In this document: piece by piece, positions 1 to 64,000 of the stretch
How positions within the stretch are numbered: position 1 is the first letter of the stretch
Layout of the letters: the number at the start of each line of letters is the position of its first letter
Source: Patescibacteria group bacterium
Lineage (GTDB): Bacteria > Patescibacteriota > Minisyncoccia > Phycocordibacterales > JAACPR01
Direction: 5' to 3'
Assembly: GCA_022711495.1 (NCBI GenBank)
Contig: JAKLEX010000001.1
Location: forward strand, 87,058 to 151,057
Length of the DNA: 64,000 bases
Position numbers and translations under genes: made by a program
Notes under the pieces: generated by a model
Told to the model about the DNA's origin: nothing
Databases searched by the model: none
What the model saw: the letters and a program-made list of their open reading frames with translations, nothing else

Positions 1-811
1 AGTTAGCGACATCACCGAACGGTCGGTTCGCGACTTTCGCCTTTGGCTTAACCGACAAAACGCCACTAAAAATATTAACGGCCGTCTGACCGCCGGCACA
101 ATCAAGAAACGGACGCAGAATTATTACCTGATTGCTTTGCGTTCTTTCTTAAAGTTTCTTCTTAAAAAAGGATATAAGGTTCTGGCGCCCGATCAAATTG
201 AGTTAGCTAAAGTTCCCGAGCGGTCAATTGATTTGATTACTGCCGAAGAACTTAGACGAATCATGGACGGCCCAAGGGGTTCCGATGTAAAGAATCTGCG
301 CGACAAGGCTGTTCTAGAGTTGCTATTTTCAACTGGTTTGCGAGTTTCAGAATTATGCGCCCTGGACAGGGATCTTGATTTAAGCCGCGGCGAATTTGCT
401 ATCCGTGGGAAAGGCGAAAAAGTTCGAGTTGTTTTTATTTCCGAATCAGCCAAGAAAGCGCTGAACGAATATCTGGAAAAGCGCGACGACATGGATGAGG
501 CCATGTTTGTTCAAGTCGCCGGCAAGGGCGGTAAAGATTTGTTAAAAAAGCGTGAATCAATTCGATTGACCCCCCGTTCGGTTGAGAGGATTGTTCGATT
601 TTACGCCACTAAGGCCGGTATCTCTAAAAAAGTTACTCCGCACATCATCCGGCATTCTTTCGCCACTGATTTATTGTCAAACGGCGCTGATTTGCGCTCG
701 GTACAAGCTCTTCTCGGCCACGCCAACATTACAACGACACAGGTTTACACGCACGTTACGGACAGGCACCTAAAAGAAATTCATAAAAAATTTCACGACA
801 AGAACTCTTAG
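1..811 (+). CDS. Site-specific tyrosine recombinase, XerC/XerD family; the N-terminus runs past the window start (the frame is open from nt 2)
   Basis: C-terminal catalytic motifs HIIRHSFATDLL...LLGHANITTTQVYTHV; the frame stays open upstream of the listed Met to the window edge. Confidence 0.8.
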   Translation, partial: VSDITERSVRDFRLWLNRQNATKNINGRLTAGTIKKRTQNYYLIALRSFLKFLLKKGYKVLAPDQIELAKVPERSIDLITAEELRRIMDGPRGSDVKNLRDKAVLELLFSTGLRVSELCALDRDLDLSRGEFAIRGKGEKVRVVFISESAKKALNEYLEKRDDMDEAMFVQVAGKGGKDLLKKRESIRLTPRSVERIVRFYATKAGISKKVTPHIIRHSFATDLLSNGADLRSVQALLGHANITTTQVYTHVTDRHLKEIHKKFHDKNS

Positions 812-825
812 AGATCCTTATAAAT

Positions 826-874
826 AAAAAGGCGTTCAATGCATTATCTGCTATTGAACGCCGGTGTTTTTTGC
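826..874. terminator. Bidirectional intrinsic terminator between xer (+) and the convergent minus-strand ORF
   Basis: Hairpin GGCGTTCAAT-(12 nt)-ATTGAACGCC followed by GGTGTTTTTT on the plus strand, with an A-run upstream that gives a T-run on the minus strand. Confidence 0.6.
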
Positions 875-907
875 TGGCCAGTTCGGTTTTCTGTCTTTCG
901 CTTCCGG

Positions 908-1300
908 TTAACGACTGCCAACGCGGCGAGGCCGCGCAAGGCTTGCGGCGATACGCTTCACCTCCTCGTCGCACACGAACTGATTCCTGGCGACGACCAC
1001 GGCATCCCTACCGTGGTTCAAATATCTGACGCAGATGTTGCCTTCATGGTAGCAACTTGCGCCGAGACGGACCATCCTGTCTTCCGCGAGTCTCCGTAGC
1101 TCACGGTCTTCGTCCGTTTTTCCGATACGGACGCGGTCTACCCCTCCTTCCGCTTTTCCTCCCTTGACCCGCTCAATCATGCGATTGAGGCATCGGGCTC
1201 CAAGCGGAAACTCTTCGCATCTGGCGAAAAAGACTTCAATCGCCCGATGCTCATGGTTCCCTTGGACTCCAGGTCTCCTTGCTCCCATCACCAATGTCAT
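908..1300 (-). CDS. Hypothetical protein (130 aa) in a GC-rich island
   Basis: Open frame with protein-like composition, convergent with xer and ending at the bidirectional terminator; GC is clearly higher than the flanks; no family recognised. Confidence 0.3.
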   Translation of the reverse strand: MTLVMGARRPGVQGNHEHRAIEVFFARCEEFPLGARCLNRMIERVKGGKAEGGVDRVRIGKTDEDRELRRLAEDRMVRLGASCYHEGNICVRYLNHGRDAVVVARNQFVCDEEVKRIAASLARPRRVGSR

Positions 1301-1433
1301 AGTCTGTCCTCTTTTCTCTTTGTGAACCAGCCAGCAAGACGATCATTATACGCAATTCTTTTGGGCAAAGTCAAACTTGCCGCGGAATCAGGAGTGCATA
1401 ACTAAATATGTTATATTTACAATTATATTAACC

Positions 1434-2207
1434 ATGAAAATAGTCTCTTGGAATGTAAACGGCATCAGGGCCTGGCACAAAAAGGGCTGTTTGGGCTTGC
1501 TTCTGGAAGCGGACCCGGACATTATCTGTCTTCAAGAGACAAAGGCCGAAAAAGAGCAGCTGCCGGTCGAATTGATTGAAATTCCGGGGTACTTTTCTTA
1601 TTTTAATTCTTCTTTAGAAAGAAAAGGCCACTCCGGCACGGCCGTTTACGCCAAAATTAACCCTGAAAAAGTCACTTACGGCTTAGGCGTCAAGGATCTT
1701 GATGGCCAGGGTCGGCAAATTAATCTTTTTTATAAAGATTTTGTCGTAATAAATTGTTATTTTCCTAACGGCGGTGGTCCGGAAGACAGATTGCAGAAAA
1801 AATTAAAATACTACGAAGAATTTTTAAAATTTATAAACAAAATCAGGAAATCCGGTAAAAAAGTCATCTTTTGCGGGGATGTTAATGTGGCTCACGAGGA
1901 AATTGACTTAGCTCGTCCGGAAAGCAACAGAGAAAGTATTGGATTTTTACCAGAAGAAAGGGCATGGGTAGATCGTTTCATAGAGGACGGTTATGTTGAT
2001 GTCTTCAGGGACGCTTATCCAGACAGGGTTGAATACTCATATTGGGACACTAAGACGCGCGCTCGTGATAGAAACGTTGGCTGGAGAATAGACTATTTCT
2101 TTGTGGACGAAACCATTTTAGACAAAGTTGTGGATAACAAGATTTACGGCAATGTGCTCGGTTCTGATCATGCACCCATAGAACTTGCCATTAACCTAAA
2201 ACCATAA
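1434..2207 (+). CDS. xth: Exodeoxyribonuclease III (AP endonuclease, Xth family)
   Basis: MKIVSWNVNGIRA start, which is conserved; ...CLQETK..., WRIDYFFV, GSDHAPIE. The ORF-track start at 1377 is probably an overextension. Confidence 0.85.
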   Translation: MKIVSWNVNGIRAWHKKGCLGLLLEADPDIICLQETKAEKEQLPVELIEIPGYFSYFNSSLERKGHSGTAVYAKINPEKVTYGLGVKDLDGQGRQINLFYKDFVVINCYFPNGGGPEDRLQKKLKYYEEFLKFINKIRKSGKKVIFCGDVNVAHEEIDLARPESNRESIGFLPEERAWVDRFIEDGYVDVFRDAYPDRVEYSYWDTKTRARDRNVGWRIDYFFVDETILDKVVDNKIYGNVLGSDHAPIELAINLKP

Positions 2208-2234
2208 AGGACATTATCCACAGGTTTGTCCTTT
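2207..2234 (+). terminator. Putative hairpin terminator after xth
   Basis: AAAGGACA-(loop)-TGTCCTTT stem immediately after the xth stop; the T-tract is weak. Confidence 0.35.
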
Positions 2235-2556
2235 ACATTTGTCCTTTATAAAAATAAAATATACTCAGATACAGATCATTCAGATTAGTTCTTTTAAGTT
2301 CTTTCCAAAATTAAATATAGACATTTCGTTTTGTCTCGACGCGCGTGTTACCCTCTTAGGGTCAATTATCAGGCGGTGTCAATAAAGACAAACCGAAAGA
2401 CCATCGTAAGCTTCAACAGCAATAATAGTCCTCAACACTCTTCTATTATCCTAAAATAAAGTTTCCCCACTTTATCTCATTTCATTGAAGTCTACGGTGG
2501 TTTTTATTTCCCCCAAAAAATTCTTTTCGCGTCTCTGGCGGAAGGTCGTTTTGTGG

Positions 2557-4026
2557 CTATTTTACGCCTCTCTTTCGCCTTATTTTAGTAATTTCAGCCT
2601 TTTCTACTTCGGTTTTGACTTCCCTGGCCGCTTCGCCGATTCCTTTAAGTTCGCCGTCTGGCAGTTTTAGTAATTCCGCAGTGTGTTTCACGAGAAACTT
2701 TTTATTGTTTCTGGTTGGATCTTCTAGGACTTCTTCCAGTAAAGCGCTCAAAACATAGCCGATCCTCGGTCCCGGTTCCACGTGAAACTCTTTGATTATG
2801 TCGTTACCATCAATTTTTAACATAGAAACAGAAATCGGATCCCTGATAACTTCTTCAATCATTGATTGGAATTTTCGTAACCTGTAGGGCTCTTCTTTTG
2901 GTCTGCCGGTACCCACCCTGTCGCATATGCGCAAATTGACTAGCTCCCAGATATTTTCTTTAGAGACTTTATTGATGAGTCTTCTCACTGCTGAAGGGGT
3001 AATCTGTTCTGTGTCCGAGAAGAACATGTGGCATCTGATCAGTTTCTCAACTTTCTCTATAACTTCTTTAGGAAAGGCCAGTTTTCTAAGTGTTTCACGT
3101 GCAACCTTGGCGCCCACGACCTCATGCCCGTAGAAAGTAGTTTTGCCGTCTTCTTGTCTTTTAGTTGCTGGTTTGGCCGAATCATGAAATAAGGCGGCCA
3201 GGCGGACTTCCAGCGAGAAGTTCTTATCAGCCGCGTGTTGCAGGGCTCTCAAGGAATGTTCCCAAACATCATATTTATGAGCTTCTTTATTTTGAGAGAC
3301 TCCGACCATTTCTTCTAACTCTGGTAAAGTGTGGCTTAAAATATGAAGTTTTTGAGCTAGTGCCAAGCCCATGGCCGGATTTTTTGATTGGATAATCTTT
3401 TTAAATTCTTCTCCGATTCTTTCATTTGAAATGTGTCCGATAAGGCCAGCGTTTTTAGAGATTGATTCGGCAGTTTCTTTTTCAATTACAAAATCAAGTT
3501 CGGCGGCAAATCTGACCGCTCGCAGCATTCTTAGAGCGTCTTCGCCAAAACGCTTATCAGGGCTTCCTACGGCTCTAATTAGGCGTTTTTCTAGGTCGGA
3601 TAGACCACTATAATTATCAGTAATTTGTCCTTTATCCGGGTCAACAGCTAGCGCATTGATGGTGAAATCTCTTCTGCCCAAATCATCGTCCAATTTATGG
3701 CTGAAAATAACGCTATCCGGGTGTCTTTTATCGGAATAGCCCGCTTCCTTTCTGTATGGAGTTATCTCCACGACTTTTAATGCCGGATCGTCCGAACCGC
3801 TTTTCACGCCGACGGTTCCGAAAGTGTTTTCATAAAATGAGTCTGGAAAGAGGCCCTGTATTTTTTCCGGCGTGGCGTTGGTGGCGATGTCCCAGTCTTT
3901 GGGTTTGTTACCGAGCAAAATATCCCTGACACAGCCGCCGACCACGAAGACTTCAAAACCGCCCGCTTTCATCTTTTGAGAGATATTCAAAATTTCTTTT
4001 GGAAATGAATTTGTCTTGATTTTCAC
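2557..4026 (-). CDS. cca: CCA-adding tRNA nucleotidyltransferase / poly(A) polymerase family with a C-terminal HD domain
   Basis: GGCVRDILLG...DWDIAT nucleotidyltransferase head; RRDFTINAL; HD motif HD...K; GTG start. Confidence 0.8.
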   Translation of the reverse strand: MKIKTNSFPKEILNISQKMKAGGFEVFVVGGCVRDILLGNKPKDWDIATNATPEKIQGLFPDSFYENTFGTVGVKSGSDDPALKVVEITPYRKEAGYSDKRHPDSVIFSHKLDDDLGRRDFTINALAVDPDKGQITDNYSGLSDLEKRLIRAVGSPDKRFGEDALRMLRAVRFAAELDFVIEKETAESISKNAGLIGHISNERIGEEFKKIIQSKNPAMGLALAQKLHILSHTLPELEEMVGVSQNKEAHKYDVWEHSLRALQHAADKNFSLEVRLAALFHDSAKPATKRQEDGKTTFYGHEVVGAKVARETLRKLAFPKEVIEKVEKLIRCHMFFSDTEQITPSAVRRLINKVSKENIWELVNLRICDRVGTGRPKEEPYRLRKFQSMIEEVIRDPISVSMLKIDGNDIIKEFHVEPGPRIGYVLSALLEEVLEDPTRNNKKFLVKHTAELLKLPDGELKGIGEAAREVKTEVEKAEITKIRRKRGVK

Positions 4027-4085
4027 GGATTTATTCTAGCCCAATTTTGATTTTTGGCCAATTTATCGTATCATTTTCTTTGTCT

Positions 4086-4158
4086 GCGCCCGTGGTGAAA
4101 TGGATATCACAACGGTCTTCGGAACCGTCGTTGTGGGTTCGAGTCCTGCCGGGCGCGC
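4086..4158 (+). tRNA. tRNA-Arg (anticodon TCG)
   Basis: Cloverleaf: acceptor GCGCCCG/CGGGCGC, D-arm GTGA/TCAC, anticodon stem ACGGT/ACCGT with loop CTTCGGA, T-loop TTCGAGT; no encoded CCA. Confidence 0.8.
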
Positions 4159-4233
4159 AGGCTGTTTTTAAGGAACTGGCTGTTTTTAGAATATTGCTGA
4201 ATTAGGAAGATTAAAAGATAATAAAAATAAGAC

Positions 4234-4464
4234 ATGTTAGAAAAAGTTAGAAGTTTCTTAAGGTTGCATCCGAATTTAGACCTTATTTTAAGCGGTATTT
4301 CGCTTGTTTATATCTGGCGCGGAGTTTGGAGTTTAACCGATATGTTTACCTTTGGCACGTTTCAGCGCGGAGCTTTCTGGTCTTATCTGATCCCGCTTGT
4401 TATTGCCTTTGCTTACATATACTTGAACGACTACAGATTGAAAGAATTAATCCATACTGATTAA
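4234..4464 (+). CDS. Hypothetical small membrane protein (76 aa)
   Basis: ATG ORF between two tRNA genes, with two hydrophobic segments. Confidence 0.3.
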   Translation: MLEKVRSFLRLHPNLDLILSGISLVYIWRGVWSLTDMFTFGTFQRGAFWSYLIPLVIAFAYIYLNDYRLKELIHTD

Positions 4465-4554
4465 TTGAGCCTGTCTATGTCGCAAAAAGGCGGCCCGAGC
4501 ACGCGTCCTCTATTGAATTTTATTTAGAACATATTATACTTTAGGGCACGTTTT

Positions 4555-4625
4555 GCGAGTATGGTTTAGTGGTAGAATGCGTCCTTGCCAAGGACGAGAC
4601 GGGAGTCCGATTCTCCCTACTCGCA
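4555..4625 (+). tRNA. tRNA-Gly (anticodon GCC)
   Basis: Acceptor GCGAGTA/TACTCGC, anticodon stem CGTCC/GGACG with loop TTGCCAA, T-arm GGGAG-TCCGATT-CTCCC. Confidence 0.8.
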
Positions 4626-4782
4626 CAAAAAGTTGCTATTAATAATTGTTACGGATTGCTGCGAATCGCCGCGAGCAGACCCGGATACTTTATAAGGACA
4701 AACTGATTTTGTAAAATAGTGTCCGATATAAAACCTTGAAAATCAAGGCGATTTAAACGACTGGGGATAACTATGTGGATAT

Positions 4783-5349
4783 GTGTATATAAGACATGTC
4801 TTTTTGATTTTTATGCTATTGACGGGGGCTATAGATAAGGTTGTTTTCATTATGTTTCATGAAAAACGTTTCACGTGGAACATCTCCACATTAATTTTAG
4901 GTAAAGCTTATATTTTATTTATTTTCTTGTGCCATATTTTGGAAATACCAAGCAAAATAAGGATAAAAGGGAATTTTGGCGAAGATATAGCAGTTAGGTT
5001 TCTCGTGAAACAGGGCTTTAGAATTTTAGCTCGTAATTATCTTAGACGGGCAGGTGAAATAGATATTATCGCCGAGCGGTTCGGGGAGATCCATTTTATT
5101 GAGGTTAAAAGCATATTTCTGAAAAATGTTTCCCGTGAAACGATTCGGGGCGGGGGATTAAATTACCGACCGGAAGAAAATGTGAGTCGTAAAAAAATAT
5201 TCAAGATGATCAAGGCGGCTGAACTTTTTCTGTTAGATAGGGGTCCGGGGGCTGCTGAGAAGGTACATTTTGATGTTATTGCTGAAGTCTTTGATTGTCA
5301 GGGAAAAATCTTGGGGTTCAGATATATAAAGGATGTAAATTGCGGATAG
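4783..5349 (+). CDS. YraN/UPF0102-family endonuclease-like protein with an N-terminal hydrophobic extension (predicted membrane anchor)
   Basis: C-terminal ~120 aa GEDIAVRFLVKQGFRILARNYLRRAGEIDIIAE...HFIEVKS...HFDVIAEVF matches the YraN fold; the N-terminal 60 aa carry 2 predicted TM helices; GTG start, so the true start is uncertain. Confidence 0.5.
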   Translation: MYIRHVFLIFMLLTGAIDKVVFIMFHEKRFTWNISTLILGKAYILFIFLCHILEIPSKIRIKGNFGEDIAVRFLVKQGFRILARNYLRRAGEIDIIAERFGEIHFIEVKSIFLKNVSRETIRGGGLNYRPEENVSRKKIFKMIKAAELFLLDRGPGAAEKVHFDVIAEVFDCQGKILGFRYIKDVNCG

Positions 5350-5384
5350 GTTGATCAAGGCAGGATTGAAAGTATATGTCACTA

Positions 5385-5412
5385 TTGACAGAGTTGTTAT
5401 ATCTGCTATAAT
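5385..5412 (+). promoter_or_regulatory. Sigma70-like promoter upstream of ORF 5474
   Basis: TTGACA-16 nt-TATAAT about 60 nt upstream of the start codon. Confidence 0.45.
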
Positions 5413-5473
5413 TAGAGGCAGAAGGATCTGGTAGGTTGGTACAGTCACAAATCAACGAGAAAAGGAGAAAAAC

Positions 5474-5884
5474 ATGAACGGTTCGAGGCGCGCGTCTTGG
5501 GTTCTTGCCATAGCGACATCAGTTGGTTTTTTAGCCGCTTTGATTGTGGCCAGCAGGGTCCACGAAGAATCTGTCGCCACGATCGCCACTCTGGAGACAT
5601 CGGTCGGATCCTATACTGAACCGAATACCGGAGTCCTGTACAGGGTTACGGCGGTTGACGATCAATGTGGCCTGATGATTCTGGCCGTTCCGTGGTCGTC
5701 TTTGCCGGGGGGAATCGATCTGGCGGGTCGGCGGTTCTTTCAATCAAACAATGCCAATCTCAAGACCGGTGCTTGGTTTATTCGTGAGTCGAATGGTCGA
5801 GATGTGGTAGTTATCCGGCCGAATCCACCGCCGAATTTGCAGAAAATCTCATATTCAGGTGAGGTGAATCTGTTGTTAGATTGA
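5474..5884 (+). CDS. Hypothetical secreted or membrane-anchored protein (136 aa), GC-rich
   Basis: N-terminal signal or anchor WVLAIATSVGFLAALIVA; an RBS-like GGAGAAAAAC precedes the ATG; strong upstream promoter; GC above the surroundings. Confidence 0.4.
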   Translation: MNGSRRASWVLAIATSVGFLAALIVASRVHEESVATIATLETSVGSYTEPNTGVLYRVTAVDDQCGLMILAVPWSSLPGGIDLAGRRFFQSNNANLKTGAWFIRESNGRDVVVIRPNPPPNLQKISYSGEVNLLLD

Positions 5885-5978
5885 TACCCCATCGGCGTAA
5901 GAAGACTTGGTGCCCTCGTAGATCTGAAAACAATCTTTTCAAATTTATGGGGGCTTTTCTTTTTTGCAATGTTTAAGT

Positions 5979-6054
5979 TGGTCGGAGCGCAGGGATTCGA
6001 ACCCTGAGTCATCTGCTCCCAAAGCAGACATGTTAGCCGTTACACCACGCTCCG
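5979..6054 (-). tRNA. tRNA-Pro (anticodon TGG), with encoded CCA
   Basis: Reverse complement gives acceptor CGGAGCG/CGCTCCG, anticodon stem TCTGC/GCAGA with loop TTTGGGA, T-loop TTCGAAT and a 3' ACCA. Confidence 0.8.
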
Positions 6055-6146
6055 TTATGCTTCCAAAATCTTACACAAAAAATGGCAAGATATCAAATGG
6101 GGTGGTAGATTGTGTTTATTAATAAATATAAATCGCGCGCAACAAA

Positions 6147-6449
6147 ATGTTTGGAAAACTTTTCCAAAAAAAGAAAGAAGACTTTATCTGTGAAAAATGC
6201 GGATTTCAAAATCAGGGTGACGGCTACACCAATCATTGTCAGAAATGTCTGTGGTCAAAACATGTTGATGTGAACCCGGGCGATCGCGCCGAATCTTGTC
6301 GGGGCTTGATGAAGCCGGTTGATTTAGTAAACGAAGGCGGAGTTTTTTATATTCTTCATCGCTGCGTAAAATGCGGCGCGGAAAAGAGAAACAAAGCTCA
6401 AAAAGGCGACGATTTTAAGGAACTTATAAATTTAAGTCGTAAATATTAA
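6147..6449 (+). CDS. RNHCP-like zinc-ribbon domain protein
   Basis: CEKCGF...GYTNHCQKCLWSKHVDV...HRCVKCG: two CxxC pairs with the NHC-x-C-LWSKHVD signature typical of RNHCP-domain proteins. Confidence 0.45.
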   Translation: MFGKLFQKKKEDFICEKCGFQNQGDGYTNHCQKCLWSKHVDVNPGDRAESCRGLMKPVDLVNEGGVFYILHRCVKCGAEKRNKAQKGDDFKELINLSRKY

Positions 6450-7681
6450 ATCTCTCTCAATAGTAGCTTGGCCAAATCTTCCGTATAGACGTCTTTAAAT
6501 TCTGCCGCGCGCGATTTTAAATTGCCGCCAATAAAATAACTCAAACTTTTTCCTGTCTCGTCTTTTATATCTCTCTCAATATACGAAAGCGTGATGCCGT
6601 TGATTTTGGCTTTTCCGTCACTGCCGTCCGTTGTGGCAATTACTCCGATCAAATCAACGGACTCTTCGTCCAAGCCGTAAAATATTCCACCGCCGGAAGC
6701 GCCTTGTGCGCCGACTTCAGATTTGGAAGTGGTGATGACGTCCGCACGATTGCCGCCGAAAGTGAAAATATCCAATATAGAAACTGCTGCCATTCTTAAC
6801 CTTCCGGCGTGGCCGAGATCTAACAAACTTTTCGGACCGCCCGGATAACCGGCCACGATGACGTTATCGTTTTTATCAAGTTCTTGAGCCGCGTCCGGAT
6901 TCGCGCTAGGGAACGTCTCTGGTATTCCGAGAGCCGAGTTGGTGTTTCCGGTTATTAATATTAAAGCGTAGTCATCTTCTCCCGTGCCGCGGGCGTTGTT
7001 ATTGGCGATTAGTTCATAATTTTGTTCAATCCATTTTGGCGAAACGTAAATCGGTTGGCCCTTGTATCCGTAGGTTGGAATATTCTCTTTGTACATGGCG
7101 CAATTTATGAGATCAGGATCGTAACTTTCAAGCACAAAAAATTGCGCGACATGGGCGTTAGTCAATACGACGCCTCTTGGCGAGACGATAATTCCGCTAC
7201 CGGTGGAAACATTCACATAATTACCATGAGTGTAAGTGCAAATGATATTGACCACGACATCTTCAACCGTGGCAATTTGAGCCTCTGCCGTTGGAGGAGT
7301 TATAGGCTCTGGGGTGATTGGAGCAGCTGGTTCTAGTGGTGCGGTCGATTCTGGAGGAACTGGTGGCACGGGCGGTGCAATTGGTGCGGCAGGAGATTCT
7401 GTCGTTGGCGGTGCCGGCGCTATCGGCGGCGCGGACGGAGGCTTGGTTTCTTTTTCGGGCACGACTTTCTCAAGGGTTTCAGCGATTTGTTTGGTGCTGT
7501 TTTCAGTTTCTAGTTTGTTCTGTCTTTCAATCAAATCGGCCACGGCTTCTCTGCGGATTTCTTCAACACGAACAGCTTCCGGCGATGGTATGTTGACTTG
7601 CGGCGCGATTCCTAAAAAAGCCAATATGGAATAAGCGAACAGCAAAACTCTTTGCAAGATTATTCTAAGCAAAAACGGCAT
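6446..7681 (-). CDS. Secreted trypsin-like serine protease (S1 family) with an N-terminal anchor and a Pro-rich linker
   Basis: Catalytic triad contexts TNAHV (His), DYALILI (Asp), GASGGGIF (Ser); N-terminal hydrophobic segment; linker PPSAPPIAPAPPTTESPAAPIAPPVPPVPP. Confidence 0.7.
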   Translation of the reverse strand: MPFLLRIILQRVLLFAYSILAFLGIAPQVNIPSPEAVRVEEIRREAVADLIERQNKLETENSTKQIAETLEKVVPEKETKPPSAPPIAPAPPTTESPAAPIAPPVPPVPPESTAPLEPAAPITPEPITPPTAEAQIATVEDVVVNIICTYTHGNYVNVSTGSGIIVSPRGVVLTNAHVAQFFVLESYDPDLINCAMYKENIPTYGYKGQPIYVSPKWIEQNYELIANNNARGTGEDDYALILITGNTNSALGIPETFPSANPDAAQELDKNDNVIVAGYPGGPKSLLDLGHAGRLRMAAVSILDIFTFGGNRADVITTSKSEVGAQGASGGGIFYGLDEESVDLIGVIATTDGSDGKAKINGITLSYIERDIKDETGKSLSYFIGGNLKSRAAEFKDVYTEDLAKLLLREI

Positions 7682-7754
7682 GGCGTAATTATATCGGAAA
7701 TCTTTGATTCTTTCATTGAAGTTTGTCCGTTAGTTTGTTATATTTTTATAACTT

Positions 7755-7825
7755 GCGGGTGTGGTTTAGTGGTAGAATGTCTGCCTTCCAAGCAGAAGAC
7801 GGGAGTTCGATTCTCCCCACCCGCA
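7755..7825 (+). tRNA. tRNA-Gly (anticodon TCC)
   Basis: Acceptor GCGGGTG/CACCCGC, anticodon stem TCTGC/GCAGA with loop CTTCCAA, T-arm GGGAG-TTCGATT-CTCCC. Confidence 0.8.
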
Positions 7826-7833
7826 CATAAAAA

Positions 7834-7860
7834 CAAAAAACCGCCTATGGCGGTTTTTTG
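7834..7860. terminator. Bidirectional intrinsic terminator between tRNA-Gly (+) and hup (-)
   Basis: AAAAAACCGCC-TATG-GCGGTTTTTT: a palindromic hairpin with A- and T-runs on both sides. Confidence 0.65.
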
Positions 7861-7884
7861 GCATAAACTATTTTCTCTAGGAAA

Positions 7885-8157
7885 CTATTTTACAGCGTCC
7901 TTCAAGGCCTTTGCGGCTCGGAATTTTGGAACTCTCATCGCAGGAACGGTGATTGATTCACCGGTTCGAGGGTTTCTTGCTGTTCGAGCGGCTCGTTCTT
8001 TGGCGCCGAAAATACCGAAACCGGCGATTGATACTTCTTCGCCCTTCTTTAGAGAGCCAGTAATAGTCTCAAAAATTGAATCAACCACTTGCTCTGCTTG
8101 TACTTTAGTCCCGCCAAGTATTTCGTGAACTTTCTCCACAAGATTTGCTTTATTCAT
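7885..8157 (-). CDS. hup: DNA-binding protein HU
   Basis: 90 aa; MNKANLVEKV...GFGIFGAKERAARTARNPRTGE...VPKFRAAKALKD, the classic HU arm. Confidence 0.85.
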   Translation of the reverse strand: MNKANLVEKVHEILGGTKVQAEQVVDSIFETITGSLKKGEEVSIAGFGIFGAKERAARTARNPRTGESITVPAMRVPKFRAAKALKDAVK

Positions 8158-8248
8158 ATGAATTTTGGATCAGTCTTTACCAATAAAATGCGCTTTTAGC
8201 ACGCTACCTATTATATAGAAGCTTATTTTAAGCCGCAACAAGGCGACT

Positions 8249-9778
8249 TTATCGGGCGTAATCTATAACCCGATTTTCGCGAATGACCGTAACCTTGATT
8301 TCACCCGGATATTTGATCTCCTTTTCAATCTTTTCAGCTATATTTCTAGCCACTATTTTAGCTTCAGCGTCGGATATACTCTCCGGCTTAACGAAAACTC
8401 GAATTTCCCGGCCGGCTTGCAATGCATAAGATTTTTCAATCCCTTCAAACGAATCAGCGATAGCCTCAAGCTCTTCCAGGCGTTTTAGGTAATTTTCCGC
8501 GGTATCTTTTCGAGCTCCTGGTCGTCCGCCCGAAATTGAGTCGGCCACATAGACGATAACCGCTTCTGGCGTTTCAAACGGATATTCTTCGTGATGCGAT
8601 TGCATGGCTTGGATGATTTTTTCGTCCGCGCCGAATTTTTGCAGAATCCTTCGGCCGATCTCAACGTGAGAACCGGCGACTTCATGATCCAGCGCTTTGC
8701 CGATGTCGTGCAAAAGAGCTCCGGCCTTGGCGATTTCAACATTAGCGCCAATTTCTCCGGCGATCATGCCGGCGATATGAGCCATTTCAACGGAATGTTG
8801 CAAAACGTTCTGTCCATAACTGGTTCGGAAGTGCAGTCTGCCGAGAATCAACAAGATTCTTGAATCAAGTCCAATGACGCCGCATTCAAAAGCGGCTCTT
8901 TCTCCTTTCTCTTTTATTATCTTATTGATATTCTTTTTGGCGCGTTCAATTTCTTCTTCTATTTTAGCCGGCTGGATGCGCCCGTCTTCAATCAGATTTT
9001 CCAGCGCCATCTTGGCGATTTCTCGCCGGATCGGATCAAAAGTGGAGATGGTGATCATTTGCGGCGTGTCATCAATGACAAGTTCAACGCCAGTCTTTCT
9101 CTCAAAAGTTTTTATATTGCGACCGTCTTTACCGATAATTTTTCCTTTAACTTCATCGCTCGGCAAAGCAACCGTTGTGGTGAAAATGTCGCTGGATACC
9201 GAAGTGCCAAGCCGCTCAATGGCCGAAATCAAAATATTTCGAACTCGATTGTCGTAGATTTCTTTGCCGGACAGCTCAAGTTTTTTGATGCGATTTTGCA
9301 GATCTTGATCCTGTCGGGTTTCTATATTTTTTAGAAGCTCTTCCTTGGCTTCTTCTCTGGATAATTTTGAAACACTCTGCAGTTCGGAAATTTTTTGCTC
9401 AATTATTTCCTCAAGCTTTTTCTTTAAGGCTTCGGATTGGCCGAATTGCTTCTTTAATTCCTCAGATTCTTTTTGCAGATCTTTTTGTCGCTCATCCAAG
9501 AAAGATTCCTTGCCGACCAGACGATCTTCAGTTTTTTGTAGGCGCTCCTCTTCTTTTTTAATCTCTTCCTTGGCTTCTTTGATTATTTCATCGGCCTTGT
9601 TTGTCGCTTCGCCGGTGATTTTTTCCGCCTCTTCGCGGGCCTCAAGCAACTTTTCTTTTATCTCCAATTCCATCGAGCCCTTCTTTCCGAGGGCCACGAT
9701 GAAACGCAAAAACCAACCCACTGCGATGCCGATCAGACCGGCCGCCGTGGCGATCATTAAAACCACTAATAATTCCAT
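8249..9778 (-). CDS. rny: Ribonuclease Y
   Basis: N-terminal TM helix, long coiled-coil, KH domain (GKIIGKDGRNIKTFE...GVELVIDD), HD domain (LLHDIGKA...HH). Confidence 0.85.
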   Translation of the reverse strand: MELLVVLMIATAAGLIGIAVGWFLRFIVALGKKGSMELEIKEKLLEAREEAEKITGEATNKADEIIKEAKEEIKKEEERLQKTEDRLVGKESFLDERQKDLQKESEELKKQFGQSEALKKKLEEIIEQKISELQSVSKLSREEAKEELLKNIETRQDQDLQNRIKKLELSGKEIYDNRVRNILISAIERLGTSVSSDIFTTTVALPSDEVKGKIIGKDGRNIKTFERKTGVELVIDDTPQMITISTFDPIRREIAKMALENLIEDGRIQPAKIEEEIERAKKNINKIIKEKGERAAFECGVIGLDSRILLILGRLHFRTSYGQNVLQHSVEMAHIAGMIAGEIGANVEIAKAGALLHDIGKALDHEVAGSHVEIGRRILQKFGADEKIIQAMQSHHEEYPFETPEAVIVYVADSISGGRPGARKDTAENYLKRLEELEAIADSFEGIEKSYALQAGREIRVFVKPESISDAEAKIVARNIAEKIEKEIKYPGEIKVTVIRENRVIDYAR

Positions 9779-9959
9779 GAATTTTTATTCGCTCCTTATG
9801 TCCCCAGTATTCAATTTTGTTTCAAGCTTCAAGGTTGTTCGAGCGTCTCGGTCAGTCGGGATTTTGAAGCGTTTTAATTTACTTAGTAACGAGTTTATGT
9901 TAGCGCTTTTGCGAGGGGAAGTCAAAAAGCATTTAAGGTTATTAAGCTAGGTTATATTT

Positions 9960-10568
9960 CTACGAGATCACCTTATCTATAATTCCATATTTTTTAGCTT
10001 CTTCGGCAGTCATGAAATAATCTCGATCAACGTCTCTTTCAACTTGCGAGGCCGGCTTGCCCGTGCTGCTGGACATCATTTCAATAAGTTTCTTTTTTAA
10101 TTCCAAAATCCTTTTTGCGGAGATTTCAATATCAGAAGCTTGACCTTGCGCACCGCCAAGAGGCTGATGAATCATGACCTCGGCATTCGGCAAAGCAAAT
10201 CTTTTTCCTTTCTTGCCCGCTGATAAAATCCAAGCCGCTGCACTAGCCGCTAAACCGACACAAACCGTTGAGACATCATTTTTTACGTGATTCATGGTAT
10301 CAATGATGGCCATCATGTCCGAAATAGATCCGCCCGGAGAATTGATATAGAGCTGGATATCTTTTTTAGGGTCTTCTGATTGCAAGAATAAGAGTTGGGC
10401 GATGACGATGTTGGCAGCATGGTCGTCAATCGGTCCGCCGATGAAAATAATACCCTCTTTCAAAAGGCGAGAGTAGATATCAAAAGCTCTCTCTCCAAAC
10501 TGACTTTTTTCAATTACTGTTGGGATGATCATATTGTTATTGTCTATATTAATATAATAAAAATACAA
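9960..10568 (-). CDS. clpP: ATP-dependent Clp protease proteolytic subunit
   Basis: [23 protein letters not shown]...[19 protein letters not shown]...MIHQPLGG; the likely true start is the internal MIIPTVIE (near 10532). Confidence 0.85.
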
Positions 10569-10696
10569 AAAAAGGGGCCCAAACGCAAATTAAAGGCACT
10601 TATACCCTATTAATCCACCGGTTATGAACATTTTATGAAGTTTTTCGGTTTTGGACCGGTCTGAAACCGCCAGATTTCAGAATTTCTTTAGAACTT

Positions 10697-11752
10697 TTAG
10701 ATGTTTTCCAGAAATTCAAAAACCTTTTCGTTAGTCAATACGTTACTTAGGTACAATCGGGCCACATTTTCGTCAATCTCCTTATGATGTTCCACAAGAT
10801 GTTTCATCTCTCGCTCAAGACGCCCCGAATCCGGAGTTATTTTTTCAATATGAGCGATCTTTGGCAAAATCAAGTTCATTTTTGCGCGTTTGACCGCGTC
10901 CGTTTGCCATTCTTTTTTCAGATCTTCCTCAGTCTTTTTTATTTCTTTTAAGTAGTCTTCAAATTTTATGCCGATTTTTTCAACGTCGGCTCTATATTGG
11001 TAAATCATTCGCCTCTTTTCTTCTTCAATCAAGACTTCCGGCAAATCAATTTTTGATTCAAGGATAATTTTTTCAATGATCTCCGTTCGGCGGCGATTTT
11101 TTTCGTGAATTTCTCTCTCGGCTCGCATATTTTCCGCTAACTGTTTTTTGAAGTCATCCACTCCGGAGAACTTTCCCAATGTTTTGACGAACTCGTCGTT
11201 AAATTCGGGCAATTTGTCTTTGTCGGACTCCTCAACTTTTTCTCCCGAAGTTTTTTTCTTCAAGAATTCCGCCTCCGCCCGGTTTTTCCTGATGTAGTCA
11301 ATGTAATCACTAACTTCTTTTTCCGTAACCGCGACCGCGCCAGCCGGTTTAATTCCCTTGGCGATTTTTTTGTAGTCGGCCAACTCTATTGTTGGCATCA
11401 AGGTGAAAGTCGCCTTGAATTCAAAATCATCGCTCGGAGAGATTTTAGTCACAGAAATTTTTGGACTGGTTAGGGCGTCAATTTTTTCCTCAAGCATTAT
11501 TACCGGCAGTATTTCGTGTAGCGCTGCGTAAGCTTGCTCTTCAAAAATTTTCATCTCGCCGATCTTTTCAACAATCATTTTCTCTGGCGCCATGCCCTTT
11601 CTAAAGCCCTTGATTTCTATGTCCTTGCTCAATTTACGGACAGTTTTGTCTCGCAGGCTATCAATAAATTTCTTCTCTATGGCGACTTCAATCGTCAGTT
11701 CTTTATTGGCCTCGGCCTTTTTCTTTATCGTGTAGTTTTTATCGCCCGTCAT
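10697..11752 (-). CDS. tig: Trigger factor (short form: N-terminal ribosome-binding domain plus C-terminal chaperone domain, no PPIase domain)
   Basis: GFRKGMAPEKM signature motif; 351 aa; the C-domain-like LPEFNDEFVKTLG follows the N-domain directly; sits next to clpP as in the tig-clpP operon. Confidence 0.7.
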   Translation of the reverse strand: MTGDKNYTIKKKAEANKELTIEVAIEKKFIDSLRDKTVRKLSKDIEIKGFRKGMAPEKMIVEKIGEMKIFEEQAYAALHEILPVIMLEEKIDALTSPKISVTKISPSDDFEFKATFTLMPTIELADYKKIAKGIKPAGAVAVTEKEVSDYIDYIRKNRAEAEFLKKKTSGEKVEESDKDKLPEFNDEFVKTLGKFSGVDDFKKQLAENMRAEREIHEKNRRRTEIIEKIILESKIDLPEVLIEEEKRRMIYQYRADVEKIGIKFEDYLKEIKKTEEDLKKEWQTDAVKRAKMNLILPKIAHIEKITPDSGRLEREMKHLVEHHKEIDENVARLYLSNVLTNEKVFEFLENI

Positions 11753-11982
11753 TTCTCTGATTCTGTCGTTGTCCCCGTTATTATTTCCTCGGCCGGAGTC
11801 TCCGTGGATTTTGGTTCAAACTTTTCTTTTACCTTCTTCAAATAATATGAGCCACCGAGAACGATCAGAACTATGATAATAATTGATCCGATGATTGGTC
11901 CGATTCTGCCGCCCCTGGCTCGGGGTTTTTGCGGGGCATTGTTTTGTTCGTTGCCTATTTCGTTATTTATTTGGGACTCCAT
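11749..11982 (-). CDS. Hypothetical small membrane protein (77 aa)
   Basis: Single TM IIGSIIIIVLIVLGG; its stop overlaps the tig start by 4 nt (ATGA), suggesting co-translation. Confidence 0.3.
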   Translation of the reverse strand: MESQINNEIGNEQNNAPQKPRARGGRIGPIIGSIIIIVLIVLGGSYYLKKVKEKFEPKSTETPAEEIITGTTTESEK

Positions 11983-12034
11983 ATTTTTAGATTAAAAACT
12001 GATTGGCTAATTATAACCGTTTTGATGCCAATAA

Positions 12035-13279
12035 TCACTCGGTTTTCTCTGCCGGCAATTCATTTGCTGGCACTGTCTTTTCTGAAACCGGAGCTTCTGC
12101 CGTGTCGGCGCGGCTCTCATCTGCCACTTTGTTATCCGCATCTGCCGCTTTGTTATCCGCATCGGAGGTAACGTCTATTTTCCATCCTGTAAGTTTTGCC
12201 GCGAGGCGCACGTTCTGCCCGCCCTTACCGATGGCTAATGACTGCTGATCAGGATTGACTCTGACTCGGGCGATTTTTGTTTCAGGGTCGGTTTTTATTT
12301 CTAGAACTTTGGCCGGGGAAAGCGCCTCGGCTATAAACGCATCCGGATTTTCCGACCACTCGATGATGTCAATTTTTTCACCGCCGAGTTCCGACATAAT
12401 AGTGCTGACTCGAACTCCGCGTTGACCAACCAACGCGCCAACCGGGTCGACATGCTCGTCATTTGAATAGACGGCGACCTTTGATCTTGAGCCGGCCTCT
12501 CGAGCGATGGCCTTTATTTCAACAATATTGGTGTCCATCTCCGGAACTTCTGATCGAAATAGCTCTTCCAAGAATTTAGGATGTGATCTTGAGAGTTTCA
12601 AGAATACGCCATGATGAGTTTCGTCCACTCTGAATAAATAAGCGCGGACGCGTTCACCCTGTTTAAACTTTTCTCCGGGAATTTGCTCTTCATAATTGAG
12701 CATGCCAACGGCTCTGCCCATATTCAAATAGATTGTTCCGCGCTCAATTCTTTCAACGGTGCCGGAGACGATTTCTCCTTCTCGTTGGCCGAACTCCGAA
12801 ACGACGGAAGTTTTCTCCGCTTCGCGAATTTTCTGGGTGATGACTTGTTTAGCTGTTTGGGCGGCGATTCGTCCGAAGTCGCCCTTCTTCTCAAGAGGGA
12901 AAACCAGCTCATCGCCGGTCTGAGCGCCTTTCTTTATCAACCTGGCCTCTTCCACAAAGATGTGATGCTCCGGATTGTATCTTGGTTTTGGCTCTTCTCC
13001 TTCCGGCAGATCGGCTTTTGGAGCGGTCGGCTTGCTTTCATCTTCTTCCATAATAACGCCGTCTTTGTCAACGACGATTTTGGATTGCCAAAATTCCACA
13101 TCACCGCTGTTGATGTCAAACTTGGCTTTTATGAGTTGTCCTTTTTTTCCGTACTCTTTTTTATAAGCCGTTCCAAGGGCCATCTCTATGGCTTCAATTA
13201 TTTTTTCTTTAGGTATGCCACGTTCTTCTTCCATCTGTGACAAAACCGCGTTTATTACTTTTAAATCAAACATATTCAA
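12035..13279 (-). CDS. nusA: Transcription termination/antitermination factor NusA, with an acidic repetitive C-terminal tail
   Basis: N-terminal FDLKVINAVLSQMEEERGIPKEKIIEAIE, S1 domain GEIVSGTVERIERGTIYLNMG, two KH domains (VGALVGQRGVRV..., IGKGGQNVRLAAKLTGWKIDV); TTG start. Confidence 0.85.
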   Translation of the reverse strand: MNMFDLKVINAVLSQMEEERGIPKEKIIEAIEMALGTAYKKEYGKKGQLIKAKFDINSGDVEFWQSKIVVDKDGVIMEEDESKPTAPKADLPEGEEPKPRYNPEHHIFVEEARLIKKGAQTGDELVFPLEKKGDFGRIAAQTAKQVITQKIREAEKTSVVSEFGQREGEIVSGTVERIERGTIYLNMGRAVGMLNYEEQIPGEKFKQGERVRAYLFRVDETHHGVFLKLSRSHPKFLEELFRSEVPEMDTNIVEIKAIAREAGSRSKVAVYSNDEHVDPVGALVGQRGVRVSTIMSELGGEKIDIIEWSENPDAFIAEALSPAKVLEIKTDPETKIARVRVNPDQQSLAIGKGGQNVRLAAKLTGWKIDVTSDADNKAADADNKVADESRADTAEAPVSEKTVPANELPAEKTE

Positions 13280-13384
13280 TTTTGTTATCTCAATGGCGGC
13301 TGATGCCGCCGGCCTTTAAAAAAATTAGTCCGCCGATCGGCGAACTGTCCCTGATAGATAAGGTTATAATACCACATCCAAAAA

Positions 13385-13414
13385 ATTGAACAAGTTGTCG
13401 GAACTTTGTTATAA
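13385..13414 (+). promoter_or_regulatory. Sigma70-like promoter for pilB
   Basis: TTGAAC-18 nt-TATAAT immediately upstream of the pilB start. Confidence 0.45.
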
Positions 13415-15154
13415 TTGGAACAAATGTTCATCGATGAAAACAAACTTCAAGAGTTTATGATTGACTCTGGTATTGTTACCCGCGATATCATAGATCGCGC
13501 GGTGGAAATCGCTGGCAAGGATCGCGGCGTGGGGGACTATCTGGTTAGCGAAGGGATCATCTCCGAAGACGAGTTGAAACGGGTACAGGCCTACATATTG
13601 GGCATTCCTTTTATAAATGTTGGTGCGCAGAAAATTCCTCTTGAGGTTTTGAGTCTGATTCCCGAACCGATCGCTCGGAGAAGCAATATCGTGGCTTATA
13701 ACAAAGATTCCTCAGACCTGGAAGTGGCCATGCTTGATACCGATAATCTTAGCGCGATTGATTTCGTCAAAAAGAAAACGGGATTGAAAATTCTCCCAAG
13801 ACTTACTTCCACGGAGGGTATAAAAAAGGCCTTGGCCCAATATCAGAAAAGTCTGAAAGATGATTTTGGAGATATTATCCGACAGGAGACTAATAATCTG
13901 GCCGGTTCTGGCGTTGACGATCCGGAAAATTTGAAAAAAGTTGCCGGCGGATTACCGGTTGTTCGCATCGTTGATACTTTGTTGAAGCACGCTTTATTAC
14001 AAGGAGCGTCTGATATACACATTGAGCCGTCCGAAGACCAGGTAATCATCAGATACCGGGTTGATGGATTACTACATGACGCCATGACTTTGCCAAAAAA
14101 TAGTAGTTCGGCCATCGCCGCCCGTATCAAAGTTTTAGCCAGTCTTAGGTTGGATGAAAAACGTCTTCCGCAAGATGGCCGATTCAAAATGGAACTGGAA
14201 GGAGAAAAAGTTTCTTTCCGAGTTTCAATACTGCCGATTTATTACGGCGAAAAAATTGTCTTGCGCATTCTTCGGGAAGGAGCCGGCGGCTTTACTTTGG
14301 AATCGCTGGGTTTTCACGGCGATGGACTAGAAAGAATTCACCGGGCGCTTAAGCAAACTACGGGCATGGTTTTAACTACTGGCCCTACTGGCTCTGGAAA
14401 GACCACTACTTTGTATACTCTGTTGGATCTTTTGAATGTTCCGGACGTGAATATTTCCACCATTGAGGATCCTATTGAATATCAGATGCCCAGAATTAAT
14501 CAGACTCAAGTCAAACCGGACATTGGACTTTCTTTCGCCAACGGTCTGCGCGCACTGATTCGGCAGGACCCGGACATTATCATGGTCGGCGAGATCCGCG
14601 ACGGAGAGACGGCCGGTTTGGCGATAAACGCCGCGCTGACCGGGCACTTGGTTTTATCAACTCTTCACACCAACAGCGCCGCCGGCGCCATTCCAAGACT
14701 GATTGATATGGGCTCGCAGAGTTTCTTGCTGGTTTCCACTTTGAAAGTGATCGTTGCCCAGAGACTAGTCCGAAAACTTTCAATGAATCGCGAGAGATAT
14801 TTCTTGAAGAAAGCTGGAGTTGATCAGTTGGCAAAGATTGCCGACCTTGAGCGCTTACATCAAGTTTTAGTTGATGAAAAGATCATAGATAAAAACGTAT
14901 CGTGGACGCAAATCCCATTTTATCGACCGGTCGCGGCTTCTGGCGAAGACGGTTTTTCTGGTCGAATCGGTATTCATGAAATTTTAAACGTTTCTGAAAA
15001 CATTCGTGAGTTGATTATCAAGAACGCGACTTCCGATCAGATTGAAAAACAGGCTCGGATTGAAGGCATGCTTACGATGATTGAGGACGGCATCTACAAA
15101 GCGGTTTTGGGTCAGACAACCATAGAAGAAGTTCTTCGGGTTATTTCAGAGTAA
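13415..15154 (+). CDS. pilB: Type IV pilus assembly ATPase PilB (GspE family)
   Basis: N-terminal GSPII_E_N-like domain, Walker A GPTGSGKTTT, His box and Asp box; 579 aa; TTG start. Confidence 0.85.
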   Translation: MEQMFIDENKLQEFMIDSGIVTRDIIDRAVEIAGKDRGVGDYLVSEGIISEDELKRVQAYILGIPFINVGAQKIPLEVLSLIPEPIARRSNIVAYNKDSSDLEVAMLDTDNLSAIDFVKKKTGLKILPRLTSTEGIKKALAQYQKSLKDDFGDIIRQETNNLAGSGVDDPENLKKVAGGLPVVRIVDTLLKHALLQGASDIHIEPSEDQVIIRYRVDGLLHDAMTLPKNSSSAIAARIKVLASLRLDEKRLPQDGRFKMELEGEKVSFRVSILPIYYGEKIVLRILREGAGGFTLESLGFHGDGLERIHRALKQTTGMVLTTGPTGSGKTTTLYTLLDLLNVPDVNISTIEDPIEYQMPRINQTQVKPDIGLSFANGLRALIRQDPDIIMVGEIRDGETAGLAINAALTGHLVLSTLHTNSAAGAIPRLIDMGSQSFLLVSTLKVIVAQRLVRKLSMNRERYFLKKAGVDQLAKIADLERLHQVLVDEKIIDKNVSWTQIPFYRPVAASGEDGFSGRIGIHEILNVSENIRELIIKNATSDQIEKQARIEGMLTMIEDGIYKAVLGQTTIEEVLRVISE

Positions 15155-15163
15155 TTTATAAAT

Positions 15164-16384
15164 ATGGAAGTTGAATATAAATATCGGGCGATAAATGCTG
15201 ACAATGATTTAGTCACGGGCTTTAGAAGTGCTCCGGATGAAATATCTTTAAACCGGATTCTGCTCCAAGAGAGACTGAGACTTATTTCAGTTGAGCGCGT
15301 TTCTAGATTTCGCATTAAAAAACTCTTGGCTAAGTTGGGTGATTTCAGCCGAATTTCTGAACACGACAAAATAATTATGTACAGAAACCTTGGCTCAATG
15401 CTCAGCGCGGGATTGTCGTTGGCCAGAGCGATTTCTGTCATGTACCGCCAGACCACCAGTAAAGTTTTCCGAAAAATTCTTGGCAAGATTGATGAAAGCA
15501 TCAAGAAAGGTTCCAGTTTATCTGAAGCGTTCAGGCAATTTCCTCGGATTTTTAATCCGCTGGTTGTCTCCATGGTTAAGTCCGGCGAAGAAACTGGAAA
15601 CTTAGCCAAGTCTCTGCGCGTTACCGCCGAACAGATGGAGAAAACTTATCTGCTCAAGAAAAAAATACGCGGCGCGATGATTTATCCGGGCTTTATTATT
15701 CTGGCTATTTTTGTGGTTGGGATTTTTATGATGATTTATGTTGTTCCAGTTTTGACCGATACTTTTAACGAGCTGGAGATCGAGCTGCCAATGTCAACTC
15801 GGGCCATCATAAGTATCAGTGATTTCTTGCAAAATAATCTGTTGGGAGTCGCGGTGGGAATTTTGATTTTGGCCGCGCTGGTTATCTGGTTTTTGAGAAC
15901 TAAGTCTGGAAAGAGAGTCTTTGATTCCGCCCTGATTAAAGCCCCGGGCTTGTCTCCGATGATTAAGGAAATAAACTCCGCCAGGGTGGCCAGAGCCATG
16001 TCCTCGCTTCTTTCTGCCGGTGTGCCGGTGGTCAGGGCGTTAGAAATTTCTAAAGATATTGTCCAGAATTCTTACTACAAACAAGCTCTGGAAGGGGCGG
16101 CGAAAAATATTGGCGAGGGTCTTCTGATCTCCAAAATTTTTGCCGAAAATAAAGATCTTTTCCCGACTTTTGTTTCAGAGATGGTCTCGGTCGGGGAGGA
16201 AACTGGTGAACTCGGCGGGATGTTAAATGAGGTGGCGGTGTTTTATGAAGCAGAGGTTGATCAAAAAATAAAAAATATTTCCGCCATTATTGAACCAGCG
16301 CTGATGATTGTCGTTGGCGTGGCGGTCGGATTTTTTGCCCTGTCTATGATCGGTCCGATTTATAGTTTGTCCGAAGGCATATAA
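15164..16384 (+). CDS. pilC: Type IV pilus inner-membrane platform protein PilC (GspF family)
   Basis: Two repeated GspF domains, 3 TM segments, directly downstream of pilB. Confidence 0.8.
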   Translation: MEVEYKYRAINADNDLVTGFRSAPDEISLNRILLQERLRLISVERVSRFRIKKLLAKLGDFSRISEHDKIIMYRNLGSMLSAGLSLARAISVMYRQTTSKVFRKILGKIDESIKKGSSLSEAFRQFPRIFNPLVVSMVKSGEETGNLAKSLRVTAEQMEKTYLLKKKIRGAMIYPGFIILAIFVVGIFMMIYVVPVLTDTFNELEIELPMSTRAIISISDFLQNNLLGVAVGILILAALVIWFLRTKSGKRVFDSALIKAPGLSPMIKEINSARVARAMSSLLSAGVPVVRALEISKDIVQNSYYKQALEGAAKNIGEGLLISKIFAENKDLFPTFVSEMVSVGEETGELGGMLNEVAVFYEAEVDQKIKNISAIIEPALMIVVGVAVGFFALSMIGPIYSLSEGI

Positions 16385-17017
16385 ATGAATAAGAAAGAAA
16401 ATACAAAAGAAAATAGGAGCCAAGACCCTCTAAAGCTTGAGCAAATGAAAAAAATTCGTGACGAAATTTTTAATCTCACTAGTTCTCCTTTGTACGCTGA
16501 GCGCGTGGCCAGCGGAAACTTTCCCGTCATTGGAGAAGGAAGTTATGATGCTGGGATTATTTTTATCGGTGAAGCTCCGGGAAAAAACGAGGCCAAAACC
16601 GGGCGACCATTTTGCGGCGCTTCCGGCAAAATCTTGGATGAATTGCTCGCTCACGTTGGCATAGACCGGAAAAATGTCTACGTGACAAATGTCGTGAAAG
16701 ATCGGCCGACCAATAACCGTGATCCGAAACCCGAAGAGATTGAGCTCTACTCTCCTTTTTTAGATCGGCAGATTGAGATAATCAAGCCGCGGGCGATAGT
16801 TACTCTGGGCAGATTTTCCATGCAATATATTATGAATAGATTCGGCCTGACTTCAGAATTGCAATCAATCAGTTCGATTCACGGCAAGAAGTTTTTTGTT
16901 AAAGAGAAAGATTTGTTTATTGTTCCTCTATATCATCCGGCTGTTGCGGTCTATAATCGCAACATGTTGCCTGATCTAAAGAAAGACTTTGAGATTTTGA
17001 AAGATATTTTGCGCTAG
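16385..17017 (+). CDS. Uracil-DNA glycosylase, family 4
   Basis: GEAPGKNEAKTGRPFCGASGKILDELL, the family-4 UDG motif; start codon abuts the pilC stop. Confidence 0.7.
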   Translation: MNKKENTKENRSQDPLKLEQMKKIRDEIFNLTSSPLYAERVASGNFPVIGEGSYDAGIIFIGEAPGKNEAKTGRPFCGASGKILDELLAHVGIDRKNVYVTNVVKDRPTNNRDPKPEEIELYSPFLDRQIEIIKPRAIVTLGRFSMQYIMNRFGLTSELQSISSIHGKKFFVKEKDLFIVPLYHPAVAVYNRNMLPDLKKDFEILKDILR

Positions 17018-17120
17018 ATGCTGGCCCCGATAATTTAATCTACTGAAATTTGGAATCCGAACAAGGAAAAGTTACAATTAGACGACAGCCGTCATTCGCG
17101 CCGCGCTTGAAATCAACAGA

Positions 17121-17894
17121 ATGAAGAACATTTTGAGAAACAAAAAATTGATTGTCGCCAACTGGAAGATGAACCCCGGTAATTTATCGGATGCTCGAAA
17201 GATTTTTTCAGGTTTGAAAAAAGCCAAGATTAAAGCTTCCAGGACGATAAATGTTATCTGCCCGCCGAGCATCTTTTTGGGTGACTTGGCTAGCGACTAT
17301 TCCGGAAATAAGTTTATTTTTGGCGCTCAAGATGTTTCTTTCAGACAAGAAAATGAGTCAACCGGAGAGATCGGCACAGAGATTCTGAAATCTCTTGGTA
17401 TAACTTTTGTGATCGTCGGTCATTCGGAAAGACGAGCTCTGGGTGAGACGGACGAAATTGTCTCTCTAAAAGCCCGCGCGGCGATAACTGGCGGACTGAT
17501 CCCCATAATCTGCGTTGGCGAACCGGAAAGAGACGCTACGGGCGCGTATCTTAGAACGGTTGAAGAGCAGCTTTCTGGCTCTCTGGCCAAAATTTCTCGA
17601 TCTGACATTAAAAAAGTGATAATTGCTTATGAACCGATATGGTCTATCGGGGCCGGACACAAAGCTCCTTCATCAAGCCAGATTCATCAGATGACTTTAT
17701 TTATACGCAAGATCTTATCCCGAATTTACAACAGAAAAGCGGCGATGGACGTCCCGATTTTGTATGGCGGCTCCGTTGATGTTGATAATTGTCGGGAAAT
17801 TATCAGACACGGCGAGACAGACGGGCTTTTAATCGGCCGGGCTAGTTTAAATCAGTTTGTTTTGGCTGATATTTTGAAAGTATTGAATAAGTAA
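17121..17894 (+). CDS. tpiA: Triosephosphate isomerase
   Basis: ANWKMN, VGHSERR, CVGE, AYEPIWSIGAG, YGGSV. Confidence 0.85.
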   Translation: MKNILRNKKLIVANWKMNPGNLSDARKIFSGLKKAKIKASRTINVICPPSIFLGDLASDYSGNKFIFGAQDVSFRQENESTGEIGTEILKSLGITFVIVGHSERRALGETDEIVSLKARAAITGGLIPIICVGEPERDATGAYLRTVEEQLSGSLAKISRSDIKKVIIAYEPIWSIGAGHKAPSSSQIHQMTLFIRKILSRIYNRKAAMDVPILYGGSVDVDNCREIIRHGETDGLLIGRASLNQFVLADILKVLNK

Positions 17895-17928
17895 GGCGGC
17901 GCCGATTATAAATTTGGCTTAAAATAAA

Positions 17929-17952
17929 AGCCCCGCGCATAATCGCGGGGCA
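17929..17952. terminator. Intrinsic terminator hairpin, probably used mainly by the minus strand
   Basis: GCCCCGCG-CATAAT-CGCGGGGC preceded on the plus strand by AAAATAAAA, which gives a T-run on the minus strand. Confidence 0.45.
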
Positions 17953-17955
17953 AGA

Positions 17956-18156
17956 TCAGGTGTCTTGAGTTTTACACTTTTTTATCAGCGGCCAAATATG
18001 CCGGAGGAACAAGTCAATGAAAACGGTTGAGAAAAACCACAGACAGAATAATCCGAAGAACAAAAACTCAAAGTACCAGACATATTCTGTAACCATTAAG
18101 TTCAGCATCTCTTCTCCTTTTATTGGATGCAAAGGCTGGTGTTGACCAAAGAACAA
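17956..18156 (-). CDS. Hypothetical small membrane protein (66 aa)
   Basis: Hydrophobic core FEFLFFGLFCLWFFSTVFIDLF; sits between HIT and the terminator hairpin. Confidence 0.25.
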   Translation of the reverse strand: MFFGQHQPLHPIKGEEMLNLMVTEYVWYFEFLFFGLFCLWFFSTVFIDLFLRHIWPLIKKCKTQDT

Positions 18157-18203
18157 TCTGGGGGAATCTTAGCCAGAGGAGATGATTTTTTTATAAAAAA
18201 GTT

Positions 18204-18614
18204 TTAAAGCGCCGAGATAATTTTATTCGCCACTTCTTTGGCCTCGTTATTTTTATAGGAAACGCGATTTGGAAGCCCGCGGTCTCCGGTTTTTCTCGGA
18301 ATGATGTGAATATGGGCGTGCGGAACTATCTGTCCGGCGGCTTCTCCGTTGTTCATCGCGACATTCACTCCGTCGCAAGAAAGCCCTGTCTTGATGGCGG
18401 TGGCGATTTTTTTAACCACCCTCATAAGATTTGCCATCTCGTTGTCGGGCAGATCAAAAATGTTTTTGTAAGATTTTTTGGGCACGACAAGCGTGTGGCC
18501 GACATGGCTTGGATTAACGTCTAAAAAAGCCAATGTCTCGGAGTCTTCGTAGATCTTAGTGCAAGGGATTTCTCCGTCAATAATTTTCCCAAAAATTGTT
18601 TTTTCTGTTGACAT
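18204..18614 (-). CDS. HIT-family (histidine triad) nucleotide hydrolase
   Basis: HVGHTLVVPKK ... AGQIVPHAHIHIIPR histidine triad. Confidence 0.8.
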   Translation of the reverse strand: MSTEKTIFGKIIDGEIPCTKIYEDSETLAFLDVNPSHVGHTLVVPKKSYKNIFDLPDNEMANLMRVVKKIATAIKTGLSCDGVNVAMNNGEAAGQIVPHAHIHIIPRKTGDRGLPNRVSYKNNEAKEVANKIISAL

Positions 18615-18679
18615 GAATCAATTTTAACATAATTTTACTCAAGTATTTTATCGTCCGTCTTGTGTTAGAATGAAAAATT

Positions 18680-20383
18680 ATGAATTTTAAACTTGCTCCT
18701 AAAATAAAATCCGAAGATCGGGCTAAACTCAATAAATACTCTGATATTTTGGCTAATTTGTTGTATCATCGCGGTCTAAAGACCAATGAGGCCGCCGGAG
18801 CTTTTATTGATTTGGATTATGAGAACGGCTTAAACGACCCTCTAAAACTCAAAGACATTGAGATCGCCGTTGAGCGGATTCTTAGAGCGATTTCTGAGAA
18901 AGAAAAAATTTGTATTTACAGCGATTATGACGCTGACGGAATTCCCGGCGCGGTGGTTTTATCGGATTTTTTCAAGAAAATTAAATTTGATAATTATTTC
19001 GTCTACTTTCCGCACCGCAACAGGGAAGGTTTTGGCTTAAATAAGGGCGCTGTGGAAAAAATTGCCGATCTTAAAACCAGACTTGTCATTACTGTTGATT
19101 GCGGCGTCAGCGATGTTGCCCCGATTGCTCTGGCGGCGGAAAGAGGCCTGGATGTTATCGTGACCGATCACCACGATCCCAATAATCATCAGACTAAAGC
19201 TCTGGCGATCGTAAATCCGAAACAAAAATCTTGTCTTTATGCCGACAAAAATCTGTGTGGCACCGGAGTGATTTTCAAAGTTGTCCAAGCCCTGATTCAG
19301 AAAGGCCATTTTGACATCGGTGACGGCTGGGAAAAATGGTTGCTTGATTTGGTCGGAGTGGCCACTTTGTCCGATATGGTGCCGCTTATCGGAGAAAATC
19401 GCGTGTTGGCCAAATACGGATTGATGGTCATGAAAAAAAGTCCACGGAGAGGATTTATTCGTCTATTGAAAGAGTGCAAGATTGATCAGAATAAGATAAC
19501 AGAAGATGATGTCGGGTTTTCCGTAGCGCCAAGGATAAATGCGGCCTCTAGAATGGACGAGCCGGAGATCGCTTACAAAATGTTGTCTGCCACTGATGAT
19601 GTCTCGGCCGAAGAAACGGTAAAACATCTCCACAAAATCAACGCGGAACGCAAAAGCGCCGTGGCGACGATCGTCAAAAAAATTAAAAAGGAGCTAGGCG
19701 ACAATTTTACCCGGCCTATTTTAGTTAAAGGTAGCCCGGATTGGCAACCCTCTCTCTTGGGTCTGGTGGCCAATAGTCTGGTTGAGACTTACAAAAGGCC
19801 CGTATTTCTGTGGGGCCGCGGAAGCGGTGAAAATCTGAAGGGGTCTTGTCGATCGGATGGTACGGTGAATCTGGTTGAGATGATGAACGCCGTTTCTCCC
19901 GGAATTATCGGCGAATTTGGTGGTCACAAGATGGCCGGCGGGTTCATTGTCTATGACGACGGCGTTTATAATCTACCGACGGAACTGGAAAAAGCTTATG
20001 AGAAAGTTCAAGATGGCGCCTCGTCTGATGAAATATTGGTGGACGGCGAATTACGGTTGGAGGACGTGAATTGGAATTTGTACAATGATTTGCAAAAACT
20101 CGCGCCCTTTGGCGTCCAAAACGAGAAGCCAAAATTTCTTTTTAGAGGAGTTGTTCTTGATAAGGTGGACTTTTTTGGTAAAGACAAAAATCATCTTAGA
20201 TTACATCTCAGGGGGGGGAGAGGTCGTTCTGTCTCGGCTATAAAATTTTTCGGATCTGACTCCGAAACTTTTTCGAGAATGGCTCCTGGCAAAACGATTG
20301 ACCTGATCGCCAGTTTGGAGAAATCTGATTTTGGCCGACGTTCTGAATTGCGGCTGAAAATCATTGAAGCAGGTGCTATTTAA
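18680..20383 (+). CDS. recJ: Single-stranded-DNA-specific exonuclease RecJ
   Basis: DHH domain (IYSDYDADGIPGAVVL, VITVDCG, DHH), DHHA1 domain (GGHKMAGG). Confidence 0.8.
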   Translation: MNFKLAPKIKSEDRAKLNKYSDILANLLYHRGLKTNEAAGAFIDLDYENGLNDPLKLKDIEIAVERILRAISEKEKICIYSDYDADGIPGAVVLSDFFKKIKFDNYFVYFPHRNREGFGLNKGAVEKIADLKTRLVITVDCGVSDVAPIALAAERGLDVIVTDHHDPNNHQTKALAIVNPKQKSCLYADKNLCGTGVIFKVVQALIQKGHFDIGDGWEKWLLDLVGVATLSDMVPLIGENRVLAKYGLMVMKKSPRRGFIRLLKECKIDQNKITEDDVGFSVAPRINAASRMDEPEIAYKMLSATDDVSAEETVKHLHKINAERKSAVATIVKKIKKELGDNFTRPILVKGSPDWQPSLLGLVANSLVETYKRPVFLWGRGSGENLKGSCRSDGTVNLVEMMNAVSPGIIGEFGGHKMAGGFIVYDDGVYNLPTELEKAYEKVQDGASSDEILVDGELRLEDVNWNLYNDLQKLAPFGVQNEKPKFLFRGVVLDKVDFFGKDKNHLRLHLRGGRGRSVSAIKFFGSDSETFSRMAPGKTIDLIASLEKSDFGRRSELRLKIIEAGAI

Positions 20384-20438
20384 GAGGTATAATGTTTCTA
20401 TTATCTCATCTAAACTTATTATGAACATCTAAATCTTC

Positions 20439-21200
20439 ATGAAATTTGAAAGGTTCCCAATTGAAAAACAAGAAGCTGCGCCAGAAGAAATAAGGATGCT
20501 TTTTCGGGGCGTCTGGGCGGATGAATTATTCGGCGGGCAAGAGCTTCCTGTCGGTGGGAGTCTCTACTCGGAGCAATTGACCGGCAGATTGCAGCTGGAT
20601 TTTGAAAGTTTTGAGGATGAGCTCGGAAATTATACGGAAGAGGGCATGAAAGATTTTTTTGAGTCAAATGGAAATAACGACAAATATCGTGAGTACATTG
20701 AAAGTTTTAATTCAGATTTTGATCCTTATCTGCATTTTGTTTGTTATCAGATCCAAAACAAAATTATTTCTCTCTTGGAAATAGATCAGATAAAAAGAAC
20801 TAATGCTTTGGAAAGGACAAAAATGTATGTTGATAATGTGCCGAAACTGTCGGAGATGAAGGGCAAGACGATGTGCGGCGAGAGAGCTGCGTTGGCGCAA
20901 TATCTTTTACAAAAAATCGGCGTTGAATCGGCTTATGTCAGCGGGGTCAGCTCGTTTGATGAAGCCGGCGAGATGGAAGAAGGTCACAGCTTTATTGTAT
21001 TAAAAGATAAAGATGGGCAGACTTTTATCTTTGATGTCGCCCGACCGCACGAGGGAAATAATGTGCCGAGTATCTTTAAAACAGACGAACATTTTGACTA
21101 CGAACTGCTGGCTGGCAAAGAAGATTTATTAGTCGGCGGAACGGAAGTCTTAGTCGGCCAGCGCGCTTATTTCGGAGTCGGCGATCCGAATGTCCTATAA
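20439..21200 (+). CDS. Transglutaminase-like (papain-fold Cys-His-Asp) domain protein
   Basis: Core TMCGERAALAQYLLQKIGVESAYVSG ... EEGHSFIVL ... IFDVARP matches the transglutaminase-like catalytic triad spacing. Confidence 0.45.
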   Translation: MKFERFPIEKQEAAPEEIRMLFRGVWADELFGGQELPVGGSLYSEQLTGRLQLDFESFEDELGNYTEEGMKDFFESNGNNDKYREYIESFNSDFDPYLHFVCYQIQNKIISLLEIDQIKRTNALERTKMYVDNVPKLSEMKGKTMCGERAALAQYLLQKIGVESAYVSGVSSFDEAGEMEEGHSFIVLKDKDGQTFIFDVARPHEGNNVPSIFKTDEHFDYELLAGKEDLLVGGTEVLVGQRAYFGVGDPNVL

Positions 21201-21233
21201 ATAGGGGGCTGCCGAGACTTGATTCCGGCCCGA

Positions 21234-22631
21234 TTATAAATTAATTGTCGCAAATTCTAATTTGGCGAAGGAATTTACGATAATCAATATATATTTCAGA
21301 AATAAATAAGGCGCGAATCCGACAAACATGCCCAAAGTCTGGTTTAAAAAAGCCAGAACTGCGGCCAGAAAACCAAGAAGCATGGTCAGAGGGATAAATT
21401 GCAAAGTGATGATGTTAACTATTGGTGCGACGACCGACAATTGACCGGTCATTTTCATAAGTAACGGCAAAACCGCTATTTGGGTTGAAAAAGTTGAAGT
21501 AGTAATCTCGCGCAGGTTGAATTTTTCGGGAATAAACCCGAATAATTTCTGAACGAATTTGTTTAAATTGATTAATCCTAAAGTTGCCGTAAAAGACAGC
21601 TGGAAAGAAGGGTCGTAAAACAAGATCATCGGATTAATTAGGATCATGACGGAACCGGCCAGAAACAGGGCGCGATTAACTGAATAAGTTCGGCCGGAAA
21701 TTCTGGCAGTTAAAGCCAGGAGAGTCATAATGGTTGATCTGATGACTGTCGCTCCGGATCCGACCATAACGCTGAATACGATAATTGAACTGGCGCCGAT
21801 AATTGCGGAAAGAAAACTTGGTAAAAAACTAAAGAATTTCAATATGGCCTCGGCGATAATTGTGACGTTATATCCGGACAAAACGATGATATGAACCAAC
21901 CCGACTTTTCTGAAATTATTTTCTAATTCCGCGCCAAGCGATCTCTTGGCGCCCAGTAGAATGCCGCCTAGCAATTCGGCTTCGGGAGAGGGGAGGATCT
22001 GATTAATTTTTTCTATAAATTTTTGTTTTATGCTGAAGATTAATCTCTCAAATTTAAGTTCGCCGTTAGACAGAATTTCTATTTTGGGATAATACATCAG
22101 TGAATAAACACCGTCCTTCGCCAAGAATTTTATGTAATCAAATTCTATTTCGTTTTCATTCAGAAAATTCTCTGGCAGATTTATTTTGCCGAAACTCTTA
22201 ATTTTTTGGCCGGTTAAAAGCTCCGGATAGTGGCCGGTGGTAATTATTACTTTTTCTTGAGTAAAATTCCGGCCGGAATCGTGCTCAATCATTTCTGTTT
22301 TGACGGTGATGCGGCTGTAAGACTCTCTTTTGTCTATTTCACCGACAATTTCTCCAACCAGAGATATTTTTTCTCCGGCGAACTCCGCTATTTCTGATTT
22401 ATGAAAAGATTTTCCACCGGACCAGATGGTCAAAGTTGAAAAGAAAAAAGCCAAAGCAACCAAGCCGGCGATTTTGTTTTTAAATAGTGCCCAAATCAAT
22501 AGGCAAATCAAAAATATCAAAAAAACCGCTAAATACAGCGGTATTATATAGGTATGGTGGTTGGAGAAATTAAAAACACTTGCGCCGATTATTACTCCGG
22601 TCGTGATTGAATGGATGAAAAACCGCGCCAC
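21234..22631 (-). CDS. comEC: ComEC/Rec2-family DNA-uptake channel protein (DUF4131 plus competence domain), lacking the C-terminal MBL domain
   Basis: Multi-pass membrane protein; competence-domain motif LPSPEAELLGGILLGAKRSLGAELENNFRKVGLVHIIVLSGYNV; ends without a metallo-beta-lactamase domain. Confidence 0.7.
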   Translation of the reverse strand: MARFFIHSITTGVIIGASVFNFSNHHTYIIPLYLAVFLIFLICLLIWALFKNKIAGLVALAFFFSTLTIWSGGKSFHKSEIAEFAGEKISLVGEIVGEIDKRESYSRITVKTEMIEHDSGRNFTQEKVIITTGHYPELLTGQKIKSFGKINLPENFLNENEIEFDYIKFLAKDGVYSLMYYPKIEILSNGELKFERLIFSIKQKFIEKINQILPSPEAELLGGILLGAKRSLGAELENNFRKVGLVHIIVLSGYNVTIIAEAILKFFSFLPSFLSAIIGASSIIVFSVMVGSGATVIRSTIMTLLALTARISGRTYSVNRALFLAGSVMILINPMILFYDPSFQLSFTATLGLINLNKFVQKLFGFIPEKFNLREITTSTFSTQIAVLPLLMKMTGQLSVVAPIVNIITLQFIPLTMLLGFLAAVLAFLNQTLGMFVGFAPYLFLKYILIIVNSFAKLEFATINL

Positions 22632-22690
22632 GATTCAATTGTGCGGGTTGTGACTATTTTTGGGAAACAGATTTTTTAGAAAGAATTTAT

Positions 22691-23392
22691 CTATCTTTTG
22701 ATGCCCCAGCTCCTAAGAATTTCCAGCTCATCTTCGGCGGAAATGGTTTTACGAAATTTTGCTCCAGCTTTTCCCTTGACTCGTGCTTCGCACTCGGACC
22801 AGTTTGTGTGTTTGGACAACTTTCCGTCAATCAGACTTAAATATGAATAAGCTCGGGCGTTTTTCCTCTCTCGTTCGGAGTTTTCCGACAAAGCTTCTTT
22901 CCCGGGTTCGGACAGGTCTATTTTGTAATTACCGATATCGCCCTTAAATAAGAGAACACGCTCTCCGTCGCCAAAACCAGTGGCGATTTCGTCGGCGCGG
23001 TTGTTTCCCGAGACCCCGGCGTGTCCTTTGACTTGAAGCCATTCTATCTCTCTGTCCACGGCTACTTTGTAAAGTTTCTGCCACAAATCTTTGTTTAGGA
23101 CGTCTTTCTTGTCTGAAGTTTTCCAGCCGTTTTTTAACCAGCCGTGCACCCACTTGGTGATTCCGTTTATCAAATATCCCGAATCGGTGAAAAGTCTGAT
23201 TTTGCTACCGACTGGAGTTTTCTTTATGGCGTTTAAGGCCGCCGATATTTCCATTCGGTTATTGGTTGTTTTGGTTTCGCCATCGCCGATTTCCTCAACG
23301 TTTTTTCCTTCAATTATTATGGCTCCATAACCGCCCGGTCCGGGATTACCGCGAGAAGCGCCGTCTGTGTAAATTAGAATTTTACTGATCAT
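22691..23392 (-). CDS. rnhA: Ribonuclease HI with a C-terminal RNA/DNA hybrid-binding (HBD) domain
   Basis: TDGASRGNPG...TNNRMEISA...FTDSGYLINGITKWVHGW...GHAGVSGNNRADEIA. C-terminal ~80 aa: NWSECEARVKGKAGAKFRKTISAEDELEIL resembles the HBD motif (W-x-EC-x-V-x-G-x-AKFK-F-x-eA-x-F). Confidence 0.8.
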   Translation of the reverse strand: MISKILIYTDGASRGNPGPGGYGAIIIEGKNVEEIGDGETKTTNNRMEISAALNAIKKTPVGSKIRLFTDSGYLINGITKWVHGWLKNGWKTSDKKDVLNKDLWQKLYKVAVDREIEWLQVKGHAGVSGNNRADEIATGFGDGERVLLFKGDIGNYKIDLSEPGKEALSENSERERKNARAYSYLSLIDGKLSKHTNWSECEARVKGKAGAKFRKTISAEDELEILRSWGIKR

Positions 23393-23480
23393 CTTGATTG
23401 TTGTCGTCTAGTATAGCAAATAAATTTTCGTTTTAGATAGATTTAATTTTTATTTTATCTTTCGGCGTTTTAATGCGGGC

Positions 23481-24359
23481 GTGATCTCTAAAGATTCATG
23501 GCGGCGGTTGCTGGCCTTTATTTTGTTCGTTACCCTTCTGGTCTTTGCCATATTTGTCTTTTCGATCTTGCGCCACGAACGTGCCAGAAAGTTTTTGACC
23601 GTGGCCTTTCTTGATGTCGGTCAGGGAGATTCAATATTTATTGAAACTCCCGGCGGTCGTCAGGTTTTGATTGACGGCGGGCCCACCAGTTCTGTGACAA
23701 GGCCGCTTTCAAAACTTTTGCCGTTTTACGACAGGGAAATTGATTTAATAATTTCTAGCCATTCAGACCTAGATCATATCGGCGGATTCCCGGAAATCTT
23801 CAAAAGATTTCAAGTGAAAAGATATGCGACTTCCGACAAAAAAGATGCCGCCGATCTCTATCTTGAGCTGGAAAAATTAAGCGAGAAAGAAAAGGCCGAC
23901 AGGATATTTTTGAAATCAGGCGACAGGATAATTTTAGACGGCGAGAGCAATATTTTTTTGGATGTTTTGTGGCCCGAGGACGCCGATTCCGCCAGCGACA
24001 ACAATGACGCGTCAATTGTGGTGCGCCTGGTTTTTGGGAGCGAAAGTTTTATTTTGACGGGTGACGCGTCGGCCTCGGTTGAATCTGAACTAATTTCTCG
24101 ACTGATTGATCCGGACTTTTTGCGCGCTAATGTTTTAAAAGTCGGGCATCACGGTTCCAAAACTTCAACTAGTCAGAGCTTTCTTGATCTGGTCAACCCT
24201 GAATATGCCGTCATCTCCGTAGGTCTGGATAACAAGTTTGGTCATCCGGACGTGGAAACTGTAAGTTTGTTAATTGATAAAAATATAAAGATTTTTCAAA
24301 CAATAGATTCTGGCTCAATTATATTCGAGACAGACGGGAAGTCTCTTTGGGTTAAGTAA
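23481..24359 (+). CDS. Stand-alone ComEC-type metallo-beta-lactamase domain protein with an N-terminal TM anchor
   Basis: VAFLDVGQGDSIFIETPGGRQVLIDGGP ... SHSDLDHIGG ... KVGHHGS matches the MBL domain normally fused to the ComEC C-terminus. Confidence 0.7.
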   Translation: MISKDSWRRLLAFILFVTLLVFAIFVFSILRHERARKFLTVAFLDVGQGDSIFIETPGGRQVLIDGGPTSSVTRPLSKLLPFYDREIDLIISSHSDLDHIGGFPEIFKRFQVKRYATSDKKDAADLYLELEKLSEKEKADRIFLKSGDRIILDGESNIFLDVLWPEDADSASDNNDASIVVRLVFGSESFILTGDASASVESELISRLIDPDFLRANVLKVGHHGSKTSTSQSFLDLVNPEYAVISVGLDNKFGHPDVETVSLLIDKNIKIFQTIDSGSIIFETDGKSLWVK

Positions 24360-24362
24360 AAT

Positions 24363-24605
24363 TTAGATAAGGCCAGCTTTTTTTAGAACTTTGTAAGCCC
24401 CCCGTTTGGTGATGGTTTTTAAGCCCTTAGCTGAAACATTTATGCTAACGCTTTTGTTGAGTTCTGGCACAAAAATTCTTTTCTTTTGCATGTTGGCGTA
24501 GCGCCTTTTCATGCCGCCGGGATTAAATTGAGTAGCACGCGTACGATTGGAATATCGCCCGCTGACCAGAGATGATTTTTTTGTGATCGCGCAAACTTTT
24601 GCCAT
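24363..24605 (-). CDS. rpmB: 50S ribosomal protein L28
   Basis: MAKVCAITKKSSLVSG...RRFLPNL-like segment (KRIFVPELNKSVSINVSAKGLKTI). Confidence 0.75.
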   Translation of the reverse strand: MAKVCAITKKSSLVSGRYSNRTRATQFNPGGMKRRYANMQKKRIFVPELNKSVSINVSAKGLKTITKRGAYKVLKKAGLI

Positions 24606-24665
24606 GTTCTAGATTTGTGCGTGTCATGCTATCATGTCTATACAATTTTGCAATACTGATATCGT

Positions 24666-25283
24666 ATGGACGGACAAATTATTTTCAGCGTTATCATCTT
24701 GATTTTATCCGTGATGATCCATGAAGTTTCTCACGGTTACGCGGCCTTATATTTGGGCGATGTCACGGCTAAATACGCCGGTCGGCTTACGCTTAATCCG
24801 ATTAAACATATTGACCCCATCGGCTCTATTATCTTGCCTCTAGTTTTCGTTATGATGAATGCCGGAATTGTTTTGGGTTGGGCCAAGCCGGTTCCGTATA
24901 ATCCTTATAATTTAAGAAATCAGAGATGGGGCGAACTGATGGTGGCTCTAGCCGGACCGTTGGCGAATTTTATTTTGGCCATTGTCTTTGGTTTGTTGGT
25001 GCGTTTCGCGCTTCCCCTTGGTTTGCCGATAATGTTTGTCCGGCTGTCTGTCTCCGTTGTTTTGATTAATTTGGTTTTGGCGATTTTTAATTTAATACCG
25101 ATTCCGCCGTTAGACGGCTCAAAAATTCTTTTTACTCTTTTGCCGATGGAAAACGTGTTGAAAATCCGTTCTGTCTTTGAGCGATATGGTCTTTTCCTTG
25201 TTTTATTTCTTGCCTTTTTTATCTGGCAACTAATTCTGCCAGCCGTGTATTTCTTGGCTCAAGTGATTACGGGGCTTAATTAA
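24666..25283 (+). CDS. Site-2 protease family zinc metalloprotease (peptidase M50, SpoIVFB-like)
   Basis: HExxH embedded in a TM helix (MIHEVSHGYAA), a second motif NLIPIPPLDG, multi-pass membrane protein. Confidence 0.6.
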   Translation: MDGQIIFSVIILILSVMIHEVSHGYAALYLGDVTAKYAGRLTLNPIKHIDPIGSIILPLVFVMMNAGIVLGWAKPVPYNPYNLRNQRWGELMVALAGPLANFILAIVFGLLVRFALPLGLPIMFVRLSVSVVLINLVLAIFNLIPIPPLDGSKILFTLLPMENVLKIRSVFERYGLFLVLFLAFFIWQLILPAVYFLAQVITGLN

Positions 25284-25346
25284 TCCAAAACCACCCTTCG
25301 TCCACCTTGCATTCCAAGCTCTCATATAGTAGAGTACTTTGCACTT

Positions 25347-25760
25347 ATGCCGACAATTAACCAATTGGTAAAGAAAAAGCGTAAAAAAACCGCTAGAAAA
25401 TCTAAAGCGGTCGTTTTAACTCGTGGTTTCAATACCCGTGAAAACAAGCCGACTTATTACATGTCCCCATTTAAAAGAGGCGTCTGCACAAAAGTTACGA
25501 CAAAAACTCCTAGAAAACCGAACTCTGCCATTAGAAAAATCGCGCGTGTGCGTTTAACAAACGGCGCCGAGATCACGGCCTACATTCCGGGCATGGGACA
25601 TAATTTACAGGAGCACTCGGTTGTTTTAGTTCGTGGCGGTCGCGTGAAAGATGTCAACCTAAAATACACGATTGTTCGAGGTGTTTTGGATGCCGAAGGA
25701 GTTCAAACTCGTCGCAAAGGCCGCAGTCAATACGGCATGAAAAAACCTAAGGCCGAATAA
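25347..25760 (+). CDS. rpsL: 30S ribosomal protein S12
   Basis: [14 protein letters not shown]...[16 protein letters not shown]...[18 protein letters not shown]. Confidence 0.95.
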
Positions 25761-25774
25761 TTTCAAAACTATTT

Positions 25775-26245
25775 ATGCGTAAACCAGTAAGAAAACGAAA
25801 TGTCGTAAAGCCGGATCTCAAATATAATTCGGTCAAAGTCGCCAAGTTCATAAATCATTTGATGCACGATGGCAAAAAGAGCGTGGCCCAAAAAGTGTTT
25901 TACGACGCCATGGATCTTGTCAAAGAAAAAGCCAAAGTGGAAGACCCGATGGAAACTTTTGAATTGGCTTTAAAAAATGTTGCCCCGATGATGGAAGTCC
26001 GTTCTCGCCGAGTCGGTGGTGCCAACTATCAGGTACCCGTAGAAGTTCGCATGGAGAGAAGGCAATTTTTAGCCATGTCTTGGATTTTGGAATCGGCACG
26101 ATCAAAAAAGGGCCAACCAATGAGAATAAAACTGGCCGAGGAAATAATCTTGGCTAGCAAAAACGAAGGAGAGGCTTACAAGAAGCGAGAAAATGTTCAC
26201 AAAATGGCCGAGGCCAACAAGGCCTTCGCGCATTTCGCTTGGTAA
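25775..26245 (+). CDS. rpsG: 30S ribosomal protein S7
   Basis: 156 aa immediately after rpsL; MRKPVRKR...VEVRSRRVGGANYQVPVEV. Confidence 0.95.
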   Translation: MRKPVRKRNVVKPDLKYNSVKVAKFINHLMHDGKKSVAQKVFYDAMDLVKEKAKVEDPMETFELALKNVAPMMEVRSRRVGGANYQVPVEVRMERRQFLAMSWILESARSKKGQPMRIKLAEEIILASKNEGEAYKKRENVHKMAEANKAFAHFAW

Positions 26246-26278
26246 TTTATTAATTTTTTATTTGAAATTTATTGAAAT

Positions 26279-28426
26279 ATGTCACGTGACTATCCACTAG
26301 AAAGAGTAAGAAATTTTGGAATCATCGCCCACATTGACGCCGGAAAAACTACAACTTCCGAAAGAGTTTTGTTTTATACTGGCGTTTCTCACAAAATCGG
26401 TGAAGTTCACGAAGGCACAGCTATCATGGATTGGATGGAGCAGGAGCGAGAGCGCGGAATTACTATTACGGCGGCGGCCACAACTTGTTTTTGGACCCCA
26501 ACTTATGAAGAAAACAAAGACTCCTCTAAAAAAATTCGATTCAATATTATTGATACCCCGGGCCACGTTGATTTCACCGCTGAAGTCGAGCGCTCTCTAA
26601 AAGTTCTGGACGGTGGGGTGGTGGTTTTTGATGGGGTTGCCGGTGTTGAGCCACAATCCGAAACGGTTTGGCGGCAGGCTGATAAATACAAGGTTCCGAG
26701 AATTTGTTTCATCAATAAACTAGATAGAACTGGGGCCAATTTTGAAAAATCGTACCAGTCTATTTTGAAGCGTCTTAATAGAAACGCCGTGCGAATGCAA
26801 ATTCCGTGGGGCACAGAGTCAAATGTCAATGGCGTTGTGGATCTATTGAAAATGAAACTCTACACTTTTGAGGGTGAAATGGGCAACAAGGTTGTTGAAA
26901 AAGAAATCCCAGAGGAATTAAAGGCCGACGCGGAAAAATATCATCATGAATTGATTGAAAAAATTTCCGAACTCGATGAAACCTTAACTGAGAAGTACTT
27001 AGAGGGGAAAGAGATTACTGTTCCAGAACTAAAAACGGCACTTAGAAGAGGAACAATAGACAACAAAATTGTTCCTGTTTTTACCGGTTCAGCTTTAAAA
27101 AATCTTGGTGTGCAACTTGTTCTCGATGGTGTGGTTGATTATCTCCCAAGTCCCGTTGATGTTCCACCGATAACTGGTATTGATCCAAAAACCGGTGAGG
27201 AAATTGAGAGGATTTCTTCCGATGAAGAACCTTTTGCTGCGCTAGCTTTTAAATTACAAACTGATCCTTACGTCGGTCAGCTGACGTATTTTAGAGTTTA
27301 TTCTGGAACGGTTTCTGCTGGTTCTTACATTTATAATTCTACAACTGGCGACAAAGAAAGACTTGGACGTGTTTTGCGAATGCACGCAAATGAAAGAGAA
27401 GAAGTTCAAACTGTTTACGCCGGAGAAATTGCGGCAGCGGTTGGTTTAAAAAATACAAAGACTTCTGATACTTTGTGTGATGAGGCGCACCCAATTGAAT
27501 TGCACCGAATTCAATTTGCTGAACCAGTTATTTCTATGAAGATTGAGCCGAAAACAAAAGCCGATCAAGAGAAAATGGGCATGGCCCTAAAGAGATTGTC
27601 CGACGAGGATCCGACTTTCAGAGTCACAAGCGATTCCGAAACTGGCGAAACGGTAATTTCTGGTATGGGTGAATTGCACCTAGAAATTATTGTTGATCGT
27701 ATGAAAAGGGAATTTAATGTTGCAGCAAATGTTGGCAAACCTCAGGTGGCATATCGAGAAACTATAACTGGTCAGGCAGAAGCAGAACACAAATACATCA
27801 AGCAATCAGGAGGTAAGGGTCAATATGGTCACGTTAAAATCCGAGTTCGTCCTTTGGATAAAACTGTTAAGGATGAAGATTTGCCAAAAAATATTAAGAG
27901 AAGTCCTGGATTTGAATTCGTCAACGCCATCAAGGGAGGAGCTATTCCGGCAGAATTTATTTCTCCTTGTGAAAAAGGATTTAAAGAAGCGATGGATCGA
28001 GGTATTGTTGCTGGATTCCGCATGACAGATGTTTCAGTCGAGCTTTTCGATGGTTCTTATCACGACGTTGACTCTTCAGAAATTGCGTTCAAATTGGCCG
28101 CTTCAATGGCTTTCAAAGAAGCCGCTCAAAAAGCCAAACCGGTTTTGCTTGAACCGATCATGAAAGTCGAGGTCATTACCCCAGAACAATTTACTGGCGA
28201 TGTTACAGGAAACCTAAGTTCGAAACGAGGACAAGTTGAGGGAATGGAAGACCGAGGAAACGGCCTAACGACGATTCACGCCAAAGTCCCATTATCAGAA
28301 TTGTTTGGTTACACCACGACTATTCGTTCTATGACTCAAGGACGAGCACAAGCCACGATAGAGCCGGATCACTATGAAATCGTGCCTAGTAATGTCGCCG
28401 AGGGCATTAAGGCCGGCAGAGCCTAA
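26279..28426 (+). CDS. fusA: Elongation factor G
   Basis: [22 protein letters not shown]1 motif, [13 protein letters not shown], five-domain length of 715 aa. Confidence 0.95.
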
Positions 28427-28454
28427 TTTCATCTAAAAGTTCTCCACAAACATC

Positions 28455-28484
28455 GGACAAGGGTATCACTTGTCCGTTTTTTGT
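28455..28484 (+). terminator. Intrinsic terminator after fusA
   Basis: GGACAAG-GGTATCA-CTTGTCC followed by GTTTTTTG. Confidence 0.6.
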
Positions 28485-28525
28485 TTTATAATTAGACATT
28501 ATTATAAGTTTTTTAAAATATTAAT

Positions 28526-31105
28526 ATGAATCTTAGAAAAATCTTGTCGTTAGTTTTTGTGCTGACGATGTTGCCGATGGCCGCCAGAGCGGACGATATG
28601 TCCGGCAGTCTAGAACTGACCGATTGTTTCTCCGACGGTCTATACAGATTTCAGAGCGTCCAAGTTAGCGCCGGACCAGAGAAAGCCGTCTATAATCCCG
28701 GCGAGTCCATAGAATTTGTTGGTAGCGTTATAAACGAAAATTTATACCCCGTTGTTGACGGTAATGTTTTTGTCAGAATAAGTAAGGTCAATGCCAATTC
28801 CGCGACAGTAGACACGGTTTGGCATGACGTCGTTGATGAGTTCATGGCGGTTTCTGACATCTCAATCAGCGATGCAGCAAGCCAACCAATCTCTTTCTCT
28901 TGGCAGGCGCCCGGCACAATTGGGGCGGGTGATTACCGAGCCGATTTCTTTTTCTCCGTTGATAAAAGATTTAACCTTGGAGGACTTCCTTTTACGAATG
29001 AGATCGTAATAGGAACATCTTATTTTGAAATTGCCGGCTCATCGGTCAGGCCGTTTGTCTTGGATAGAAATAGTACCAAGGTAAATGACCAAACATATCT
29101 ACATATTGGAGAGTGGCCAGATGTACCGGCTGATTCCGCGGTAGAAATTAGTCAGCCCCTAAAAAACTTGTCTAACAAAGAAATCTCTCTTGATGTTACT
29201 TATGATTTATATTATTGGGACTCTTTGAGAGATTCTGACAAATTAGATTCTCGTTCCGAAAAAGTTGTCGTTCCGGCAAATGGATCGGTTAATTTGTCGT
29301 ACACCATAGAAAAGGTCTCCGAGCCGGTGTACTATCTGAGAATTAAAGCGACAAATGCTGGACTCTCATCTATCGTTAACGTCAGAGTTGTCTCATCGCT
29401 TGTCGCCAAGTCCAGGATCAATTATCCCGCTCTCAATGTCTTTCCTCTCATAAAAGACCAAGAAGCTACGGCCTTCTCTTGCTTTCACATGACTTCATAT
29501 GCGACAGACACTGGCCGCATAGTTTTGACGGTTAGTGACGAGAACGATCGCGTTTTTTCTTCCGGAGAATACGCGGGAGAAATCAGTAGCCAAATGGACG
29601 CGGTTGCCATGAATTTCTCGCCAAACAAAAATATAAGCTTTGCGAAATTAAAAGCTGAGCTGTTTGATTCAAGCGGCAAGCTTGTTGATCAGTACGAAGC
29701 CGTTTATGATTGCGAAGAAATCGGTAGTGAAAGTTGCCGACAACTTGACCAAGAAACGGCGACAGCGGCCTTTAATTATCTGGAACTGATCTATGTTGTT
29801 CTGATAGTTTTGGTGCTTGTCTTGATATTTGTCCGCATAAGAAAAATCGACGCGAACTCTTGGTCAAGAAAGGCCTTATCTATTATCGCGATTATCTTGG
29901 TTCTAATTCTGGCTTATATTGTTGTAAGAGCGGTCGCGCTCAAAAGTGGCATATCAAGCGCCACGGCGGAAGTTGTCTCTGGCGATGGCCGAACAAAAAC
30001 CGAGACGAAGTCTACTCCTTATAAAGAAAAAGCCTTTACGGGAAACAGGTTGGTTGTTTACGGAAACTTAAATCTTACGCACACCGTGACACTGACCGGA
30101 GGCGATAGCCGAGACGACGGCGGCTTTGATTTGGACGATGGCGACTCCGTTGGAATAAATTGGAACCGAGGATGTAGTTTTACGGCAACTGGCGGCGCAT
30201 GGGATACGCCAGTCTGCGGATCTTCACAGACATTTCATTCCGGCGACCGGGGTCATGATGGTTGGATTAAATTCCTTAACGAATCACAGACAGCAACGAT
30301 AGTGTCCAGCAATCCGGAGGTCGTGTCATGTAGCGGCTCTAGTCCAAATTGGACGTGTACCGGTTTGGAGTCTGGTTATGCCGATATCAGTGTCCATATA
30401 GACCAAGATCTCTTCTATCCGGAAATGTGTGTTGAGTGGACGGCGCAAAATGGCACGGCGTGTGTCGAATGCACCTCTAATATTCAAGGTAAATATGAGA
30501 CGTGTAATGATCGTGGTTTGAATTTGACGGTTACAACTCCAAGCTATAATCCAACATGGCGTATATATGTTGGTAGTTCAGACGCATGCGGTCCGGCCGC
30601 CGGCGAGACTCTCTCTGATTCTGACTGGCCGCTAGATGAAGAAGATGCGTGTGCTTATGGCGAAATGGAAAATCCGGGCGATGATGGTGATACTTATTCT
30701 TGGAAATGCGGAGACGTTTCATGTTCGGCCAATAAAGATGATGGTGACGACGATGATCCAGAAGAACCTCCTTACGAACCGCATCATTTGTTATTAATCC
30801 CTGACGACGCGTCAGCCATATCGCCAAATATTGTTAACCCGGGCGAACAGTGTACTGTCAGTTGGGAAGTAGATAGTAGCCAAAACGGGTCCTGCACGAT
30901 TATAAATATCGCAGACCAAGTAGTCGGAAGCGCGTTTGACTATACTGCCGGCGGAGAAAATTCTTTTGAAGCGTTGGTGGATCCTCAAAATGAATATAGA
31001 ATCGTCTGCACCGACAGCGCACCAGCCGAGCCGGGAGGGGAACCGGAATCCGTTACTAGTACCGTTCTGCGCTGTATTTTGAATCCGAACGTTGTTGAGC
31101 AGTAA
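28526..31105 (+). CDS. Large predicted cell-surface protein (859 aa): signal peptide, N-terminal beta-rich domain, central two-helix TM hairpin, and a Cys/Asp-rich C-terminal domain
   Basis: Signal peptide MNLRKILSLVFVLTMLPMAARA; TM1 LELIYVVLIVLVLVLIFVRI and TM2 IIAIILVLILAYIVVRAVAL about 15 aa apart; C-terminal half has over 25 Cys, an acidic run DDGDDDDPEEP, and no recognisable enzyme motifs. Confidence 0.5.
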   Translation: MNLRKILSLVFVLTMLPMAARADDMSGSLELTDCFSDGLYRFQSVQVSAGPEKAVYNPGESIEFVGSVINENLYPVVDGNVFVRISKVNANSATVDTVWHDVVDEFMAVSDISISDAASQPISFSWQAPGTIGAGDYRADFFFSVDKRFNLGGLPFTNEIVIGTSYFEIAGSSVRPFVLDRNSTKVNDQTYLHIGEWPDVPADSAVEISQPLKNLSNKEISLDVTYDLYYWDSLRDSDKLDSRSEKVVVPANGSVNLSYTIEKVSEPVYYLRIKATNAGLSSIVNVRVVSSLVAKSRINYPALNVFPLIKDQEATAFSCFHMTSYATDTGRIVLTVSDENDRVFSSGEYAGEISSQMDAVAMNFSPNKNISFAKLKAELFDSSGKLVDQYEAVYDCEEIGSESCRQLDQETATAAFNYLELIYVVLIVLVLVLIFVRIRKIDANSWSRKALSIIAIILVLILAYIVVRAVALKSGISSATAEVVSGDGRTKTETKSTPYKEKAFTGNRLVVYGNLNLTHTVTLTGGDSRDDGGFDLDDGDSVGINWNRGCSFTATGGAWDTPVCGSSQTFHSGDRGHDGWIKFLNESQTATIVSSNPEVVSCSGSSPNWTCTGLESGYADISVHIDQDLFYPEMCVEWTAQNGTACVECTSNIQGKYETCNDRGLNLTVTTPSYNPTWRIYVGSSDACGPAAGETLSDSDWPLDEEDACAYGEMENPGDDGDTYSWKCGDVSCSANKDDGDDDDPEEPPYEPHHLLLIPDDASAISPNIVNPGEQCTVSWEVDSSQNGSCTIINIADQVVGSAFDYTAGGENSFEALVDPQNEYRIVCTDSAPAEPGGEPESVTSTVLRCILNPNVVEQ

Positions 31106-31382
31106 TTATTAAACAGTAATTATTGACAATTCCTCGGCCTTTGTTAAACTCGTCTTTGTAAGGCCGAAGAAGAGAGGCGCCGTCGCAATGTCGGCATAAG
31201 ACCTCTTCAGGTCGCGACGATTTTCCCGGTGATCTCTGAAAAGTTCACCCGAAAATCTTCAGCGAACTATATTAGATTAGAAATTGACCACGGCCTTGCG
31301 TGGTCTTTTTCTTTGGAAGACGCGAAGGCGCGTTTTCGGAGAAATAGATTAGGGTCTTAATTAATAGTGGCCAAATAAAAAT
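31106..31382 (+). promoter_or_regulatory. Putative L10 (rplJ) leader / autoregulatory 5'UTR with an attenuator-like hairpin at about 31286-31313
   Basis: 277-nt structured untranslated region directly upstream of rplJ; several stem-loops, including GACCACG-GCCTTG-CGTGGTC followed by TTTTTCTTT. Confidence 0.35.
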
Positions 31383-31877
31383 ATGGCTGTAACAAAAGAA
31401 CAAAAGAAAAAGATTCTTGAGAAGTTGAAAGATATCGTGGCCAAAGAATCCGTCGTCTTTGTTAATTTCCACGGAGTTCCTTCAGCGGAGGTCGTGAAGA
31501 TGCGAAAGAAATTTCGTGATCAAAAGGTCTCTCTGTATGTTGCCAAAAAAACTTTGGTAAAGAGGGCTTTGGAAGAAGCAAAGACTAAGATCGGGGGCGA
31601 TTCGCCGGAATTTGTCGGTGAGCTGGCTCTGGTTTATGGAGACGATCCAACTATCCCGGCTGGAGAGGTTTACACCTTTCAGAAAGATCTTAAAAATGCC
31701 GTTTCTATTTTGGGCGGTATTTTTGAAAAAAGATTTTTATCAAAAGCTGAGATGGAAGAAATTGCCAAGATTCCTGGTTACGAAACTCTCAAGGGCATGT
31801 TTGTCAACATAATTAATGCTCCTATTCAGGGCTTGGTTATGTCACTCAAAGCGATTGCTGATAAAAAGTCAGCTTAA
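31383..31877 (+). CDS. rplJ: 50S ribosomal protein L10
   Basis: MAVTKEQKKKILEKLKDI...VVFVNFHGVPSAEVVKMRKKFRD...; sits immediately upstream of rplL. Confidence 0.85.
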   Translation: MAVTKEQKKKILEKLKDIVAKESVVFVNFHGVPSAEVVKMRKKFRDQKVSLYVAKKTLVKRALEEAKTKIGGDSPEFVGELALVYGDDPTIPAGEVYTFQKDLKNAVSILGGIFEKRFLSKAEMEEIAKIPGYETLKGMFVNIINAPIQGLVMSLKAIADKKSA

Positions 31878-31901
31878 AATTATTTATTAATCTTTAACGA
31901 T

Positions 31902-32312
31902 ATGTCAGAAGAACAAAAAACAAGTACCGAAGAAGTCGTCGTTCCAGAGAAGTTCAAGAAGATTGTTGAATCTATTGAGACGATGAGCGTTCTGGATCTG
32001 AATGAACTGGTCAAGTTGCTTGAAAAGAAATTCGGAGTTAGTGCTGTGGCCGTGGCCGCTCCAGCCGCCGCTGGTGCCGCTGGTGCCGCTGAAGAAGAAA
32101 AATCCGAATTTACCGTTCACATAAAAGAAGCCGGTGCGCAAAAAATCGCCGTCATTAAAGTCGTAAAAGAAGCCGCTGGTCTTGGTCTGAAAGAGGCCAA
32201 AGATCTAGTAGAGGCCGCTCCAGCCGATGTCAAAACCGGTCTGAAGAAAGCCGACGCCGAAGACTTGAAGAAGAAACTTGAAGAAGCTGGTGCTAAGGTG
32301 GAGCTTAAATAA
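31902..32312 (+). CDS. rplL: 50S ribosomal protein L7/L12
   Basis: N-terminal dimerisation domain, Ala/Gly hinge [17 protein letters not shown]-terminal domain [24 protein letters not shown]. Confidence 0.9.
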
Positions 32313-32338
32313 GACTAAACAAAAACTCCAGAGCTTTA

Positions 32339-32407
32339 TTCGATCCAGTCCTCGTTTCCTTTCTCTGTCAATTTTCATTTGACAGAGAAAGACTGCGGGG
32401 GACCTCA
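32339..32407. repeat. Left copy of a ~68-nt inverted-repeat pair flanking tuf; contains an internal perfect 13-bp hairpin
   Basis: TTCGATCCAGTCCTCGTTTCCTTTCTCTGTCAATTTTCATTTGACAGAGAAAGACTGCGGGGGACCTC; its reverse complement matches 33950-34018 at about 90% identity. Confidence 0.8.
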
Positions 32408-32543
32408 AAAGCTCCGGAGTTTTTGTGTTTAGGTGAGGCTGCGCAAAGTCGACCGAGAGTAACGGCCCTGCTCGCTGGAGGGAGGAACGCGCGTCTCTAG
32501 GAAGTGTTTCTGGGGGTTCTATGTTTGTTTAGTCTTAACCCAT

Positions 32544-32573
32544 TGACACACTTTCTCGTTTTGTTACTATAAT
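32544..32573 (+). promoter_or_regulatory. Near-consensus sigma70-like promoter for tuf
   Basis: TTGACA-18 nt-TATAAT located about 125 nt upstream of the tuf ATG, inside the inverted-repeat-bounded segment. Confidence 0.5.
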
Positions 32574-32700
32574 TCTTACACAAAAGGGGCGCTTTTTGTT
32601 TGCGCCGCATATTGTGGGGACTATTTTTTACAAGACCGCTCTCGCGCTTTTGTAAGAGATAATCTTTTTATTAGGAGGTATTAATTACAAATAAATTATT

Positions 32701-33891
32701 ATGGCAGATTTTAATCGAACAAAGCCGCACGTTAACGTCGGCACCATCGGTCACGTTGACCATGGTAAAACGACTTTGACTTCTGGTATTTTGCACGTCT
32801 TGAAAATGGCGGGTAAAAATGCCACGGAGAAATCGGTTGACGATATTGACAAGTCGCCGGAAGAAAAAGCCCGAGGTATTACCATTTCCATTTCACACAT
32901 GGAATATGAGACGGACGCGCGCCACTATGCGCACGTTGACTGTCCTGGGCACGCCGACTTCATTAAGAACATGATTACTGGTGCCGCTCAAATGGACGGC
33001 GCTATTCTTGTGGTCGCTGCGCCGGACGGCGTGATGCCACAGACGAGAGAACACGTTCTCTTGGCTCGCCAAGTGGGTGTTCCAAAAATTATTGTCTTCT
33101 TGAACAAGGTTGATCTTGTTGATGATAAAGAGTTGGTTGATCTAGTTGAGGAAGAAGTTCGTGAATTACTTGAGAAGAATGGTTTTGACGGAAAGAATAC
33201 TCCGGTTATCCGGGGTTCTGGTCTAAAAGCCATCGAGGCTCAATCAATGGATGATTCTTATGCTAAAAGCATTATGGAATTAATGAATGCTTTGGATAGT
33301 TACATTCCTATTCCGGTCCGAGATCTTGATAAGCCTTTCTTGATGCCGGTTGAAGACATTTTCTCAATTGAAGGACGAGGAACTGTCGCTACTGGTCGTA
33401 TTGAAAGAGGAAAAGTCAAAATCGGACAGGAAGTTGAAATCGTCGGCATTAAGCCAACGCAAAAGACAACTGTCACTGGTATTGAAATGTTTAACAAGTC
33501 TTTGCAAGAAGGTCTTGCTGGAGACAATGCCGGAATTCTTCTTCGTGGATTGAAGAAAGAAGATGTCCACAGAGGACAAGTTTTGGCCGCTACTGGTTCA
33601 GTGACTCCTCACACGGAATTTACAGCAGAAGTGTATGTCTTGAAAAAAGAGGAAGGTGGACGACACACACCATTCTTTACTGGTTACAAGCCACAATTCT
33701 ACATCCGAACGACTGATGTGACGGGAGACGTCACTTTGGCTGCGGGTGTTGAAATGGTTATGCCTGGAGACACGGCGACCTTCACGGTTAAATTGGTTGC
33801 TCCAGTGGCCCTTGAAGATAAGCAGAGATTTGCCATTCGCGAGGGTGGTAAAACTGTCGGCGCCGGTGCGGTAACGAAGATTATCGCCTAG
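32701..33891 (+). CDS. tuf: Elongation factor Tu
   Basis: [34 protein letters not shown]; 396 aa. Confidence 0.95.
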
Positions 33892-33949
33892 CCGATTAAG
33901 CTCTTTTCAAAGATAGGTTATTCCGTTTAGTTCGCAACAATTAGTTTTT

Positions 33950-34018
33950 GAGATCCCCCCGCAGTCTTTTTCTGTCAAATGAAAATTGACAGAAAAAGGA
34001 GACGAGGATTGGATCGAA
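33950..34018. repeat. Right copy of the inverted-repeat pair flanking tuf
   Basis: GAGATCCCCCCGCAGTCTTTTTCTGTCAAATGAAAATTGACAGAAAAAGGAGACGAGGATTGGATCGAA; same internal hairpin TCTGTCAA-(7 nt)-TTGACAGA. Confidence 0.8.
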
Positions 34019-34081
34019 AAAACTGAATTGTGGAGAACTAAACGGAACCACTAGCTTTTGGAGAGATAATCAACTTCAAAT

Positions 34082-34423
34082 ATGGTTACCAAGAAGGCAA
34101 AACAAACAGAGGTAAGTAACGCTCGCCTTAGAATACGGGTCCGAGCTTACGAAAGTAAAATTCTTGATGCGTCGATAAGACAAATTGTCGACACGGCTTT
34201 ACGATTTGGCGCCACAGTGTCTGGGCCAATTCCATTGCCGACCGAGATCAAGAAATATACCGTCAACAGATCAGCGTTCGTCTACAAGGATGCGCGAGAG
34301 CAATTTGAGATGAGGGTCCACAAACGTCTAGTTGACATTCTAAATCCTGATGCTAAGCTAATCGAAGCTTTAACGAATTTGAGCTTACCGTCGGGCGTGA
34401 ACATTGATGTAAAAATGATTTAA
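34082..34423 (+). CDS. rpsJ: 30S ribosomal protein S10
   Basis: LRIRVRAYESKILD...GPIPLPTEIKKYTVNRSAFVYKDAREQFEMRVHKRLVDI. Confidence 0.9.
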   Translation: MVTKKAKQTEVSNARLRIRVRAYESKILDASIRQIVDTALRFGATVSGPIPLPTEIKKYTVNRSAFVYKDAREQFEMRVHKRLVDILNPDAKLIEALTNLSLPSGVNIDVKMI

Positions 34424-34513
34424 GTACAAGGACAAACGTCCCGCTGTACGCCAAAACCGTAATGTTCTAGAGACTTGCGGTTTTGGTTTTAGAGGAAGGA
34501 CGAGGGAAACAGC

Positions 34514-35128
34514 ATGAAAATAATTCTAGGAACAAAAGAAAAAATGACCCAGTTATTCGGAGCTGATGGCAAAATATATCCAGCCACGGTTATTAATGCT
34601 GGGCCGGTTGTGGTGACTCAGATAAAAACTCAAGCCGTTGATGGTTATGAGGCTGTTCAAGTCGGCTTTGGTGAAAAGAAAAGCCATAATATTAACAAAG
34701 CTGCGGCCGGTCACCTGAAAGATTTAGGTAACTTCCGATACTTGAGAGAGTTTAGAATCGCGCCGGGCCCAGAGATTAAGGTCGGTGCGAAAATAGATGC
34801 CACGGCTTTTGTTCCGGACGATAAAGTTCGACTGTCTTCAATCTCAAAGGGTAAGGGTTTTCAGGGCGTGGTGAAGAGACATGGATTTTCCGGCGGACCG
34901 AGAACTCACGGTCAGAAACACTCCGAACGAGAACCTGGTTCTATTGGTGGTCGAGGTCGCGCCGGAGGTCGTGTTTCTAAGGGTATGCGTATGGCCGGCC
35001 GGATGGGAGGCGACAGAGTGACGCTTCATGACGTTCAAGTGCTTCATGTTGATCCGGGCACTAATCAGATATACGTGAAAGGTGCTGTTCCTGGACGTCG
35101 TGGCACTTTAATTGAGATACAAGGCTAA
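34514..35128 (+). CDS. rplC: 50S ribosomal protein L3
   Basis: MKIILGTKEKMTQLF...GKGFQGVVKRHGFSGGPRTHGQ. Confidence 0.9.
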   Translation: MKIILGTKEKMTQLFGADGKIYPATVINAGPVVVTQIKTQAVDGYEAVQVGFGEKKSHNINKAAAGHLKDLGNFRYLREFRIAPGPEIKVGAKIDATAFVPDDKVRLSSISKGKGFQGVVKRHGFSGGPRTHGQKHSEREPGSIGGRGRAGGRVSKGMRMAGRMGGDRVTLHDVQVLHVDPGTNQIYVKGAVPGRRGTLIEIQG

Positions 35129-35138
35129 TCTTACAATC

Positions 35139-35813
35139 ATGAAACTTTCAATTTTTGACAAAAAAGGAAAAGAGACAAAACAAATTGATGCTCCAAAAGA
35201 AATTTTTGGCGTGAGGTTGAACAAGGATCTGTTACATCAAGTTGTTGTCTCGATGAAGTCCAATGCCCGCCCTAACGTAGCTCATACCAAAGACCGTTCA
35301 GAAGTCTCGGGTGGTGGTAAAAAACCTTGGCGACAAAAGGGTCTTGGCCGCGCTCGTCACGGCTCAATTCGTTCACCACTTTGGTCGGGTGGCGGAATCA
35401 CTTTTGGTCCCAGAAAAGACAAGAACTATAACAGGAAGATAAACAAAAAAGCTCAAGCTGGCGCTTTGGCCATGGTTTTGTCGCAGAAAGCTCAAGACGG
35501 CGAAATAATTTTGATAGATTCGCTCAAACTTGAGTCGGTCAAAACTAAAAACGCTCGGGAGATTCTTTTGGCTCTAGCCAAAAATAAAAATCTTTCTGAT
35601 CTAGCCAAGAAGAAAAATTCTTCGGTCATAATCGCCTTGTCAGAGAAAAACGCCGATGTGGAAAAGAGTTTCAGAAACTTAAAAAATGTCAGTTTGGAGA
35701 CGATAAAGGGCCTAAACGTTATTGGCCTCTTGAATAATAAGTATTTGCTTATTGAAAATCCCGATTCCGCTCTGAAAATTTTGGGTGGACGAGTTGTTAA
35801 TGGTAAAAAATAA
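35139..35813 (+). CDS. rplD: 50S ribosomal protein L4
   Basis: The ORF-track start at 35112 overlaps the rplC end; the internal MKLSIFDKKGKE start fits the L4 N-terminus; ...RSEVSGGGKKPWRQKGLGRARHGSIRSPLWSGGG. Confidence 0.85.
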   Translation: MKLSIFDKKGKETKQIDAPKEIFGVRLNKDLLHQVVVSMKSNARPNVAHTKDRSEVSGGGKKPWRQKGLGRARHGSIRSPLWSGGGITFGPRKDKNYNRKINKKAQAGALAMVLSQKAQDGEIILIDSLKLESVKTKNAREILLALAKNKNLSDLAKKKNSSVIIALSEKNADVEKSFRNLKNVSLETIKGLNVIGLLNNKYLLIENPDSALKILGGRVVNGKK

Positions 35814-35816
35814 AAT

Positions 35817-36284
35817 ATGAGCTGGTTTAGCCGAAAAAAGAATAAAGAAGAAAGCGTGCCGAAAGTTGAGGTTGATAAAAAGAGCGCGTCAGTCAAGTCG
35901 TCAGACGTCAAATCACAGACTGCCAAGTCGCCGGTCGCCAAATCACAGGCCGCTAAAGCGCCAGTTGTCAGACCGGCGCCCGTGAGCTCAGAAGCGCTGA
36001 ATGTTTTAGAAATTGTCAAAAGTCCTCGCGTTAGTGAAAAAGCAGCGATTGTGGCCGAATCTTCAAACGCTTATATTTTTAACGTCGCTAAAAATACCAC
36101 GAAGACGCAAATAAAATCAGCCATTCAGAAAGTTTACAAAGTTACGCCTATTAAAGTAACTATTGCCCAAGTTCCGGATAAACGAGTTCAGATTCGAGGC
36201 CAAAGAGGAAAAACCGGCGTAAAGTCCGGCGGGAAAAAAGCTTTTGTCTTCTTAAAAAAGGGAGATAAGATTGAATTTATATAA
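35817..36284 (+). CDS. rplW: 50S ribosomal protein L23 with a ~60-aa low-complexity Lys/Ser/Ala-rich N-terminal extension
   Basis: C-terminal 95 aa LNVLEIVKSPRVSEKAAI...AYIFNVAKNTTKTQIKSAIQKVYKV match L23; the N-terminus is a KSxxK repeat-like extension. Confidence 0.85.
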   Translation: MSWFSRKKNKEESVPKVEVDKKSASVKSSDVKSQTAKSPVAKSQAAKAPVVRPAPVSSEALNVLEIVKSPRVSEKAAIVAESSNAYIFNVAKNTTKTQIKSAIQKVYKVTPIKVTIAQVPDKRVQIRGQRGKTGVKSGGKKAFVFLKKGDKIEFI

Positions 36285-36300
36285 AACTTAGGAAAATATT

Positions 36301-37149
36301 ATGAAAAAGTATAGACCAACAACACCGAGTCGTCGACAAATGTCTACCATAGAGTTTAAGGGGATTTTGACTACGAACAAACCTCAGAAATCTTTGACTT
36401 GGGGTCGTAAAAGAGCCGTCGGCCGCGGTTCCGCCGGAAATTTGACTACTCCGCACAAGGGCGGCGGGGTTAAGAGACTTTTCCGTCAAATTGATTTTGT
36501 CTATAACAAAAAAGATATCCCGGCCAAAATTGCCTCTGTTGAATATGATCCAAATAGATCGGGCTTTATTGGTCTAATAAACTACGCTGACGGAGAAAAG
36601 AGATACATCCTTTTGCCTCGTGGCGTTAATGTCGGTGACACGATTATGGTTAGTGAAAACGCGCCGATAAAACCGGGCAACCGCTTGCCTCTTTCTAAAA
36701 TTCCAGTCGGTACTTTTGTCTACAATGTTGAAAGCAGAGTTGGCAAAGGCGCCGTCATGGCTCGTTCAGCCGGAAACTACGCGCAGATTATCGCTCAAGA
36801 TTCTGGCATGACTCATTTAAGGATGCCTTCGGCCGAAGTGCGAAAGATTAGCGGAAACGCATGGGCTTCCGTTGGAGAAGTCTCAAATCCGGATTACAGA
36901 TTGCAGAATATCGGTAAGGCTGGCAGGAATAGAAAAAGAGGTGTACGCCCAACTGTTCGTGGTACAGCCATGAACCCGGTTGATCACCCACACGGTGGTG
37001 GTGAGGGACGACAGGGTATTTCTTTGAGACTTGGCCCAAAAACACGACAAGGCAGACAGGCCTATGGCGTCAAAACTCGCCGACCGAAAAAGTACTCCAA
37101 TATCTTTATCGTTGAAAAGAGGAAAAATAAGAGAAATACTCCTAAGTAA
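36301..37149 (+). CDS. rplB: 50S ribosomal protein L2
   Basis: GRNxxGxIT-like core: ...VRGTAMNPVDHPHGGGEGRQGI... Confidence 0.95.
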   Translation: MKKYRPTTPSRRQMSTIEFKGILTTNKPQKSLTWGRKRAVGRGSAGNLTTPHKGGGVKRLFRQIDFVYNKKDIPAKIASVEYDPNRSGFIGLINYADGEKRYILLPRGVNVGDTIMVSENAPIKPGNRLPLSKIPVGTFVYNVESRVGKGAVMARSAGNYAQIIAQDSGMTHLRMPSAEVRKISGNAWASVGEVSNPDYRLQNIGKAGRNRKRGVRPTVRGTAMNPVDHPHGGGEGRQGISLRLGPKTRQGRQAYGVKTRRPKKYSNIFIVEKRKNKRNTPK

Positions 37150-37178
37150 AATAAAAGCCAGCGACGGGTGTCGCTGGC
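37150..37178 (-). terminator. Intrinsic terminator for the antisense coiled-coil gene
   Basis: CCAGCGAC-GGGT-GTCGCTGG hairpin; on the minus strand it is followed by CTTTTATTTTAC; no T-run follows on the plus strand. Confidence 0.55.
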
Positions 37179-37202
37179 GATGGGTCGGGGTCAGAAGGTT
37201 CT

Positions 37203-37469
37203 TCAGTTGGGAAGGCGCGAGTCGATCATTTCGCGGAATTCGTCCCTGACTGCTTCCGCTCGCGCGAGCTTAAGCTCGAGCTCCTTGATCCTGTTGTTGG
37301 CACTGACCAACATGATCTTGGAATCACGGCCCCCTTCGCGTTCCGTGGACAAATCCTCCCGCAAAATGGCGAAGGACTGGTCTTGCTTTTTCAACTCTTC
37401 CTCGAGCCGCGCGTTCTTGGCCAACAGCTCTCGTATCCGTGCCTTATCCGATTTTTTCTTCTGTGCCAT
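37203..37469 (-). CDS. Hypothetical coiled-coil protein (about 88 aa from the MAQKKK start) encoded antisense between rplB and rpsS; GC-rich
   Basis: Strong SD (GGAGAG within AAGGAAGGTGGAGAG) 4-10 nt upstream of ATG GCA CAG; heptad-like RIRELLAKNARLEEELKKQD...IKELELKLARAEAVRDEFREMI; own downstream terminator; the ORF-track start at 37556 is probably an overextension. Confidence 0.45.
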   Translation of the reverse strand: MAQKKKSDKARIRELLAKNARLEEELKKQDQSFAILREDLSTEREGGRDSKIMLVSANNRIKELELKLARAEAVRDEFREMIDSRLPN

Positions 37470-37679
37470 CTCTCCACCTTCCTTCCTGTGTTTAATGTGC
37501 ACTTCGCTCTCGTGGCGAATTATTGGTGATGATATCACGCCTTTAAAATATGTCAATGTTTTGGTGATTTATACAATCTCCCCCGACATTGTTTTTACCA
37601 GATTAAATTCGCTACCGCGGCCTTTTCTTTATCTAATCTTTATCTAAATTTTCGTCGAACCAAACCCGCCTTTTAATCC

Positions 37680-37707
37680 TTGACTATTTTCTGTGCTTTG
37701 CTAGTAT
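37680..37707 (+). promoter_or_regulatory. Sigma70-like promoter that would restart transcription for rpsS and the downstream S10/spc genes
   Basis: TTGACT-16 nt-TAGTAT about 110 nt upstream of rpsS; preceded by the tandem direct repeat CTTTATCTAAT / CTTTATCTAAA. Confidence 0.4.
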
Positions 37708-37814
37708 GTTGCTTACTGCAAATTGATGTGTTTTTGAGGAGAAAGACACTGAACGCTTGAGGCGATGATAGTCTCACGGCCAATTTGGTGGATTTTGCGG
37801 TCGTCTTAATTTTT

Positions 37815-38168
37815 ATGACAAGATCACTTAAAAAAGGTCCTTACGTGGACGAAAAACTTTTGAAAAAAATCGCCGGTAAAAAGCCAGTTCAAGCTGGTCC
37901 TATTAAGACTTGGGCGCGCCGAAGTCAAATATCACCGGAAATGGTTGGATTTACCTTCGCTGTGCACAATGGAAAGTCTTTTACGGATGTATTAGTCGCC
38001 GAGGAAATGGTTGGACACCGACTCGGCGAATTTTCTTTTACGAAGAAGTTCACCCGACACGGAGGTAAAATGCAAAAAGAGCTTGAACAAGCCAAACGAG
38101 AAGCCGAAATTTCAGCTGCCAAAGCTGCTAAACCGGTTGAAGCTAAAGCTCCAGACGCTAAAAAATAA
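37815..38168 (+). CDS. rpsS: 30S ribosomal protein S19 with a Lys/Ala-rich C-terminal tail
   Basis: [19 protein letters not shown]...[37 protein letters not shown]; the extra ~30 aa tail is [16 protein letters not shown]; the ORF-track start at 37785 is an overextension. Confidence 0.9.
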
Positions 38169-38178
38169 TTAAACAGAT

Positions 38179-38553
38179 ATGGCCACCGCCGAGTTAAAAA
38201 ATCATAGACAATCTCCAAAAAAAGTCCGAATGGTGGCGGACGTGATTAGGGGTAAAAAAGTCGTGGAGGCCATAGATATGTTGACTTTTGTTGATAAGAG
38301 ATCGGCCTTACCGATACAGAAACTTTTGCGGTCAGCTGTCGCTAACGCTTCGCATAATCACGGACTGAATAAAGTTGAAGATTTATATATTAAAGAAATC
38401 CGAGTTGATGACGGAATAACTTTTCATCGAATGATGCCGCGAGCTCGAGGTAGCGGTGCTCCGATCAAGAAAAGATCGAGCCACATCAGAATTGTTTTGG
38501 ATGTTAAAGCTGCGCCGGTCGCCAAAGGTAAAAAAATAGAAAATAAGAAATAA
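38179..38553 (+). CDS. rplV: 50S ribosomal protein L22
   Basis: KKVRMVADVIRGKKVVEAIDMLTF... Confidence 0.9.
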   Translation: MATAELKNHRQSPKKVRMVADVIRGKKVVEAIDMLTFVDKRSALPIQKLLRSAVANASHNHGLNKVEDLYIKEIRVDDGITFHRMMPRARGSGAPIKKRSSHIRIVLDVKAAPVAKGKKIENKK

Positions 38554-38555
38554 AC

Positions 38556-39224
38556 ATGTCACACACGGTTCACCCATATTCACATAGATTAGGCATAATT
38601 CGGGAATGGAAATCTCGCTGGTTTGGATCTGGCAAAAAGTTCCGCGATTATCTGAAGGGCGACACGCTGATCAGGAGTTTTATCACTAAAAAACTGCGAG
38701 GCATGCACGTCTCTCTCGTTGAGATTGAGCGCAGCCAAAAAGCCATTAGAGTGGTTATAAAGACCGCTCGACCGGGTCTTATTATCGGCCGAAATGGCGA
38801 AGGCACAGAAAGACTGCGAACGGATGTTACTAAATTCATGGCGGAGAATGATCTCAATAAAGAGGGGGTTGAGCTAAAGCTTGAAATTGAGGAAGTTCGA
38901 TCTCCGGAAAGTGATGCTCGAATTGTCGCTCAACAGGTCGTTGAGGCGTTGGAGAAAAGAATGCCTTTCCGCCGAGTTCTGAAACAAACAGTTGAGAAAG
39001 TCATGGCCAATCGTGACGTTAAAGGCGTTCGAGTAAGATTGGCCGGTCGTCTTAACGGGGCCGATATGGCCAGAACTGAAGAGCTTAGAAAGGGCCGGGT
39101 GCCTCTTCAAACTTTTCGTGCTGATATTGATTTTGCTCGCGAAAGAGCGACTATTCCGCAGGGAGATTTGGGCATAAAAGTCTGGATTTATAGAGGAGAA
39201 ATTTTTGAGAAAGAGAAGAAATAA
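38556..39224 (+). CDS. rpsC: 30S ribosomal protein S3
   Basis: KH domain plus C-terminal domain; GIIREWKSRWF...VIKTARPGLIIGRNGEGTERL. Confidence 0.95.
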   Translation: MSHTVHPYSHRLGIIREWKSRWFGSGKKFRDYLKGDTLIRSFITKKLRGMHVSLVEIERSQKAIRVVIKTARPGLIIGRNGEGTERLRTDVTKFMAENDLNKEGVELKLEIEEVRSPESDARIVAQQVVEALEKRMPFRRVLKQTVEKVMANRDVKGVRVRLAGRLNGADMARTEELRKGRVPLQTFRADIDFARERATIPQGDLGIKVWIYRGEIFEKEKK

Positions 39225-39229
39225 TATAT

Positions 39230-39655
39230 ATGACACTATTTCCAAAAAAAGTTAAATATAGAAAATGGCAAACCGGCCGGAAACATCCGGAAAAAATGTT
39301 GCGCCCAGAAACTCGTGGCACGGAAGTAAGCTTCGGTTCACACGGATTAAAATCAATCAGTCCGGCCAGGATCAAATCAAATCAAATTGAGGCGGCTCGT
39401 CGAGCCATGTCTCATCATCTTGGTAAAACCGGCCGGGCTTGGGTGAGAATCTTTCCTGACCGACCTTTCACAAGGAAGCCGGCGGAAGTAAAAATGGGTA
39501 AGGGCAAAGGAGACTTACAGGGATACGAAATTGAAGTGCGCCCGGGTCGAGTTATTTTTGAAGTTGACGGTGTGACTGATTTCGCTGCTCGAGAAGCTTT
39601 GCGCAAGGCCGGAACCAAATTGCCTCTCAAAACAAAAGTTGTGACCAGAAGATAA
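39230..39655 (+). CDS. rplP: 50S ribosomal protein L16
   Basis: MTLFPKKVKYRKWQTGR...RMGKGKGDLQGYE. Confidence 0.95.
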   Translation: MTLFPKKVKYRKWQTGRKHPEKMLRPETRGTEVSFGSHGLKSISPARIKSNQIEAARRAMSHHLGKTGRAWVRIFPDRPFTRKPAEVKMGKGKGDLQGYEIEVRPGRVIFEVDGVTDFAAREALRKAGTKLPLKTKVVTRR

Positions 39656-39664
39656 AATCAATTT

Positions 39665-39847
39665 ATGTCAAAAGACTTAAAAGTTAAATCACTTAAAGAA
39701 TTAAACAAAGCCCTCGCTGATGCTAGAGAGGATTTACGCAAATTCAGATTTAACATTTCCGGCAGTGGCAAAAAGAATGTCCGAGCCAGCCGACTGCTTA
39801 GAAAACAGATTGCCCAAATTTTGACAGAAATAAATAGCCGATCATGA
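39665..39847 (+). CDS. rpmC: 50S ribosomal protein L29
   Basis: 60 aa, LKELNKALADAREDLRKFRFN. Confidence 0.85.
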   Translation: MSKDLKVKSLKELNKALADAREDLRKFRFNISGSGKKNVRASRLLRKQIAQILTEINSRS

Positions 39848-40149
39848 ATAAAGAAATCAAACAAAATAATAAGGTTCAGAAAGGAAAAGTTCTTTCCGGA
39901 ATCGTTCGATCTGTAAAGATGAAGGACACCGCGGTGGTGGAAGTCAGCCGTTACTACAAACATTCTAAATATCAAAAATATATTAACGCCAGAAAGCGCT
40001 ACAAAGTTCATGATGTTGGAAATACCGTCGGCTTGGGCGACAAAGTGGAGATTATTGAATGCCGCCCGATTTCTAAAGATAAAAGATTCAGATTATTATC
40101 TGTTGTTGCCAAGGCCAAAACAGCAGAAATGACTGAAGATAAAGAATAA
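39844..40149 (+). CDS. rpsQ: 30S ribosomal protein S17
   Basis: KVLSGIVRSVKMKDTAVVEVSRYYKHSKYQKYINARKRYKVHD; 4-nt overlap with rpmC. Confidence 0.9.
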   Translation: MNKEIKQNNKVQKGKVLSGIVRSVKMKDTAVVEVSRYYKHSKYQKYINARKRYKVHDVGNTVGLGDKVEIIECRPISKDKRFRLLSVVAKAKTAEMTEDKE

Positions 40150-40153
40150 ATTT

Positions 40154-40525
40154 ATGATTCAACCACGATCAATCGTTATCATAGCAGATAATTCCGGCGC
40201 CAAAATTGGACGTGTTTTCAAAGTTCTTGGTGCTGCTGCGAAAAGATACGCCGAAATCGGTGAAATCGTCGTCATTTCGGTTCAAAAAGCCGAGCCGCGT
40301 AAACAAGTCAAGAAAAAAGATGTACTACACGCCGTCGTAATCAGACAGTCAAAACCATTCCGAAGAAAAGACGGATCATACATCAGATTTGACGAAAACG
40401 CCGTTGTTCTTCTGGGTAAAGGAACAAAAGAACCAATTGCCAACAGAATTTTCGGTCCGATTCCGAGAGAGTTATCAGAAGAAGGCTTTCAGACAATTAT
40501 TGGAATGGCCCCAGAAGTTATTTAG
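40154..40525 (+). CDS. rplN: 50S ribosomal protein L14
   Basis: MIQPRSIVIIADNSGAKIGRVFKVLG. Confidence 0.95.
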   Translation: MIQPRSIVIIADNSGAKIGRVFKVLGAAAKRYAEIGEIVVISVQKAEPRKQVKKKDVLHAVVIRQSKPFRRKDGSYIRFDENAVVLLGKGTKEPIANRIFGPIPRELSEEGFQTIIGMAPEVI

Positions 40526-40532
40526 TTTTTAT

Positions 40533-40835
40533 ATGAAAATACACAAAGACGACAACATAATATTGTTAACCGGAAAGGATAAGGGCAAAAAAGGAAAAGT
40601 TGTCCGCGTTTTGACTAAAGAATCCAAGGTTATTGTAGAAGGTTTAAATCTGGTTAAACGACACGTCCGCCCACGCCAAGAGGGTAAAAAGGGAGAAATC
40701 GTTAATGTTCCATCACCGGTTCATGTTTCAAATGTGGCGCTGGTTGACTCCAAAAATAAGCCGGTGCGGGTCGGATATAAGTTAGAAGGTGGTAAAAAAG
40801 TCAGAATTTCCAGAAAGTCTGGTCAAAAAATATAA
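40533..40835 (+). CDS. rplX: 50S ribosomal protein L24
   Basis: The internal ATG gives MKIHKDDNIILLTGKDKGKKGKVVRVL, which carries the KOW motif; the ORF-track start at 40389 overlaps rplN in another frame. Confidence 0.9.
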   Translation: MKIHKDDNIILLTGKDKGKKGKVVRVLTKESKVIVEGLNLVKRHVRPRQEGKKGEIVNVPSPVHVSNVALVDSKNKPVRVGYKLEGGKKVRISRKSGQKI

Positions 40836-40839
40836 ATTT

Positions 40840-41379
40840 ATGTTCAAGAGCATTTCAGAAAAACAAAAAAAGGTATTTGAGGCGCTGGGTTCTAAATTCG
40901 GTTACAAAAATATTTCACAGGCGCCGAGAATAGAAAAGGTTATCGTGTCTACTGGCGTTGGTTCTACTATTGACAAGAAAAAGGTTGAACTTATTCCAGA
41001 GAGATTGGCGCTGATAACCGGACAAAAACCATCGCAACAATTGGCCAAAAAATCCATTTCTCAATTTAAAGTTCGGGAAGGCGACCTGGTCGGTTATCGA
41101 GTGACCCTTAGGGGTAAAATGGCCGCGGCTTTCTTGGATAAATTAATTCACATTGCGTTACCAAGAACCAGAGACTTTAGGGGTTTGTCTCCGGACGGGG
41201 TTGACGAGATGGGTAATTACTCTTTCGGCATCAAGGAAAGCACAATCTTTCCGGAAATTGCCGATGAGGAATTGAAGAACGTCTTCGGTATGTCGGTGAC
41301 AATCGTCACTTCTTCAAGAGAGAAAGAGCAGACGGTGGCACTCTTGGAATATGTTGGTTTGCCCTTCAAAAAACAATGA
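40840..41379 (+). CDS. rplE: 50S ribosomal protein L5
   Basis: The internal ATG gives MFKSISEKQKKVFEALGSKFGYKNISQAPRIEKVIVSTGVG. Confidence 0.9.
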   Translation: MFKSISEKQKKVFEALGSKFGYKNISQAPRIEKVIVSTGVGSTIDKKKVELIPERLALITGQKPSQQLAKKSISQFKVREGDLVGYRVTLRGKMAAAFLDKLIHIALPRTRDFRGLSPDGVDEMGNYSFGIKESTIFPEIADEELKNVFGMSVTIVTSSREKEQTVALLEYVGLPFKKQ

Positions 41380-41446
41380 TTGACACTGGTTTGGTCGCTT
41401 GTTAGTATAGGCGAACCTTAGATTAACCAAGGTTTTAGCGAGTTTT

Positions 41447-41632
41447 ATGGCGAAAACATCATCAATTGCAAAAGCAAAAAGAACACCAAAATTCAAGAGC
41501 CGGGTGATCCGTCGTTGTTTTCGTTGTGGGCGCCGTCGAGCTTTTATGCGCGATTTTGGCCTCTGCCGAATCTGTTTCCGAGAACTAGCTAACGAAGGGG
41601 AAATTCCTGGCATTAAGAAATCTTCATGGTAA
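41447..41632 (+). CDS. rpsZ: 30S ribosomal protein S14, zinc-ribbon type (type Z)
   Basis: 61 aa with a CxxC...CxxC zinc ribbon: [21 protein letters not shown]. Confidence 0.9.
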
Positions 41633-42018
41633 ACGACCGCATTTCCAACCTAATAAACTGTTTAAAAACGGCTTCAGTAGCAAAGAAGGAGACGGCCGTT
41701 GTGCCTTCTTCTGAAATGATTGAATCTATTTTGGAAGTTTTAAAGAAAGAAAAATTCATAAATGATTTTTCTGTCGTTAAGGACGGGGCGCGAAAGAATG
41801 TTGTGATCAATCTGAAGTATGAAAATGGAGAGCCAGTTATCAGTGATGTTAAAAGAATTTCCAGAACCTCAAAGAGAATTTATCGTGGTAAAAATTATAT
41901 TCAGCCGGTTCGAAGAGGTTACGGAGCGTCAGTTGTTACGACTCCGTTGGGCGTTATCAGTGGCGCGGAAGCGAAGAAAAAAGGCGTTGGCGGCGAGGTT
42001 TTGTTTGAAATCTGGTAA
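41626..42018 (+). CDS. rpsH: 30S ribosomal protein S8
   Basis: [22 protein letters not shown]...; position after S14. Confidence 0.9.
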
Positions 42019-42027
42019 AAAATTAAT

Positions 42028-42561
42028 ATGTCACGACTCGGTAAAAAACCAATAGCCATAAAAGATAAGACAGAAGTTACTGTCGCGGACGACCTGGTTA
42101 CTGTCAAAGGTCCGTTGGGACAACTTCAATTAAGATTTAATAGAGATATCGGCATCAAAGTTGAAAATGGCCAAGTGATTTTGACTCAGAATAAGAAGAC
42201 GCTAGAAACGGACGCTCTTTGGGGCACATACAGTTCTCTTATCCAAAACATGATGGAAGGAGTCAACAAGGAATTTGAGAAAAAACTTATCATTGAAGGC
42301 GTTGGCTATCGGATTGAGGTTCGCGGACAGAAACTTGTGTTTAGTGTCGGATTATCTCACCCGATTGAAATGGAGATTCCAAAAGGCATAAAAGTTACAG
42401 TAGAGGGAGAGAATATTTCCGTTAAAGGAATTGATAAGGAGTTGGTCGGTCAATTCGCGGCGAATATTCGCGCCACAAAAAAACCGGAACCGTATCTGGG
42501 CAAGGGGATTCGTTATGGCGGCGAAGTCATTAGAAGAAAACAAGGCAAGAAAACTGTCTAA
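42028..42561 (+). CDS. rplF: 50S ribosomal protein L6
   Basis: MSRLGKKPIAI...two L6 repeats. Confidence 0.9.
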   Translation: MSRLGKKPIAIKDKTEVTVADDLVTVKGPLGQLQLRFNRDIGIKVENGQVILTQNKKTLETDALWGTYSSLIQNMMEGVNKEFEKKLIIEGVGYRIEVRGQKLVFSVGLSHPIEMEIPKGIKVTVEGENISVKGIDKELVGQFAANIRATKKPEPYLGKGIRYGGEVIRRKQGKKTV

Positions 42562-42566
42562 AACAT

Positions 42567-42911
42567 ATGAGCGAAAGAAAGACTGCAAAAAGAATAAGAC
42601 GACACCTACGGATTAGAGCGAAAATCTCTGGAACCGCCCAGAAACCTCGTTTGGCGATTTCTAAATCCAACAGTAACATGATTGCTCAACTCATTGATGA
42701 CGAGAAAGGCGAAACACTTGCTTATGTTTGGACCAGAGAGTTTAAGGGCAAAACCTTGAGAGATCGAGCTGTCTCCGCGGCTCAAAAAATAGCCGAGTTA
42801 GCAAAAGCCAAGAAACTTGATAAAGTTGTTTTTGATCGCGGGGGATTTAAGTACATCGGCAATATCAAGGTTTTTGCCGACGCGGCTCGTGAAGCGGGTC
42901 TTAAATTTTAA
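42567..42911 (+). CDS. rplR: 50S ribosomal protein L18
   Basis: RIRRHLRIRAKISGTAQKPRLAISKSNSNMIAQLIDDEKGETLA. Confidence 0.9.
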   Translation: MSERKTAKRIRRHLRIRAKISGTAQKPRLAISKSNSNMIAQLIDDEKGETLAYVWTREFKGKTLRDRAVSAAQKIAELAKAKKLDKVVFDRGGFKYIGNIKVFADAAREAGLKF

Positions 42912-42914
42912 TAT

Positions 42915-43646
42915 ATGACGGACGGACAAGATACAATAAAACAAGAAATAAATAATACGCCTAAAGATTCGGCGCCAGTTCAAGTTGAGACACCAAAGAA
43001 AGAACAGGTTGCCGCTAAGAGCTCTGCTGGACCGGTCGTCCAGAGTAACGCCGCGCGAACTGTTGGTGGAAAAGACTTCAATCCCATTGATCAGAAAAAA
43101 GATCTCAGAAAAAACCGCCGAGTTTCAAGACGTGCACCAAGACAAAAGTCAGAATTTGACCAAAAGATAATTGACATTCGCCGAGTCACGAGAGTTTCAT
43201 CTGGTGGTCGCCGTTTTAGTTTTAGCGTCGCCATAGTTATAGGTAATAAAAAAGGAAAAATCGGAGTGGGCACGGGCAAGGCTGGCGATACTTCTCTGGC
43301 CATAGACAAGGCGGTAAAAGACGCTCAGAAAAACGCTATTATTGTAAAGACAACTAAATCGATGTCTATCCCGCACGAGGTTGTGGCCAAATTCAGTAGC
43401 GCCAGAATTGTTATTATGCCGGCCCCAAAGCGCGGGGTCATCGCTGGTAGCTCGATGAGAGATATTATTGAGCTTGGCGGATTGAATGATCTAAACGGCA
43501 AGATCTTGTCGGGCAGCAAGAACAAATTGAATATTGCTCGAGCCACGATTAAGGCTCTTTCCCTGCTAGAAAAGACAGCCACAATAGGAGGAGAATCGGC
43601 TAAATCAAAAAGCGGGTTAGACGAAACAGCGGCTAAAGATAAATAA
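42915..43646 (+). CDS. rpsE: 30S ribosomal protein S5 with a ~75-aa N-terminal extension
   Basis: Core RRVTRVSSGGRRFSFSVAIVIGNKKGKIGVGTGKA...; 243 aa, against about 165 aa for the typical protein. Confidence 0.9.
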   Translation: MTDGQDTIKQEINNTPKDSAPVQVETPKKEQVAAKSSAGPVVQSNAARTVGGKDFNPIDQKKDLRKNRRVSRRAPRQKSEFDQKIIDIRRVTRVSSGGRRFSFSVAIVIGNKKGKIGVGTGKAGDTSLAIDKAVKDAQKNAIIVKTTKSMSIPHEVVAKFSSARIVIMPAPKRGVIAGSSMRDIIELGGLNDLNGKILSGSKNKLNIARATIKALSLLEKTATIGGESAKSKSGLDETAAKDK

Positions 43647-43647
43647 C

Positions 43648-44118
43648 ATGAAGATTCATCAATTAAAAAGAAATACCGAACTCAAAAAGCCGCGTCTTAT
43701 TGGACGAGGAGGTAAGAGAGGAAAGACTTCTGGCCGTGGTACAAAAGGCCAAAAAGCTCGAGCTGGCAGGAAACTATATCCGGAGATCAGAGATATTATA
43801 AAAAAACTGCCTAAATTGCGCGGTCACGGAAGAAATTACAATACTTCCATAGAGATTCCAGCTCAGGCGGTTTCGCTGTCGCAGGTAGAAGCCGCCTATA
43901 AATCCGGCGAAATTGTTTCGGCCAAAACTTTATTTGAAAAGGATTTGATTAGAAAAATATCCGGAAAGTTTCCTCCGGTGAAAATTGTCGCCGGCGATCT
44001 CAAAAAGGAAGTTATCTTTGTCGGAGTGTCTATGACCAAAACCGCTCGTAAATCTCTTAAAAACGCCGATAAAAACACTAAGGTTGTTCCGGATAAGGAA
44101 GTTTCAAAGAAAAAATAA
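43648..44118 (+). CDS. rplO: 50S ribosomal protein L15 (starts 1 nt after the rpsE stop; no L30 gene between them)
   Basis: MKIHQLKRNTELKKPRLIGRGGKRGKTSGRGTKGQKARAG. Confidence 0.9.
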   Translation: MKIHQLKRNTELKKPRLIGRGGKRGKTSGRGTKGQKARAGRKLYPEIRDIIKKLPKLRGHGRNYNTSIEIPAQAVSLSQVEAAYKSGEIVSAKTLFEKDLIRKISGKFPPVKIVAGDLKKEVIFVGVSMTKTARKSLKNADKNTKVVPDKEVSKKK

Positions 44119-44121
44119 TTC

Positions 44122-45396
44122 ATGATCAGGGAGTTTACCAACAAGATTAAATTGATTTTTAAAGATAGAAATCTGTCCAAGAAGATCTTTTTCATCTTGG
44201 GCGCCCTGATTGCTTTTAGATTATTCGCTAACATCCCAATTCCGGGCGTGGACCAGTCCGCTTTAAATAGATTTTTTGAAAGTAACCAGTTTTTCGGTCT
44301 CTTGAACATTTTCTCCGGAGGCGGGTTGTCCGGTTTATCCGTCGTGATGCTGGGTGTCGGACCGTACATTACCGCTTCCATCGTTCTGCAACTTTTGACG
44401 ATGATGTCCGAAAAGTTGAAGGCTTTATATGCCGAAGAGGGCGAGGCCGGCCGCCGAAGATTCAGCCAATATTCCAGATTATTGACATTGCCGATCGCTG
44501 TCGTCCAAGCCTTTGGTTTCTTGCTTTTGTTGCAACAGAGAGGGGTGGTGGCAAGTTTGACTAGTTTGCAGTTGATCACGAACATTATCGCCATTTCCGC
44601 CGGTTCGGTGATGCTGATGTGGATCGGCGAACTGATTTCTGAGTTCGGCATTGGCAACGGCGTTTCTTTGATAATCTTCTCCGGTATCGTCGCCAGATTG
44701 CCTTCTGGCATCAGCCAAGTTTTAGTTGGTTATGATTTGGCGCAAATCCCGACTTATATCGCCTTTGCCGTGACGGCGGTTGTCATCATCATGGGCGTGG
44801 TTGTCATCACCGAAGCGGAGAGGCCGGTTCCGGTGACCTATGCCAAACAAGTTCGTGGAAACAAGCAATACGGAGGCGTTTCAACTTATATTCCTCTAAG
44901 AATGAATATGGCCGGAGTTATGCCGATAATCTTCGCGTTATCAATTTTGCTTTTGCCACAGATGATAACTAATTTGCTAAGCACTATCAATAACGCCGTC
45001 ATTCAAACTATCGCCGTTGCCATTAATAATTTTCTTTCCAATCAGCTGTTCTACGGCATCGTTTACTTTATTTTGGTTTTCTTGTTTACTTATTTTTACA
45101 CTGCCGTTACTTTTGATCCAGATTCAATATCTAAAAATTTACAAAGATCCGGCGCTTTTATTCCAGGAGTTAGGCCCGGAGAATCAACTTCTATTCATCT
45201 CGGCCACATTTTAACCAGGACGACATTGTTCGGTGCGTTGTTTTTGGGAATAATCGCCGTCTTACCGATCGCCGTCCAAAGTCTGACGGGCATAACCTCT
45301 TTGACCATCGGCGGAACGGCTCTTTTGATCGTTGTCTCCGTCGTTATTGACCTTATCAAGAAGGTTGATTCTCAAATTTCTCTTCGCGAATATTAA
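44122..45396 (+). CDS. secY: Preprotein translocase subunit SecY
   Basis: 10-TM topology, GVDQSALNRFF...LNIFSGG..., position after rplO. Confidence 0.95.
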   Translation: MIREFTNKIKLIFKDRNLSKKIFFILGALIAFRLFANIPIPGVDQSALNRFFESNQFFGLLNIFSGGGLSGLSVVMLGVGPYITASIVLQLLTMMSEKLKALYAEEGEAGRRRFSQYSRLLTLPIAVVQAFGFLLLLQQRGVVASLTSLQLITNIIAISAGSVMLMWIGELISEFGIGNGVSLIIFSGIVARLPSGISQVLVGYDLAQIPTYIAFAVTAVVIIMGVVVITEAERPVPVTYAKQVRGNKQYGGVSTYIPLRMNMAGVMPIIFALSILLLPQMITNLLSTINNAVIQTIAVAINNFLSNQLFYGIVYFILVFLFTYFYTAVTFDPDSISKNLQRSGAFIPGVRPGESTSIHLGHILTRTTLFGALFLGIIAVLPIAVQSLTGITSLTIGGTALLIVVSVVIDLIKKVDSQISLREY

Positions 45397-45435
45397 TGCC
45401 TAGAAATTATTCCGTTTCGTGTTAGGATTAATCGC

Positions 45436-46029
45436 ATGAATTTATTGACTGTTATATTTATCGGACGATCCGGTTGTGGAAAGGGAACTCAAATTGAAAA
45501 GCTGGTAAGTTTCCTGAAAGCCAACGATCAGGGAGAAATTTTTTGTTTAGAAACTGGTGCGCGTTTTCGGTCTTTCATTAAAAGCGACGGCTATGTGAAT
45601 GATCTGGCTCGAGCCGTCGGCGATTCCGGAGGGTTACAGCCGGAGTTTTTGGCTATTTTGATGTGGGCGGATGAAATTGTTAAAAATATGAAGCCGGATC
45701 AGCATTTGATTTTGGACGGAGTGGCCAGAAGAATAAATGAAGCCAAGGTTTTGGACTCGGCGTTGGATTTTCTAAAAAGAGGCCGCGTTCACCTGGTCTA
45801 TTTGAATGTTTCCAAAGAATGGGCCGTTGATAAGTTAGAGAAGCGCGGTCGCCACGATGATAAGGCCTCTGAAGATATAAATCGCCGAATGAAATGGTTT
45901 GAAGAGTCTGTTACACCGGTTCTTGAGCATTACAAATCCAAAGAGAACGTCGTCTTTCACGATATCAACGGCGAGCAATCAATAGAAGATGTCCACGAAG
46001 ATATTATGAAATCTCTTGATTTAAAATAA
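45436..46029 (+). CDS. adk: Adenylate kinase (divergent P-loop GRSGCGKGTQ)
   Basis: P-loop, NMP-binding LETGARFR, LID/CORE motifs ILDGVARR and RGRHDD; canonical position between secY and map. Confidence 0.75.
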   Translation: MNLLTVIFIGRSGCGKGTQIEKLVSFLKANDQGEIFCLETGARFRSFIKSDGYVNDLARAVGDSGGLQPEFLAILMWADEIVKNMKPDQHLILDGVARRINEAKVLDSALDFLKRGRVHLVYLNVSKEWAVDKLEKRGRHDDKASEDINRRMKWFEESVTPVLEHYKSKENVVFHDINGEQSIEDVHEDIMKSLDLK

Positions 46030-46059
46030 ATCCCACCGAAATTAGCGCGTCTCGCCCTT

Positions 46060-46830
46060 ATGATTAAACTCAAGACCAAAGAAGAAATTGCTAAGCTCCG
46101 AATCGCCGGCAGAAAGCTCGCGAAAGTCTTGAAAGAAACAGCTAAGCTGGTTAAACCCGGCGTTAAATCTTTTGATTTAAACAACTTTGCGCATCAGATG
46201 ATTATCAAGATGGGGTGCCGCCCATCTTTTTTAAATTACAAACCAACCGGCGTTCGGCGCCCATTTCCGGCAAGCATTTGTCTTTCTATCAATGATGAAA
46301 TAGTTCACGGCATTCCGAACGAATCAGAAAAAGAAATAAAAACCGGTGACGTGGTCAAGGTTGATATCGGCCTGGTTGATGATGGTTTGTTCGTGGATAG
46401 TGCCACGACGGTTATTGTCGGCGACGCGCCGAAAGAAGTTCGAGAATTAGTCTCCAGAACAAAGGAAGCTTTAAATACGGCCATTAAACAGTGCCGGGTC
46501 GGTGGGCATATCGGCGATGTTGGTGCCGCAGTGGAAAAAGTCGCGAAACGGGCCGGCCTATCCGTGGCCAAAGAATTGACCGGACACGGTGTTGGATATG
46601 CCGTTCATGAAGCTCCATACGTTCCGAACTCTGGTCGTCCCGGTCAGGGAGAAAAAATTGAAAATGGCCTGGTTATCGCCATTGAGCCGATGCTTTGTTT
46701 GGGGCGCGGCGATATTATGTTGGCCAGAGATGGCCACACGTATAAGACTCGCGACGGTTCGCTGGCGGCCCAATTTGAGCACACCATCGCCGTTACGGAA
46801 GAGGGGCCGATTATTTTAACCGAGAATTAA
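46060..46830 (+). CDS. map: Methionine aminopeptidase, type I
   Basis: Pita-bread fold metal ligands in DVVKVDIG...D..., HGIGYAVHE, IEPM; 256 aa. Confidence 0.9.
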   Translation: MIKLKTKEEIAKLRIAGRKLAKVLKETAKLVKPGVKSFDLNNFAHQMIIKMGCRPSFLNYKPTGVRRPFPASICLSINDEIVHGIPNESEKEIKTGDVVKVDIGLVDDGLFVDSATTVIVGDAPKEVRELVSRTKEALNTAIKQCRVGGHIGDVGAAVEKVAKRAGLSVAKELTGHGVGYAVHEAPYVPNSGRPGQGEKIENGLVIAIEPMLCLGRGDIMLARDGHTYKTRDGSLAAQFEHTIAVTEEGPIILTEN

Positions 46831-46848
46831 TTTATAAAATAAGACAAC

Positions 46849-47445
46849 ATGAGAAGAGAACAGACACTAGTGATTATTAAACCAGATGGGATACAGCGAA
46901 CTTTAATAGGGGAAATAATTCATCGGCTTGAAAGAATCGGCCTTAAGTTGGTGGCCATGAAGATGCTTGTGCCGGACAAAAAGCACGTTGAGAAACACTA
47001 CACTTTGGATCCGGAGTGGATTGAAAAAGTCGGGCAAAAGACGATTGACTCTTACAAAAGCAAAGGACATAAGCCCATAGATACTGATCCAATCAGTGCT
47101 GGCAAAAGGATTTTGGGAATTTTAGTTCACTATATGACTTTTGGTCCAGTTGTGGCTATGGTTTGGCAAGGAGGTCACGCGGTTGAAATAGTACGAAAAC
47201 TGGTCGGCGGCACGGAGCCACTGACTTCTGATGTGGGGACAATTCGGGGAGATTTCGTTTTGGATTCTTACATGATTGCTGATATTTCCGGTCGCGGAGT
47301 TCGTAATCTTCTTCACGCCTCCAGTTCCGTTGCCGACGCCCAAAAGGAAATTGAACTGTGGTTTGATAAAAAAGAAATCGTTAATTATCGTCTGGTTCAA
47401 GAGCAGATACTATACGACGTTAACCTTGACGGAATTCTAGAATAA
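46849..47445 (+). CDS. ndk: Nucleoside-diphosphate kinase (long form with an insertion)
   Basis: TLVIIKPDGIQRTLIGEIIHRLE...; active-site NLLHASSS (His); 198 aa. Confidence 0.75.
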   Translation: MRREQTLVIIKPDGIQRTLIGEIIHRLERIGLKLVAMKMLVPDKKHVEKHYTLDPEWIEKVGQKTIDSYKSKGHKPIDTDPISAGKRILGILVHYMTFGPVVAMVWQGGHAVEIVRKLVGGTEPLTSDVGTIRGDFVLDSYMIADISGRGVRNLLHASSSVADAQKEIELWFDKKEIVNYRLVQEQILYDVNLDGILE

Positions 47446-47673
47446 ACTTTTGATAAAGTTAAGATTTGGACGAGTTATCACGCGGGAGTATAATCAATAC
47501 GGGGTCATGTAATGACTTCTAGATTATGGATCCTAATGGAGCCCAATATCGCAATGTACCGTGGTATATTGTTGCGGGCACCAACTTGATTACAAGCTAG
47601 GGTCTCATTACTTGGCCCTCATCAAAAATATCAACGATACCCGTCGTTGGTATTTTTGTTATAATTCAGTTCA

Positions 47674-48075
47674 ATGCTTTATCGGAAATGGCTTTTCAAA
47701 GAAATTGTTTTCTTGTCAGTGGTGATTGCTGTCGCGCACTATTACGCCAGTCTGAATTCGCTGTACTGGTCTATTGATTGGTTTGATATTCCAATGCATT
47801 TTTTCGGAGGGCTTTTGATGGGGCTCATCGCCTTGTTTGCTTTTTTTACTAGTGGCAAAATCCACTTGCCCCAGACTAATCGGGTAGTTATTTTTAGTAT
47901 AACCGTAAGCTTTGTTTTGATTATCGGCCTGTTTTGGGAATTATGGGAACTATTCGCCGGCTTATCTAGCGTTTTGAACGATTTGGGGGATACCATTCTT
48001 GACTTGGTCATGGACACTGTCGGGGCGATCGTCGCGTATCTTTTTGCGGTTAATAGAATATGGATAAGAAACTGA
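47674..48075 (+). CDS. VanZ-like small membrane protein (hypothetical)
   Basis: 4 TM segments; DIPMHFFGG and C-terminal E...LNDLGD..LD...DTVGA resemble VanZ-family motifs. Confidence 0.35.
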   Translation: MLYRKWLFKEIVFLSVVIAVAHYYASLNSLYWSIDWFDIPMHFFGGLLMGLIALFAFFTSGKIHLPQTNRVVIFSITVSFVLIIGLFWELWELFAGLSSVLNDLGDTILDLVMDTVGAIVAYLFAVNRIWIRN

Positions 48076-49436
48076 AGTTGCATTTTTATAGTGGAACCGG
48101 GACGGTAACCGGGGCTAACTTTTTGCTGGAAAATTCCGATGTGCGCATTTTAGTGGATTGTGGTCTGACACAGGGGCAACGCTTTGAGTCGGAAAATGAT
48201 CCTAATCGCCGCCCTTTTCCATATGATCCAAAAGACATTGATTATCTTTTTATTACTCACGCGCATATTGATCACATTGGGCGCGTTCCTAAATTGGTGA
48301 AAGACGGTTTCTCGGGAAAGATAATCTCTACTCCGACGACTAGAGAAATCTCCGCGGTCATGCTTGATGACGCCGCTTCAATAAATGAAGAAGAGTCCAG
48401 AAAAAACAATCTGGTTCCGCTTTATGAGAAAAAAGATGTTGAAGGCGCTTTGTCAATTTGGGAAACCCTGAATTATCACACGGAGATGAAATTGAATGAC
48501 GACTTCTCCGTTATTTTGAAAGATGCTGGCCACATTCTTGGTTCTGCCATGATCTGTCTCACCGAACGCGAAAGTGGCAATAAAATTGTCTTTACCGGTG
48601 ATTTGGGCAATACACCGACACCTCTTATGAAAGATACCGAGGATATTACTGACGCGAACTATCTGATCATGGAAAGCACTTATGGAGATCGCAATCACGA
48701 GAGCAAAGATTTGAGATTGTCAAAATTAAAAGAGGTTTTGACCACTATAATCCAAAGAAAGGGCACTTTATTAATACCGGTTTTTTCTTTGGAAAAAACC
48801 CAAGTTCTTTTGCATGAGATGAATCACCTTATTGAGGGCGGAGAAATTCCTCAAGTGCCGGTATTTTTTGATTCGCCCCTGGGAATTAGATTGACTGATA
48901 TATATGCTAAACAATTCAAAAACTTTAACGAAAAAGTCCAGGCCAGAATATTAGCTGGAGACGACATTTTTGATTTTCCAAAATTGATTCGAACCTATTC
49001 CAAACTTGAATCCAAGCAAATTTATAAAGTTCCCGGACCGAAAGTCATCATCGCCAGTTCCGGCATGAGTTCGGGCGGGAGAATAATTTGGCACGAAAAA
49101 GAATATCTGCCCGATCCAAAAAACGCCATTTTATTTATTGGTTTTCAGGCGTTAGGGACGATCGGTCGCGCCATTGAAGAGGGCTCTCGCGAGGTTAAAA
49201 TTGAGGGCGAAAGGGTGCCGGTCAAAGCTCAGATTTTTACTGTTTCTGGGTATTCCTCACACAAAGATTCTGACGGCCTGGTGGATTTCGTTTCAAAGTC
49301 CGCGCCGACACTTAAAAAAGTTTTTACGGTAATGGGTGAACCTAAAGCGACGATGTTCTTGGCGCAGAGACTAAGAGATAATTTAAATGTTGAGGCGGTC
49401 CATCCGCGCGAGGGACAGATCGTGGAATTGGAGTAG
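48060..49436 (+). CDS. MBL-fold RNA-metabolising hydrolase (beta-CASP family, RNase J/CPSF-like)
   Basis: HAHIDHIGRVP (HxHxDH), downstream Asp/His motifs, beta-CASP region, 458 aa. Confidence 0.7.
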   Translation: MDKKLKLHFYSGTGTVTGANFLLENSDVRILVDCGLTQGQRFESENDPNRRPFPYDPKDIDYLFITHAHIDHIGRVPKLVKDGFSGKIISTPTTREISAVMLDDAASINEEESRKNNLVPLYEKKDVEGALSIWETLNYHTEMKLNDDFSVILKDAGHILGSAMICLTERESGNKIVFTGDLGNTPTPLMKDTEDITDANYLIMESTYGDRNHESKDLRLSKLKEVLTTIIQRKGTLLIPVFSLEKTQVLLHEMNHLIEGGEIPQVPVFFDSPLGIRLTDIYAKQFKNFNEKVQARILAGDDIFDFPKLIRTYSKLESKQIYKVPGPKVIIASSGMSSGGRIIWHEKEYLPDPKNAILFIGFQALGTIGRAIEEGSREVKIEGERVPVKAQIFTVSGYSSHKDSDGLVDFVSKSAPTLKKVFTVMGEPKATMFLAQRLRDNLNVEAVHPREGQIVELE

Positions 49437-49450
49437 TAATTTAAATATTT

Positions 49451-49795
49451 CTATTTTACCTTCTCAACGATTTTTGCCAGAATCTCCGGATTTTTCTCGG
49501 CCATTTCAGCTAAGACTTTTCGATTTAGTTCAATTTTATTCTTTTTCAAGAGACCGATGAATTTGCTGTATGAAATGCCAAGGGGACGAATACCGGCATT
49601 AATCTTTGTGTTCCATAGCCCGCGGAAATTTCTTTTCTTATTTCTTCTGTCGCGGAAAGCTGTTTGACCGGCCTTGCGAATGGCCGTATTGGCCATTCTT
49701 TCTTTGGACTTTCTGCCAAAACGAAAACCTTTAACCTGTTTTAAAACATTTCTTCTTCTCTTATTGGAAATTGTTCCTCTTTTTACGCGTGACAT
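49451..49795 (-). CDS. rplT: 50S ribosomal protein L20
   Basis: MSRVKRGTISNKRRRNVLKQVKGFRFGRK...AFRDRRNKKRNFRGLW. Confidence 0.9.
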   Translation of the reverse strand: MSRVKRGTISNKRRRNVLKQVKGFRFGRKSKERMANTAIRKAGQTAFRDRRNKKRNFRGLWNTKINAGIRPLGISYSKFIGLLKKNKIELNRKVLAEMAEKNPEILAKIVEKVK

Positions 49796-49798
49796 GAT

Positions 49799-49984
49799 TT
49801 ATCTATTAGGCAGAAATCGCGCCTTTTGTTTATTAGTGATAAAAAATACTTTCATTCGTTTCTTGTTCATTTGTTGAGCCCGGCTTTCTTTGGCGTTAAA
49901 GTGATTCTGCCCCGGTCTTCGGCCGATTATTTTGCCCTTTTTAGTCACCTTAAGTCTCTTTGAATATGATTTATTTGTTTTCAT
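49799..49984 (-). CDS. rpmI: 50S ribosomal protein L35
   Basis: 61 aa, basic; KTNKSYSKRLKVTKKGKIIGRRPGQNHF; sits between infC and rplT. Confidence 0.75.
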   Translation of the reverse strand: MKTNKSYSKRLKVTKKGKIIGRRPGQNHFNAKESRAQQMNKKRMKVFFITNKQKARFLPNR

Positions 49985-50496
49985 TTTTTCTCTATTATCA
50001 TTGACAACCCTTTTGGATCTTTTCTGGCTGCGACAGATTCTCTGTATTCAACGGCGACCAGCTTCAATAATCTTTTTAGTCTTTCTTTCAAGAAGTTTTC
50101 GTCCATATACTTGGTTCTGCCCGGCAAAAACAGTTCAACTTTGACTCGGTGCCCCTCCGTTAACCACTCGGAAGTTTTTTTGGCCTTGATTCCAAGATCA
50201 TTTTCATCCGTGCCTATCTTAATTTGGACAGATTTGACCTCTACACTGTGAGACTTGGCTCTGGCGCTTTTCTGTTTCTTCTTTTGCTCGTACAAGAATT
50301 TACCATAGTCCGAGATCTTTGCAACTGGCGGAATGGCGCTACCCGATATCTCTATCAAATCAAGCCCCGCTTCTTTGGCTTTTCCCAAGGCTTCAGTTAG
50401 AGATATTACCCCAACGTTTTCACCGAGCGGGCCGATGACGCGCAGTTCTTTCGCGCGTATTTGCTCGTTTATTCTGATTTTGATTTGTCTTACCAA
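49981..50496 (-). CDS. infC: Translation initiation factor IF-3
   Basis: INEQIRAKELRVIGPLGENVGVISLTEALGKAKEAGLDLIEI...KISDYGKFLYEQKK. Confidence 0.85.
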   Translation of the reverse strand: MVRQIKIRINEQIRAKELRVIGPLGENVGVISLTEALGKAKEAGLDLIEISGSAIPPVAKISDYGKFLYEQKKKQKSARAKSHSVEVKSVQIKIGTDENDLGIKAKKTSEWLTEGHRVKVELFLPGRTKYMDENFLKERLKRLLKLVAVEYRESVAARKDPKGLSMIIEKK

Positions 50497-50613
50497 CTTT
50501 CTTTTCTTATTAAAAAATGTTGCTTTAAAGCAACGGTAAACGTCAATTTACCACAATTTTGCCGCTGACGCAATATTCGGAGGTTTGTCGGTGTCGCTTT
50601 ATTTTCTTAACAT

Positions 50614-50640
50614 AAAATCCGCCGGTTAAGGGCGGATTTT
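50614..50640. terminator. Hairpin terminator between the small acidic ORF and infC (minus strand)
   Basis: AAAATCCGCC-GGTTAAG-GGCGGATTTT. Confidence 0.4.
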
Positions 50641-50677
50641 ATGAAGTTTTAGGATATCCTAATTTCTCTATCACTTA

Positions 50678-50830
50678 TTCATCAAATGAAGCGTCGTCAT
50701 CCTCGTCTTCTTCTACCCAAGAGTCCGATTCTTCCGCCGATTCCGAGGTATCTGCTTCAGACTCAGCGCCACTATCAACCATCGCTTCATCTTTCACCTC
50801 CTCGTCCTTTTTTACTTTTTTAGGCATTTT
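50678..50830 (-). CDS. Hypothetical small, highly acidic protein (50 aa; below the ORF-track cutoff)
   Basis: Manual translation of the minus strand: MPKKVKKDEEVKDEAMVDSGAESEADTSESAEESDSWVEEDEDDDASFDE; followed by a hairpin terminator. Confidence 0.3.
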
Positions 50831-51065
50831 CTATACTTAAATTTAGACCAATTTAATAAACGGTACCCGAATAAACCATACCCAAGTCATATTCGGGAGT
50901 ACCAAATATGTTATCACGAAGTTTTTACGGCGCAACTGGAATGGCGATTTGAGGTGATTCCGGCCAATTATAGCGTTCACGCGCGGGCCCATTCATCCAA
51001 GAGGCTTTTTTAAAAAGCCATAAATTGGGTATAATTACCTTTATAGTGTATCTTTCAATATCATA

Positions 51066-53822
51066 ATGGAAAGTTTTAATCTTGAGAAAAAAGTATCATC
51101 ACCGCGGGAAGAGCTTTCTTATTTGCGAGAAAAAATCGCGGGACGAGAGAGAGCTGGTCTTCAAGGCGAGCAAATTCCCGATCGAGAAGCTATTATCCGT
51201 GACGCGTTAGATGAATATTCAAAACAGAATCCGGAGCAAGTTTTTGACAAGAGCTCTGTTATTCCCGAGAAATTCAGGGAAGAGATCGTCTTACGTCTAA
51301 AGCCGGAAGAGCACGACGCCAAAATGTCCGAACTGATCTCTATTGTCTATGAGAAAGGAATTATAAATGCCCTTGATATCATTCAGAGATTAAGAGATCC
51401 GCACCTGACCGACGATTTCCACCGATTTCTCGTGCAATATTTGAAAGAAGGATATAAGGTGACCGGCCTAGAGACAAAGATGTCGCTAAACAAAGCTCTT
51501 AATCGTACATTGTTTGAAGTGTCGCTTGGCTATAGTCGTCAAAAAGAAGATTTTGACCTCAAAAAGTTTTTTGAATTGATGGAACAGTTCTATCTCGGCA
51601 TGTTATCTGTCGCCGATTCTGACGAGGAAGAGTATTTAACTATTGAAATCGCCAACGCCATCGGTAGTCGGGAGTTTATCTTTTATGTTTCTGTTCCGGA
51701 TCCCAAGATAGATTTGTTTGAAAAACAACTAATCTCTGTTTTTCCGGACGCGATGATCAGGGAACAAAAAGACGACTTTAATATTTTTAACGAGAAAGGC
51801 TCCTCCAAAGGAGTCTATCTGGATCAAGAAAAGGCTCCAGCCAGGACCATTAGGACGCATGACACTTTCGGCAGTGATCCGATGAAAGTTTTGCTCAACG
51901 TTTTTTCCAAATTAAAAGAAAAGGAAGAAGCCGCCGCGATTCAGATGATTTTCAAGCCGGTTGGAGATTTTTACTTGAAATATTATCGCAAGGCCTTATC
52001 AAAAGTTGAAAAAGGTGCCAAAGACGCCGAAGAGCTGCATATAAAAAATACCTGGAAGAGCGTTTGGGGTGCCAGAATCTCTAATTTTATAAGTCCCTCT
52101 CCATTTCAAAAAGATTCTCACAAAGACCCAACGCCGGTCAATGTCGATTCAATCTTGCTTGAGAACATCAAGAACAAAACCAGCTCTCCAATTGTCTCAA
52201 CCAACTTGAGGATAATTGTCTCAACCGGAACAGAACAGAGAACTTCCGCTGTCTTGAAAGATATTGAATCGGCCTTCAATCAATTTGAAAATACTAACGG
52301 TAATAAATTTAAATTTATTGAATTCAAATCCGGCAAAGAAAGGGAATTGTTCAAGGGCTTCTCTTTTCGGGAGTTCAATCGAGATTATGATTTGCCGTTG
52401 AACATCAAAGAATTGGCGACGGTGATTCATTTTCCATCAGAAGATGCCATAAGTTCTCCAGAGCTGAAGACCAACAAGATGAAAACCAGTTCCGCTCCTT
52501 TGACTATCCCGAAGGCCGGCATTTACCTTGGTAAAAACGTCCATAGAAATATGGAGACCGATATTTATTTCGCGCCCGAAGACAGAATGCGTCACTTTTA
52601 CGTCATTGGTCAGACCGGCACCGGTAAAACCAATCTCTTGAGGAGTATGATAATTCAAGATATTCAGAACGGTGAGGGCGTTTGCATGATTGATCCACAC
52701 GGATCAGATGTTCAAGATGTTCTAGCTAATATTCCGAAAGAGAGATACGGAGATGTTATCTATTTTGATCCGAGTTACACCGACCGGCCGATGGCATTGA
52801 ATATGCTGGAATATGACAGAAAAAAGCCGGAGCAGAAAACTTTCGTGGTCAATGAATTGTTTAGCATTTTCCAGAAATTGTACGGGTCAAATCCGGAAGC
52901 TTTCGGTCCGATGTTTGAACAATATTTTCGAAATGCCACGATGCTGGTTATCGACGACCCAGAAACCGGCTCAACTTTGTTGGATGTCTCTCGTGTTTTG
53001 TCAGACAAGAGTTTCCGCGAATTGAAGTTAAGCCGATGCAAGAATCCGGTCGTCATTCAGTTTTGGCGAGAAATCGCCTCTAAGGCCGGCGGCGAGGCTT
53101 CGTTGGAAAATATCGTGCCTTATATCACCAGCAAGTTTGATGTTTTCTTGGCCAATGAAATTATGCGACCGGTAATCGCCCAAGAAAAATCCAGTTTTAA
53201 TTTCCGCGAAATAATGGATCAGAAGAAGATTCTTTTGGTCAATCTCTCCAAGGGCAATCTCGGAGACACAAACTCTAATCTTATTGGGCTTATCTTGGTT
53301 GGGAAAATTTTGATGGCGGCCCTTTCCAGAGTTGATACTCCCGGAGAAAATTATTCGCCTTTCTATCTTTACATTGATGAGTTCCAAAACGTCACCACGA
53401 ATTCTATTGCCACGATCTTATCCGAAGCTAGAAAATATAAATTATCGCTGAATATTGCTCACCAGTTTATCGCTCAAATTGATGAAAAGATTCGAGATTC
53501 AGTTTTTGGCAACGTCGGCTCTATGGCCGTTTTCCGTGTCGGTTCTGATGACGCGGAGTTTCTGGAAAAACAGTTATCGCCCGTTTTCACGGCCAAAGAC
53601 ATCATGAACATAAATAATTTCAACGCCTATTTGAAAATGCTTTCTGCTGGTGTACCGATTGACGCTTTTAATATAAAAACAGAACCGCCACAGATTGGTA
53701 GTCGTAGCCAAATAGAGCCGTTAAAACAGATGTCCTATATAAAATACGGCCAGGACAGAGTCGTGGTGGAAAATCAGATCATAGAGAAATACAGAAAAGC
53801 TCCGCTGTCGCCCAGGATTTAG
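51066..53822 (+). CDS. Large P-loop NTPase of the VirB4/TraG(VirD4)/HerA-FtsK superfamily with a ~500-aa N-terminal domain of unknown function
   Basis: Walker A FYVIGQTGTGKTNLL, post-P-loop CMIDPHGSD, Walker B YLYIDEFQNV, and C-terminal ARKYKLSLNIAHQFIAQI (the RK...ATQ-type motif of type IV secretion ATPases); no N-terminal TM. Confidence 0.55.
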   Translation: MESFNLEKKVSSPREELSYLREKIAGRERAGLQGEQIPDREAIIRDALDEYSKQNPEQVFDKSSVIPEKFREEIVLRLKPEEHDAKMSELISIVYEKGIINALDIIQRLRDPHLTDDFHRFLVQYLKEGYKVTGLETKMSLNKALNRTLFEVSLGYSRQKEDFDLKKFFELMEQFYLGMLSVADSDEEEYLTIEIANAIGSREFIFYVSVPDPKIDLFEKQLISVFPDAMIREQKDDFNIFNEKGSSKGVYLDQEKAPARTIRTHDTFGSDPMKVLLNVFSKLKEKEEAAAIQMIFKPVGDFYLKYYRKALSKVEKGAKDAEELHIKNTWKSVWGARISNFISPSPFQKDSHKDPTPVNVDSILLENIKNKTSSPIVSTNLRIIVSTGTEQRTSAVLKDIESAFNQFENTNGNKFKFIEFKSGKERELFKGFSFREFNRDYDLPLNIKELATVIHFPSEDAISSPELKTNKMKTSSAPLTIPKAGIYLGKNVHRNMETDIYFAPEDRMRHFYVIGQTGTGKTNLLRSMIIQDIQNGEGVCMIDPHGSDVQDVLANIPKERYGDVIYFDPSYTDRPMALNMLEYDRKKPEQKTFVVNELFSIFQKLYGSNPEAFGPMFEQYFRNATMLVIDDPETGSTLLDVSRVLSDKSFRELKLSRCKNPVVIQFWREIASKAGGEASLENIVPYITSKFDVFLANEIMRPVIAQEKSSFNFREIMDQKKILLVNLSKGNLGDTNSNLIGLILVGKILMAALSRVDTPGENYSPFYLYIDEFQNVTTNSIATILSEARKYKLSLNIAHQFIAQIDEKIRDSVFGNVGSMAVFRVGSDDAEFLEKQLSPVFTAKDIMNINNFNAYLKMLSAGVPIDAFNIKTEPPQIGSRSQIEPLKQMSYIKYGQDRVVVENQIIEKYRKAPLSPRI

Positions 53823-53857
53823 GAGGTAATTGTTTTGATATCGGTTATAATATCGTT

Positions 53858-54844
53858 ATGCGCAGAACACTTATTGCATTTTTTGTAATCGCACTTATTT
53901 TTCCAGTTTCAGCTCTGGCTTCGCAGAATATCTTTTATTATTTTGATAATGCTTACGGGTTAAATAGCTTGAAGAAGAATTATAAAAAAATTGATGTCGT
54001 GGCTCCACAGATATATGAAGTTGGCTACGATCTGGAGGTCTCTAAACCGAAGTCAAAGAAAATTCTTAAAGAAGCCGACAAGAAAAACGTTTCCGTCATG
54101 CCCCTCATTGTTAATGATGACTTTAGCAAGGTGTTGATGTCCGACATTTTGATAAATAATAAGGCGCAAGATAAAATTATTGATTTCATGATCAAAGAAG
54201 CCGAAAAATATGACTATATCGGTTGGCAATTTGATTTTGAAAATATCAATCACTTAGATCGCGACTTGTACACGGCTTTTGTTAAAAAAACTTATCCGCG
54301 GCTGAAAGAGGAAGGACTCCAATTCAGCGTGGCCGTCGTTGTTCGTTCCACGGACTACAATATCAATGATAAAAACCAAGATTGGAGCGGTGCGTACGAT
54401 TACAAAGAACTTTCCAAGAACTCTGACTTTCTGTCGCTGATGACTTATGATGATCCAAATTCAATCGGACCGGTAGCTTCTTTGCCTTATGTGAACAGAA
54501 TCTTGGATTACATGCTAACCCAGGCGCCGGCGGAAAAACTTTCGTTGGGAATTCCGTTTTATTGTTGGCAATGGCAGAATGGAGTCCGAGCTGGAGCGAC
54601 GACTTACAAATTAGCCCAAAAGAATTATAAAAAGGGCAAAAACCGAGATAGAGATTTTGATCCGGTTTTAGGTGCCGAGAAGTTTGAATTCACCAAGGGG
54701 CGAGCGGATTTTGTTATCTGGTGCGACAATGACGAGAGCTTGGAAATTAAGGAGGAAATCATCAAAAATAAGGGCTTGGCCGGTTTTTCAGCTTGGGCTC
54801 TCGGCCAGGAGGATCCGGCCATCTGGAGATATTTGGGGAAATAA
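53858..54844 (+). CDS. Secreted glycoside hydrolase family 18-like protein (chitinase or peptidoglycan-hydrolase-like)
   Basis: Signal peptide; GH18 motifs YIGWQFDFE (degenerate DxxDxDxE with the D-x-E retained), LSLMTYDD (MxYD), SLGIPFY (GxPxYG). Confidence 0.6.
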   Translation: MRRTLIAFFVIALIFPVSALASQNIFYYFDNAYGLNSLKKNYKKIDVVAPQIYEVGYDLEVSKPKSKKILKEADKKNVSVMPLIVNDDFSKVLMSDILINNKAQDKIIDFMIKEAEKYDYIGWQFDFENINHLDRDLYTAFVKKTYPRLKEEGLQFSVAVVVRSTDYNINDKNQDWSGAYDYKELSKNSDFLSLMTYDDPNSIGPVASLPYVNRILDYMLTQAPAEKLSLGIPFYCWQWQNGVRAGATTYKLAQKNYKKGKNRDRDFDPVLGAEKFEFTKGRADFVIWCDNDESLEIKEEIIKNKGLAGFSAWALGQEDPAIWRYLGK

Positions 54845-54881
54845 TTTTGTCGTTATATAATTTAAGCGTAATCAAATCATT

Positions 54882-55058
54882 ATGTCTTTAGATTTTCAAA
54901 AAGGAGATTTTTATCAAAATACACAAAGTTCGGGCGAAGAATTGGGATTTGTGACTAGAATGTTTATAAAATTAGGCGTTGCCAAAGATCAGAGGTCAGC
55001 CAACGTCGCCATGTTAGTTTTCGTTGCCATCTGTTTCGCGCTGATATTGATTTTTTAG
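54882..55058 (+). CDS. Hypothetical tail-anchored small membrane protein (58 aa; below the ORF-track cutoff)
   Basis: Manual translation: MSLDFQKGDFYQNTQSSGEELGFVTRMFIKLGVAKDQRSANVAMLVFVAICFALILIF. Confidence 0.2.
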   Translation: MSLDFQKGDFYQNTQSSGEELGFVTRMFIKLGVAKDQRSANVAMLVFVAICFALILIF

Positions 55059-55108
55059 TTATCAGATGGAGTACTGGGAAAGATTATTAGATGTAATATA
55101 ATAATTGT

Positions 55109-55426
55109 ATGAATTTTGAACTTGAGGATAGCAGACAGAATTTTATTAACCCAAACGCCGCTGACCAGGAAGAGAAAGGCTTTTCTCTGGCCAGTTTTTT
55201 GGTCAAGAAAAAGATTGTAAGCGATTACCGCAAAGCCAATATCTTGTTATTGTCGGTGTCGGTAATAATTATCGTGATTTCTGTTTTAATGGCCTATTTT
55301 GTTTTGCGGCCAGAAAAAGTAGTAAATTATGAAGATCTGCCCTTGAGCGAAAAGATGAAGATTTCGCCCGAACTCAGAGAGACTCTTGATAGAATACAAT
55401 TAGATAATCAAAAATATGGAAACTAA
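55109..55426 (+). CDS. Hypothetical single-pass membrane protein (105 aa)
   Basis: TM ILLLSVSVIIIVISVLMAYFVL; 3' end overlaps the pilin gene start by 11 nt. Confidence 0.3.
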   Translation: MNFELEDSRQNFINPNAADQEEKGFSLASFLVKKKIVSDYRKANILLLSVSVIIIVISVLMAYFVLRPEKVVNYEDLPLSEKMKISPELRETLDRIQLDNQKYGN

Positions 55427-56015
55427 AAAAATAAGAGGTTTTACTTTAATAGAGTTGTTAGTAGTTATCGCCATTATCGCTTTACTATCCAGTATCGTTT
55501 TGACTTCGCTTCAGGATGCCAGACTTAAAGCCCAGGACTCAAAGGTCATCCAGCAGGTTAGAGAATTCCAAAACGCCGTAGCGATTTTTATGGTGGACAA
55601 CAATCATTATCCCAACACGGGACGAGATGTGGGCACAAAGGTTTGCATCGGCCCAGAAAGCGTAGACTGTTATTTTCAGAATGTACACATAGAAACTCGA
55701 CCGGAATCTGATGATTTTACCAGTTTGCTTCCGAAAAGATATTGGGTCGGGGAATGGCTTGTGCCGACAGCTAACGCAGCGAGCATGAGTTCTTATATTG
55801 CCTATAACTTTATAAATGTTCCTTATGTCTACACGGCCGAAGGCAAAACCGGCGGGGGCATTATTTATGAATGTACGGACGAAGATGATACGGGTGATTG
55901 TTCTTCTGCAGTAGTGTATTGGGCCACAGCAAAACCAGTTCAGAAGGGGACCCTTATGGAGGGAACTGAGGGCGTATATTACCAAGACGCCGGCGATCCT
56001 GGATCTGGCTACTAA
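55416..56015 (+). CDS. Type IV pilin-like (prepilin N-terminal methylation/cleavage motif) protein
   Basis: Class III signal: METKKIRG|FTLIELLVVIAIIALLSSIV; 199 aa. Confidence 0.7.
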   Translation: METKKIRGFTLIELLVVIAIIALLSSIVLTSLQDARLKAQDSKVIQQVREFQNAVAIFMVDNNHYPNTGRDVGTKVCIGPESVDCYFQNVHIETRPESDDFTSLLPKRYWVGEWLVPTANAASMSSYIAYNFINVPYVYTAEGKTGGGIIYECTDEDDTGDCSSAVVYWATAKPVQKGTLMEGTEGVYYQDAGDPGSGY

Positions 56016-56032
56016 TAAATCTCTTTAAATAT

Positions 56033-58480
56033 TCATTTGTCGTCTGTTGGCACGAGAGTTTTTCCTCTTTGATATCTGGCATCAAAGAGCAGGAAAATTA
56101 ACGACAGGCACAGCCCAATCAACGAGATGATGTGTCCTACCACTACAGGTTTTGGCGTCTCAAAATAAATTATTATCGCCCGCTCTGCAAAAATCAAATC
56201 TTGTCCCGGCCCAGCCAGATAGATTTTTTCTCCGCCAACCGATTTCCAGCCCGGAAAATAGCTCTGCTTTATCAAAATTGGAACCGCCGCGGTTTTTTCT
56301 GCCGACTCGATATCTAAATCTGCGCTCAAAACATTTTCGGAAAAGCCAATACGCGCACTTAATTTTTCTGGTCTTCTATCCTCAACAAAATCGTCCAGCA
56401 GTTTTACAAAAGTATCGTATTGTTTCTCAAAATTCTCCGCCCACAAGTCGTTTAGTAAAAAGATCCCGCCAGTGTCGGAGGCCCCAAAGACAAACTCATA
56501 TAATTTATCGTCTGATGGCAGAGCGATAATTTTGCCACCACTTGCCAGATATTCTTTTAGGGCAGAAATGGCCCCATCCGCGTTTTCATAACTGTAGGAA
56601 TCTATCAATATGTATTTAAATTTTTTAAGATCTTCACTTTTGTCCAGGAGTTTTTCATCGGCATAGACAAAAGTAAAATCTGTTCTGGCTCGTTTTAAAT
56701 TAATTTCTTCTACCAGAGAAATAAAGTCAAACCGGCGTTGCGGAATTTCCTTGGTATTTAAATCGGAAAAGACCAAAATAGGTTCTTTTTCTGGCAAACC
56801 TACCGTCTGTGGCTCCATCAGTATTCTATAGATAGCCCAGTCATCAAAATCTTTTTCTTTTATGGCAAGGCCGGAATCTTCAACCAAATCTTTTTGATCT
56901 CGTGATCTTAATATCAAATATTTAATTCCGTAAAAGTTGGCGACCTTTATTTGGTCCTCGACGGGGTTATCCAGATATTCTTGGTCAAAAGCTAAGTCGC
57001 ATTTTATACCCCAACATTCTGGCCAATACGACAGGGAATTTCGTATCGGAACCCAAAATAGGGAACTTAGCGCGGATTCTCTGATTACGCTGTAAGCTGT
57101 TTTATTGCCTTGGATACCCAAGTAGGCATCCACAACCCCCGTGGAGGGTTTTTCATATGGAGTGTACCACTCAACTAATGCCAACCCATCTTTGTCTTTC
57201 ATATAATCAAGTATGGGCTGTATGCTTTCAGTGACGTTATCTATGTAGATACCACGTAAATCGTCATGAAAGGCCCCATTTATTTTCGTTGCATAGATTG
57301 AGTAGCTAGTGATGATCAAGATTAATAAACAATATACCGTTTTGATTTTGATAAATCGCCGAATTGTTACAAAAGTGAAAACCGCCAGTATCGGCAAGAA
57401 AAAATAAATTGTTCCGATCCATCTATCTATGTGTATTGGCAGTGATGGCAACCAAATATAAGCTTTAGTAACTAGAAACAAATTCGCCACAATCATTAAA
57501 AACCCTAGAGCTTTTATTAAATTATTCTTTTTGATGAAAGAGAATACCAGTGAAATTATTACGAAAACCGGAAAATAATAATGGTAATAATAAAGCCCTG
57601 ACAATGATCCCCACTTCCAACCAAGCGGCCGGCCGGCGAAATAATCGTAATAGTGAAGCATCGGCAGATACCAGAAAGAAGCGATCAGGACCGGGATAAA
57701 ACCGGAGAGGAAATACAGACAGATAAATTGCACCAGCGATCTGGCGCCGTTTACATTTTTTCTTCTGTCAATCAGACGAAGAATAAATATCAGACCGAAG
57801 ATAAAAAAGGCGATAATCGCTATGTGGACATTGGTTAACAAAATCAGAAACTGAAATGCGCCGGCGTAATACTTGTTGGCCGGTTTTTTCTCAACGTCGA
57901 GAAAAAAGATCAACCAAAAAACCAAAAACACAAAAGCCAAAGATTGGGTGACCAGACCATTGTTAAGCGAACTAGCCAAGGAAACTCCCACATAGCCCAA
58001 TTCCGATTTCGCTGAAATTAATCCGGCGGACAAAACCAAAACCCAAAAAGATTGGAACTTTGATTTGCTGATTTGCGAGTGATACAAAGCGGATAGGCCC
58101 ACCGGAATTAATGTTGCCGTCAATAGTGGGATGGTCTTAAACACGGCATCAAACTCTATGGCCGATATTTTATAAATTACAGCGCACAGATAATAAAAAA
58201 CCGGCGGATAAAATTGTGGAAAGGGCATGCCGTTATACCAATTTGGTATCCAGCCCCAGAATGTCGGAAAAATATTTTCGGCGTAAAGTTTGGCGATAGC
58301 GTAATGTCCGGAACCATCCCAGCCACCAACAAATTGATTGGTTAAATAAGTCCGAATCAGGTCTTTATTAAGTGTGTACAATAAAATGGCCGAAACTGCT
58401 GTCAGAAAAACAAAAAAGGCAAAATCACTGGTGATTATTTTTACGAAAATCCTGTTAATTTTTTTGAAACACACTGCCAT
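56033..58480 (-). CDS. Large polytopic membrane protein, putative GT-C-fold glycosyltransferase (YfhO/ArnT/PMT-like)
   Basis: About 14 N-terminal TM helices with aromatic-rich first loops (GWDGSGHY...FWGWIPNWYNGMPFPQFYPP), a ~350-aa extracytoplasmic domain, and a final C-terminal TM; adjacent to the GtrA-GT2 gene. Confidence 0.45.
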   Translation of the reverse strand: MAVCFKKINRIFVKIITSDFAFFVFLTAVSAILLYTLNKDLIRTYLTNQFVGGWDGSGHYAIAKLYAENIFPTFWGWIPNWYNGMPFPQFYPPVFYYLCAVIYKISAIEFDAVFKTIPLLTATLIPVGLSALYHSQISKSKFQSFWVLVLSAGLISAKSELGYVGVSLASSLNNGLVTQSLAFVFLVFWLIFFLDVEKKPANKYYAGAFQFLILLTNVHIAIIAFFIFGLIFILRLIDRRKNVNGARSLVQFICLYFLSGFIPVLIASFWYLPMLHYYDYFAGRPLGWKWGSLSGLYYYHYYFPVFVIISLVFSFIKKNNLIKALGFLMIVANLFLVTKAYIWLPSLPIHIDRWIGTIYFFLPILAVFTFVTIRRFIKIKTVYCLLILIITSYSIYATKINGAFHDDLRGIYIDNVTESIQPILDYMKDKDGLALVEWYTPYEKPSTGVVDAYLGIQGNKTAYSVIRESALSSLFWVPIRNSLSYWPECWGIKCDLAFDQEYLDNPVEDQIKVANFYGIKYLILRSRDQKDLVEDSGLAIKEKDFDDWAIYRILMEPQTVGLPEKEPILVFSDLNTKEIPQRRFDFISLVEEINLKRARTDFTFVYADEKLLDKSEDLKKFKYILIDSYSYENADGAISALKEYLASGGKIIALPSDDKLYEFVFGASDTGGIFLLNDLWAENFEKQYDTFVKLLDDFVEDRRPEKLSARIGFSENVLSADLDIESAEKTAAVPILIKQSYFPGWKSVGGEKIYLAGPGQDLIFAERAIIIYFETPKPVVVGHIISLIGLCLSLIFLLFDARYQRGKTLVPTDDK

Positions 58481-58499
58481 GCTTGGTGTCCTGTCGTGC

Positions 58500-59624
58500 C
58501 TAATATTTGCCAGTAAGGAAATTATATTGGATTAAGAGAAAATCTCCCAGAGTTAGCAAAGTATCGCGAATCGGCCGAAATCGTGATTCTTTTCTGTCAA
58601 TCCAACGGATTGGCACTTCCAGTATTTTTAATTCATAATGCTGGGCTAAAGCGAGCAGCTCAAGGTCAAAACCATAGCCGGTGATCTTTTGTCTCCGGAC
58701 GATTTGTTCAACAACTTCCCGTTTTATCAATTTGAAGCCGCATTGGGTGTCTTTGATGTCTTTGATTAAAGCCGTGCTTAAAAACGAACCAATCTTGCTG
58801 ATAAGCCGGCGATAAGAAGCGCGCTTAGTTTCAATAACGCTTCCAAGCAACTTTCTGGAGCCAACCACGACATCATATTCAGGAATGTATTTTTGCAATT
58901 TTGTTAATTCTTCAATTGGAGTTGAATTGTCGGCATCTGCGAAGAGAACATATTTTCCGTCGCTGGATAGGGCCCCGATTTTCAAAGCATTTCCTTTGCC
59001 AGTATTTCTATCCAAGACGATCAATTTTAAATCCGGCGAATTATTTTGGCCTTTCTTTATAATTTCCGTCGTTTGGTCTGAAGAGCCATCATCAACGACG
59101 ATAATTTCATAAGAAAGTTTTGATTTTAGGAAAAAGTTTCTGATTTCAGAGAGGGTTTTTTCAATAACCGATTCCTCGTTATATGTCGGGATGACGACGG
59201 AATACTCAAAGTGATAACTTTTGTCCAGAATCGCCTCTTTTATGACCGGGCGGAATGTCCACTGTCGGTTCCCCAGATAATTCCATAACAGTACGATTAG
59301 GGAAGTCAGGGCCTTGGCCAGTAAGTACCAGATGCCCAGTATTATGTTTAACAAAAACATCAGCAAAATCGTTAATAGAAGCCCGACTACCGAGACCAAA
59401 AAGAATTTCAAATATTGCTGGTGATAGGCTTTGTTTCTGTTTTTGAACGTCCATTTTTTATTTAAAACAAAGTTACTGGTTGCGGCGGCGACGAAAGAGA
59501 CGGCGGCGGCTGACAAAACATGCCACTGCAAAAACTCTACTAGCACAAACAAGAGAGACAAATCTAAAACGGTACCAGACATTCCGACAATTGAGTATCT
59601 AATCATCTTTTTGATCTCTTGCAT
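58500..59624 (-). CDS. GtrA-like flippase domain fused to a family-2 glycosyltransferase (polyprenyl-phosphate sugar synthase, DPM1/GtrB/CsbB-like)
   Basis: N-terminal 4-TM GtrA-like region (YSIVGMSGTVLDLSLLFVL...NFVLNKKWTF...GNRQWTF); GT2 motifs YSVVIPTYNEE, VVDDGSSD, and a downstream QxxRW-like RRQKITGYGFD. Confidence 0.7.
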   Translation of the reverse strand: MQEIKKMIRYSIVGMSGTVLDLSLLFVLVEFLQWHVLSAAAVSFVAAATSNFVLNKKWTFKNRNKAYHQQYLKFFLVSVVGLLLTILLMFLLNIILGIWYLLAKALTSLIVLLWNYLGNRQWTFRPVIKEAILDKSYHFEYSVVIPTYNEESVIEKTLSEIRNFFLKSKLSYEIIVVDDGSSDQTTEIIKKGQNNSPDLKLIVLDRNTGKGNALKIGALSSDGKYVLFADADNSTPIEELTKLQKYIPEYDVVVGSRKLLGSVIETKRASYRRLISKIGSFLSTALIKDIKDTQCGFKLIKREVVEQIVRRQKITGYGFDLELLALAQHYELKILEVPIRWIDRKESRFRPIRDTLLTLGDFLLIQYNFLTGKY

Positions 59625-59644
59625 TTGCTAAATAATAGCACCTT

Positions 59645-59693
59645 TGGGTCTTTTTAAAATTAAAAACACCCCCGCGTTCCTTTGGCGGGGGTG
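59645..59693 (-). terminator. Intrinsic terminator for ORF 59709-59984
   Basis: CACCCCCGC-GTTCCTTTG-GCGGGGGTG; on the minus strand it is followed by TTTTTAATTTTAAAAAG. Confidence 0.55.
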
Positions 59694-59708
59694 GTTATGG
59701 TTTTGTCG

Positions 59709-59984
59709 TTATATATGGAATTCCGGCTGGGCCAGCTCTCTCGGCGGGGTCGCTGGATCAGGGACTTCAACTTCTCGGAAATACTGTTCGCGTCTCTTTG
59801 CCCAATATTCAGCGCCTCCATGTTTGAGATAATGTTCAACGAGCCATTCGGGATGCCGGTGGAGCTCACAGTCGTCGCACCAACCATGCGCTTCTCTGGT
59901 GGCCCAGCGATTTAACTGGCTAAGAAACATATCCACGAGCTGATCATAAATATATTGTCTGAGATCAAAGATTATCTTCCTCAT
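59709..59984 (-). CDS. Hypothetical protein (91 aa), GC-rich
   Basis: GGAGGTG SD 5 nt upstream of the ATG; own terminator; HGWCDDCELHRHPEW segment; no family recognised. Confidence 0.35.
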   Translation of the reverse strand: MRKIIFDLRQYIYDQLVDMFLSQLNRWATREAHGWCDDCELHRHPEWLVEHYLKHGGAEYWAKRREQYFREVEVPDPATPPRELAQPEFHI

Positions 59985-60213
59985 CAGTCACCTCCGACTC
60001 TGATTTTGCGGTCTAGATCGTTCATACCTCAATTTAAATCAAGAAAAGAACTCTACCAGTAGAAGATTATATAAAAGATATTAAAGAATACAAAGTTATC
60101 CACACACCACTAGTATTGCGTGATGAGACATTTGATTGTCGACAAGACTTTGATATCATAAAGCGCATAGAAAGCGACTCGGTTGCTTTATCAAATAAAC
60201 ACAGATTTAACTT

Positions 60214-61137
60214 ATGCGCTTTAATTTATTCTGCCGTCACAAAGCTTGTTCCCAATCTGGTTTCACCCTCCTGGAGATGCTTTTGGTGATTGCCATTATC
60301 GCTATTTTGGCCGCCATCGTTATCGTGGCAATCAACCCGGCGCGGCAATTGGCCCAAGCTAGAAACGCCCAAAGAGCTAGTGATATTAATGCTATATATA
60401 AAGCCGTCCAGCAATATTACCTGGACGAACTAGATTGGCCGGATGGTGACCTGGACGGCTCTTTACAAGAAATCTGCGATACCGGCGGCGATACCGAAAT
60501 CCCGAATTGTTTGGATCTTTCGGCTGAACTGGTACCGACTTATTTGTCTGCGCTACCAATTAATCCGGGAGGAGAAAATTATGAAATTGCTTTGCAAACT
60601 AGCAATAAACTAGCACTAATTGCTCCGGGCTCTACTGAAGAGGGTTTGGGCGGCGTGGCCATTGGCACCTCAACATCGCTGCTCGGAGGAGGCGAAGATG
60701 TGCCTTGTTCTGAACAAGAAGGAGATGCTCGTCGATACTGTGATTTGGAAGATATAAACGACGCCATTGTTGCCTACATCGCCGCCAACGAACACGCGCC
60801 ATATTTGGATTGTGGTGATATCACAGAACCAGACAAATTCTGCCAGGCCTGCGAGACGGAAGGATGTGTTGATTGGGACACGTTAGCAGCAGAATTGGCA
60901 GAATATATAGATCCTTTGCCGACAGACCCTTGCGGTGATGCTTGTTATGTAGAAGAGCCGCGAACTTTCTATACTTATGCCTATGTCGCCCCATCTTGTC
61001 TGGCATTTTGGTACTCAGAAAACCCAGAAGCTTGCAGTGAAGAAGAGGGCTGCTACTCTAATGAAGCCTATGGGCTACACGCAGATACTTGGGATGATGA
61101 AGGGGAAAGTATAAGTTATGGTTTCGGCTCTTTCTGA
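60214..61137 (+). CDS. Type IV pilin-like protein with a Cys-rich, acidic C-terminal domain
   Basis: Prepilin leader MRFNLFCRHKACSQSG|FTLLEMLLVIAIIAILAAIVIVAI; C-terminal domain with about 12 Cys. Confidence 0.65.
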   Translation: MRFNLFCRHKACSQSGFTLLEMLLVIAIIAILAAIVIVAINPARQLAQARNAQRASDINAIYKAVQQYYLDELDWPDGDLDGSLQEICDTGGDTEIPNCLDLSAELVPTYLSALPINPGGENYEIALQTSNKLALIAPGSTEEGLGGVAIGTSTSLLGGGEDVPCSEQEGDARRYCDLEDINDAIVAYIAANEHAPYLDCGDITEPDKFCQACETEGCVDWDTLAAELAEYIDPLPTDPCGDACYVEEPRTFYTYAYVAPSCLAFWYSENPEACSEEEGCYSNEAYGLHADTWDDEGESISYGFGSF

Positions 61138-61160
61138 TTCCATAGGCCAGGAAACTTTTT

Positions 61161-62528
61161 ATGTATTATCTTCTGTTGATATCTCACGCCCTTCTGAATA
61201 ATTTTGCTGGAGGACGCAGTAACAGTAAAGTCTATTTGTTTTTTATATTTTTAATCGTTTTGATTTTTTTGGCCGTTTTTGTAAATAGGTCCAACAAAAA
61301 AGTAGAGAAGATAAGTAAATATTTATTATTTTTGTCGTTGGTAATTGGTTTTGTGCTTGGCGCGGCGGCTTTTCTTAGTTTCGCTGGTGATTTTGGATTT
61401 GAGTGGAACGATTTTGTTTTGACTTTCAATAATGGGGAAATATCTAGTTCGCAATTAACTCACAATCATATCTTGAAAGGGTCTCTGGCCGTGGTTGGGG
61501 GCCCGCTTGGCTATAATTACTTTGAAAACATGGACATGGGGACGCCGTTTGTCGGACTTATTCCGAATTGGATTTTGTGGCTGGGGCTGATGTGCGTCGC
61601 TGTTGCCACAATTTCCGCTTTGCTATTTTTTGCCACCACCGTCTCTCAAAAAGAAACCCCCGCCCGTAAAATTTTATACACCGCGGCGTTTTCTTTAGTG
61701 GTTTTTTCCTTGATTAAATCCATACCGGACGGCGGCGTTTTTCTCTCAAATACGCTGCCGATGGTCGCCGCCTTTTTGTATGGCATTTATCGTGGCAAAA
61801 AGGGGATAGTCGCTTGTTCCGGCGTCATAGTCGTTTATTTCATCTGGACAGCTTTTGCTTGGAATCGGATTTTCTTCCACGAGTGGTATCAACTGAAAAT
61901 ATATCTGCTGTCTGGGCTGATTTCTTTCGTCGCCATTGGCGTCCTATTCTTTTTGGAGAAACACATGACCAATGGTCGGAGAGCTGTTCTGGCCGGCGCT
62001 TTTGCTGTTTTGCTGGTAACTTTTTATCCAACGTATCAAGAGCTAATGGGGACGATGAAATATCTCAATACAAACGCAATCAATGGAATGGTCGCTCTGT
62101 ATGATGAGCCGGACGAACTATTCTGGGAAAAGAAGTCATCTCTCGGGAATCTCAATTTTTATGAAATTCAAAGCGGAATTTCCATCGGCGAGATAGTTCG
62201 CAAATATGATTTGCTTGATAATATTTATCCGGTCGCCGTGCCTTGGAAGACTTGCGTTCCGGTTGATTTGAGGGGTGATGAATACGCTTTTTCTATTAAC
62301 ACTCCAGCTGGAAACGCGGCCGATTTGGAAAATTTGAAAGCCGCTCTAGATCGGCAACTCAATAAAGCGGATATAAAATTTGTTGAAGAGAAAAACGGTA
62401 TTGTCATTTATAGCGCCGCCCTTAACATTAAGCCTTGCTTGCCACGCCACCTGAATGTAATTGAAGAATTTTTGAAAACAAAATTTAAAGAGCCGTTTTT
62501 CGTCTATAACATAGAGAAAACCAAATGA
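61161..62528 (+). CDS. Hypothetical polytopic membrane protein with a C-terminal soluble domain (455 aa)
   Basis: About 9 predicted TM helices, then a ~130-aa hydrophilic tail; its stop overlaps the next gene by 4 nt. Confidence 0.4.
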   Translation: MYYLLLISHALLNNFAGGRSNSKVYLFFIFLIVLIFLAVFVNRSNKKVEKISKYLLFLSLVIGFVLGAAAFLSFAGDFGFEWNDFVLTFNNGEISSSQLTHNHILKGSLAVVGGPLGYNYFENMDMGTPFVGLIPNWILWLGLMCVAVATISALLFFATTVSQKETPARKILYTAAFSLVVFSLIKSIPDGGVFLSNTLPMVAAFLYGIYRGKKGIVACSGVIVVYFIWTAFAWNRIFFHEWYQLKIYLLSGLISFVAIGVLFFLEKHMTNGRRAVLAGAFAVLLVTFYPTYQELMGTMKYLNTNAINGMVALYDEPDELFWEKKSSLGNLNFYEIQSGISIGEIVRKYDLLDNIYPVAVPWKTCVPVDLRGDEYAFSINTPAGNAADLENLKAALDRQLNKADIKFVEEKNGIVIYSAALNIKPCLPRHLNVIEEFLKTKFKEPFFVYNIEKTK

Positions 62529-63034
62529 AAGAAACCTTCAGCGAAGTTTTAATGTTTATGATTCCGCCGATGTTGGTCAACGGCACTCTTAATTTGTTAT
62601 ATCCTCTTCGCAAAAAAATTTCTTTTTTTGCCAAGCTTGATAGACCGATAGATTTTGGAAAATCGTTTTTTGACGGACGAAGAATTCTTGGCGATTCCAC
62701 GACTCTTCCGGGGATTTTAGTCGCCGTCGTTATTGGCCCGATTGCTGGGGTGATTTTTTACGGATCACTTTATCTGGGATTTATAGCCGGAGTCTGCACA
62801 TATCTCGGCCATGCCGCTGGAAGTTTTATAAAAAGAAGGGCAAATGTTAGCGACAGTAAATTTCTACCCATCATTGACCACAGTGACTATATTATTTTTA
62901 CCGGTTTAGTTTGGCTTTATTTGGAATTGATTTCTCTGCCAATTTTTCTAATTTCTTGGGTGGTTATTCTCGTGATCCAGCCGGTTTTTTGTTACATCGG
63001 ATATAAATTAGGACTCCGCGCTGAGCCACTCTGA
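62525..63034 (+). CDS. CDP-archaeol synthase family (CarS/DUF46) membrane protein
   Basis: FFDGRRILGDSTTLPG and GHAAGSFIKRR...IDHSDY resemble the CarS signature (GKRxxGxxKTxxG ... KRR); 5 TM helices. Confidence 0.45.
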   Translation: MKETFSEVLMFMIPPMLVNGTLNLLYPLRKKISFFAKLDRPIDFGKSFFDGRRILGDSTTLPGILVAVVIGPIAGVIFYGSLYLGFIAGVCTYLGHAAGSFIKRRANVSDSKFLPIIDHSDYIIFTGLVWLYLELISLPIFLISWVVILVIQPVFCYIGYKLGLRAEPL

Positions 63035-63070
63035 ATCTCTGCCTCTTTTTCCGCCCGTTTCTTCTTTCCT

Positions 63071-63652
63071 CTATCTTTTCTTTTTAAACAAAAATAAACC
63101 GATTAAGAGAATCACCACTATTCCAGAAGTGAGACCGATCCAGCCATATTTTCCCGTGAGCAGGTAGGCGTAGTGGGAGAATTGCCACCCGACCATGCCG
63201 AGAATGGCGATTCTGATTATGGATCCGAGAAACGTTAGAATAAAAAAGTTCCAAGTTTTCATGCCCCACAATCCTCCAAGGATAGTAGCGACCAATCCGG
63301 AGAAATTTGGCATGAGTCTCATCAAGAAAAATATAAAAAGGGAACCTTTTTGATTGGAGCCGATGCGGTTCCTTATTTGGTAGATTATTACTTGCAATCT
63401 GTTGGACTCTTTTTCTGAAACGGCTAATCCATATCTAGCCAAAAGGAAAATCGGAATGGCACCAACAGCTACGCCGAGAGCTCCCGGGATGACCAGAAAC
63501 AACATGAAATATCCAAAATTAGCGACAGTCAGCGGCATACTGATCATCAGTCCGCCGATGGTGACCTGGGTTAAGGTTGAGGGTATAACAAAAAAGATTT
63601 CTTCAGTTACCGACAGAAAGAAAGATATGTAAATAAAGAGCAGGGTTGCCAT
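63071..63652 (-). CDS. DedA/SNARE-associated (TVP38) family membrane protein
   Basis: 193 aa, 5-6 TM, loop RYGLAVSEKESNRLQ... and Gly-rich re-entrant-like segments typical of DedA. Confidence 0.45.
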   Translation of the reverse strand: MATLLFIYISFFLSVTEEIFFVIPSTLTQVTIGGLMISMPLTVANFGYFMLFLVIPGALGVAVGAIPIFLLARYGLAVSEKESNRLQVIIYQIRNRIGSNQKGSLFIFFLMRLMPNFSGLVATILGGLWGMKTWNFFILTFLGSIIRIAILGMVGWQFSHYAYLLTGKYGWIGLTSGIVVILLIGLFLFKKKR

Positions 63653-63732
63653 ATAAAGTCGCGCAATTTAGTAGTCGGATTTTTTAATTATAAGACGTTT
63701 TACACAAAAAAGCATTACCAGGAATTAACTTT

Positions 63733-63808
63733 TGGTGGACCATACCGGATTTGAACCGGTTGCCTCATCCATGCCATGGATGCGCTCTACCAATTGAGCT
63801 AATGGCCC
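63733..63808 (-). tRNA. tRNA-Ala (anticodon GGC), with encoded CCA
   Basis: Reverse complement: acceptor GGGCCAT/ATGGTCC with the diagnostic G3:U70 pair, anticodon stem CATCC/GGATG with loop ATGGCAT, T-loop TTCAAAT, 3' ACCA. Confidence 0.8.
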
Positions 63809-63860
63809 TCTTTTTTACTGAGTTCGTTCTTCATAATAAACATCGTTTGATAAAAAGCAA

Positions 63861-63899
63861 GAATAAAAAAGAGCAGAAGTGTGAAGCGCCTTCTGCTCT
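63861..63899 (-). terminator. Intrinsic terminator for a minus-strand transcript entering from beyond the window end
   Basis: AGAGCAGAAG-TGTGAAGCGC-CTTCTGCTCT; on the minus strand it is followed by TTTTTTATTC. Confidence 0.4.
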
Positions 63900-64000
63900 T
63901 GTTGAATGAACTTTGGAAATTCGGCGGTCAAAACTGATGGTCAGAACTGATATTCAGAACTGATATGACAAACCGCCACCGGCCATGATTTCTCGCTCGC

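Follow-up and report, generated by a model that had tools for sequence, protein, structure and literature searches.

A two-gene ComEC in Patescibacteria: channel and metallo-beta-lactamase nuclease encoded separately, and on opposite strands in one inverted clade

Organisation of the locus

The genes described here lie in the window, that is, the whole stretch of 64,000 nucleotides analysed from contig JAKLEX010000001.1 of an ultra-small Patescibacteria group bacterium (assembly GCA_022711495.1). A preliminary description of this DNA had claimed that the competence protein ComEC is split, its membrane channel half and its metallo-beta-lactamase (MBL) half being encoded on opposite strands with rnhA between them, and the three ORFs are indeed found in this arrangement. 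The features of the locus are the following (positions are those of the window).

18680 to 20383, plus strand: recJ, with DHH, DHHA1 and RecJ_OB domains; left-hand anchor of a conserved syntenic block
20439 to 21200, plus strand: ORF of 253 aa, function unassigned; left border of the inverted segment
21234 to 22631, minus strand: ComEC channel subunit, 465 aa, with N-terminal TM helices, OB fold (DUF4131) and competence channel domain
22632 to 22690, minus strand: spacer of 59 bp separating the rnhA and channel genes; minus strand free of terminator-like sites in the scan
22691 to 23392, minus strand: RNase HI (rnhA), 233 aa, matching NF001236 and PF00075
23393 to 23480, no strand: intergenic region of 88 bp from which rnhA and the MBL gene diverge; right border of the inversion specific to the clade
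23481 to 24359, plus strand: ComEC nuclease subunit, 292 aa, with one N-terminal TM helix and a ComEC-type MBL domain
24363 to 24605, minus strand: rpmB (L28); right-hand syntenic anchor, convergent with the MBL gene

Downstream of rpmB, the genes for an M50 protease, rpsL, rpsG and fusA are found. The rnhA gene shares its orientation with the channel gene, as first described. It precedes the channel gene by 59 bp and diverges from the MBL gene across the 88-bp region. Since the minus strand between rnhA and the channel gene carries no terminator-like site, both genes are probably co-transcribed. A scan of positions 20300 to 24800 gave 10 promoter-like sites against 8.3 expected by chance and 7 terminator-like sites against 5.3, and no promoter signal above chance was detected in the 88-bp intergenic region.

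The channel subunit and the break point

The channel ORF consists of the two N-terminal modules of ComEC, as had been proposed: DUF4131 (PF13567) at residues 32-186 (64.5 bits, E 1.3e-17) and the Competence domain (PF03772) at residues 224-464 (125.2 bits, E 4e-36). It covers positions 29-386 of the 663 positions of TIGR00361, the full-length ComEC model, and aligns to residues 58-457 of the solved ComEC 30bt (801 aa). The channel arginine, R298 in the numbering of the window protein, is invariant in alignments A2 and A3. The ORF stops at the end of the competence domain, and the Pfam search returned no MBL match in it; moreover, the gap to the next ORF is just 33 bp, which leaves no room for a degenerate MBL domain, the case that had been named as able to overturn the proposed split. 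The MBL nuclease that the three-domain definition of ComEC/Rec2 places on the channel polypeptide thus has a gene of its own, on the opposite strand, and each protein alone scores below the 190-bit equivalog cut-off of TIGR00361 (78 bits for the channel and 144.4 bits for the MBL protein).

The position of the break can be located closely. In the break-point alignment, fused ComECs show the order "...ASINV - TM(a) - loop of about 25 aa - TM(b) - MBL". The channel ORF of the window, with its C-terminus "...EFATINL", ends immediately before TM(a), the penultimate TM helix of the fused proteins, and the MBL ORF begins at TM(b). In some split channel ORFs of other loci (L008, L070, P0162 and P0164), TM(a) and the loop are still present.

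The stand-alone MBL nuclease subunit

The 292-aa protein carries a Lactamase_B domain (PF00753) at residues 45-248 (E 3.7e-20), with no Beta-Casp match in the Pfam search. It covers positions 426-663 of TIGR00361 in one continuous stretch, and residues 508-789 of 30bt (E 1.3e-33), the latter match taking in the TM helix that precedes the nuclease domain. The domain boundaries checked against these two full-length references are therefore complementary in both ORFs, and the stand-alone gene encodes the TM-anchored domain that the channel half lacks. The motifs quoted for it in the preliminary description (VAFLDVGQGDS, HSDLDHIGG and VGHHGS) are all present, and the metal-binding motifs D-x-G-x-G-D, H-x-D-x-D-H, the bridging D and H-H-G-S are found as DVGQGD, HSDLDH, TGD and GHHGS. 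In 31 stand-alone homologues these motifs are invariant or nearly so, the invariant residues being D50, D96, D98, H99, D195, H223 and H224.

A glyoxalase-II-like or other MBL subfamily had been envisaged as the finding that would undo the assignment, and the structural comparisons point elsewhere. The best PDB sequence matches of the protein are six ComEC entries (E 1.3e-33 to 1.8e-18), followed by a B3 lactamase at E 2e-4. The AF2 model (pLDDT 92.8) has as its top Foldseek match 9ic4, a ComEC nuclease domain (E 3.4e-26, TM 0.88, rmsd 2.2 A), and the runner-up, Pce (E 3.7e-14), is twelve orders of magnitude behind. On sequence and predicted fold, the protein is thus assigned to the type of the ComEC C-terminal domain (CTD) and to no other MBL subfamily.

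The ORF contains one strong hydrophobic helix at residues 11-29 approximately (4-34 in the AF2 model), which is the homologue of the final TM helix in fused ComEC and poorly conserved in sequence in the 31-homologue alignment. In fused ComEC the nuclease domain is periplasmic (PMC13539106). From the homology of both the TM helix and the domain with the fused protein, the nuclease domain of the 292-aa protein is predicted to be extracytoplasmic and to be a DNase. The isolated ComEC nuclease domain has been characterized as an active endonuclease and 5'-3' exonuclease, with an activity that is enhanced by the OB fold (PMC12455585; PMC13539106).

Nucleases of several anti-phage systems are known relatives of the ComEC MBL domain (PMC12799240), and the protein might accordingly be taken for a defence effector of the HamM, LmuA, Avs1a or DRT-associated type rather than for a competence protein. 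PADLOC does report matches to LmuA (102 bits), RTasMBL and Avs1a, and NCBIfam to Avs1a and 6A-MBL. All of them are far below the family cut-offs and most are in two pieces, whereas the ComEC match is continuous and higher-scoring; furthermore, the PADLOC matches are limited to the MBL ORF itself. No protease, LmuB, helicase, STAND NTPase or reverse-transcriptase partner occurs nearby, the neighbours being recJ, rnhA, rpmB and the M50 protease gene, and the protein has a TM anchor and a fixed place in a housekeeping syntenic block across the class. The gene context effectively refutes a defence role, to which practically no probability is given.

The split across Patescibacteria

The comparison set comprised 80 species loci, 51 from Patescibacteria (CPR) and 29 from non-CPR bacteria. 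Fused ComEC was found in none of the 51 CPR loci and in 18 of the 29 non-CPR loci, which represent the nearest relatives, so that the split is conserved across the lineage. Same-strand linkage of the channel and MBL genes is seen in 33 of the 51 CPR species loci and in 28 of the 34 for which 5 kb or more of upstream sequence was available; in 10 CPR species the two genes abut or overlap. The remaining 6 of these 34 loci have an MBL gene and no channel gene nearby. The best 120 homologues of each half all have a single-half architecture. Thus, a two-gene ComEC is the norm of the lineage, and the window is an ordinary member of this lineage-wide pattern: a real variant of a known system.

The absence of the ComEC fusion in CPR had already been published (Meheust et al. 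2019). Beyond that statement, no earlier description of a trans-encoded ComEC nuclease was found in the openly searchable literature. The preliminary description had held that the MBL nuclease is fused to the channel in most bacteria, which is overstated, the published figure being about half (52% of competence-domain proteins; PMC6299819).

In a neighbour-joining tree of the 80 MBL domains (midpoint-rooted and drawn without support values), the fused CTDs of Chloroflexota nest among the stand-alone CPR proteins. This tree shows that the stand-alone MBL is orthologous to the ComEC CTD, but it does not settle the number or the direction of the events, fission or fusion.

Separate halves could in principle also stem from an artefact of assembly, from a frameshift or from a pseudogene in decay. 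Nothing specific speaks in favour of such an origin, and it was rejected as having a negligible probability: the two genes are on opposite strands, the layout recurs in five independent assemblies, neither ORF is truncated, the functional residues of both are invariant, and single-half homologues number in the hundreds.

Gene order and inversion

The usual order in CPR is recJ, RNase H, channel, in some cases sod, and MBL; recJ is upstream of the RNase H and channel genes in 20 relatives. The inverted layout is common to the window and five related genomes (L081-L085), in which the divergent spacer between rnhA and the MBL gene measures 42-84 bp, against 88 bp in the window. The position of sod is informative. 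In 14 non-inverted loci it separates the channel gene from the MBL gene and is read from the opposite strand, and in L081, L082 and L084, three of the five relatives with the inversion, its place is between recJ and the channel gene, exactly as predicted by an inversion of three genes; it is absent from the window and L085. The layout of the window is an inversion of the segment RNase H - channel - sod in a family-level clade, and the same-strand, often overlapping order is ancestral. It is because this segment was inverted that rnhA lies between the two halves and on the opposite strand. At the borders of the inversion only short, chance-level pairs of inverted repeats were found, and none flanks positions 21200 and 23480.

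The 253-aa ORF at the left border (20439-21200) has no Pfam, NCBIfam or PADLOC match and no homologue among the 80 species loci. An ORF of 255-256 aa occupies the equivalent position in L081, L082 and L085, and this left-border ORF is confined to the closest relatives of the window.

RNase HI and its linkage to the channel gene

The product of rnhA scores 173.8 bits with NF001236 over residues 2-138, above the equivalog cut-off of 160, and its catalytic domain spans residues 4-138 (PF00075, E 3e-42). It has a C-terminal extension of about 95 aa that resembles the hybrid-binding domain of RNase H1 and recurs in relatives. The Pfam search also matched the protein to Cauli_VI (E 0.0044).

It had been suggested that the layout signals a pathway reorganised around RNase H. 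Spelled out, this would make RNase HI a functional part of DNA uptake that processes, for instance, RNA:DNA hybrids imported from outside or arising on the entering strand, and its co-expression with the channel would be no accident. In 22 of 30 CPR loci the gene immediately upstream of the channel gene does encode a type-1 RNase H, and 12 of these 22 pairs overlap or are within 40 bp of each other. The slot is filled by either the HI-type or the RVT_3-type subfamily, which could mean displacement in situ under selection; the HI-type enzymes have the likely hybrid-binding domain, and recJ, which encodes a single-strand DNA exonuclease, is located just upstream. The opposite-strand order with rnhA in the middle is, however, the result of the clade-specific inversion, and the linkage is non-specific: RNase H belongs to a syntenic block of about 12 genes that includes unrelated housekeeping genes, with sod, rpmB, the M50 protease gene, rpsL, rpsG and fusA equally conserved, and its linkage is for that reason weak evidence for a role in DNA uptake. 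Furthermore, 8 of the 30 CPR loci have no RNase H at that position, unrelated genes are inserted between rnhA and the channel gene in L083 and L084 of the inverted clade, and the two enzymes work in different compartments, RNase HI in the cytoplasm and the ComEC nuclease outside the membrane. A search of the openly accessible literature found no published link between RNase H and ComEC. A functional part for RNase HI in uptake is consequently considered very improbable; the simplest view is that this housekeeping gene has travelled along with a long syntenic block.

The broader proposal that the conserved same-strand cluster of recJ, type-1 RNase H, channel and nuclease genes in Paceibacteria constitutes a functional module for the import and breakdown of foreign nucleic acid, rather than a chance synteny, is likewise considered improbable. 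If it were true, the RNase H slot would have been kept by selection despite the replacement of the HI-type by the RVT_3-type enzyme, and RNase H and RecJ would act on strands or RNA:DNA hybrids brought in from outside, making them available to recombination or nucleotide salvage.

A proposed assembly of ComEC in trans

The two halves are identified as one split ComEC because they are complementary on one full-length model and on one solved structure. The reading preferred here, with a probability of about 0.7, is that ComEC in this Paceibacterota genome operates as two polypeptides, the anchored nuclease working outside the membrane together with the channel subunit, as it does in the fused protein. 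Subunit 1 (465 aa) contributes the TM helices of the N-terminal part together with the extracytoplasmic OB fold and the single-stranded DNA channel, and subunit 2 (292 aa) is the counterpart of the final TM helix and MBL nuclease domain at the C-terminus of canonical ComEC. The chain is broken in or beside the short cytoplasmic loop that joins the last two TM helices, a position from which each piece can insert with its normal topology and would leave the nuclease domain outside the membrane. Beside the OB fold and channel of subunit 1, the anchored nuclease would degrade the non-transported strand while the other strand enters, so that assembly in trans would replace the covalent fusion and do the same job. 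The physical association of the subunits and their part in strand degradation are putative.

Several observations weigh against assembly in trans. The nuclease is enhanced with the OB fold on the same chain (Stedman et al.), and a trans version could be less efficient; the divergent transcription units in the clade of the window do not enforce stoichiometry; the MBL gene stands alone in the six loci mentioned above; and the weak sequence conservation of the TM helix is no harder to reconcile with plain anchoring than with packing into the channel. The single-sequence AF2 model of the concatenated halves had a pLDDT of 39.8, too low to be informative, and the unpaired MAFFT alignment was left out, its MBL rows being stacked on the channel region at about 12% identity.

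Some of these same points (the separate transcription units, the six solitary MBL genes and the weakly conserved anchor) would also suit a channel-independent, surface-anchored DNase of the EndA/NucA kind, which would cut extracellular DNA for uptake or nucleotide foraging, while the channel imported the resulting single strands or separated the strands otherwise. In addition, the isolated ComEC nuclease domain is active alone in vitro, and Streptococcus pneumoniae has a separate membrane nuclease, EndA (PMC12455585). The isolated domain, on the other hand, is a poor DNA binder that depends on the OB fold to be efficient (PMC12455585). The halves are a single protein in the nearest outgroups, which is a Rosetta-stone relationship, and both the same-strand linkage in most CPR loci and the abutting or overlapping genes argue for a joint function. 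An independent DNase is therefore regarded as possible but unlikely. For the same reason of linkage, the earlier suggestion that strand degradation is uncoupled from the channel was too strong.

The two-polypeptide ComEC had also been thought to serve an organism that must scavenge nucleotides. This is a published hypothesis, and it is weakened by Tn-seq data from a cultured Saccharibacterium, where comEC, whether split or fused, was dispensable for growth and required for transformation (PMC10633639). The latter requirement is indirect evidence for a role of the window's ComEC in DNA import.

Comparison with known systems and implications

Canonical ComEC/Rec2, as in B. subtilis and in the structures 30bt (from N. 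carbonis), 9vc6, 9vcb, 9vcf and 9vc9, has the same three modules in the same order, with the same conserved catalytic motifs and invariant channel arginine. In the present case, by contrast, the modules are distributed over two polypeptides and two genes, which in the window are on opposite strands in separate transcription units, and the window version lacks the penultimate TM helix and the cytoplasmic loop. The 465-aa protein alone has exactly the profile of the "DC-profile" ComECs that consist of DUF4131 and Competence only (Pimentel & Zhang 2018; CPR cases in Meheust et al. 2019). Those papers treat the nuclease domain as absent, whereas in the window, as in the lineage as a whole, a linked gene supplies it in trans as a membrane-anchored protein.

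EndA of S. pneumoniae and NucA of B. subtilis are likewise separate membrane-anchored nucleases outside the membrane beside a ComEC channel, the location that is predicted for the MBL protein. Their fold is of the beta-beta-alpha-Me type and unrelated to MBL, while the protein described here is an orthologue of the ComEC CTD. HamM, LmuA-MBL and Avs1a share with it an MBL nuclease fold related to the ComEC CTD and carried by an independent protein; they are, however, soluble pro-enzymes or effectors with proteases or NTPases, whereas the window protein is TM-anchored, has no such partners and is encoded in housekeeping synteny, beside its channel gene.

The nuclease domain is absent from about half of all ComEC proteins, and how the organisms with a CTD-less ComEC degrade the second DNA strand is an explicitly open question (Silale et al. 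2021). For Patescibacteria the genomic answer appears simple: the nuclease domain was never lost and is encoded next door as a membrane-anchored protein. Surveys that score "ComEC without Lactamase_B" as nuclease-less should thus look for a trans-encoded partner. Moreover, a natural two-piece ComEC offers a system for asking whether the nuclease and the OB fold and channel need a covalent link. The graded arrangements, from fused through overlapping and sod-separated to inverted divergent genes, are a clean example of a multidomain membrane protein taken apart with both pieces kept, a description for which the MBL tree leaves the direction, fission or fusion, either way.

Finally, exact copies of the channel and MBL proteins are found at NCBI in a Candidatus Paceibacterota MAG, both labelled "ComEC/Rec2 family competence protein", and the channel protein of the window is 100% identical to P0121.

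The two halves of ComEC

The system present in the window is ComEC, in a split form which is a lineage-wide variant. Its two genes and the RNase H gene between them are as follows:

21234-22631, (-): ComEC channel subunit, 465 aa, with DUF4131 (residues 32-186), Competence (residues 224-464) and no further domain
22691-23392, (-): RNase HI (rnhA), 233 aa, NF001236 at 173.8 bits against a curated cut-off of 160
23481-24359, (+): ComEC nuclease subunit, a metallo-beta-lactamase (MBL) protein of 292 aa, with Lactamase_B (residues 45-248)

The channel protein spans positions 29-386 of the 663 positions of the full-length ComEC model TIGR00361, and pairs in alignment with residues 58-457 of 30bt, a solved fused ComEC of 801 aa; the MBL protein spans positions 426-663 of the model (144 bits) and matches residues 508-789 of 30bt (E 1.3e-33), including the TM helix ahead of the nuclease domain. 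The preliminary description had read the first ORF as DUF4131 and Competence without MBL, and the second as the missing TM-anchored MBL domain, and both readings are borne out by the domain search and by these mappings, on which the halves are complementary. A degenerate MBL domain within the 465-aa protein is excluded, since the chain stops at the end of the competence domain and the following ORF begins 33 bp further on, and the claim of a split survives.

The motifs DVGQGD, HSDLDH, TGD and GHHGS are all found in the MBL protein, being invariant or nearly so across 31 stand-alone homologues. Its best six PDB sequence matches are ComEC entries, followed by a B3 lactamase (E 2e-4). Moreover, an AF2 model built from 31 sequences (pLDDT 92.8, pTM 0.88) matches the crystal structure of a ComEC nuclease domain, 9ic4 (E 3.4e-26, TM 0.88, rmsd 2.2 A), and, as second-best fold, the choline esterase Pce (E 3.7e-14), likewise the nearest structural neighbour of the ComEC domain in Stedman et al. 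(PMC12455585). Membership of another MBL subfamily, such as a glyoxalase-II-like one, is excluded by the ComEC identity of these sequence and fold matches. A second MBL protein of the window (48060-49436) is a beta-CASP, RNase J-type protein with no bearing on the split ComEC.

Distribution of the split form

Identical copies of both halves are found in NCBI in a Candidatus Paceibacterota MAG, each named 'ComEC/Rec2 family competence protein'. For the MBL half, the 120 best homologues (254-347 aa) without exception have Pfam matches solely of MBL type; for the channel half, the best 120 (273-559 aa) all carry Competence, nearly all DUF4131, and none MBL; the source-named homologues of both sets are all of Patescibacteria type (Paceibacterota, Pacebacteria, Yonathbacteria, Parcubacteria group).

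The survey covered 80 species-representative loci gathered via the MBL half and scored with HMMs from the two homologue alignments (A1 and A2). As to conservation across the lineage, proposed as a check, fused ComEC was found in none of the 51 Patescibacteria (CPR) loci. The channel gene lies upstream of the MBL gene, on the same strand, in 33 of the 51 (28/34 where upstream sequence reaches at least 5 kb), and the two abut or overlap (gap of at most 25 bp) in 10 of the 33 linked loci. Among the non-CPR loci (n=29), 18 are fused (608-967 aa, mainly Chloroflexota), three are split yet linked (e.g. the Armatimonadota locus L070, with overlapping genes) and eight have the MBL protein only. These results concur with the absence of ComEC fusion in CPR (Meheust et al. 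2019) and with the DUF4131+Competence profile of 14/51 known competent species in Pimentel & Zhang 2018 (PMC6299819), where Lactamase_B was present on 52% of competence-domain proteins. In part the variant is already known, its 'loss of fusion' having been published and both halves being labelled ComEC-family in NCBI, and the window is an ordinary member of the lineage-wide pattern.

Outside the Patescibacteria, stand-alone ComEC-type MBL proteins were observed in L061 (Anaerolineales), L063 (Gemmatimonadales), L070 and L078 (Armatimonadota) and L045, L071, L074 and L075 (Bacillota). In L070 the gene adjoins and overlaps the channel gene; in L061 a 769-aa channel-domain ORF with no MBL match at E<=1e-5 lies 6 kb away; some others carry additional domains and have no channel gene in the vicinity. 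Encoding of the nuclease in trans may therefore not be confined to the CPR.

Break point and topology

In the alignment of fused and split proteins, the fused ComECs read '...ASINV - TM(a) - roughly 25-aa loop - TM(b) - MBL', and the break could be mapped between the two forms. In the loci L008 and L070 and the homologous proteins P0162, P0164, P0172 and P0175, TM(a) and a basic tail are retained at the channel C-terminus, which places the cut within the cytoplasmic loop. The channel protein of the window stops at '...EFATINL', ahead of TM(a), as do those of L018 and L031, and its MBL protein starts with TM(b). Both cut positions leave each piece with the topology of the fused protein. By homology with the cryo-EM structure (PMC13539106), where the nuclease domain lies outside the membrane adjoining the OB fold, the stand-alone nuclease would occupy the same place.

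Gene order and inversion

Paceibacteria share a long syntenic block, tpiA .. recJ > RNase H > channel > (<sod) > MBL > <rpmB > M50 > rpsL > rpsG > fusA, in which the RNase H, channel and MBL genes share one strand in non-inverted loci. In 14 loci the channel-MBL gap is occupied by an Fe/Mn superoxide dismutase gene (sod) of opposite strand, and in L004 by a gene for a VTT/DedA-type protein. The window and its relatives are arranged differently:

window: recJ > unk253 > <channel <rnhA MBL> <rpmB
L085 (also among the closest relatives): gene order identical to the window
L081, L082 (closest relatives): recJ > sod > unk255 > <channel <rnhA MBL>
L084 (MBL identity 46-53%): recJ > sod > <channel > LigT-like > <rnhA MBL>
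L083 (MBL identity 46-53%): sod > .. <channel > two ORFs > <rnhA MBL>

In the window rnhA lies 59 bp upstream of the channel gene, on its strand, and diverges from the MBL gene over 88 bp. Flipping the three-gene segment [RNase H, channel, <sod] turns the common order exactly into that of the inverted clade; sod passed from the right to the left of the channel gene, with its strand flipped, because this segment inverted. As the layout recurs in six assemblies, an assembly error is rejected, and the opposite-strand order represents a derived inversion at family level; an artefactual origin of the split is likewise rejected, L081-L085 having the same layout. No repeats were found at the inversion borders. 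The opposite-strand layout with rnhA in between was correctly described, but its reading as a reorganised uptake pathway is not supported, the mid-position of rnhA being a by-product of the rearrangement.

Synteny of pilC, udg, tpiA and recJ, upstream of the ComEC locus, extends to L081, L082 and L085. The inverted segment is bordered on its left by the following ORF:

20439-21200, (+): 253-aa ORF, no match in Pfam, NCBIfam or PADLOC

It is conserved only in L081, L082 and L085, and carries a Cys...His...Asp pattern (CGERAALAQYLL ... EGHSFIVLKD ... FDV) reminiscent of transglutaminase-like cysteine proteases.

The RNase H gene

ORF positions and the NF001236 score confirm an RNase HI between the halves, co-directional with the channel gene. 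That this enzyme is functionally tied to ComEC uptake is possible but unlikely. The channel gene is immediately preceded by a type-1 RNase H gene in 22/30 CPR loci with upstream sequence, 12 of the 22 overlapping it or sitting at most 40 bp away; the slot is filled by two subfamilies (RVT_3, PF13456, in 10/22 instead of the E. coli HI type), and the HI-type enzymes have a C-terminal extension with recurrent matches to the RNase H1 hybrid-binding domain. However, sod, rpmB, the M50 protease and the str operon are equally well conserved in the same block, RNase H is missing from the slot in 8/30 loci, rnhA is separated from the channel gene by other, inserted genes in L083 and L084, and RNase HI is a cytoplasmic enzyme, unlike the ComEC nuclease, which works on the outer side of the membrane. 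The literature search found no publication on such a link. A part for RNase H in a reorganised uptake is therefore not upheld, given non-specific block linkage and the eight loci devoid of it.

The extension of the window enzyme comprises roughly 95 aa (residues about 140-233), with Cauli_VI (PF01693) matches at the same relative position as in 7/9 relatives (L004, L006, L014, L024, L026, L081, L082), only that of L024 exceeding the Pfam threshold (25.4 bits vs 21). With the catalytic domain in front, the order of the two domains is opposite to that in eukaryotic RNase H1. The recJ-channel slot contains the E. coli-type enzyme in the window as well as in about a dozen further species; the RVT_3 type (136-152 aa) is upstream of the channel gene in L008, L011, L017, L030, L033, L034, L036, L041, L050 and L077. 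One subfamily may have been replaced in situ by the other.

A probable two-subunit ComEC

The best-supported reading is a two-subunit ComEC, whose nuclease subunit would assemble with the channel subunit or act right beside it; it is favoured because of the Rosetta-stone relation to fused orthologues, the persistent linkage and the gene overlap across the lineage. The main rival, in which the stand-alone MBL would act by itself at the surface as an EndA-like DNase, is a lesser possibility that still deserves consideration. The isolated ComEC nuclease domain has endonuclease and 5'-3' exonuclease activities; its DNA binding is poor, and the OB fold stimulates it (PMC12455585, PMC13539106), so that the stand-alone protein would be expected to function beside the OB fold. 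A defence-effector role was rejected from the gene context.

How ComECs without the CTD degrade the second strand is a stated open question (Silale et al. 2021), on which the trans-encoded nuclease bears. The accessible literature yielded no mention of a nuclease kept in trans as a linked, anchored neighbouring gene, and no prior description of the break position or of the graded series from fused through overlapping and separated by sod to inverted.

That the organism relies on uptake for nucleotides, as had been suggested, agrees with a standing hypothesis for CPR (Meheust et al. 2019), but in Tn-seq of a cultured Saccharibacterium comEC is not a fitness gene, though transformation needs it (PMC10633639).

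Other genes in the window

The window also holds the following ORFs:

13415-15154, 15164-16384, 55416-56015 and 60214-61137, all (+): type IV pilus ORFs with T2SSE, T2SSF and N_methyl matches
51066-53822, (+): VirD4/TraG-like type IV secretion coupling protein, 918 aa (T4SS-DNA_transf, TrwB_AAD_bind, TraG-D_C)
4783-5349, (+): YraN/UPF0102-family ORF
137-811, (+): tyrosine-recombinase (Phage_integrase) ORF
28526-31105, (+), 859 aa, and 56033-58480, (-), 815 aa: large ORFs without Pfam match

The pilus genes sharing the window with ComEC encode a PilB-like ATPase, a PilC-like platform protein and two prepilin-like ORFs (N_methyl motif). A conjugation-like T4SS has recently been described in Patescibacteria, which the VirD4/TraG-like protein fits, and YraN/UPF0102, a family of predicted nucleases, is mentioned in the competence literature. 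The YraN and tyrosine-recombinase ORFs are near a tRNA gene cluster (4086-4157, 4555-4625, 5982-6054, 7755-7825). Finally, the 859-aa ORF is matched in L085 by an ORF of similar size in the same place (864 aa, with no recorded Pfam match), and possibly in L081, where the ORF in this place runs off the locus.

Follow-up and report, generated by a model that had tools for sequence, protein, structure and literature searches.

A probable two-part surface protein of Patescibacteria, encoded between fusA and rplJ, with a conserved stalk and a variable partner region

In the WxLIP/WxL (Csc) complexes of Firmicutes, the WxLIP protein has two Ig-like domains between a signal peptide and a TM helix, and its gene adjoins those of secreted WxL partners (PMC10599100). 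These partners have a conserved C-terminal element in common and differ in the domains with which they bind a host or substrate (PMC10599100). Tandem MG-type sandwiches are known from the A2M/TEP/complement proteins, whose bacterial members, including ECAM (YfhM) and Salmonella A2M, are membrane-tethered and extracytoplasmic. SlaB/SlaA of Sulfolobales and the TM-anchored archaeal S-layer glycoproteins combine a TM-anchored beta-sandwich stalk with a larger beta-rich partner encoded by an adjacent gene. In the Ig-repeat adhesins of monoderm bacteria (Big_2, PKD, CshA, SprB; MSCRAMM-like), the arrays differ from lineage to lineage in how many Ig-like domains they have and of which type.

CPR/Patescibacteria are thought to live attached to other cells, and few of their envelope proteins are understood. 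The 859-aa protein described here, encoded in a 64,000-nucleotide stretch of Patescibacteria DNA (the window), belongs to a large uncharacterised family of this group, comprising at least 1,183 clusters when grouped at 50% identity. Neither Pfam nor NCBIfam has a model for the family, and literature searches turned up no paper that describes it. On balance, we lean towards reading the protein as a membrane-anchored, non-enzymatic surface assembly, in which a conserved anchor displays a variable module for adhesion or envelope structure.

Gene, locus and parts of the precursor

The ORF, with an ATG start, was confirmed as real and lies between fusA (26279-28426) and rplJ (31383-31877), in agreement with the earlier note on this DNA. 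An identical protein (P0001) is present on 11 contigs that were read, and its NCBI entry gives a Candidatus Paceibacterota MAG as the source, which bears out the note's assignment to a CPR organism. The features are given below; the N and C genes of the split form are separately encoded counterparts, treated in the next section.

28454-28486, plus strand: intrinsic-terminator-like hairpin and T-run just 3' of the fusA stop (sequence reading)
28526-31105, plus strand: coding sequence of the 859-aa precursor, with the stop codon at 31103-31105
28526-28591, plus strand: predicted signal peptide, aa 1-22, MNLRKILSLVFVLTMLPMAARA followed by DD (n-h-c layout, A-x-A site)
28592-29041, plus strand: beta-sandwich D1, aa 23-172 (AF2 model, Foldseek, conservation)
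29045-29395, plus strand: beta-sandwich D2, aa 174-290, with the YDLYYWDSL motif (AF2 model, Foldseek, conservation)
29405-29716, plus strand: beta-sandwich D3, aa 294-397, with the INYPA, FSCFH and YDC motifs (AF2 model, conservation)
29771-29833, plus strand: TM1, aa 416-436 (hydropathy; matches the lone C-terminal anchor of the split-form N gene)
29834-29872, plus strand: basic loop RIRKIDANSWSRK, aa 437-449 (probably cytoplasmic by the positive-inside rule)
29873-29941, plus strand: TM2, aa 450-472 (counterpart of the N-terminal signal peptide in the split-form C gene)
29960-29968, plus strand: A-T-A, aa 479-481, an AxA-like candidate signal-peptidase I site (comparison with fused homologs)
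29969-30490, plus strand: conserved C-core, aa 482-655 (AF2 pLDDT mostly 80-97; profile match to the split genes)
30503-30736, plus strand: Cys-rich module, aa 660-737 (sequence, AF2 model, homolog comparison)
30737-30826, plus strand: acidic Pro-rich linker, DDGDDDDPEEPPYEPHH..., aa 738-767 (pLDDT about 50)
30827-31081, plus strand: terminal Ig-like domain, aa 768-852 (beta strands, AF2 pLDDT 74-84)
31082-31102, plus strand: conserved C-terminal tail LNPNVVEQ-COOH (homolog comparison; predicted to be disordered)

The layout that had previously been read from the sequence holds, i.e. a signal peptide, an N-domain of ~390 aa, two close TM helices and a C-domain of ~380 aa. The N-terminus runs from MNLRK through a hydrophobic core to ARA and DD, and a hydrophobic segment at this end is present in all homologs. 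From D3 a short helix leads to TM1 in the model, and the two hydrophobic 19-residue peaks (aa 416-436 and aa 450-472) flank a basic loop of 13 residues. A conserved E-(T/V)-V-S stands directly after the AxA-like site, and the C-core that begins there contains long beta-hairpins, a GGxWDTPxCG motif and a Big_2-like module (SSNPxVxSCSG..C). The poly-Asp run pointed out in the earlier note is the DDGDDDD starting at aa 738; no TM segment follows the C-terminal tail. Where more than 25 cysteines had been claimed for the C-terminal domain, we counted 16, with four in the N ectodomain and 20 in the whole protein, and the C-domain turned out not to be specially rich in Asp (9.8%, versus 8.1% in the N-domain). 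Both ectodomains are strongly acidic, with net charges of -26 and -47.

The hairpin behind fusA, at 28454-28476, has a stem of 8 bp with five GC pairs and a loop of 7 nt, followed by TTTTTTGTTT; this terminator-like element, already suspected as the fusA terminator, sets fusA apart from the surface-protein gene. An Rfam search over positions 24000-35000 returned no family. A promoter-like region of the gene's own had also been proposed, but the upstream hexamers reach merely nine out of 12 matches and are not above shuffled sequence (six found, 5.1 expected). Likewise, the high and constitutive expression that had been deduced from the gene's position is unsupported by codon usage: its CAI, with the ribosomal and EF genes of the window as reference, is 0.64, compared to an average of 0.662 for 30 other window genes and 0.704 for the reference genes. 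Elsewhere in the window, pilB/pilC-like genes are found at 13415-16384 and pilin-like genes at 55416-56015 and 60214-61137.

Gene fusion and membrane topology

Short-form homologs consist of a signal peptide, the N-domain, one C-terminal TM segment and a Lys/Arg tail, and the gene downstream of them encodes its own signal peptide and the conserved start of the C-domain, including the common GGxWDTP...SCSG motif. Among 30 related loci the N profile and the C-core profile always co-occur, fused in ~17 and as adjacent N-to-C genes in ~13, and wherever a locus was long enough for a judgement, the two were either fused or next to each other. The local C-core profile matches the gene immediately after split N genes with E-values of 4e-29 and 3e-26, and such a match follows the split N genes in every sufficiently long locus. 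Judged from these gene comparisons, the precursor is a fusion of two genes which, in related bacteria, lie side by side as separate units; their products are called parts A and B below.

This bears on the central helical-hairpin anchor of the earlier note. Two close TM helices are indeed there, but the hairpin is better explained as a fusion scar, in which the anchor of part A is followed by the signal sequence of part B, possibly cleaved. On this view, the loop RIRKIDANSWSRK would unite the cytoplasmic tail of part A with the n-region of part B's signal sequence. Behind TM2, a small-x-small site is found in nearly all fused homologs (V-x-A before E or Q, AEA before Y, AKA before Y, and similar), where signal peptidase I may cut. 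In the protein's own subgroup, the segment following TM2 is long, with ~14 residues including Arg and Lys ahead of A-T-A, and cleavage is uncertain here because the c-region is less classical than in Moranbacteria-type members.

Since the short form is followed by a gene with its own signal peptide, the topology of the fused protein should be N-out, loop-in and C-out. Both large domains are thus very probably extracytoplasmic, and the earlier placement of both outside the cell agrees with the split-gene homologs, the cysteines and the folds alike: all 20 cysteines lie within the two ectodomains, in even numbers (4 and 16), and both ectodomains are beta-sandwich arrays of the kind typical of extracellular proteins. 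Enzymes that make extracellular disulfides, MdbA-like oxidoreductase and VKOR, are over-represented in CPR genomes (PMC6744442).

An order of ectodomain, TM segment, signal sequence and ectodomain is also seen in viral Gn/Gc or E2-6K-E1 polyproteins, and the C-domain has weak Foldseek matches to bunyavirus Gc and alphavirus E1. A membrane-fusion polyprotein resembling viral glycoproteins, with a class II fusogen-like C-domain after an internal signal peptide, is nevertheless extremely improbable. The match probabilities are 0.2-0.35 with TM about 0.15, as generic elongated beta-rich folds explain, part B ends in no C-terminal TM anchor, and a fusion loop is not in evidence; we rejected this reading as unsupported.

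Folds, conservation and gene neighbourhoods

The N-domain was modelled by AF2 with a pLDDT of 95 and a pTM of 0.91 as three all-beta sandwich domains. Its best PDB matches in Foldseek are arrays of MG domains (E 4.5e-11 to 4e-9), among them CD109, C3/C5, A2M, TEP1 and the A2Ms of E. coli and Salmonella, but the likeness is limited to the type of domain rather than the overall arrangement, because the TM-scores are low (0.2-0.3). Sub-threshold Pfam matches occur in D1 of several homologs, namely MG2 in P0031, P0046, P0050 and P0056, and WxLIP_PGBD (PF06030) in P0034 (22.2 bits against a cutoff of 27.3) and P0026; in the 859-aa protein itself, Pfam detected neither.

With A2M/TEP/complement proteins, bacterial A2Ms included, as top matches and MG2 below threshold in homologs, a membrane-tethered protease trap or defence protein resembling alpha-2-macroglobulin had to be considered. 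It is highly improbable: the protein has merely three MG-like domains and no CxEQ thioester motif, the models are all-beta with neither a helical thioester domain nor a bait region, and no A2M-family Pfam model scores above threshold. A2M proteins measure about 1,500 aa or more and include bait and receptor-binding/MG8 regions, while here an N ectodomain of ~390 aa is followed by a TM helix. Membership of the A2M family was rejected on the missing CxEQ motif, thioester domain and bait region. Membership of the WxL family was rejected as well, as no Pfam WxL domain was found in the protein, in 42 homologs or in the split C genes. The only W-x-L is a chance WPL at aa 701, i.e. there is no dual motif, and PF11797 (DUF3324) gave no match. 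Neither an N-terminal lipobox nor RGD was found in the sequence, and a C-terminal LPXTG with TM segment and basic tail is absent, the loose internal matches being LPMAA in the signal peptide (aa 16) and LPFTN in D1 (aa 154).

The C-domain model is likewise all-beta (AF2, pLDDT 81) and Ig/Big_2-like, and when the whole C-domain was searched with Foldseek in PDB and BFVD, all matches were generic ones of Big_2, Ig, FN3 and S-layer type. Sequence searches of Pfam, NCBIfam and PDB, both with the single protein and with profiles, returned nothing significant; matches to about aa 410-480 (Claudin_3, DUF4131, Wzy_C, EssA and others) were rejected as hydrophobic-segment noise. These searches gave no enzyme family, which accords with the earlier failure to recognise enzymatic motifs, and a match to a cytoplasmic family, looked for by sequence and by Foldseek, was not found.

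The S-layer-type matches raise another reading, i.e. a two-component, TM-anchored, S-layer-like lattice with part A as stalk and part B as outer canopy. Such a stalk-plus-canopy pair would be encoded by adjacent or fused genes, as is the case here; both parts are all-beta and multi-domain with acidic ectodomains, the gene lies among highly expressed translation genes, and weak Foldseek matches include EA1, SbsB and an in-situ pentameric S-layer protein (entry 7ptp). S-layers have reportedly been seen on CPR cells by cryo-EM. However, the matches have E-values of at least 2e-3 with TM about 0.15 and are generic for Ig-like arrays, codon adaptation is below the window average, the N-domain is highly conserved in sequence compared to typical S-layer proteins, and genomes have several paralogs with very different C-parts. 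We regard this lattice as very unlikely.

Conservation is unevenly distributed over the protein. The N module matches the local family profile with 576 bits (E 1e-174), and all family N-module motifs are present (FFFSVGKKFNLGGLPF(T/S)NE, YDLYYWDSL, INYPA, FSCFH and YDC), followed by a TM segment. Conservation peaks in D1, which contains the motif FFFSV(G/D)K(K/R)FNLGGLPF(T/S)NE: identity to homologs averages 52% in D1, 48% in D2, 40% in D3, 27% in the C-core and about 22% in the rest. The features of the family C-core are all found, i.e. GGxWDTP and SCSG..C in a C-core that is fused or immediately downstream, and a Glu-containing C-terminal tail. In homologs, the Cys-rich module has grown to many Cys repeats of ~50 aa, or is swapped for repeats of the PKD, CshA or SprB type; PKD_4 occurs in nine out of 42 long homologs, and CshA_repeat, SprB, Big_2, DUF4215 and Flg_new_2 are found in addition. 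The ends, on the other hand, recur: 35 out of 51 long homologs end in E-x-COOH and six in W-x-E-V-x-P, compared to a Glu background of 4.4%. Within a genome, N2-type proteins that are encoded nearby and are distant relatives carry this same tail; their N-domain matches the N profile at an hhalign probability of 92% (E 6e-7). Several paralogs with very different C-parts are found per genome.

The gene neighbourhoods of the family are recurrent and involve either fusA/rplJ/tuf (in the window and about ten other loci) or type IV pilus genes. In about seven of roughly 27 non-redundant loci the family gene adjoins the latter: it is situated directly upstream of pilB-pilC in L013, L028 and L025, within clusters of the order greA-N-C-(N2)-pilM-pilN-pilO-like-pilB in L001, L006 and L033, and near pilM/pilN in L029 and L040. 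This adjacency may hint at another primary role. The anchored stalk and its partner could then be a type IV pilus accessory, acting as an envelope scaffold, guide, pilus docking site or presenter of pilus-associated adhesins where the pilus crosses the wall or surface layer of cells that have no outer membrane. PilQ is lacking in CPR (PMC6744442), which fits such a role, as does the presence of pilB/pilC-like and pilin-like genes in the window. A pilus accessory is still quite unlikely. The neighbours in the window and the other fusA/rplJ/tuf loci are not pilus genes, and a pilin-type N-terminus is absent, as the class III signal peptide sought (G, then F or M, then T-L-I-E) was not found and the leader is of Sec type. 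The known monoderm type IV pilus core set is complete without such a component. Furthermore, the enrichment is merely suggestive because pilus genes lie dispersed over these small genomes and the loci are not phylogenetically independent of one another.

Proposed role and comparison with known systems

In the anchor-plus-partner model that we favour, a single precursor would combine two parts that are encoded separately elsewhere. Part A, with its signal peptide, three MG/Ig-like beta-sandwiches and TM anchor, would form a conserved membrane stalk or scaffold. TM2 would serve as an internal signal sequence exporting part B, to be cut at the AxA-like site by signal peptidase I or else left uncut, forming a hairpin's second leg. 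Part B would comprise the beta-rich conserved core, a lineage-variable region of disulfide-rich or adhesin-type repeats, the terminal Ig-like domain and the conserved tail. We infer that parts A and B associate physically, with docking of the tail, and the two would remain together on the cell surface, where the stalk would present an acidic module of variable make-up for binding to a host, a substrate or the cell's own envelope. A conserved internal partner fits part A better than direct host binding, since D1 is the most conserved part. The earlier candidacy as a host-attachment or envelope-structural factor fits both the architecture and the adhesin-type repeats of homologs, and from these two we infer the role itself.

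A wider proposal, which we put forward tentatively and consider rather unlikely, is that the family and its N2 paralogs make up a Patescibacteria-specific display system. MG-like TM stalks would capture several secreted, disulfide-rich proteins via a short C-terminal tag (E-x-COOH or WxEVxP) of a kind not described before, which distantly related neighbours in one genome have in common, and the fused forms would be polyproteins cut at the internal signal peptide. Such an assembly might make up the CPR surface layer, or be the place at which type IV pili pass through it, and so have a central part in episymbiotic attachment.

The family offers a confidently modelled stalk, a history of gene fission and fusion that fixes the topology, a candidate internal cleavage and a tail common to neighbouring proteins. 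If the anchor-plus-partner model is true, the stalk tip (D1), the AxA site and the tail are targets for studies of surface building and host binding, and a new family definition, annotating thousands of hypothetical proteins, is justified. If the protein is merely another Ig-repeat adhesin, the value lies mainly in better annotation.

Compared to the described systems, the protein resembles SlaB/SlaA and the archaeal S-layer glycoproteins in the TM-anchored stalk and its partner, but it has no coiled-coil stalk and shows no sequence or specific fold similarity to them, and its codon usage is unsupportive. Its N-domain finds its best structural counterpart in the tandem MG-type sandwiches of the A2Ms, whose bacterial members likewise have a tethered, extracytoplasmic position, but the remaining MG domains are absent here and the anchor is a TM helix rather than a lipobox. 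With the Ig-repeat adhesins it has lineage-dependent Ig-like arrays in common, but here the anchor is an internal TM pair, no LPXTG sorting signal is present and the N-terminal module is highly conserved. Lastly, we propose that the anchor-plus-partner logic is like that of the Gram-positive WxLIP/WxL (Csc) complexes. As there, a sandwich anchor with signal peptide and TM segment has its partner gene adjacent or fused, anchor and partner genes cluster in the family loci, and neighbouring proteins carry the same tail. The differences are that the lineage is Patescibacteria, that a short peptide tail (E-x-COOH or WxEVxP) stands in place of a ~150-aa domain, and that, compared to the DUF916-DUF3324-TM layout of WxLIP, the anchor has three sandwiches, not two, and is often fused to its partner via a second TM/signal segment.

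The gene and its neighbourhoods

The surface-protein gene is a genuine open reading frame that lies, as the earlier note had placed it, between fusA and rplJ, the order in the window being rpsL-rpsG-fusA-surface-protein gene-rplJ-rplL-tuf-rpsJ. An identical protein (P0001), attributed by NCBI to a Candidatus Paceibacterota MAG, was present on 11 contigs read.

Features in the window
13415-16384: PilB-like (579 aa) and PilC-like (406 aa) genes
26279-28426: fusA
28454-28476: terminator-like hairpin with T-run, 3' of fusA
28526-31105, plus strand: surface-protein CDS, 859 aa, ATG start
31082-31102: conserved C-terminal tail within this CDS
31286-31305: invariant terminator-like hairpin GACCACGGCCTTGCGTGGTC with T-run, in the rplJ leader
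31383-31877: rplJ
55416-56015 and 60214-61137: pilin-like ORFs with GFTL(I/L)E(L/M)L-type N-termini

The fusA terminator that had been proposed was thus recovered as a hairpin with a T-run; upstream promoter-like matches did not exceed chance level, and the promoter-like region claimed for the gene is not upheld. A conserved promoter-like TTGACA of its own, 18 nt past the stop codon, and a structured, conserved leader precede rplJ, so the surface-protein gene looks like an independent unit. High constitutive expression had been deduced from position, but the CAI is 0.64 (reference: the window's ribosomal and elongation factor genes), against means of 0.662 (sd 0.022) for other genes and 0.704 for the reference set, so the translation-gene neighbourhood gives no codon signature of high expression.

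The rplJ leader itself (31106-31382, 277 nt) shares 76% mean identity with loci L004, L011 and L012, far above the conservation of the flanking surface-protein gene, with TTGACA invariant and the hairpins conserved. It matched no Rfam family at E <= 0.1, and probably represents a kind of L10/L12 autoregulatory attenuator that Rfam lacks. The str/S10 region (26279-34423) is unusually ordered, fusA and tuf being separated by rplJ-rplL and the surface-protein gene; the L034 order is fusA-gene-tuf, with only the surface-protein gene in between and rplJ-rplL further downstream.

Two neighbourhoods recur in the family, namely fusA/rplJ-rplL/tuf and type IV pilus genes. The family gene directly follows fusA and/or precedes rplJ-rplL or tuf in the window, L004, L007, L011 and L012, and the setting is the same in L014, L018, L021, L031 and L034. 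Elsewhere it adjoins pilB-pilC (L013, L025, L028), lies near pilM/pilN (L029, L040) or is part of a greA-N-C-...-pilM-pilN-pilO-like-pilB cluster (L001, L006, L033), where N and C are separate genes for the two large domains. An envelope accessory associated with the type IV pilus, suggested by the second setting and not by the first, is a rather unlikely reading.

In the window, type IV pilus genes are scattered, the PilB-like and PilC-like genes lying ~12 kb upstream of the surface-protein gene. A ComEC-like gene (DUF4131 + Competence; region 21234-24359, minus strand) lies close to a separate Lactamase_B-domain gene (23481-24359), from which an RNase H gene (22691-23392) divides it; the ComEC-like and Lactamase_B-domain genes may form a split ComEC DNA-uptake module.

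Split and fused forms of a large family

The claimed signal peptide and two closely spaced TM helices were seen in the hydropathy profile, as a signal-like N-terminal segment (MNLRK...MAARA|DD) and strong hydrophobic segments at aa 416-436 (TM1) and 450-472 (TM2), separated by the basic loop RIRKIDANSWSRK. Both ectodomains are acidic (net charges -26 and -47), and the reported poly-Asp run is DDGDDDD at aa 738. Rather than more than 25 cysteines in the C-domain, we counted 16, which with four in the N-domain give 20. Thioester motif, C-terminal LPXTG sorting signal, pilin leader and WxL domain were all absent from the protein. The earlier observation is largely right, but for the number of cysteines and the level of expression deduced.

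Pfam, NCBIfam and PDB sequence searches gave no significant match. Homologs were numerous, all in Patescibacteria-type MAGs (Paceibacterota, Moranbacteria/Moraniibacteriota, Niyogibacteria, Andersenbacteria; the labels of some binned MAGs are evidently generic). The N-domain profile matched 1,183 clusters (50% identity), with E < 1e-30 for 802; of the best 150 matches, roughly one in four was 450-510 aa long and the others 850-1,700 aa. In the short forms a signal peptide and the N-domain are followed by a single TM and then a Lys/Arg tail. The gene following the short-form N gene in L001-L003 and L006 opens with its own signal peptide and shares with the C-domain the motif ...F(T/N)A.GG.WDTP...S.N..(V/I).SCS...C, and a local profile of aa 482-655 (the C-core) matched these following genes with E-values of 4e-29 and 3e-26. 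The two profiles, N and C-core, always co-occurred in a further 30 species-representative loci, ~17 times fused and ~13 times as adjacent N->C genes.

From these comparisons the TM hairpin is read as a fusion scar and TM2 as the signal sequence of an exported part B (TM2 plus C-domain), joined to part A (signal peptide, N-domain and TM1). The split/fused architecture fixes the topology, with the N-domain outside, the loop inside and the C-domain outside, in agreement with the proposal that both large domains are extracellular, as the split-form genes have their own signal peptides. The obligate pairing through fission and fusion argues that parts A and B would act together.

A small-x-small site follows TM2 in nearly all fused members (VxA|E/Q, AEA|Y, AKA|Y; here A-T-A|E-V-V-S, aa 479-482), which makes cleavage by signal peptidase I plausible; the protein would then be a precursor of two polypeptides. 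In its own subgroup the stretch from the TM2 hydrophobic core to the candidate site is long and charged, so that an uncleaved TM1-TM2 hairpin is equally possible. A fusogen-like polyprotein, which such a two-part precursor might recall, is unsupported and the least probable reading that we considered.

The split-form C gene of L006 (9710-11442; likewise L033) is broken into ORFs 9710-10582 and 10717-11442, the second bearing the terminal Ig-like domain and an NWVEVNP tail; a frameshift, decay into a pseudogene or an assembly error might account for the break.

Domain structure and the C-terminal tail

Mean identity to homologs declines from the N-terminal to the C-terminal parts.

Mean identity to homologs
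D1 (first beta-sandwich, aa 23-172): 52%
D2 (second, aa 174-290): 48%
D3 (third, aa 294-397): 40%
C-core (aa 482-655): 27%
Remainder: ~22%

An AlphaFold2 model of aa 23-415, built on a 64-sequence alignment (pLDDT 95.1, pTM 0.91), consists of three all-beta sandwiches and, after them, a helix running into TM1. Foldseek against the PDB returned CD109, complement C3/C5, A2M/A2ML1, TEP1 and the E. coli and Salmonella alpha-2-macroglobulins at E 4.5e-11 to 4e-9, with TM-scores of just 0.2-0.3, which indicates an MG-like domain type in an overall arrangement that is not that of A2M. Sub-threshold Pfam matches fall in D1 as well, to MG2 in four homologs and to WxLIP_PGBD (DUF916) in two. An A2M-like protease trap, to which the domain type points, was rejected as membership and is very improbable.

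The C-domain model (aa 481-859, pLDDT 81) consists of all-beta modules: a well-predicted core, then a Cys-rich module, a disordered acidic linker and a terminal Ig-like domain, the last six residues being disordered. Its Foldseek matches were weak and generic (Big_2/Ig/FN3/S-layer); a component of an S-layer-like lattice, for which they offer a faint likeness, is slightly less probable even than the pilus accessory. Homolog C-parts contain PKD_4 (9/42), CshA_repeat, SprB, Big_2, DUF4215 or Flg_new_2 modules and variable numbers of ~50-aa Cys repeats.

Tails were compared at the C-termini of homologs P0002-P0060, with no TM following. E-x-COOH (e.g. VVEQ, VIEI) ends 35 of 51 long homologs, compared with a background Glu frequency of 4.4%, and W-x-E-V-x-P ends another 6 of the 51. 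The same genome-specific tail also occurs on neighbouring large proteins (e.g. L004:2237-5905; L005:5546-7915 and 10592-13252; L006:11637-14372). These neighbours form the N2 family and have the overall architecture of the surface protein: a signal peptide, a ~400-aa beta domain, two TMs plus an AxA-like site, and then a Cys-repeat C-part; by hhalign against the N profile (probability 92%, E 6e-7) their N-domain is a remote paralog of the surface protein's own. In L013 a Gly-rich protein (400-3468; Gly_rich_2) of different N-terminal architecture has the same tail as its neighbour. Common to dissimilar secreted proteins of one genome, the tail behaves like a shared tag and may serve in docking or sorting; it matched none of the described C-terminal sorting signals with which it was compared.

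Proposed function and known analogues

On balance we regard the protein as probably an extracytoplasmic, non-enzymatic surface assembly, in which part A would provide a conserved, TM-anchored MG/Ig-like stalk paired with exported part B, and part B would join a conserved core to lineage-variable, disulfide-rich adhesin-type modules. The host-attachment or envelope role suggested by the earlier note is reasonable but unproven. The enrichment of MdbA-like oxidoreductases and VKOR in CPR genomes and the absence of PilQ (PMC6744442) are consistent with disulfide-rich exported proteins and an unusual envelope. What is new is the size of the family, the split/fused architecture accounting for the hairpin, the putative cleavage at an internal signal peptide, the two recurrent syntenies and the conserved tail common to neighbouring, distantly related proteins.

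Firmicutes have the nearest functional analogue in their WxLIP/WxL (Csc) system, likewise an anchor with Ig-type domains and a TM and with partner genes adjacent: WxLIP has a signal peptide, two Ig domains and a TM, and is encoded beside secreted WxL partners that have a common C-terminal element (PMC10599100). Membership is unsupported, however, because the surface protein lacks a WxL domain and PF06030 stays below threshold. The nearest of the already-known kinds are Ig-repeat surface proteins and anchor-plus-partner complexes.

Follow-up and report, generated by a model that had tools for sequence, protein, structure and literature searches.

In Proteobacteria, REP and REPIN sequences are mobilised by RAYT transposases of the Y1 (HUH) type, and the RAYT gene is typically flanked by inverted REPs. 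The Correia/NEMIS repeats of Neisseria and the ERIC repeats of enterobacteria are MITE-type palindromic repeats of ∼100–150 nt in intergenic, co-transcribed regions; their transcripts form long hairpins that serve as terminators or as targets of RNase III or RNase E. Palindromes can also be entered by mobile DNA: the insertion sequences IS1397 and ISKpn1 enter REP palindromic units at the loop, and terminator hairpins are the targets of class C group II introns. The CPR/Patescibacteria have very small genomes, generally held to contain few repeats and little mobile DNA. The DNA compared here with these systems, referred to as the window, is a 64-kb stretch from a Patescibacteria group bacterium in which tuf, between rplL and rpsJ, is bracketed by two inverted repeats. 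On balance, sequence comparison suggests that both repeats are members of a dispersed family of imperfect palindromes, ∼80–95 nt long, in Paceibacteria (Parcubacteria, CPR).

An inverted-repeat search returned, as by far the longest pair in the window, two 67-nt arms that are 93% complementary and lie 1554 nt apart on either side of tuf (Table 1). An earlier, sequence-only reading had described inverted repeats of ∼68 nt and ∼90% identity at 32339-32407 and 33950-34018; the repeats are real, with coordinates that were off by 4–6 nt, and their identity on exact comparison lies above the ∼80% below which pairing of the arms would be weakened. The alignment extends to ∼76 nt with one indel (TTTWTTCGATCC -> CTCAAAA), and the central 21 nt of the arms occurs exactly twice in the window, with no occurrence expected (100 shuffles). 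The 13-bp hairpin attributed to each copy is perfect in both, although the stem sequence quoted for it fits copy 1 only; relative to copy 1, the innermost stem of copy 2 (P3) carries one compensatory change, C:G to T:A. Each copy forms the apex of a longer local hairpin, and the outer stems differ between the two. The hairpin bearing copy 1 starts at the rplL stop codon, with copy 1 lying 17 nt past that codon, and its outer stem (P1) leads directly into TTTTTGTGTTT, which gives this hairpin the look of an rplL terminator. A conserved host stem of the tuf–rpsJ spacer, which has no T-run, carries copy 2.

Table 1. Features of the rplL–tuf–rpsJ locus (positions within the 64-kb window).
Feature	Position	Strand	Remarks
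rplL	31902-32312	+	
Extended local hairpin bearing copy 1	32312..32431	+	-57.4 kcal/mol, z -6.6
Copy 1 outer stem P1	32319-32337 / 32408-32426		19 nt, 95%; locus-specific
Copy 1, repeat family	32329..32416	+	sense relative to rplL; covariance model R1 99 bits, E 3e-25
Copy 1 outer part	within 32329..32416	+	outer stem top, internal loop, then P2
Inverted-repeat arm pair	32335-32401 / 33956-34022		
Copy 1 P2	32342-32346 / 32400-32404	+	GATCC / GGACC; bulge AG next
Copy 1 invariant motifs	32349-32354, 32393-32398	+	TCCTCG, CTGCGG
Copy 1 P3	32359-32391		13-bp stem, 7-nt loop, CTTTCTCTGTCAA/TTGACAGAGAAAG
tuf promoter and conserved 5' leader hairpin	32543..32700	+	outside the repeat
tuf	32701..33891	+	EF-Tu, 396 aa
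Host stem of tuf–rpsJ spacer	33894..34072	+	conserved; CTTTTCAAAGATAGGTTATTC...GAACCACTAGCTTTTGGAGAG; -74.9 kcal/mol, z -9.5
Copy 2 outer stem	33902-33949 / 34019-34066		
Copy 2, repeat family	33940..34028	-	antisense to tuf and rpsJ; R1 90 bits, E 1.3e-22
Copy 2 P3	33966-33998		13-bp stem, 7-nt loop, CTTTTTCTGTCAA/TTGACAGAAAAAG
Copy 2 invariant motifs	34008-34003, 33964-33959	-	TCCTCG, CTGCGG
Copy 2 P2		-	GATCC/GGATC
rpsJ	34082-34423	+	

The search for further copies of the unit that had been proposed along with the repeats uncovered a dispersed family, including a third copy in the genome of the window, after smpB and ∼6 kb past the window (L096:4197-4292). A pattern scan of reference genomes, with at least 60 matching stretches in all, gave at least eight matches in the MAG DAOLDC01, at least seven in CALLZK01, at least four in JAACPR01 and at least three in CAZRAX01; additional copies were found with a covariance model, and another subfamily among metagenome contigs. 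Some Paceibacteria genomes assembled from metagenomes hold at least 9–10 copies. Viral contigs had no match to the unit, and the window-type loop pattern had none in a metagenome collection that must be a sample only, since the source contigs of the window species are themselves from JGI. All copies analysed (37/37) were intergenic and started 15–60 nt after a stop codon. Their neighbours were housekeeping genes, with no RAYT gene adjacent; the genes upstream were rplL, tuf, rplB, rpsG, rplK, secY, ftsZ, mreB, smpB and aminoacyl-tRNA synthetase genes, and single copies also follow many unrelated genes. The same gene ends recur in distant lineages, rplL and rplB in three each and rpsG, secY, smpB and a KH-protein gene in two each. 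Sense copies outnumbered antisense copies (21 versus 6), and orientation differed among lineages at three of the seven recurrent sites (secY, the KH-protein gene and tuf–rpsJ).

The outermost palindrome of a copy, P1, is unique to its locus and 10–25 bp long. An A-run usually precedes it and a T-run follows, giving most members, copy 1 among them, the predicted traits of an intrinsic terminator; terminators free of the element in the same genomes are perfect palindromes of 11–22 bp. Inside P1 lies a small asymmetric internal loop, YTTTTNTTC opposite TCAAAAG, then P2, a 5-bp stem followed by a 2–3-nt bulge, and then an imperfect helix in which invariant TCCTCG faces invariant CTGCGG and which encloses the variable terminal hairpin P3. 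The sequence of P2 varies by copy while its pairing is kept: across 14 distinct sequences, 93.5% of positions were paired compared with 79% when partners were shuffled (maximum 86% in 500 shuffles). Among 16 copies, 35 cells were changed on both sides, against 14.2 ± 2.8 in shuffles. TCCTCG and CTGCGG are kept across subfamilies in which all other positions have changed, and vary in two degenerate copies; this invariance is subject to ascertainment bias, since the pattern scans demanded TCCTCG, GTCAA, TTGAC and CTGCGG, and it is tested only by the copies found with the model (the short L009 copy, L096, L027:442 and the inner and outer copies of L069). P3 is reduced to a 9-nt loop in L009:10303-10363, is unrelated to the others in the copy after smpB, and is replaced in the nested L069:16-238 by a complete inner copy; its loop length ranges from 7 to 13 nt among copies.

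Cores are more alike within than between species. TTGACC was present in 9/9 distinct copies of the L012/DAOLDC species and TTGACT in 8/8 intact A-type copies of the L010/CALLZK species, a split that holds even for the orthologous pair after rplB. As far as sequences can tell, the cores are homogenised within each genome by concerted evolution. Arm mismatches comprised 40 A·C and 27 G·T, such that A·C was not the rarer class and there was no excess of G·U; on the sense strand, positions 26/66 always form a G·U pair. Core homogenisation, orientation flips and the lack of a G·U excess favour a DNA-level repeat of REP- or MITE-like kind. The invariant motifs, the reuse of the same gene ends in distant lineages and the orientation bias in turn suggest that a function is under selection, possibly one exerted by the RNA.

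Like REP/BIME and REPIN sequences, the unit is a short, extragenic, multi-copy imperfect palindrome that sits just past genes, in transcribed 3' regions and in either orientation, with hairpins that could terminate transcription or stabilise mRNA, with genome- or species-specific sequences and with compensatory changes that keep the structure. It differs from REP/REPIN in length (80–95 rather than 20–40 nt), in having no GTAG-type 5' tetranucleotide, in the conserved TCCTCG and CTGCGG inside its hairpin and in occurring in tens rather than hundreds of copies per genome; furthermore, the shared unit is seated on the tip of a palindrome that is locus-specific, whereas in REP it is the palindrome itself, and no RAYT gene was seen in ∼300 kb of flanks. 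Correia and ERIC repeats are the nearest match to the probable working of the element at the RNA level; unlike the unit, both end in conserved inverted repeats and duplicate a TA target. Where a MITE would have such ends, the host junction of the unit is a non-conserved inverted repeat, and similarity stops at the internal loop outside P2; the flanks are inverted at every copy with no direct duplication, no related insertion sequence was found in the ∼300 kb of flanks, and none of the loci examined had split half-sites enclosing an ORF, as in an autonomous element. IS1397/ISKpn1 and the class C introns show that mobile DNA can recognise a hairpin or palindrome rather than a sequence and land at or next to the apex, but they are autonomous, with a transposase or reverse transcriptase, whereas the unit is non-coding and no partner was found in the ∼300 kb of flanks. 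Integron attC sites share with the unit a folded hairpin that combines short conserved boxes and a variable tip with positions that are extrahelical or irregular, likeness within a genome and difference between species, and a place at gene 3' ends. The unit, by contrast, has no RYYYAAC/GTTRRRY boxes by eye in the aligned copies, and is dispersed in both orientations on many contigs after housekeeping genes, not gathered in a co-oriented array next to intI.

The palindromic repeat family is previously undescribed, as judged from Rfam and the literature: Rfam 15 scans, at gathering scores for the whole window and by E-value for the locus and four related loci, returned only tRNAs and spurious matches to generic microRNA-precursor hairpins that fell far below threshold, and a literature search turned up no account of an element of this kind from CPR bacteria. 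Several narrower identities were also rejected. ARAGORN finds no tRNA at the tRNA-like TTCGATCC, whose flanks are unable to form a T-stem. For a hairpin ribozyme, suggested by AGUCCU on the 5' strand, the opposite strand has no AGAA loop, and there is neither a loop-B domain nor a match to the Rfam Hairpin family. The resemblance of CTGCGG-NN-GGATC to the 3' end of 16S rRNA depends on P2, which varies among copies, and is thus a coincidence; neither the window copies nor subfamily C conserve a Shine-Dalgarno/anti-Shine-Dalgarno pair (GGAGGA/UCCUC). A small ORF spanning the element was dismissed, as its start and stop are not conserved, and P3 is dispensable, contrary to its reading as an attC, dif or lox site.

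The order rplL–tuf–rpsJ is common to four relatives (L008, L009, L010 and L012). Copies are absent from this locus in L008, found only downstream of rplL in L009 and L012, and in L010 confined to the tuf–rpsJ spacer, where the single copy is on the plus strand and hence opposite in orientation to copy 2. tuf is a resident gene, with the same position in 4/4 relatives with or without flanking copies, and seven contigs of the window species from different metagenomes were base-identical over the locus, with no inverted isoform. The suggestion that tuf had been inserted or inverted as a cassette between MITE- or REP-like elements was right in kind about the repeats, which are dispersed and palindromic, but its cassette is not supported. 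The tuf promoter (TTGACA 32543-32548, TACTATAAT 32565-32573) is real and conserved in the four relatives; its spacing, first read as 18 nt, is 16 nt if TACTAT is taken as the second box and 19 nt if TATAAT is.

The rplL-end site in the relatives is either a plain or an element-bearing terminator, and hypervariable DNA begins directly behind the rplL copy; no Pfam or PHROGs match was found for small ORFs in these variable spacers. The empty rplL terminator of L010 retains a 12-nt remnant, ACTTTTATTCGG. On the tuf tree, the tuf–rpsJ site is filled only in the window and L010 among the five genomes compared. The apical hairpin of this spacer is 14–20 nt in L008, L009 and L012, and in the window 26-nt arms and copy 2 stand in its place; filled hairpins have arms of 26–30 nt compared with 7–8 bp when empty, a gap for which simple insertion into the loop is an insufficient explanation. 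No close relative was available for the filled-versus-empty comparison, the EF-Tu 90% cluster of the window holding its own species only.

The bracketing of tuf had been likened to the excision of rRNAs: in a read-through rplL–rpsJ transcript, copies 1 and 2 would form a 62–67-bp stem enclosing tuf, from which RNase III would free a tuf mRNA. Folding does favour the long stem, with -149.7 kcal/mol for the copy 1–copy 2 cofold versus -132.3 kcal/mol for two local hairpins (a preference of ∼17 kcal/mol), and in the minimum free energy structure of the 1786-nt transcript, copy 1 is base-paired to copy 2 over 62 nt. The two-copy geometry, however, is not conserved: 0/4 relatives with the same order carry both copies, and the tuf–rpsJ copy of L010 is in a non-complementary orientation. 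Each copy would be expected to fold locally during transcription, copy 1 is part of a hairpin that resembles a terminator and is followed by a T-run, tuf is preceded by a conserved promoter of its own, and the unit stands singly after many other genes, all of which makes excision highly improbable. Paired protein-binding operators, also proposed for the two repeats, found no support. The copies might instead be recombination sites or cassette boundaries of a tyrosine recombinase, hairpin-like or lox/dif-like with the 13-7-13 P3, making the enclosed gene invertible or exchangeable. P3 of the window copies is a 13-bp inverted repeat with an asymmetric 7-nt spacer, a Xer-like recombinase gene lies at the 5' edge of the window, the DNA just past the rplL copy is hypervariable, and there is a second bracketed gene: in L012, inverted copies flank an unannotated ORF of 209 aa that lies between rplB and rpsS and is absent in the sister L010. 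We nevertheless consider recombination a poor prospect, given that P3 is missing or replaced in some copies and varies in loop length, that the aligned copies show no attC R-box motifs by eye and are dispersed rather than arrayed, that the order and orientation of tuf are unchanged where one or both copies are missing, and that the seven independent contigs are identical.

The RNA itself could also be the functional part, as a structured motif acting in cis at operon ends, with the UCCUCG/CUGCGG helix as a putative site of factor binding or cleavage, by an RNA-binding protein, RNase III or RNase Y, or as an unrecognised ribozyme core; selection would then preserve it wherever highly expressed genes have their 3' ends. 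Invariant nucleotides that are unpaired or irregular, together with covarying helices and a terminal stem of variable length are the usual signature of a functional RNA, the same gene ends are reused in lineages whose tuf genes have only 77–84% nucleotide identity, and the sense excess and the invariant sense-strand G·U pair point the same way. The HMP-PP riboswitch offers a precedent for a conserved motif within a terminator stem (PMC6478431). Such a role nonetheless appears rather unlikely in view of the orientation flips at recurrent sites and the antisense copy 2, the arms without G·U excess over A·C, the nested copies, the cores homogenised within genomes, the functionally unrelated genes on both sides and the absence of any Rfam ribozyme or motif match, even at E up to 10.

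We favour a DNA-level repeat, which would be maintained and spread as DNA; its mobility we infer only from two patterns, the phyletic gain and loss of copies and the near-identity of copies whose sites are not orthologous, and ∼300 kb of flanking sequence contained no transposase, target-site duplication or autonomous version. New copies would arise at the apex of pre-existing gene-end hairpins, cores within a genome would be kept alike by gene conversion or mutual copying, the inverted flanking arms would permit the core to flip its orientation, and copies could be lost by microhomology deletion. Once transcribed, a copy would extend the gene-end hairpin to ∼45–60 bp and its role would go no further than terminating transcription, protecting the 3' end or serving RNase III as a local substrate, cf. 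REP, ERIC and Correia. At the tuf locus, copy 1 would be an old resident of the rplL terminator, and copy 2 a gain of the window lineage, copied from a copy-1-like sequence into the tuf–rpsJ apical hairpin. As copy 2 would be such a gain, the flanking of tuf by two copies seems incidental and not a means of processing.

More tentatively, the TCCTCG/CTGCGG helix may be the recognition module of a putative Paceibacteria protein that either copies the module into hairpin apices or reads it as a conserved mark of where highly expressed operons end. The former, if true, would be a new form of hairpin-apex-targeting mobility without terminal repeats or target duplications; in the latter case the module would have been kept from a deep Paceibacteria ancestor onward, in genomes that are otherwise streamlined. 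A conserved multi-copy palindrome in the terminators of core genes for translation, secretion and division would offer new access to questions of transcript ending and processing, of the spread of palindromes without an obvious transposase and of homogenisation within genomes. For tuf the result is deflationary, with no evidence of a dedicated excision or switching device at the locus, and it illustrates that pairs of copies can mimic meaningful gene-bracketing structures. The family also breaks assemblies, as several of its matches were located at contig ends.

The window derives from a Candidatus Paceibacterota genome (Parcubacteria, CPR) with the gene order rpsL-rpsG-fusA-(859-aa ORF)-rplJ-rplL-tuf-rpsJ-rplC... 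around tuf. This gene is flanked by a real, statistically unambiguous inverted repeat with 67-nt arms of 93% complementarity spaced 1554 nt apart, the longest inverted repeat found in a search of the whole window; its central 21-mer occurs exactly twice there, against 0 occurrences expected. Both copies contain a perfect hairpin (13-bp stem, 7-nt loop), and a single compensatory change, C:G to T:A, is all that separates the two stems. The flanking repeats, the hairpin within each and a promoter between them had been proposed in a sequence-only reading; all were borne out, with coordinates a few bases away from those first reported and with the tuf promoter and leader kept in relatives.

Each copy sits at the tip of a far longer local hairpin whose outer stem differs between the two. 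The long stem hosting copy 2 may serve as a leader for rpsJ (S10) or as a processing structure; among five genomes, empty stems end in an apical hairpin of 14-20 nt, and filled ones have arms of 26-30 nt that carry the element. From outside to inside, the element comprises an outer stem (P1), an internal loop, a second stem (P2), a 2-3 nt bulge, the facing motifs TCCTCG and CTGCGG, a small internal loop and a terminal hairpin (P3). P1 differs in sequence by locus, and the loop inside it places YTTTTNTTC opposite TCAAAAG. The 5-bp P2 has 14 sequence variants and is paired at 93.5% of positions, compared with 79% for shuffled partners, and the P3 stem (∼13 bp, and as much as ∼16 bp for subfamilies B and C) is variable or absent. 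In an alignment of 16 copies, 86.5% of cells were paired and 35 showed two-sided changes, versus 14.2 ± 2.8 in shuffles.

Copies were first collected by scanning species-representative genomes for a degenerate pattern; a covariance model built from 16 copies recovered more. Among the matches listed by the pattern scan, eight fell in MAG DAOLDC01, seven in CALLZK01, four in JAACPR01 and three in CAZRAX01; other listed matches were due to chance or to a conserved Janthinobacterium/Massilia coding segment. Several true matches lay at contig ends, as expected because repeats break assemblies. A metagenome scan added one more subfamily, and a third copy came to light in the window's own genome once another 10 kb on either side was included. 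The scans demanded TCCTCG, GTCAA, TTGAC and CTGCGG, and invariance was tested only on model-found copies: the facing motifs were kept in the short L009 variant, the third copy and the inner copy of the nested pair, and not in two decayed copies (L027:442 and the outer copy of that pair).

Coordinates of repeat copies, host stems and neighboring features (window positions unless a locus is named; L009 and L012, relatives; L096, extension of the window's genome)
Feature	Position	Context	Detail
Copy 1	32329-32416 (+)	after rplL	
Copy 2	33940-34028 (-)	tuf-rpsJ spacer	
Inverted-repeat arms	32335-32401 / 33956-34022		
Copy 1 host stem	32319-32337/32408-32426	begins at rplL stop codon, then TTTTTGTGTTT	-57.4 kcal/mol, z -6.6
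Copy 2 host stem	33902-33949/34019-34066		-74.9 kcal/mol, z -9.5
Conserved long stem	33894-33925 + 34043-34072	tuf-rpsJ spacer; copy 2 in apex	CTTTTCNNAGATAGGTTATTC ... GAACCACTAGCTNNNGGAGAG; 5/5 genomes
Third copy	L096:4197-4292 (+)	directly after smpB, ∼5.8 kb past window's 3' end	invariant TCCTCG/CTGCGG, 13-bp perfect P1, unrelated P3
Degenerate copy	L027:442-529	after smpB, CALLZK genome	
Short variant	L009:10303-10363	post-rplB site	covariance model; only a 9-nt loop, replacing P3
Nested pair	L069:16-238		covariance model; complete inner copy in place of degenerate outer copy's tip
tuf 5' leader	32574-32700		14-16-bp hairpin (TTTTTTACAAGACC...CTTTTGTAAGAGA), smaller hairpin upstream
G+C-rich segment	32427-32540	copy 1 to tuf promoter	∼110 nt
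ORF	28526-31105	between fusA and rplJ	859 aa, no Pfam domain
Internal promoter	∼37676-37800	rplB-rpsS spacer	CCTTGACTATTT...TAGTATG; 5/5 genomes
ORF	37203-37469 (-)	G+C-rich insert, rplB-rpsS spacer	88 aa, lineage-specific, unannotated
ORF	L012:10601-11230	rplB-rpsS spacer	209 aa, lineage-specific, unrelated to 88-aa ORF
XerC/XerD-like tyrosine recombinase gene	137-811 (+)	runs off window's 5' edge	C-terminal part

All 37 copies were intergenic, beginning 15-60 nt past a stop codon; the genes 5' of them were housekeeping genes, and no mobile-element gene adjoined any of the 37. Most P1 stems have an A-run 5' and a T-run 3'. Element-free terminators of these genomes are 11-22-bp perfect palindromes, A and T runs included, and conventional terminators in the window have G+C-rich stems of 7-9 bp. 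At the post-rplB site, a conventional terminator in L008 corresponds to an element-bearing hairpin in L009, and full copies occupy the site in L010 and L012.

Across the tuf locus, seven conspecific contigs drawn from different metagenomes were identical. The four nearest other species (L008, L009, L010 and L012; EF-Tu identity 87-88% to the window's) all share the order rplJ-rplL-tuf-rpsJ, and the tuf tree separated the window from ((L008, L009), (L010, L012)). Only the window has copies at both sites; L009 and L012 have one after rplL, L010 has one in the tuf-rpsJ spacer (in + orientation, as opposed to - in the window), and L008 has neither. The tuf bracket is therefore not conserved, and copy 2 is apparently a gain specific to the window's lineage. 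The empty rplL terminator of L010 retains a 12-nt remnant of the element's 5' end (ACTTTTATTCGG), consistent with loss through deletion between TTCGG microhomologies.

The sequence-only reading had the two copies pairing into a long stem enclosing tuf, with RNase III excision as in rRNA maturation. Such pairing was preferred in equilibrium folding (-149.7 versus -132.3 kcal/mol, RNAcofold), and the full-length MFE structure contained it with 62 paired positions; however, the paired geometry is not conserved in relatives, which is the chief point against excision. Moreover, each copy folds locally as transcription proceeds, copy 1 lies in a terminator-like context, and tuf has its own promoter. 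Long-range excision is thus not supported, and we conclude that tuf happens to lie between two representatives of a palindromic repeat family not described before. The alternative of MITE- or REP-like elements was right as to resemblance, yet the family falls short on defining features of REP/RAYT, classical MITEs and attC, and fits no Rfam family. Viral contigs gave 0 matches, and a literature search found no description of such an element in CPR bacteria. The family is a new form among extragenic palindromic repeats, distinguished by its apex position in locus-specific palindromes, an invariant internal helix, a variable or nested tip and per-genome homogenization; its mode of spread and any function are inferred.

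Relative to the upstream gene, 21 copies were sense, 6 antisense and 4 convergent, counts that are not independent since some sites are orthologous, and orientation differed between lineages at three of seven recurrent sites (secY, a KH-protein gene and tuf-rpsJ). Outside the core, A·C mismatches in the arms were no rarer than G·T ones (40 versus 27); selection on one RNA strand would predict the opposite. L010 and L012 differed in their orthologous P1 stems by symmetric 3-bp indels and paired substitutions, which fits templated correction between arms. The orientation differences between lineages, the mismatch balance and these P1 changes favor a palindrome kept at the DNA level. Within each genome core sequences were uniform; sister species had different ones, even where the copy is orthologous (TTGACC against TTGACT), and this pattern indicates concerted evolution. 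The family may also have a functional RNA or protein-recognition role, given retention of the invariant motifs over deep divergence and repeated occupation of identical gene ends.

Both tuf leader hairpins are kept in five genomes, with five compensatory pairs; the leader is a possible EF-Tu leader element, without an Rfam match. The rplL-tuf spacer is hypervariable among relatives (273-1075 nt, with minus-strand small ORFs in some), and the window's G+C-rich segment there is absent from them and matches no RNA family. The place of the 859-aa ORF between fusA and rplJ is taken in relatives by unannotated ORFs of 918-1222 aa, and rpoB and rpoC are absent between rplL and rpsL in the window's lineage. 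Upstream of rpsS, a ∼100-nt leader with three hairpins occurs in 5/5 genomes, and the S10 operon is divided at the rplB-rpsS spacer into separate transcription units. Neither the 88-aa nor the 209-aa ORF of this spacer had a Pfam or PHROG match; the latter is flanked by two inverted repeat copies. The Xer-like recombinase gene at the window's 5' edge adjoins rpsO in the extended locus (L097).
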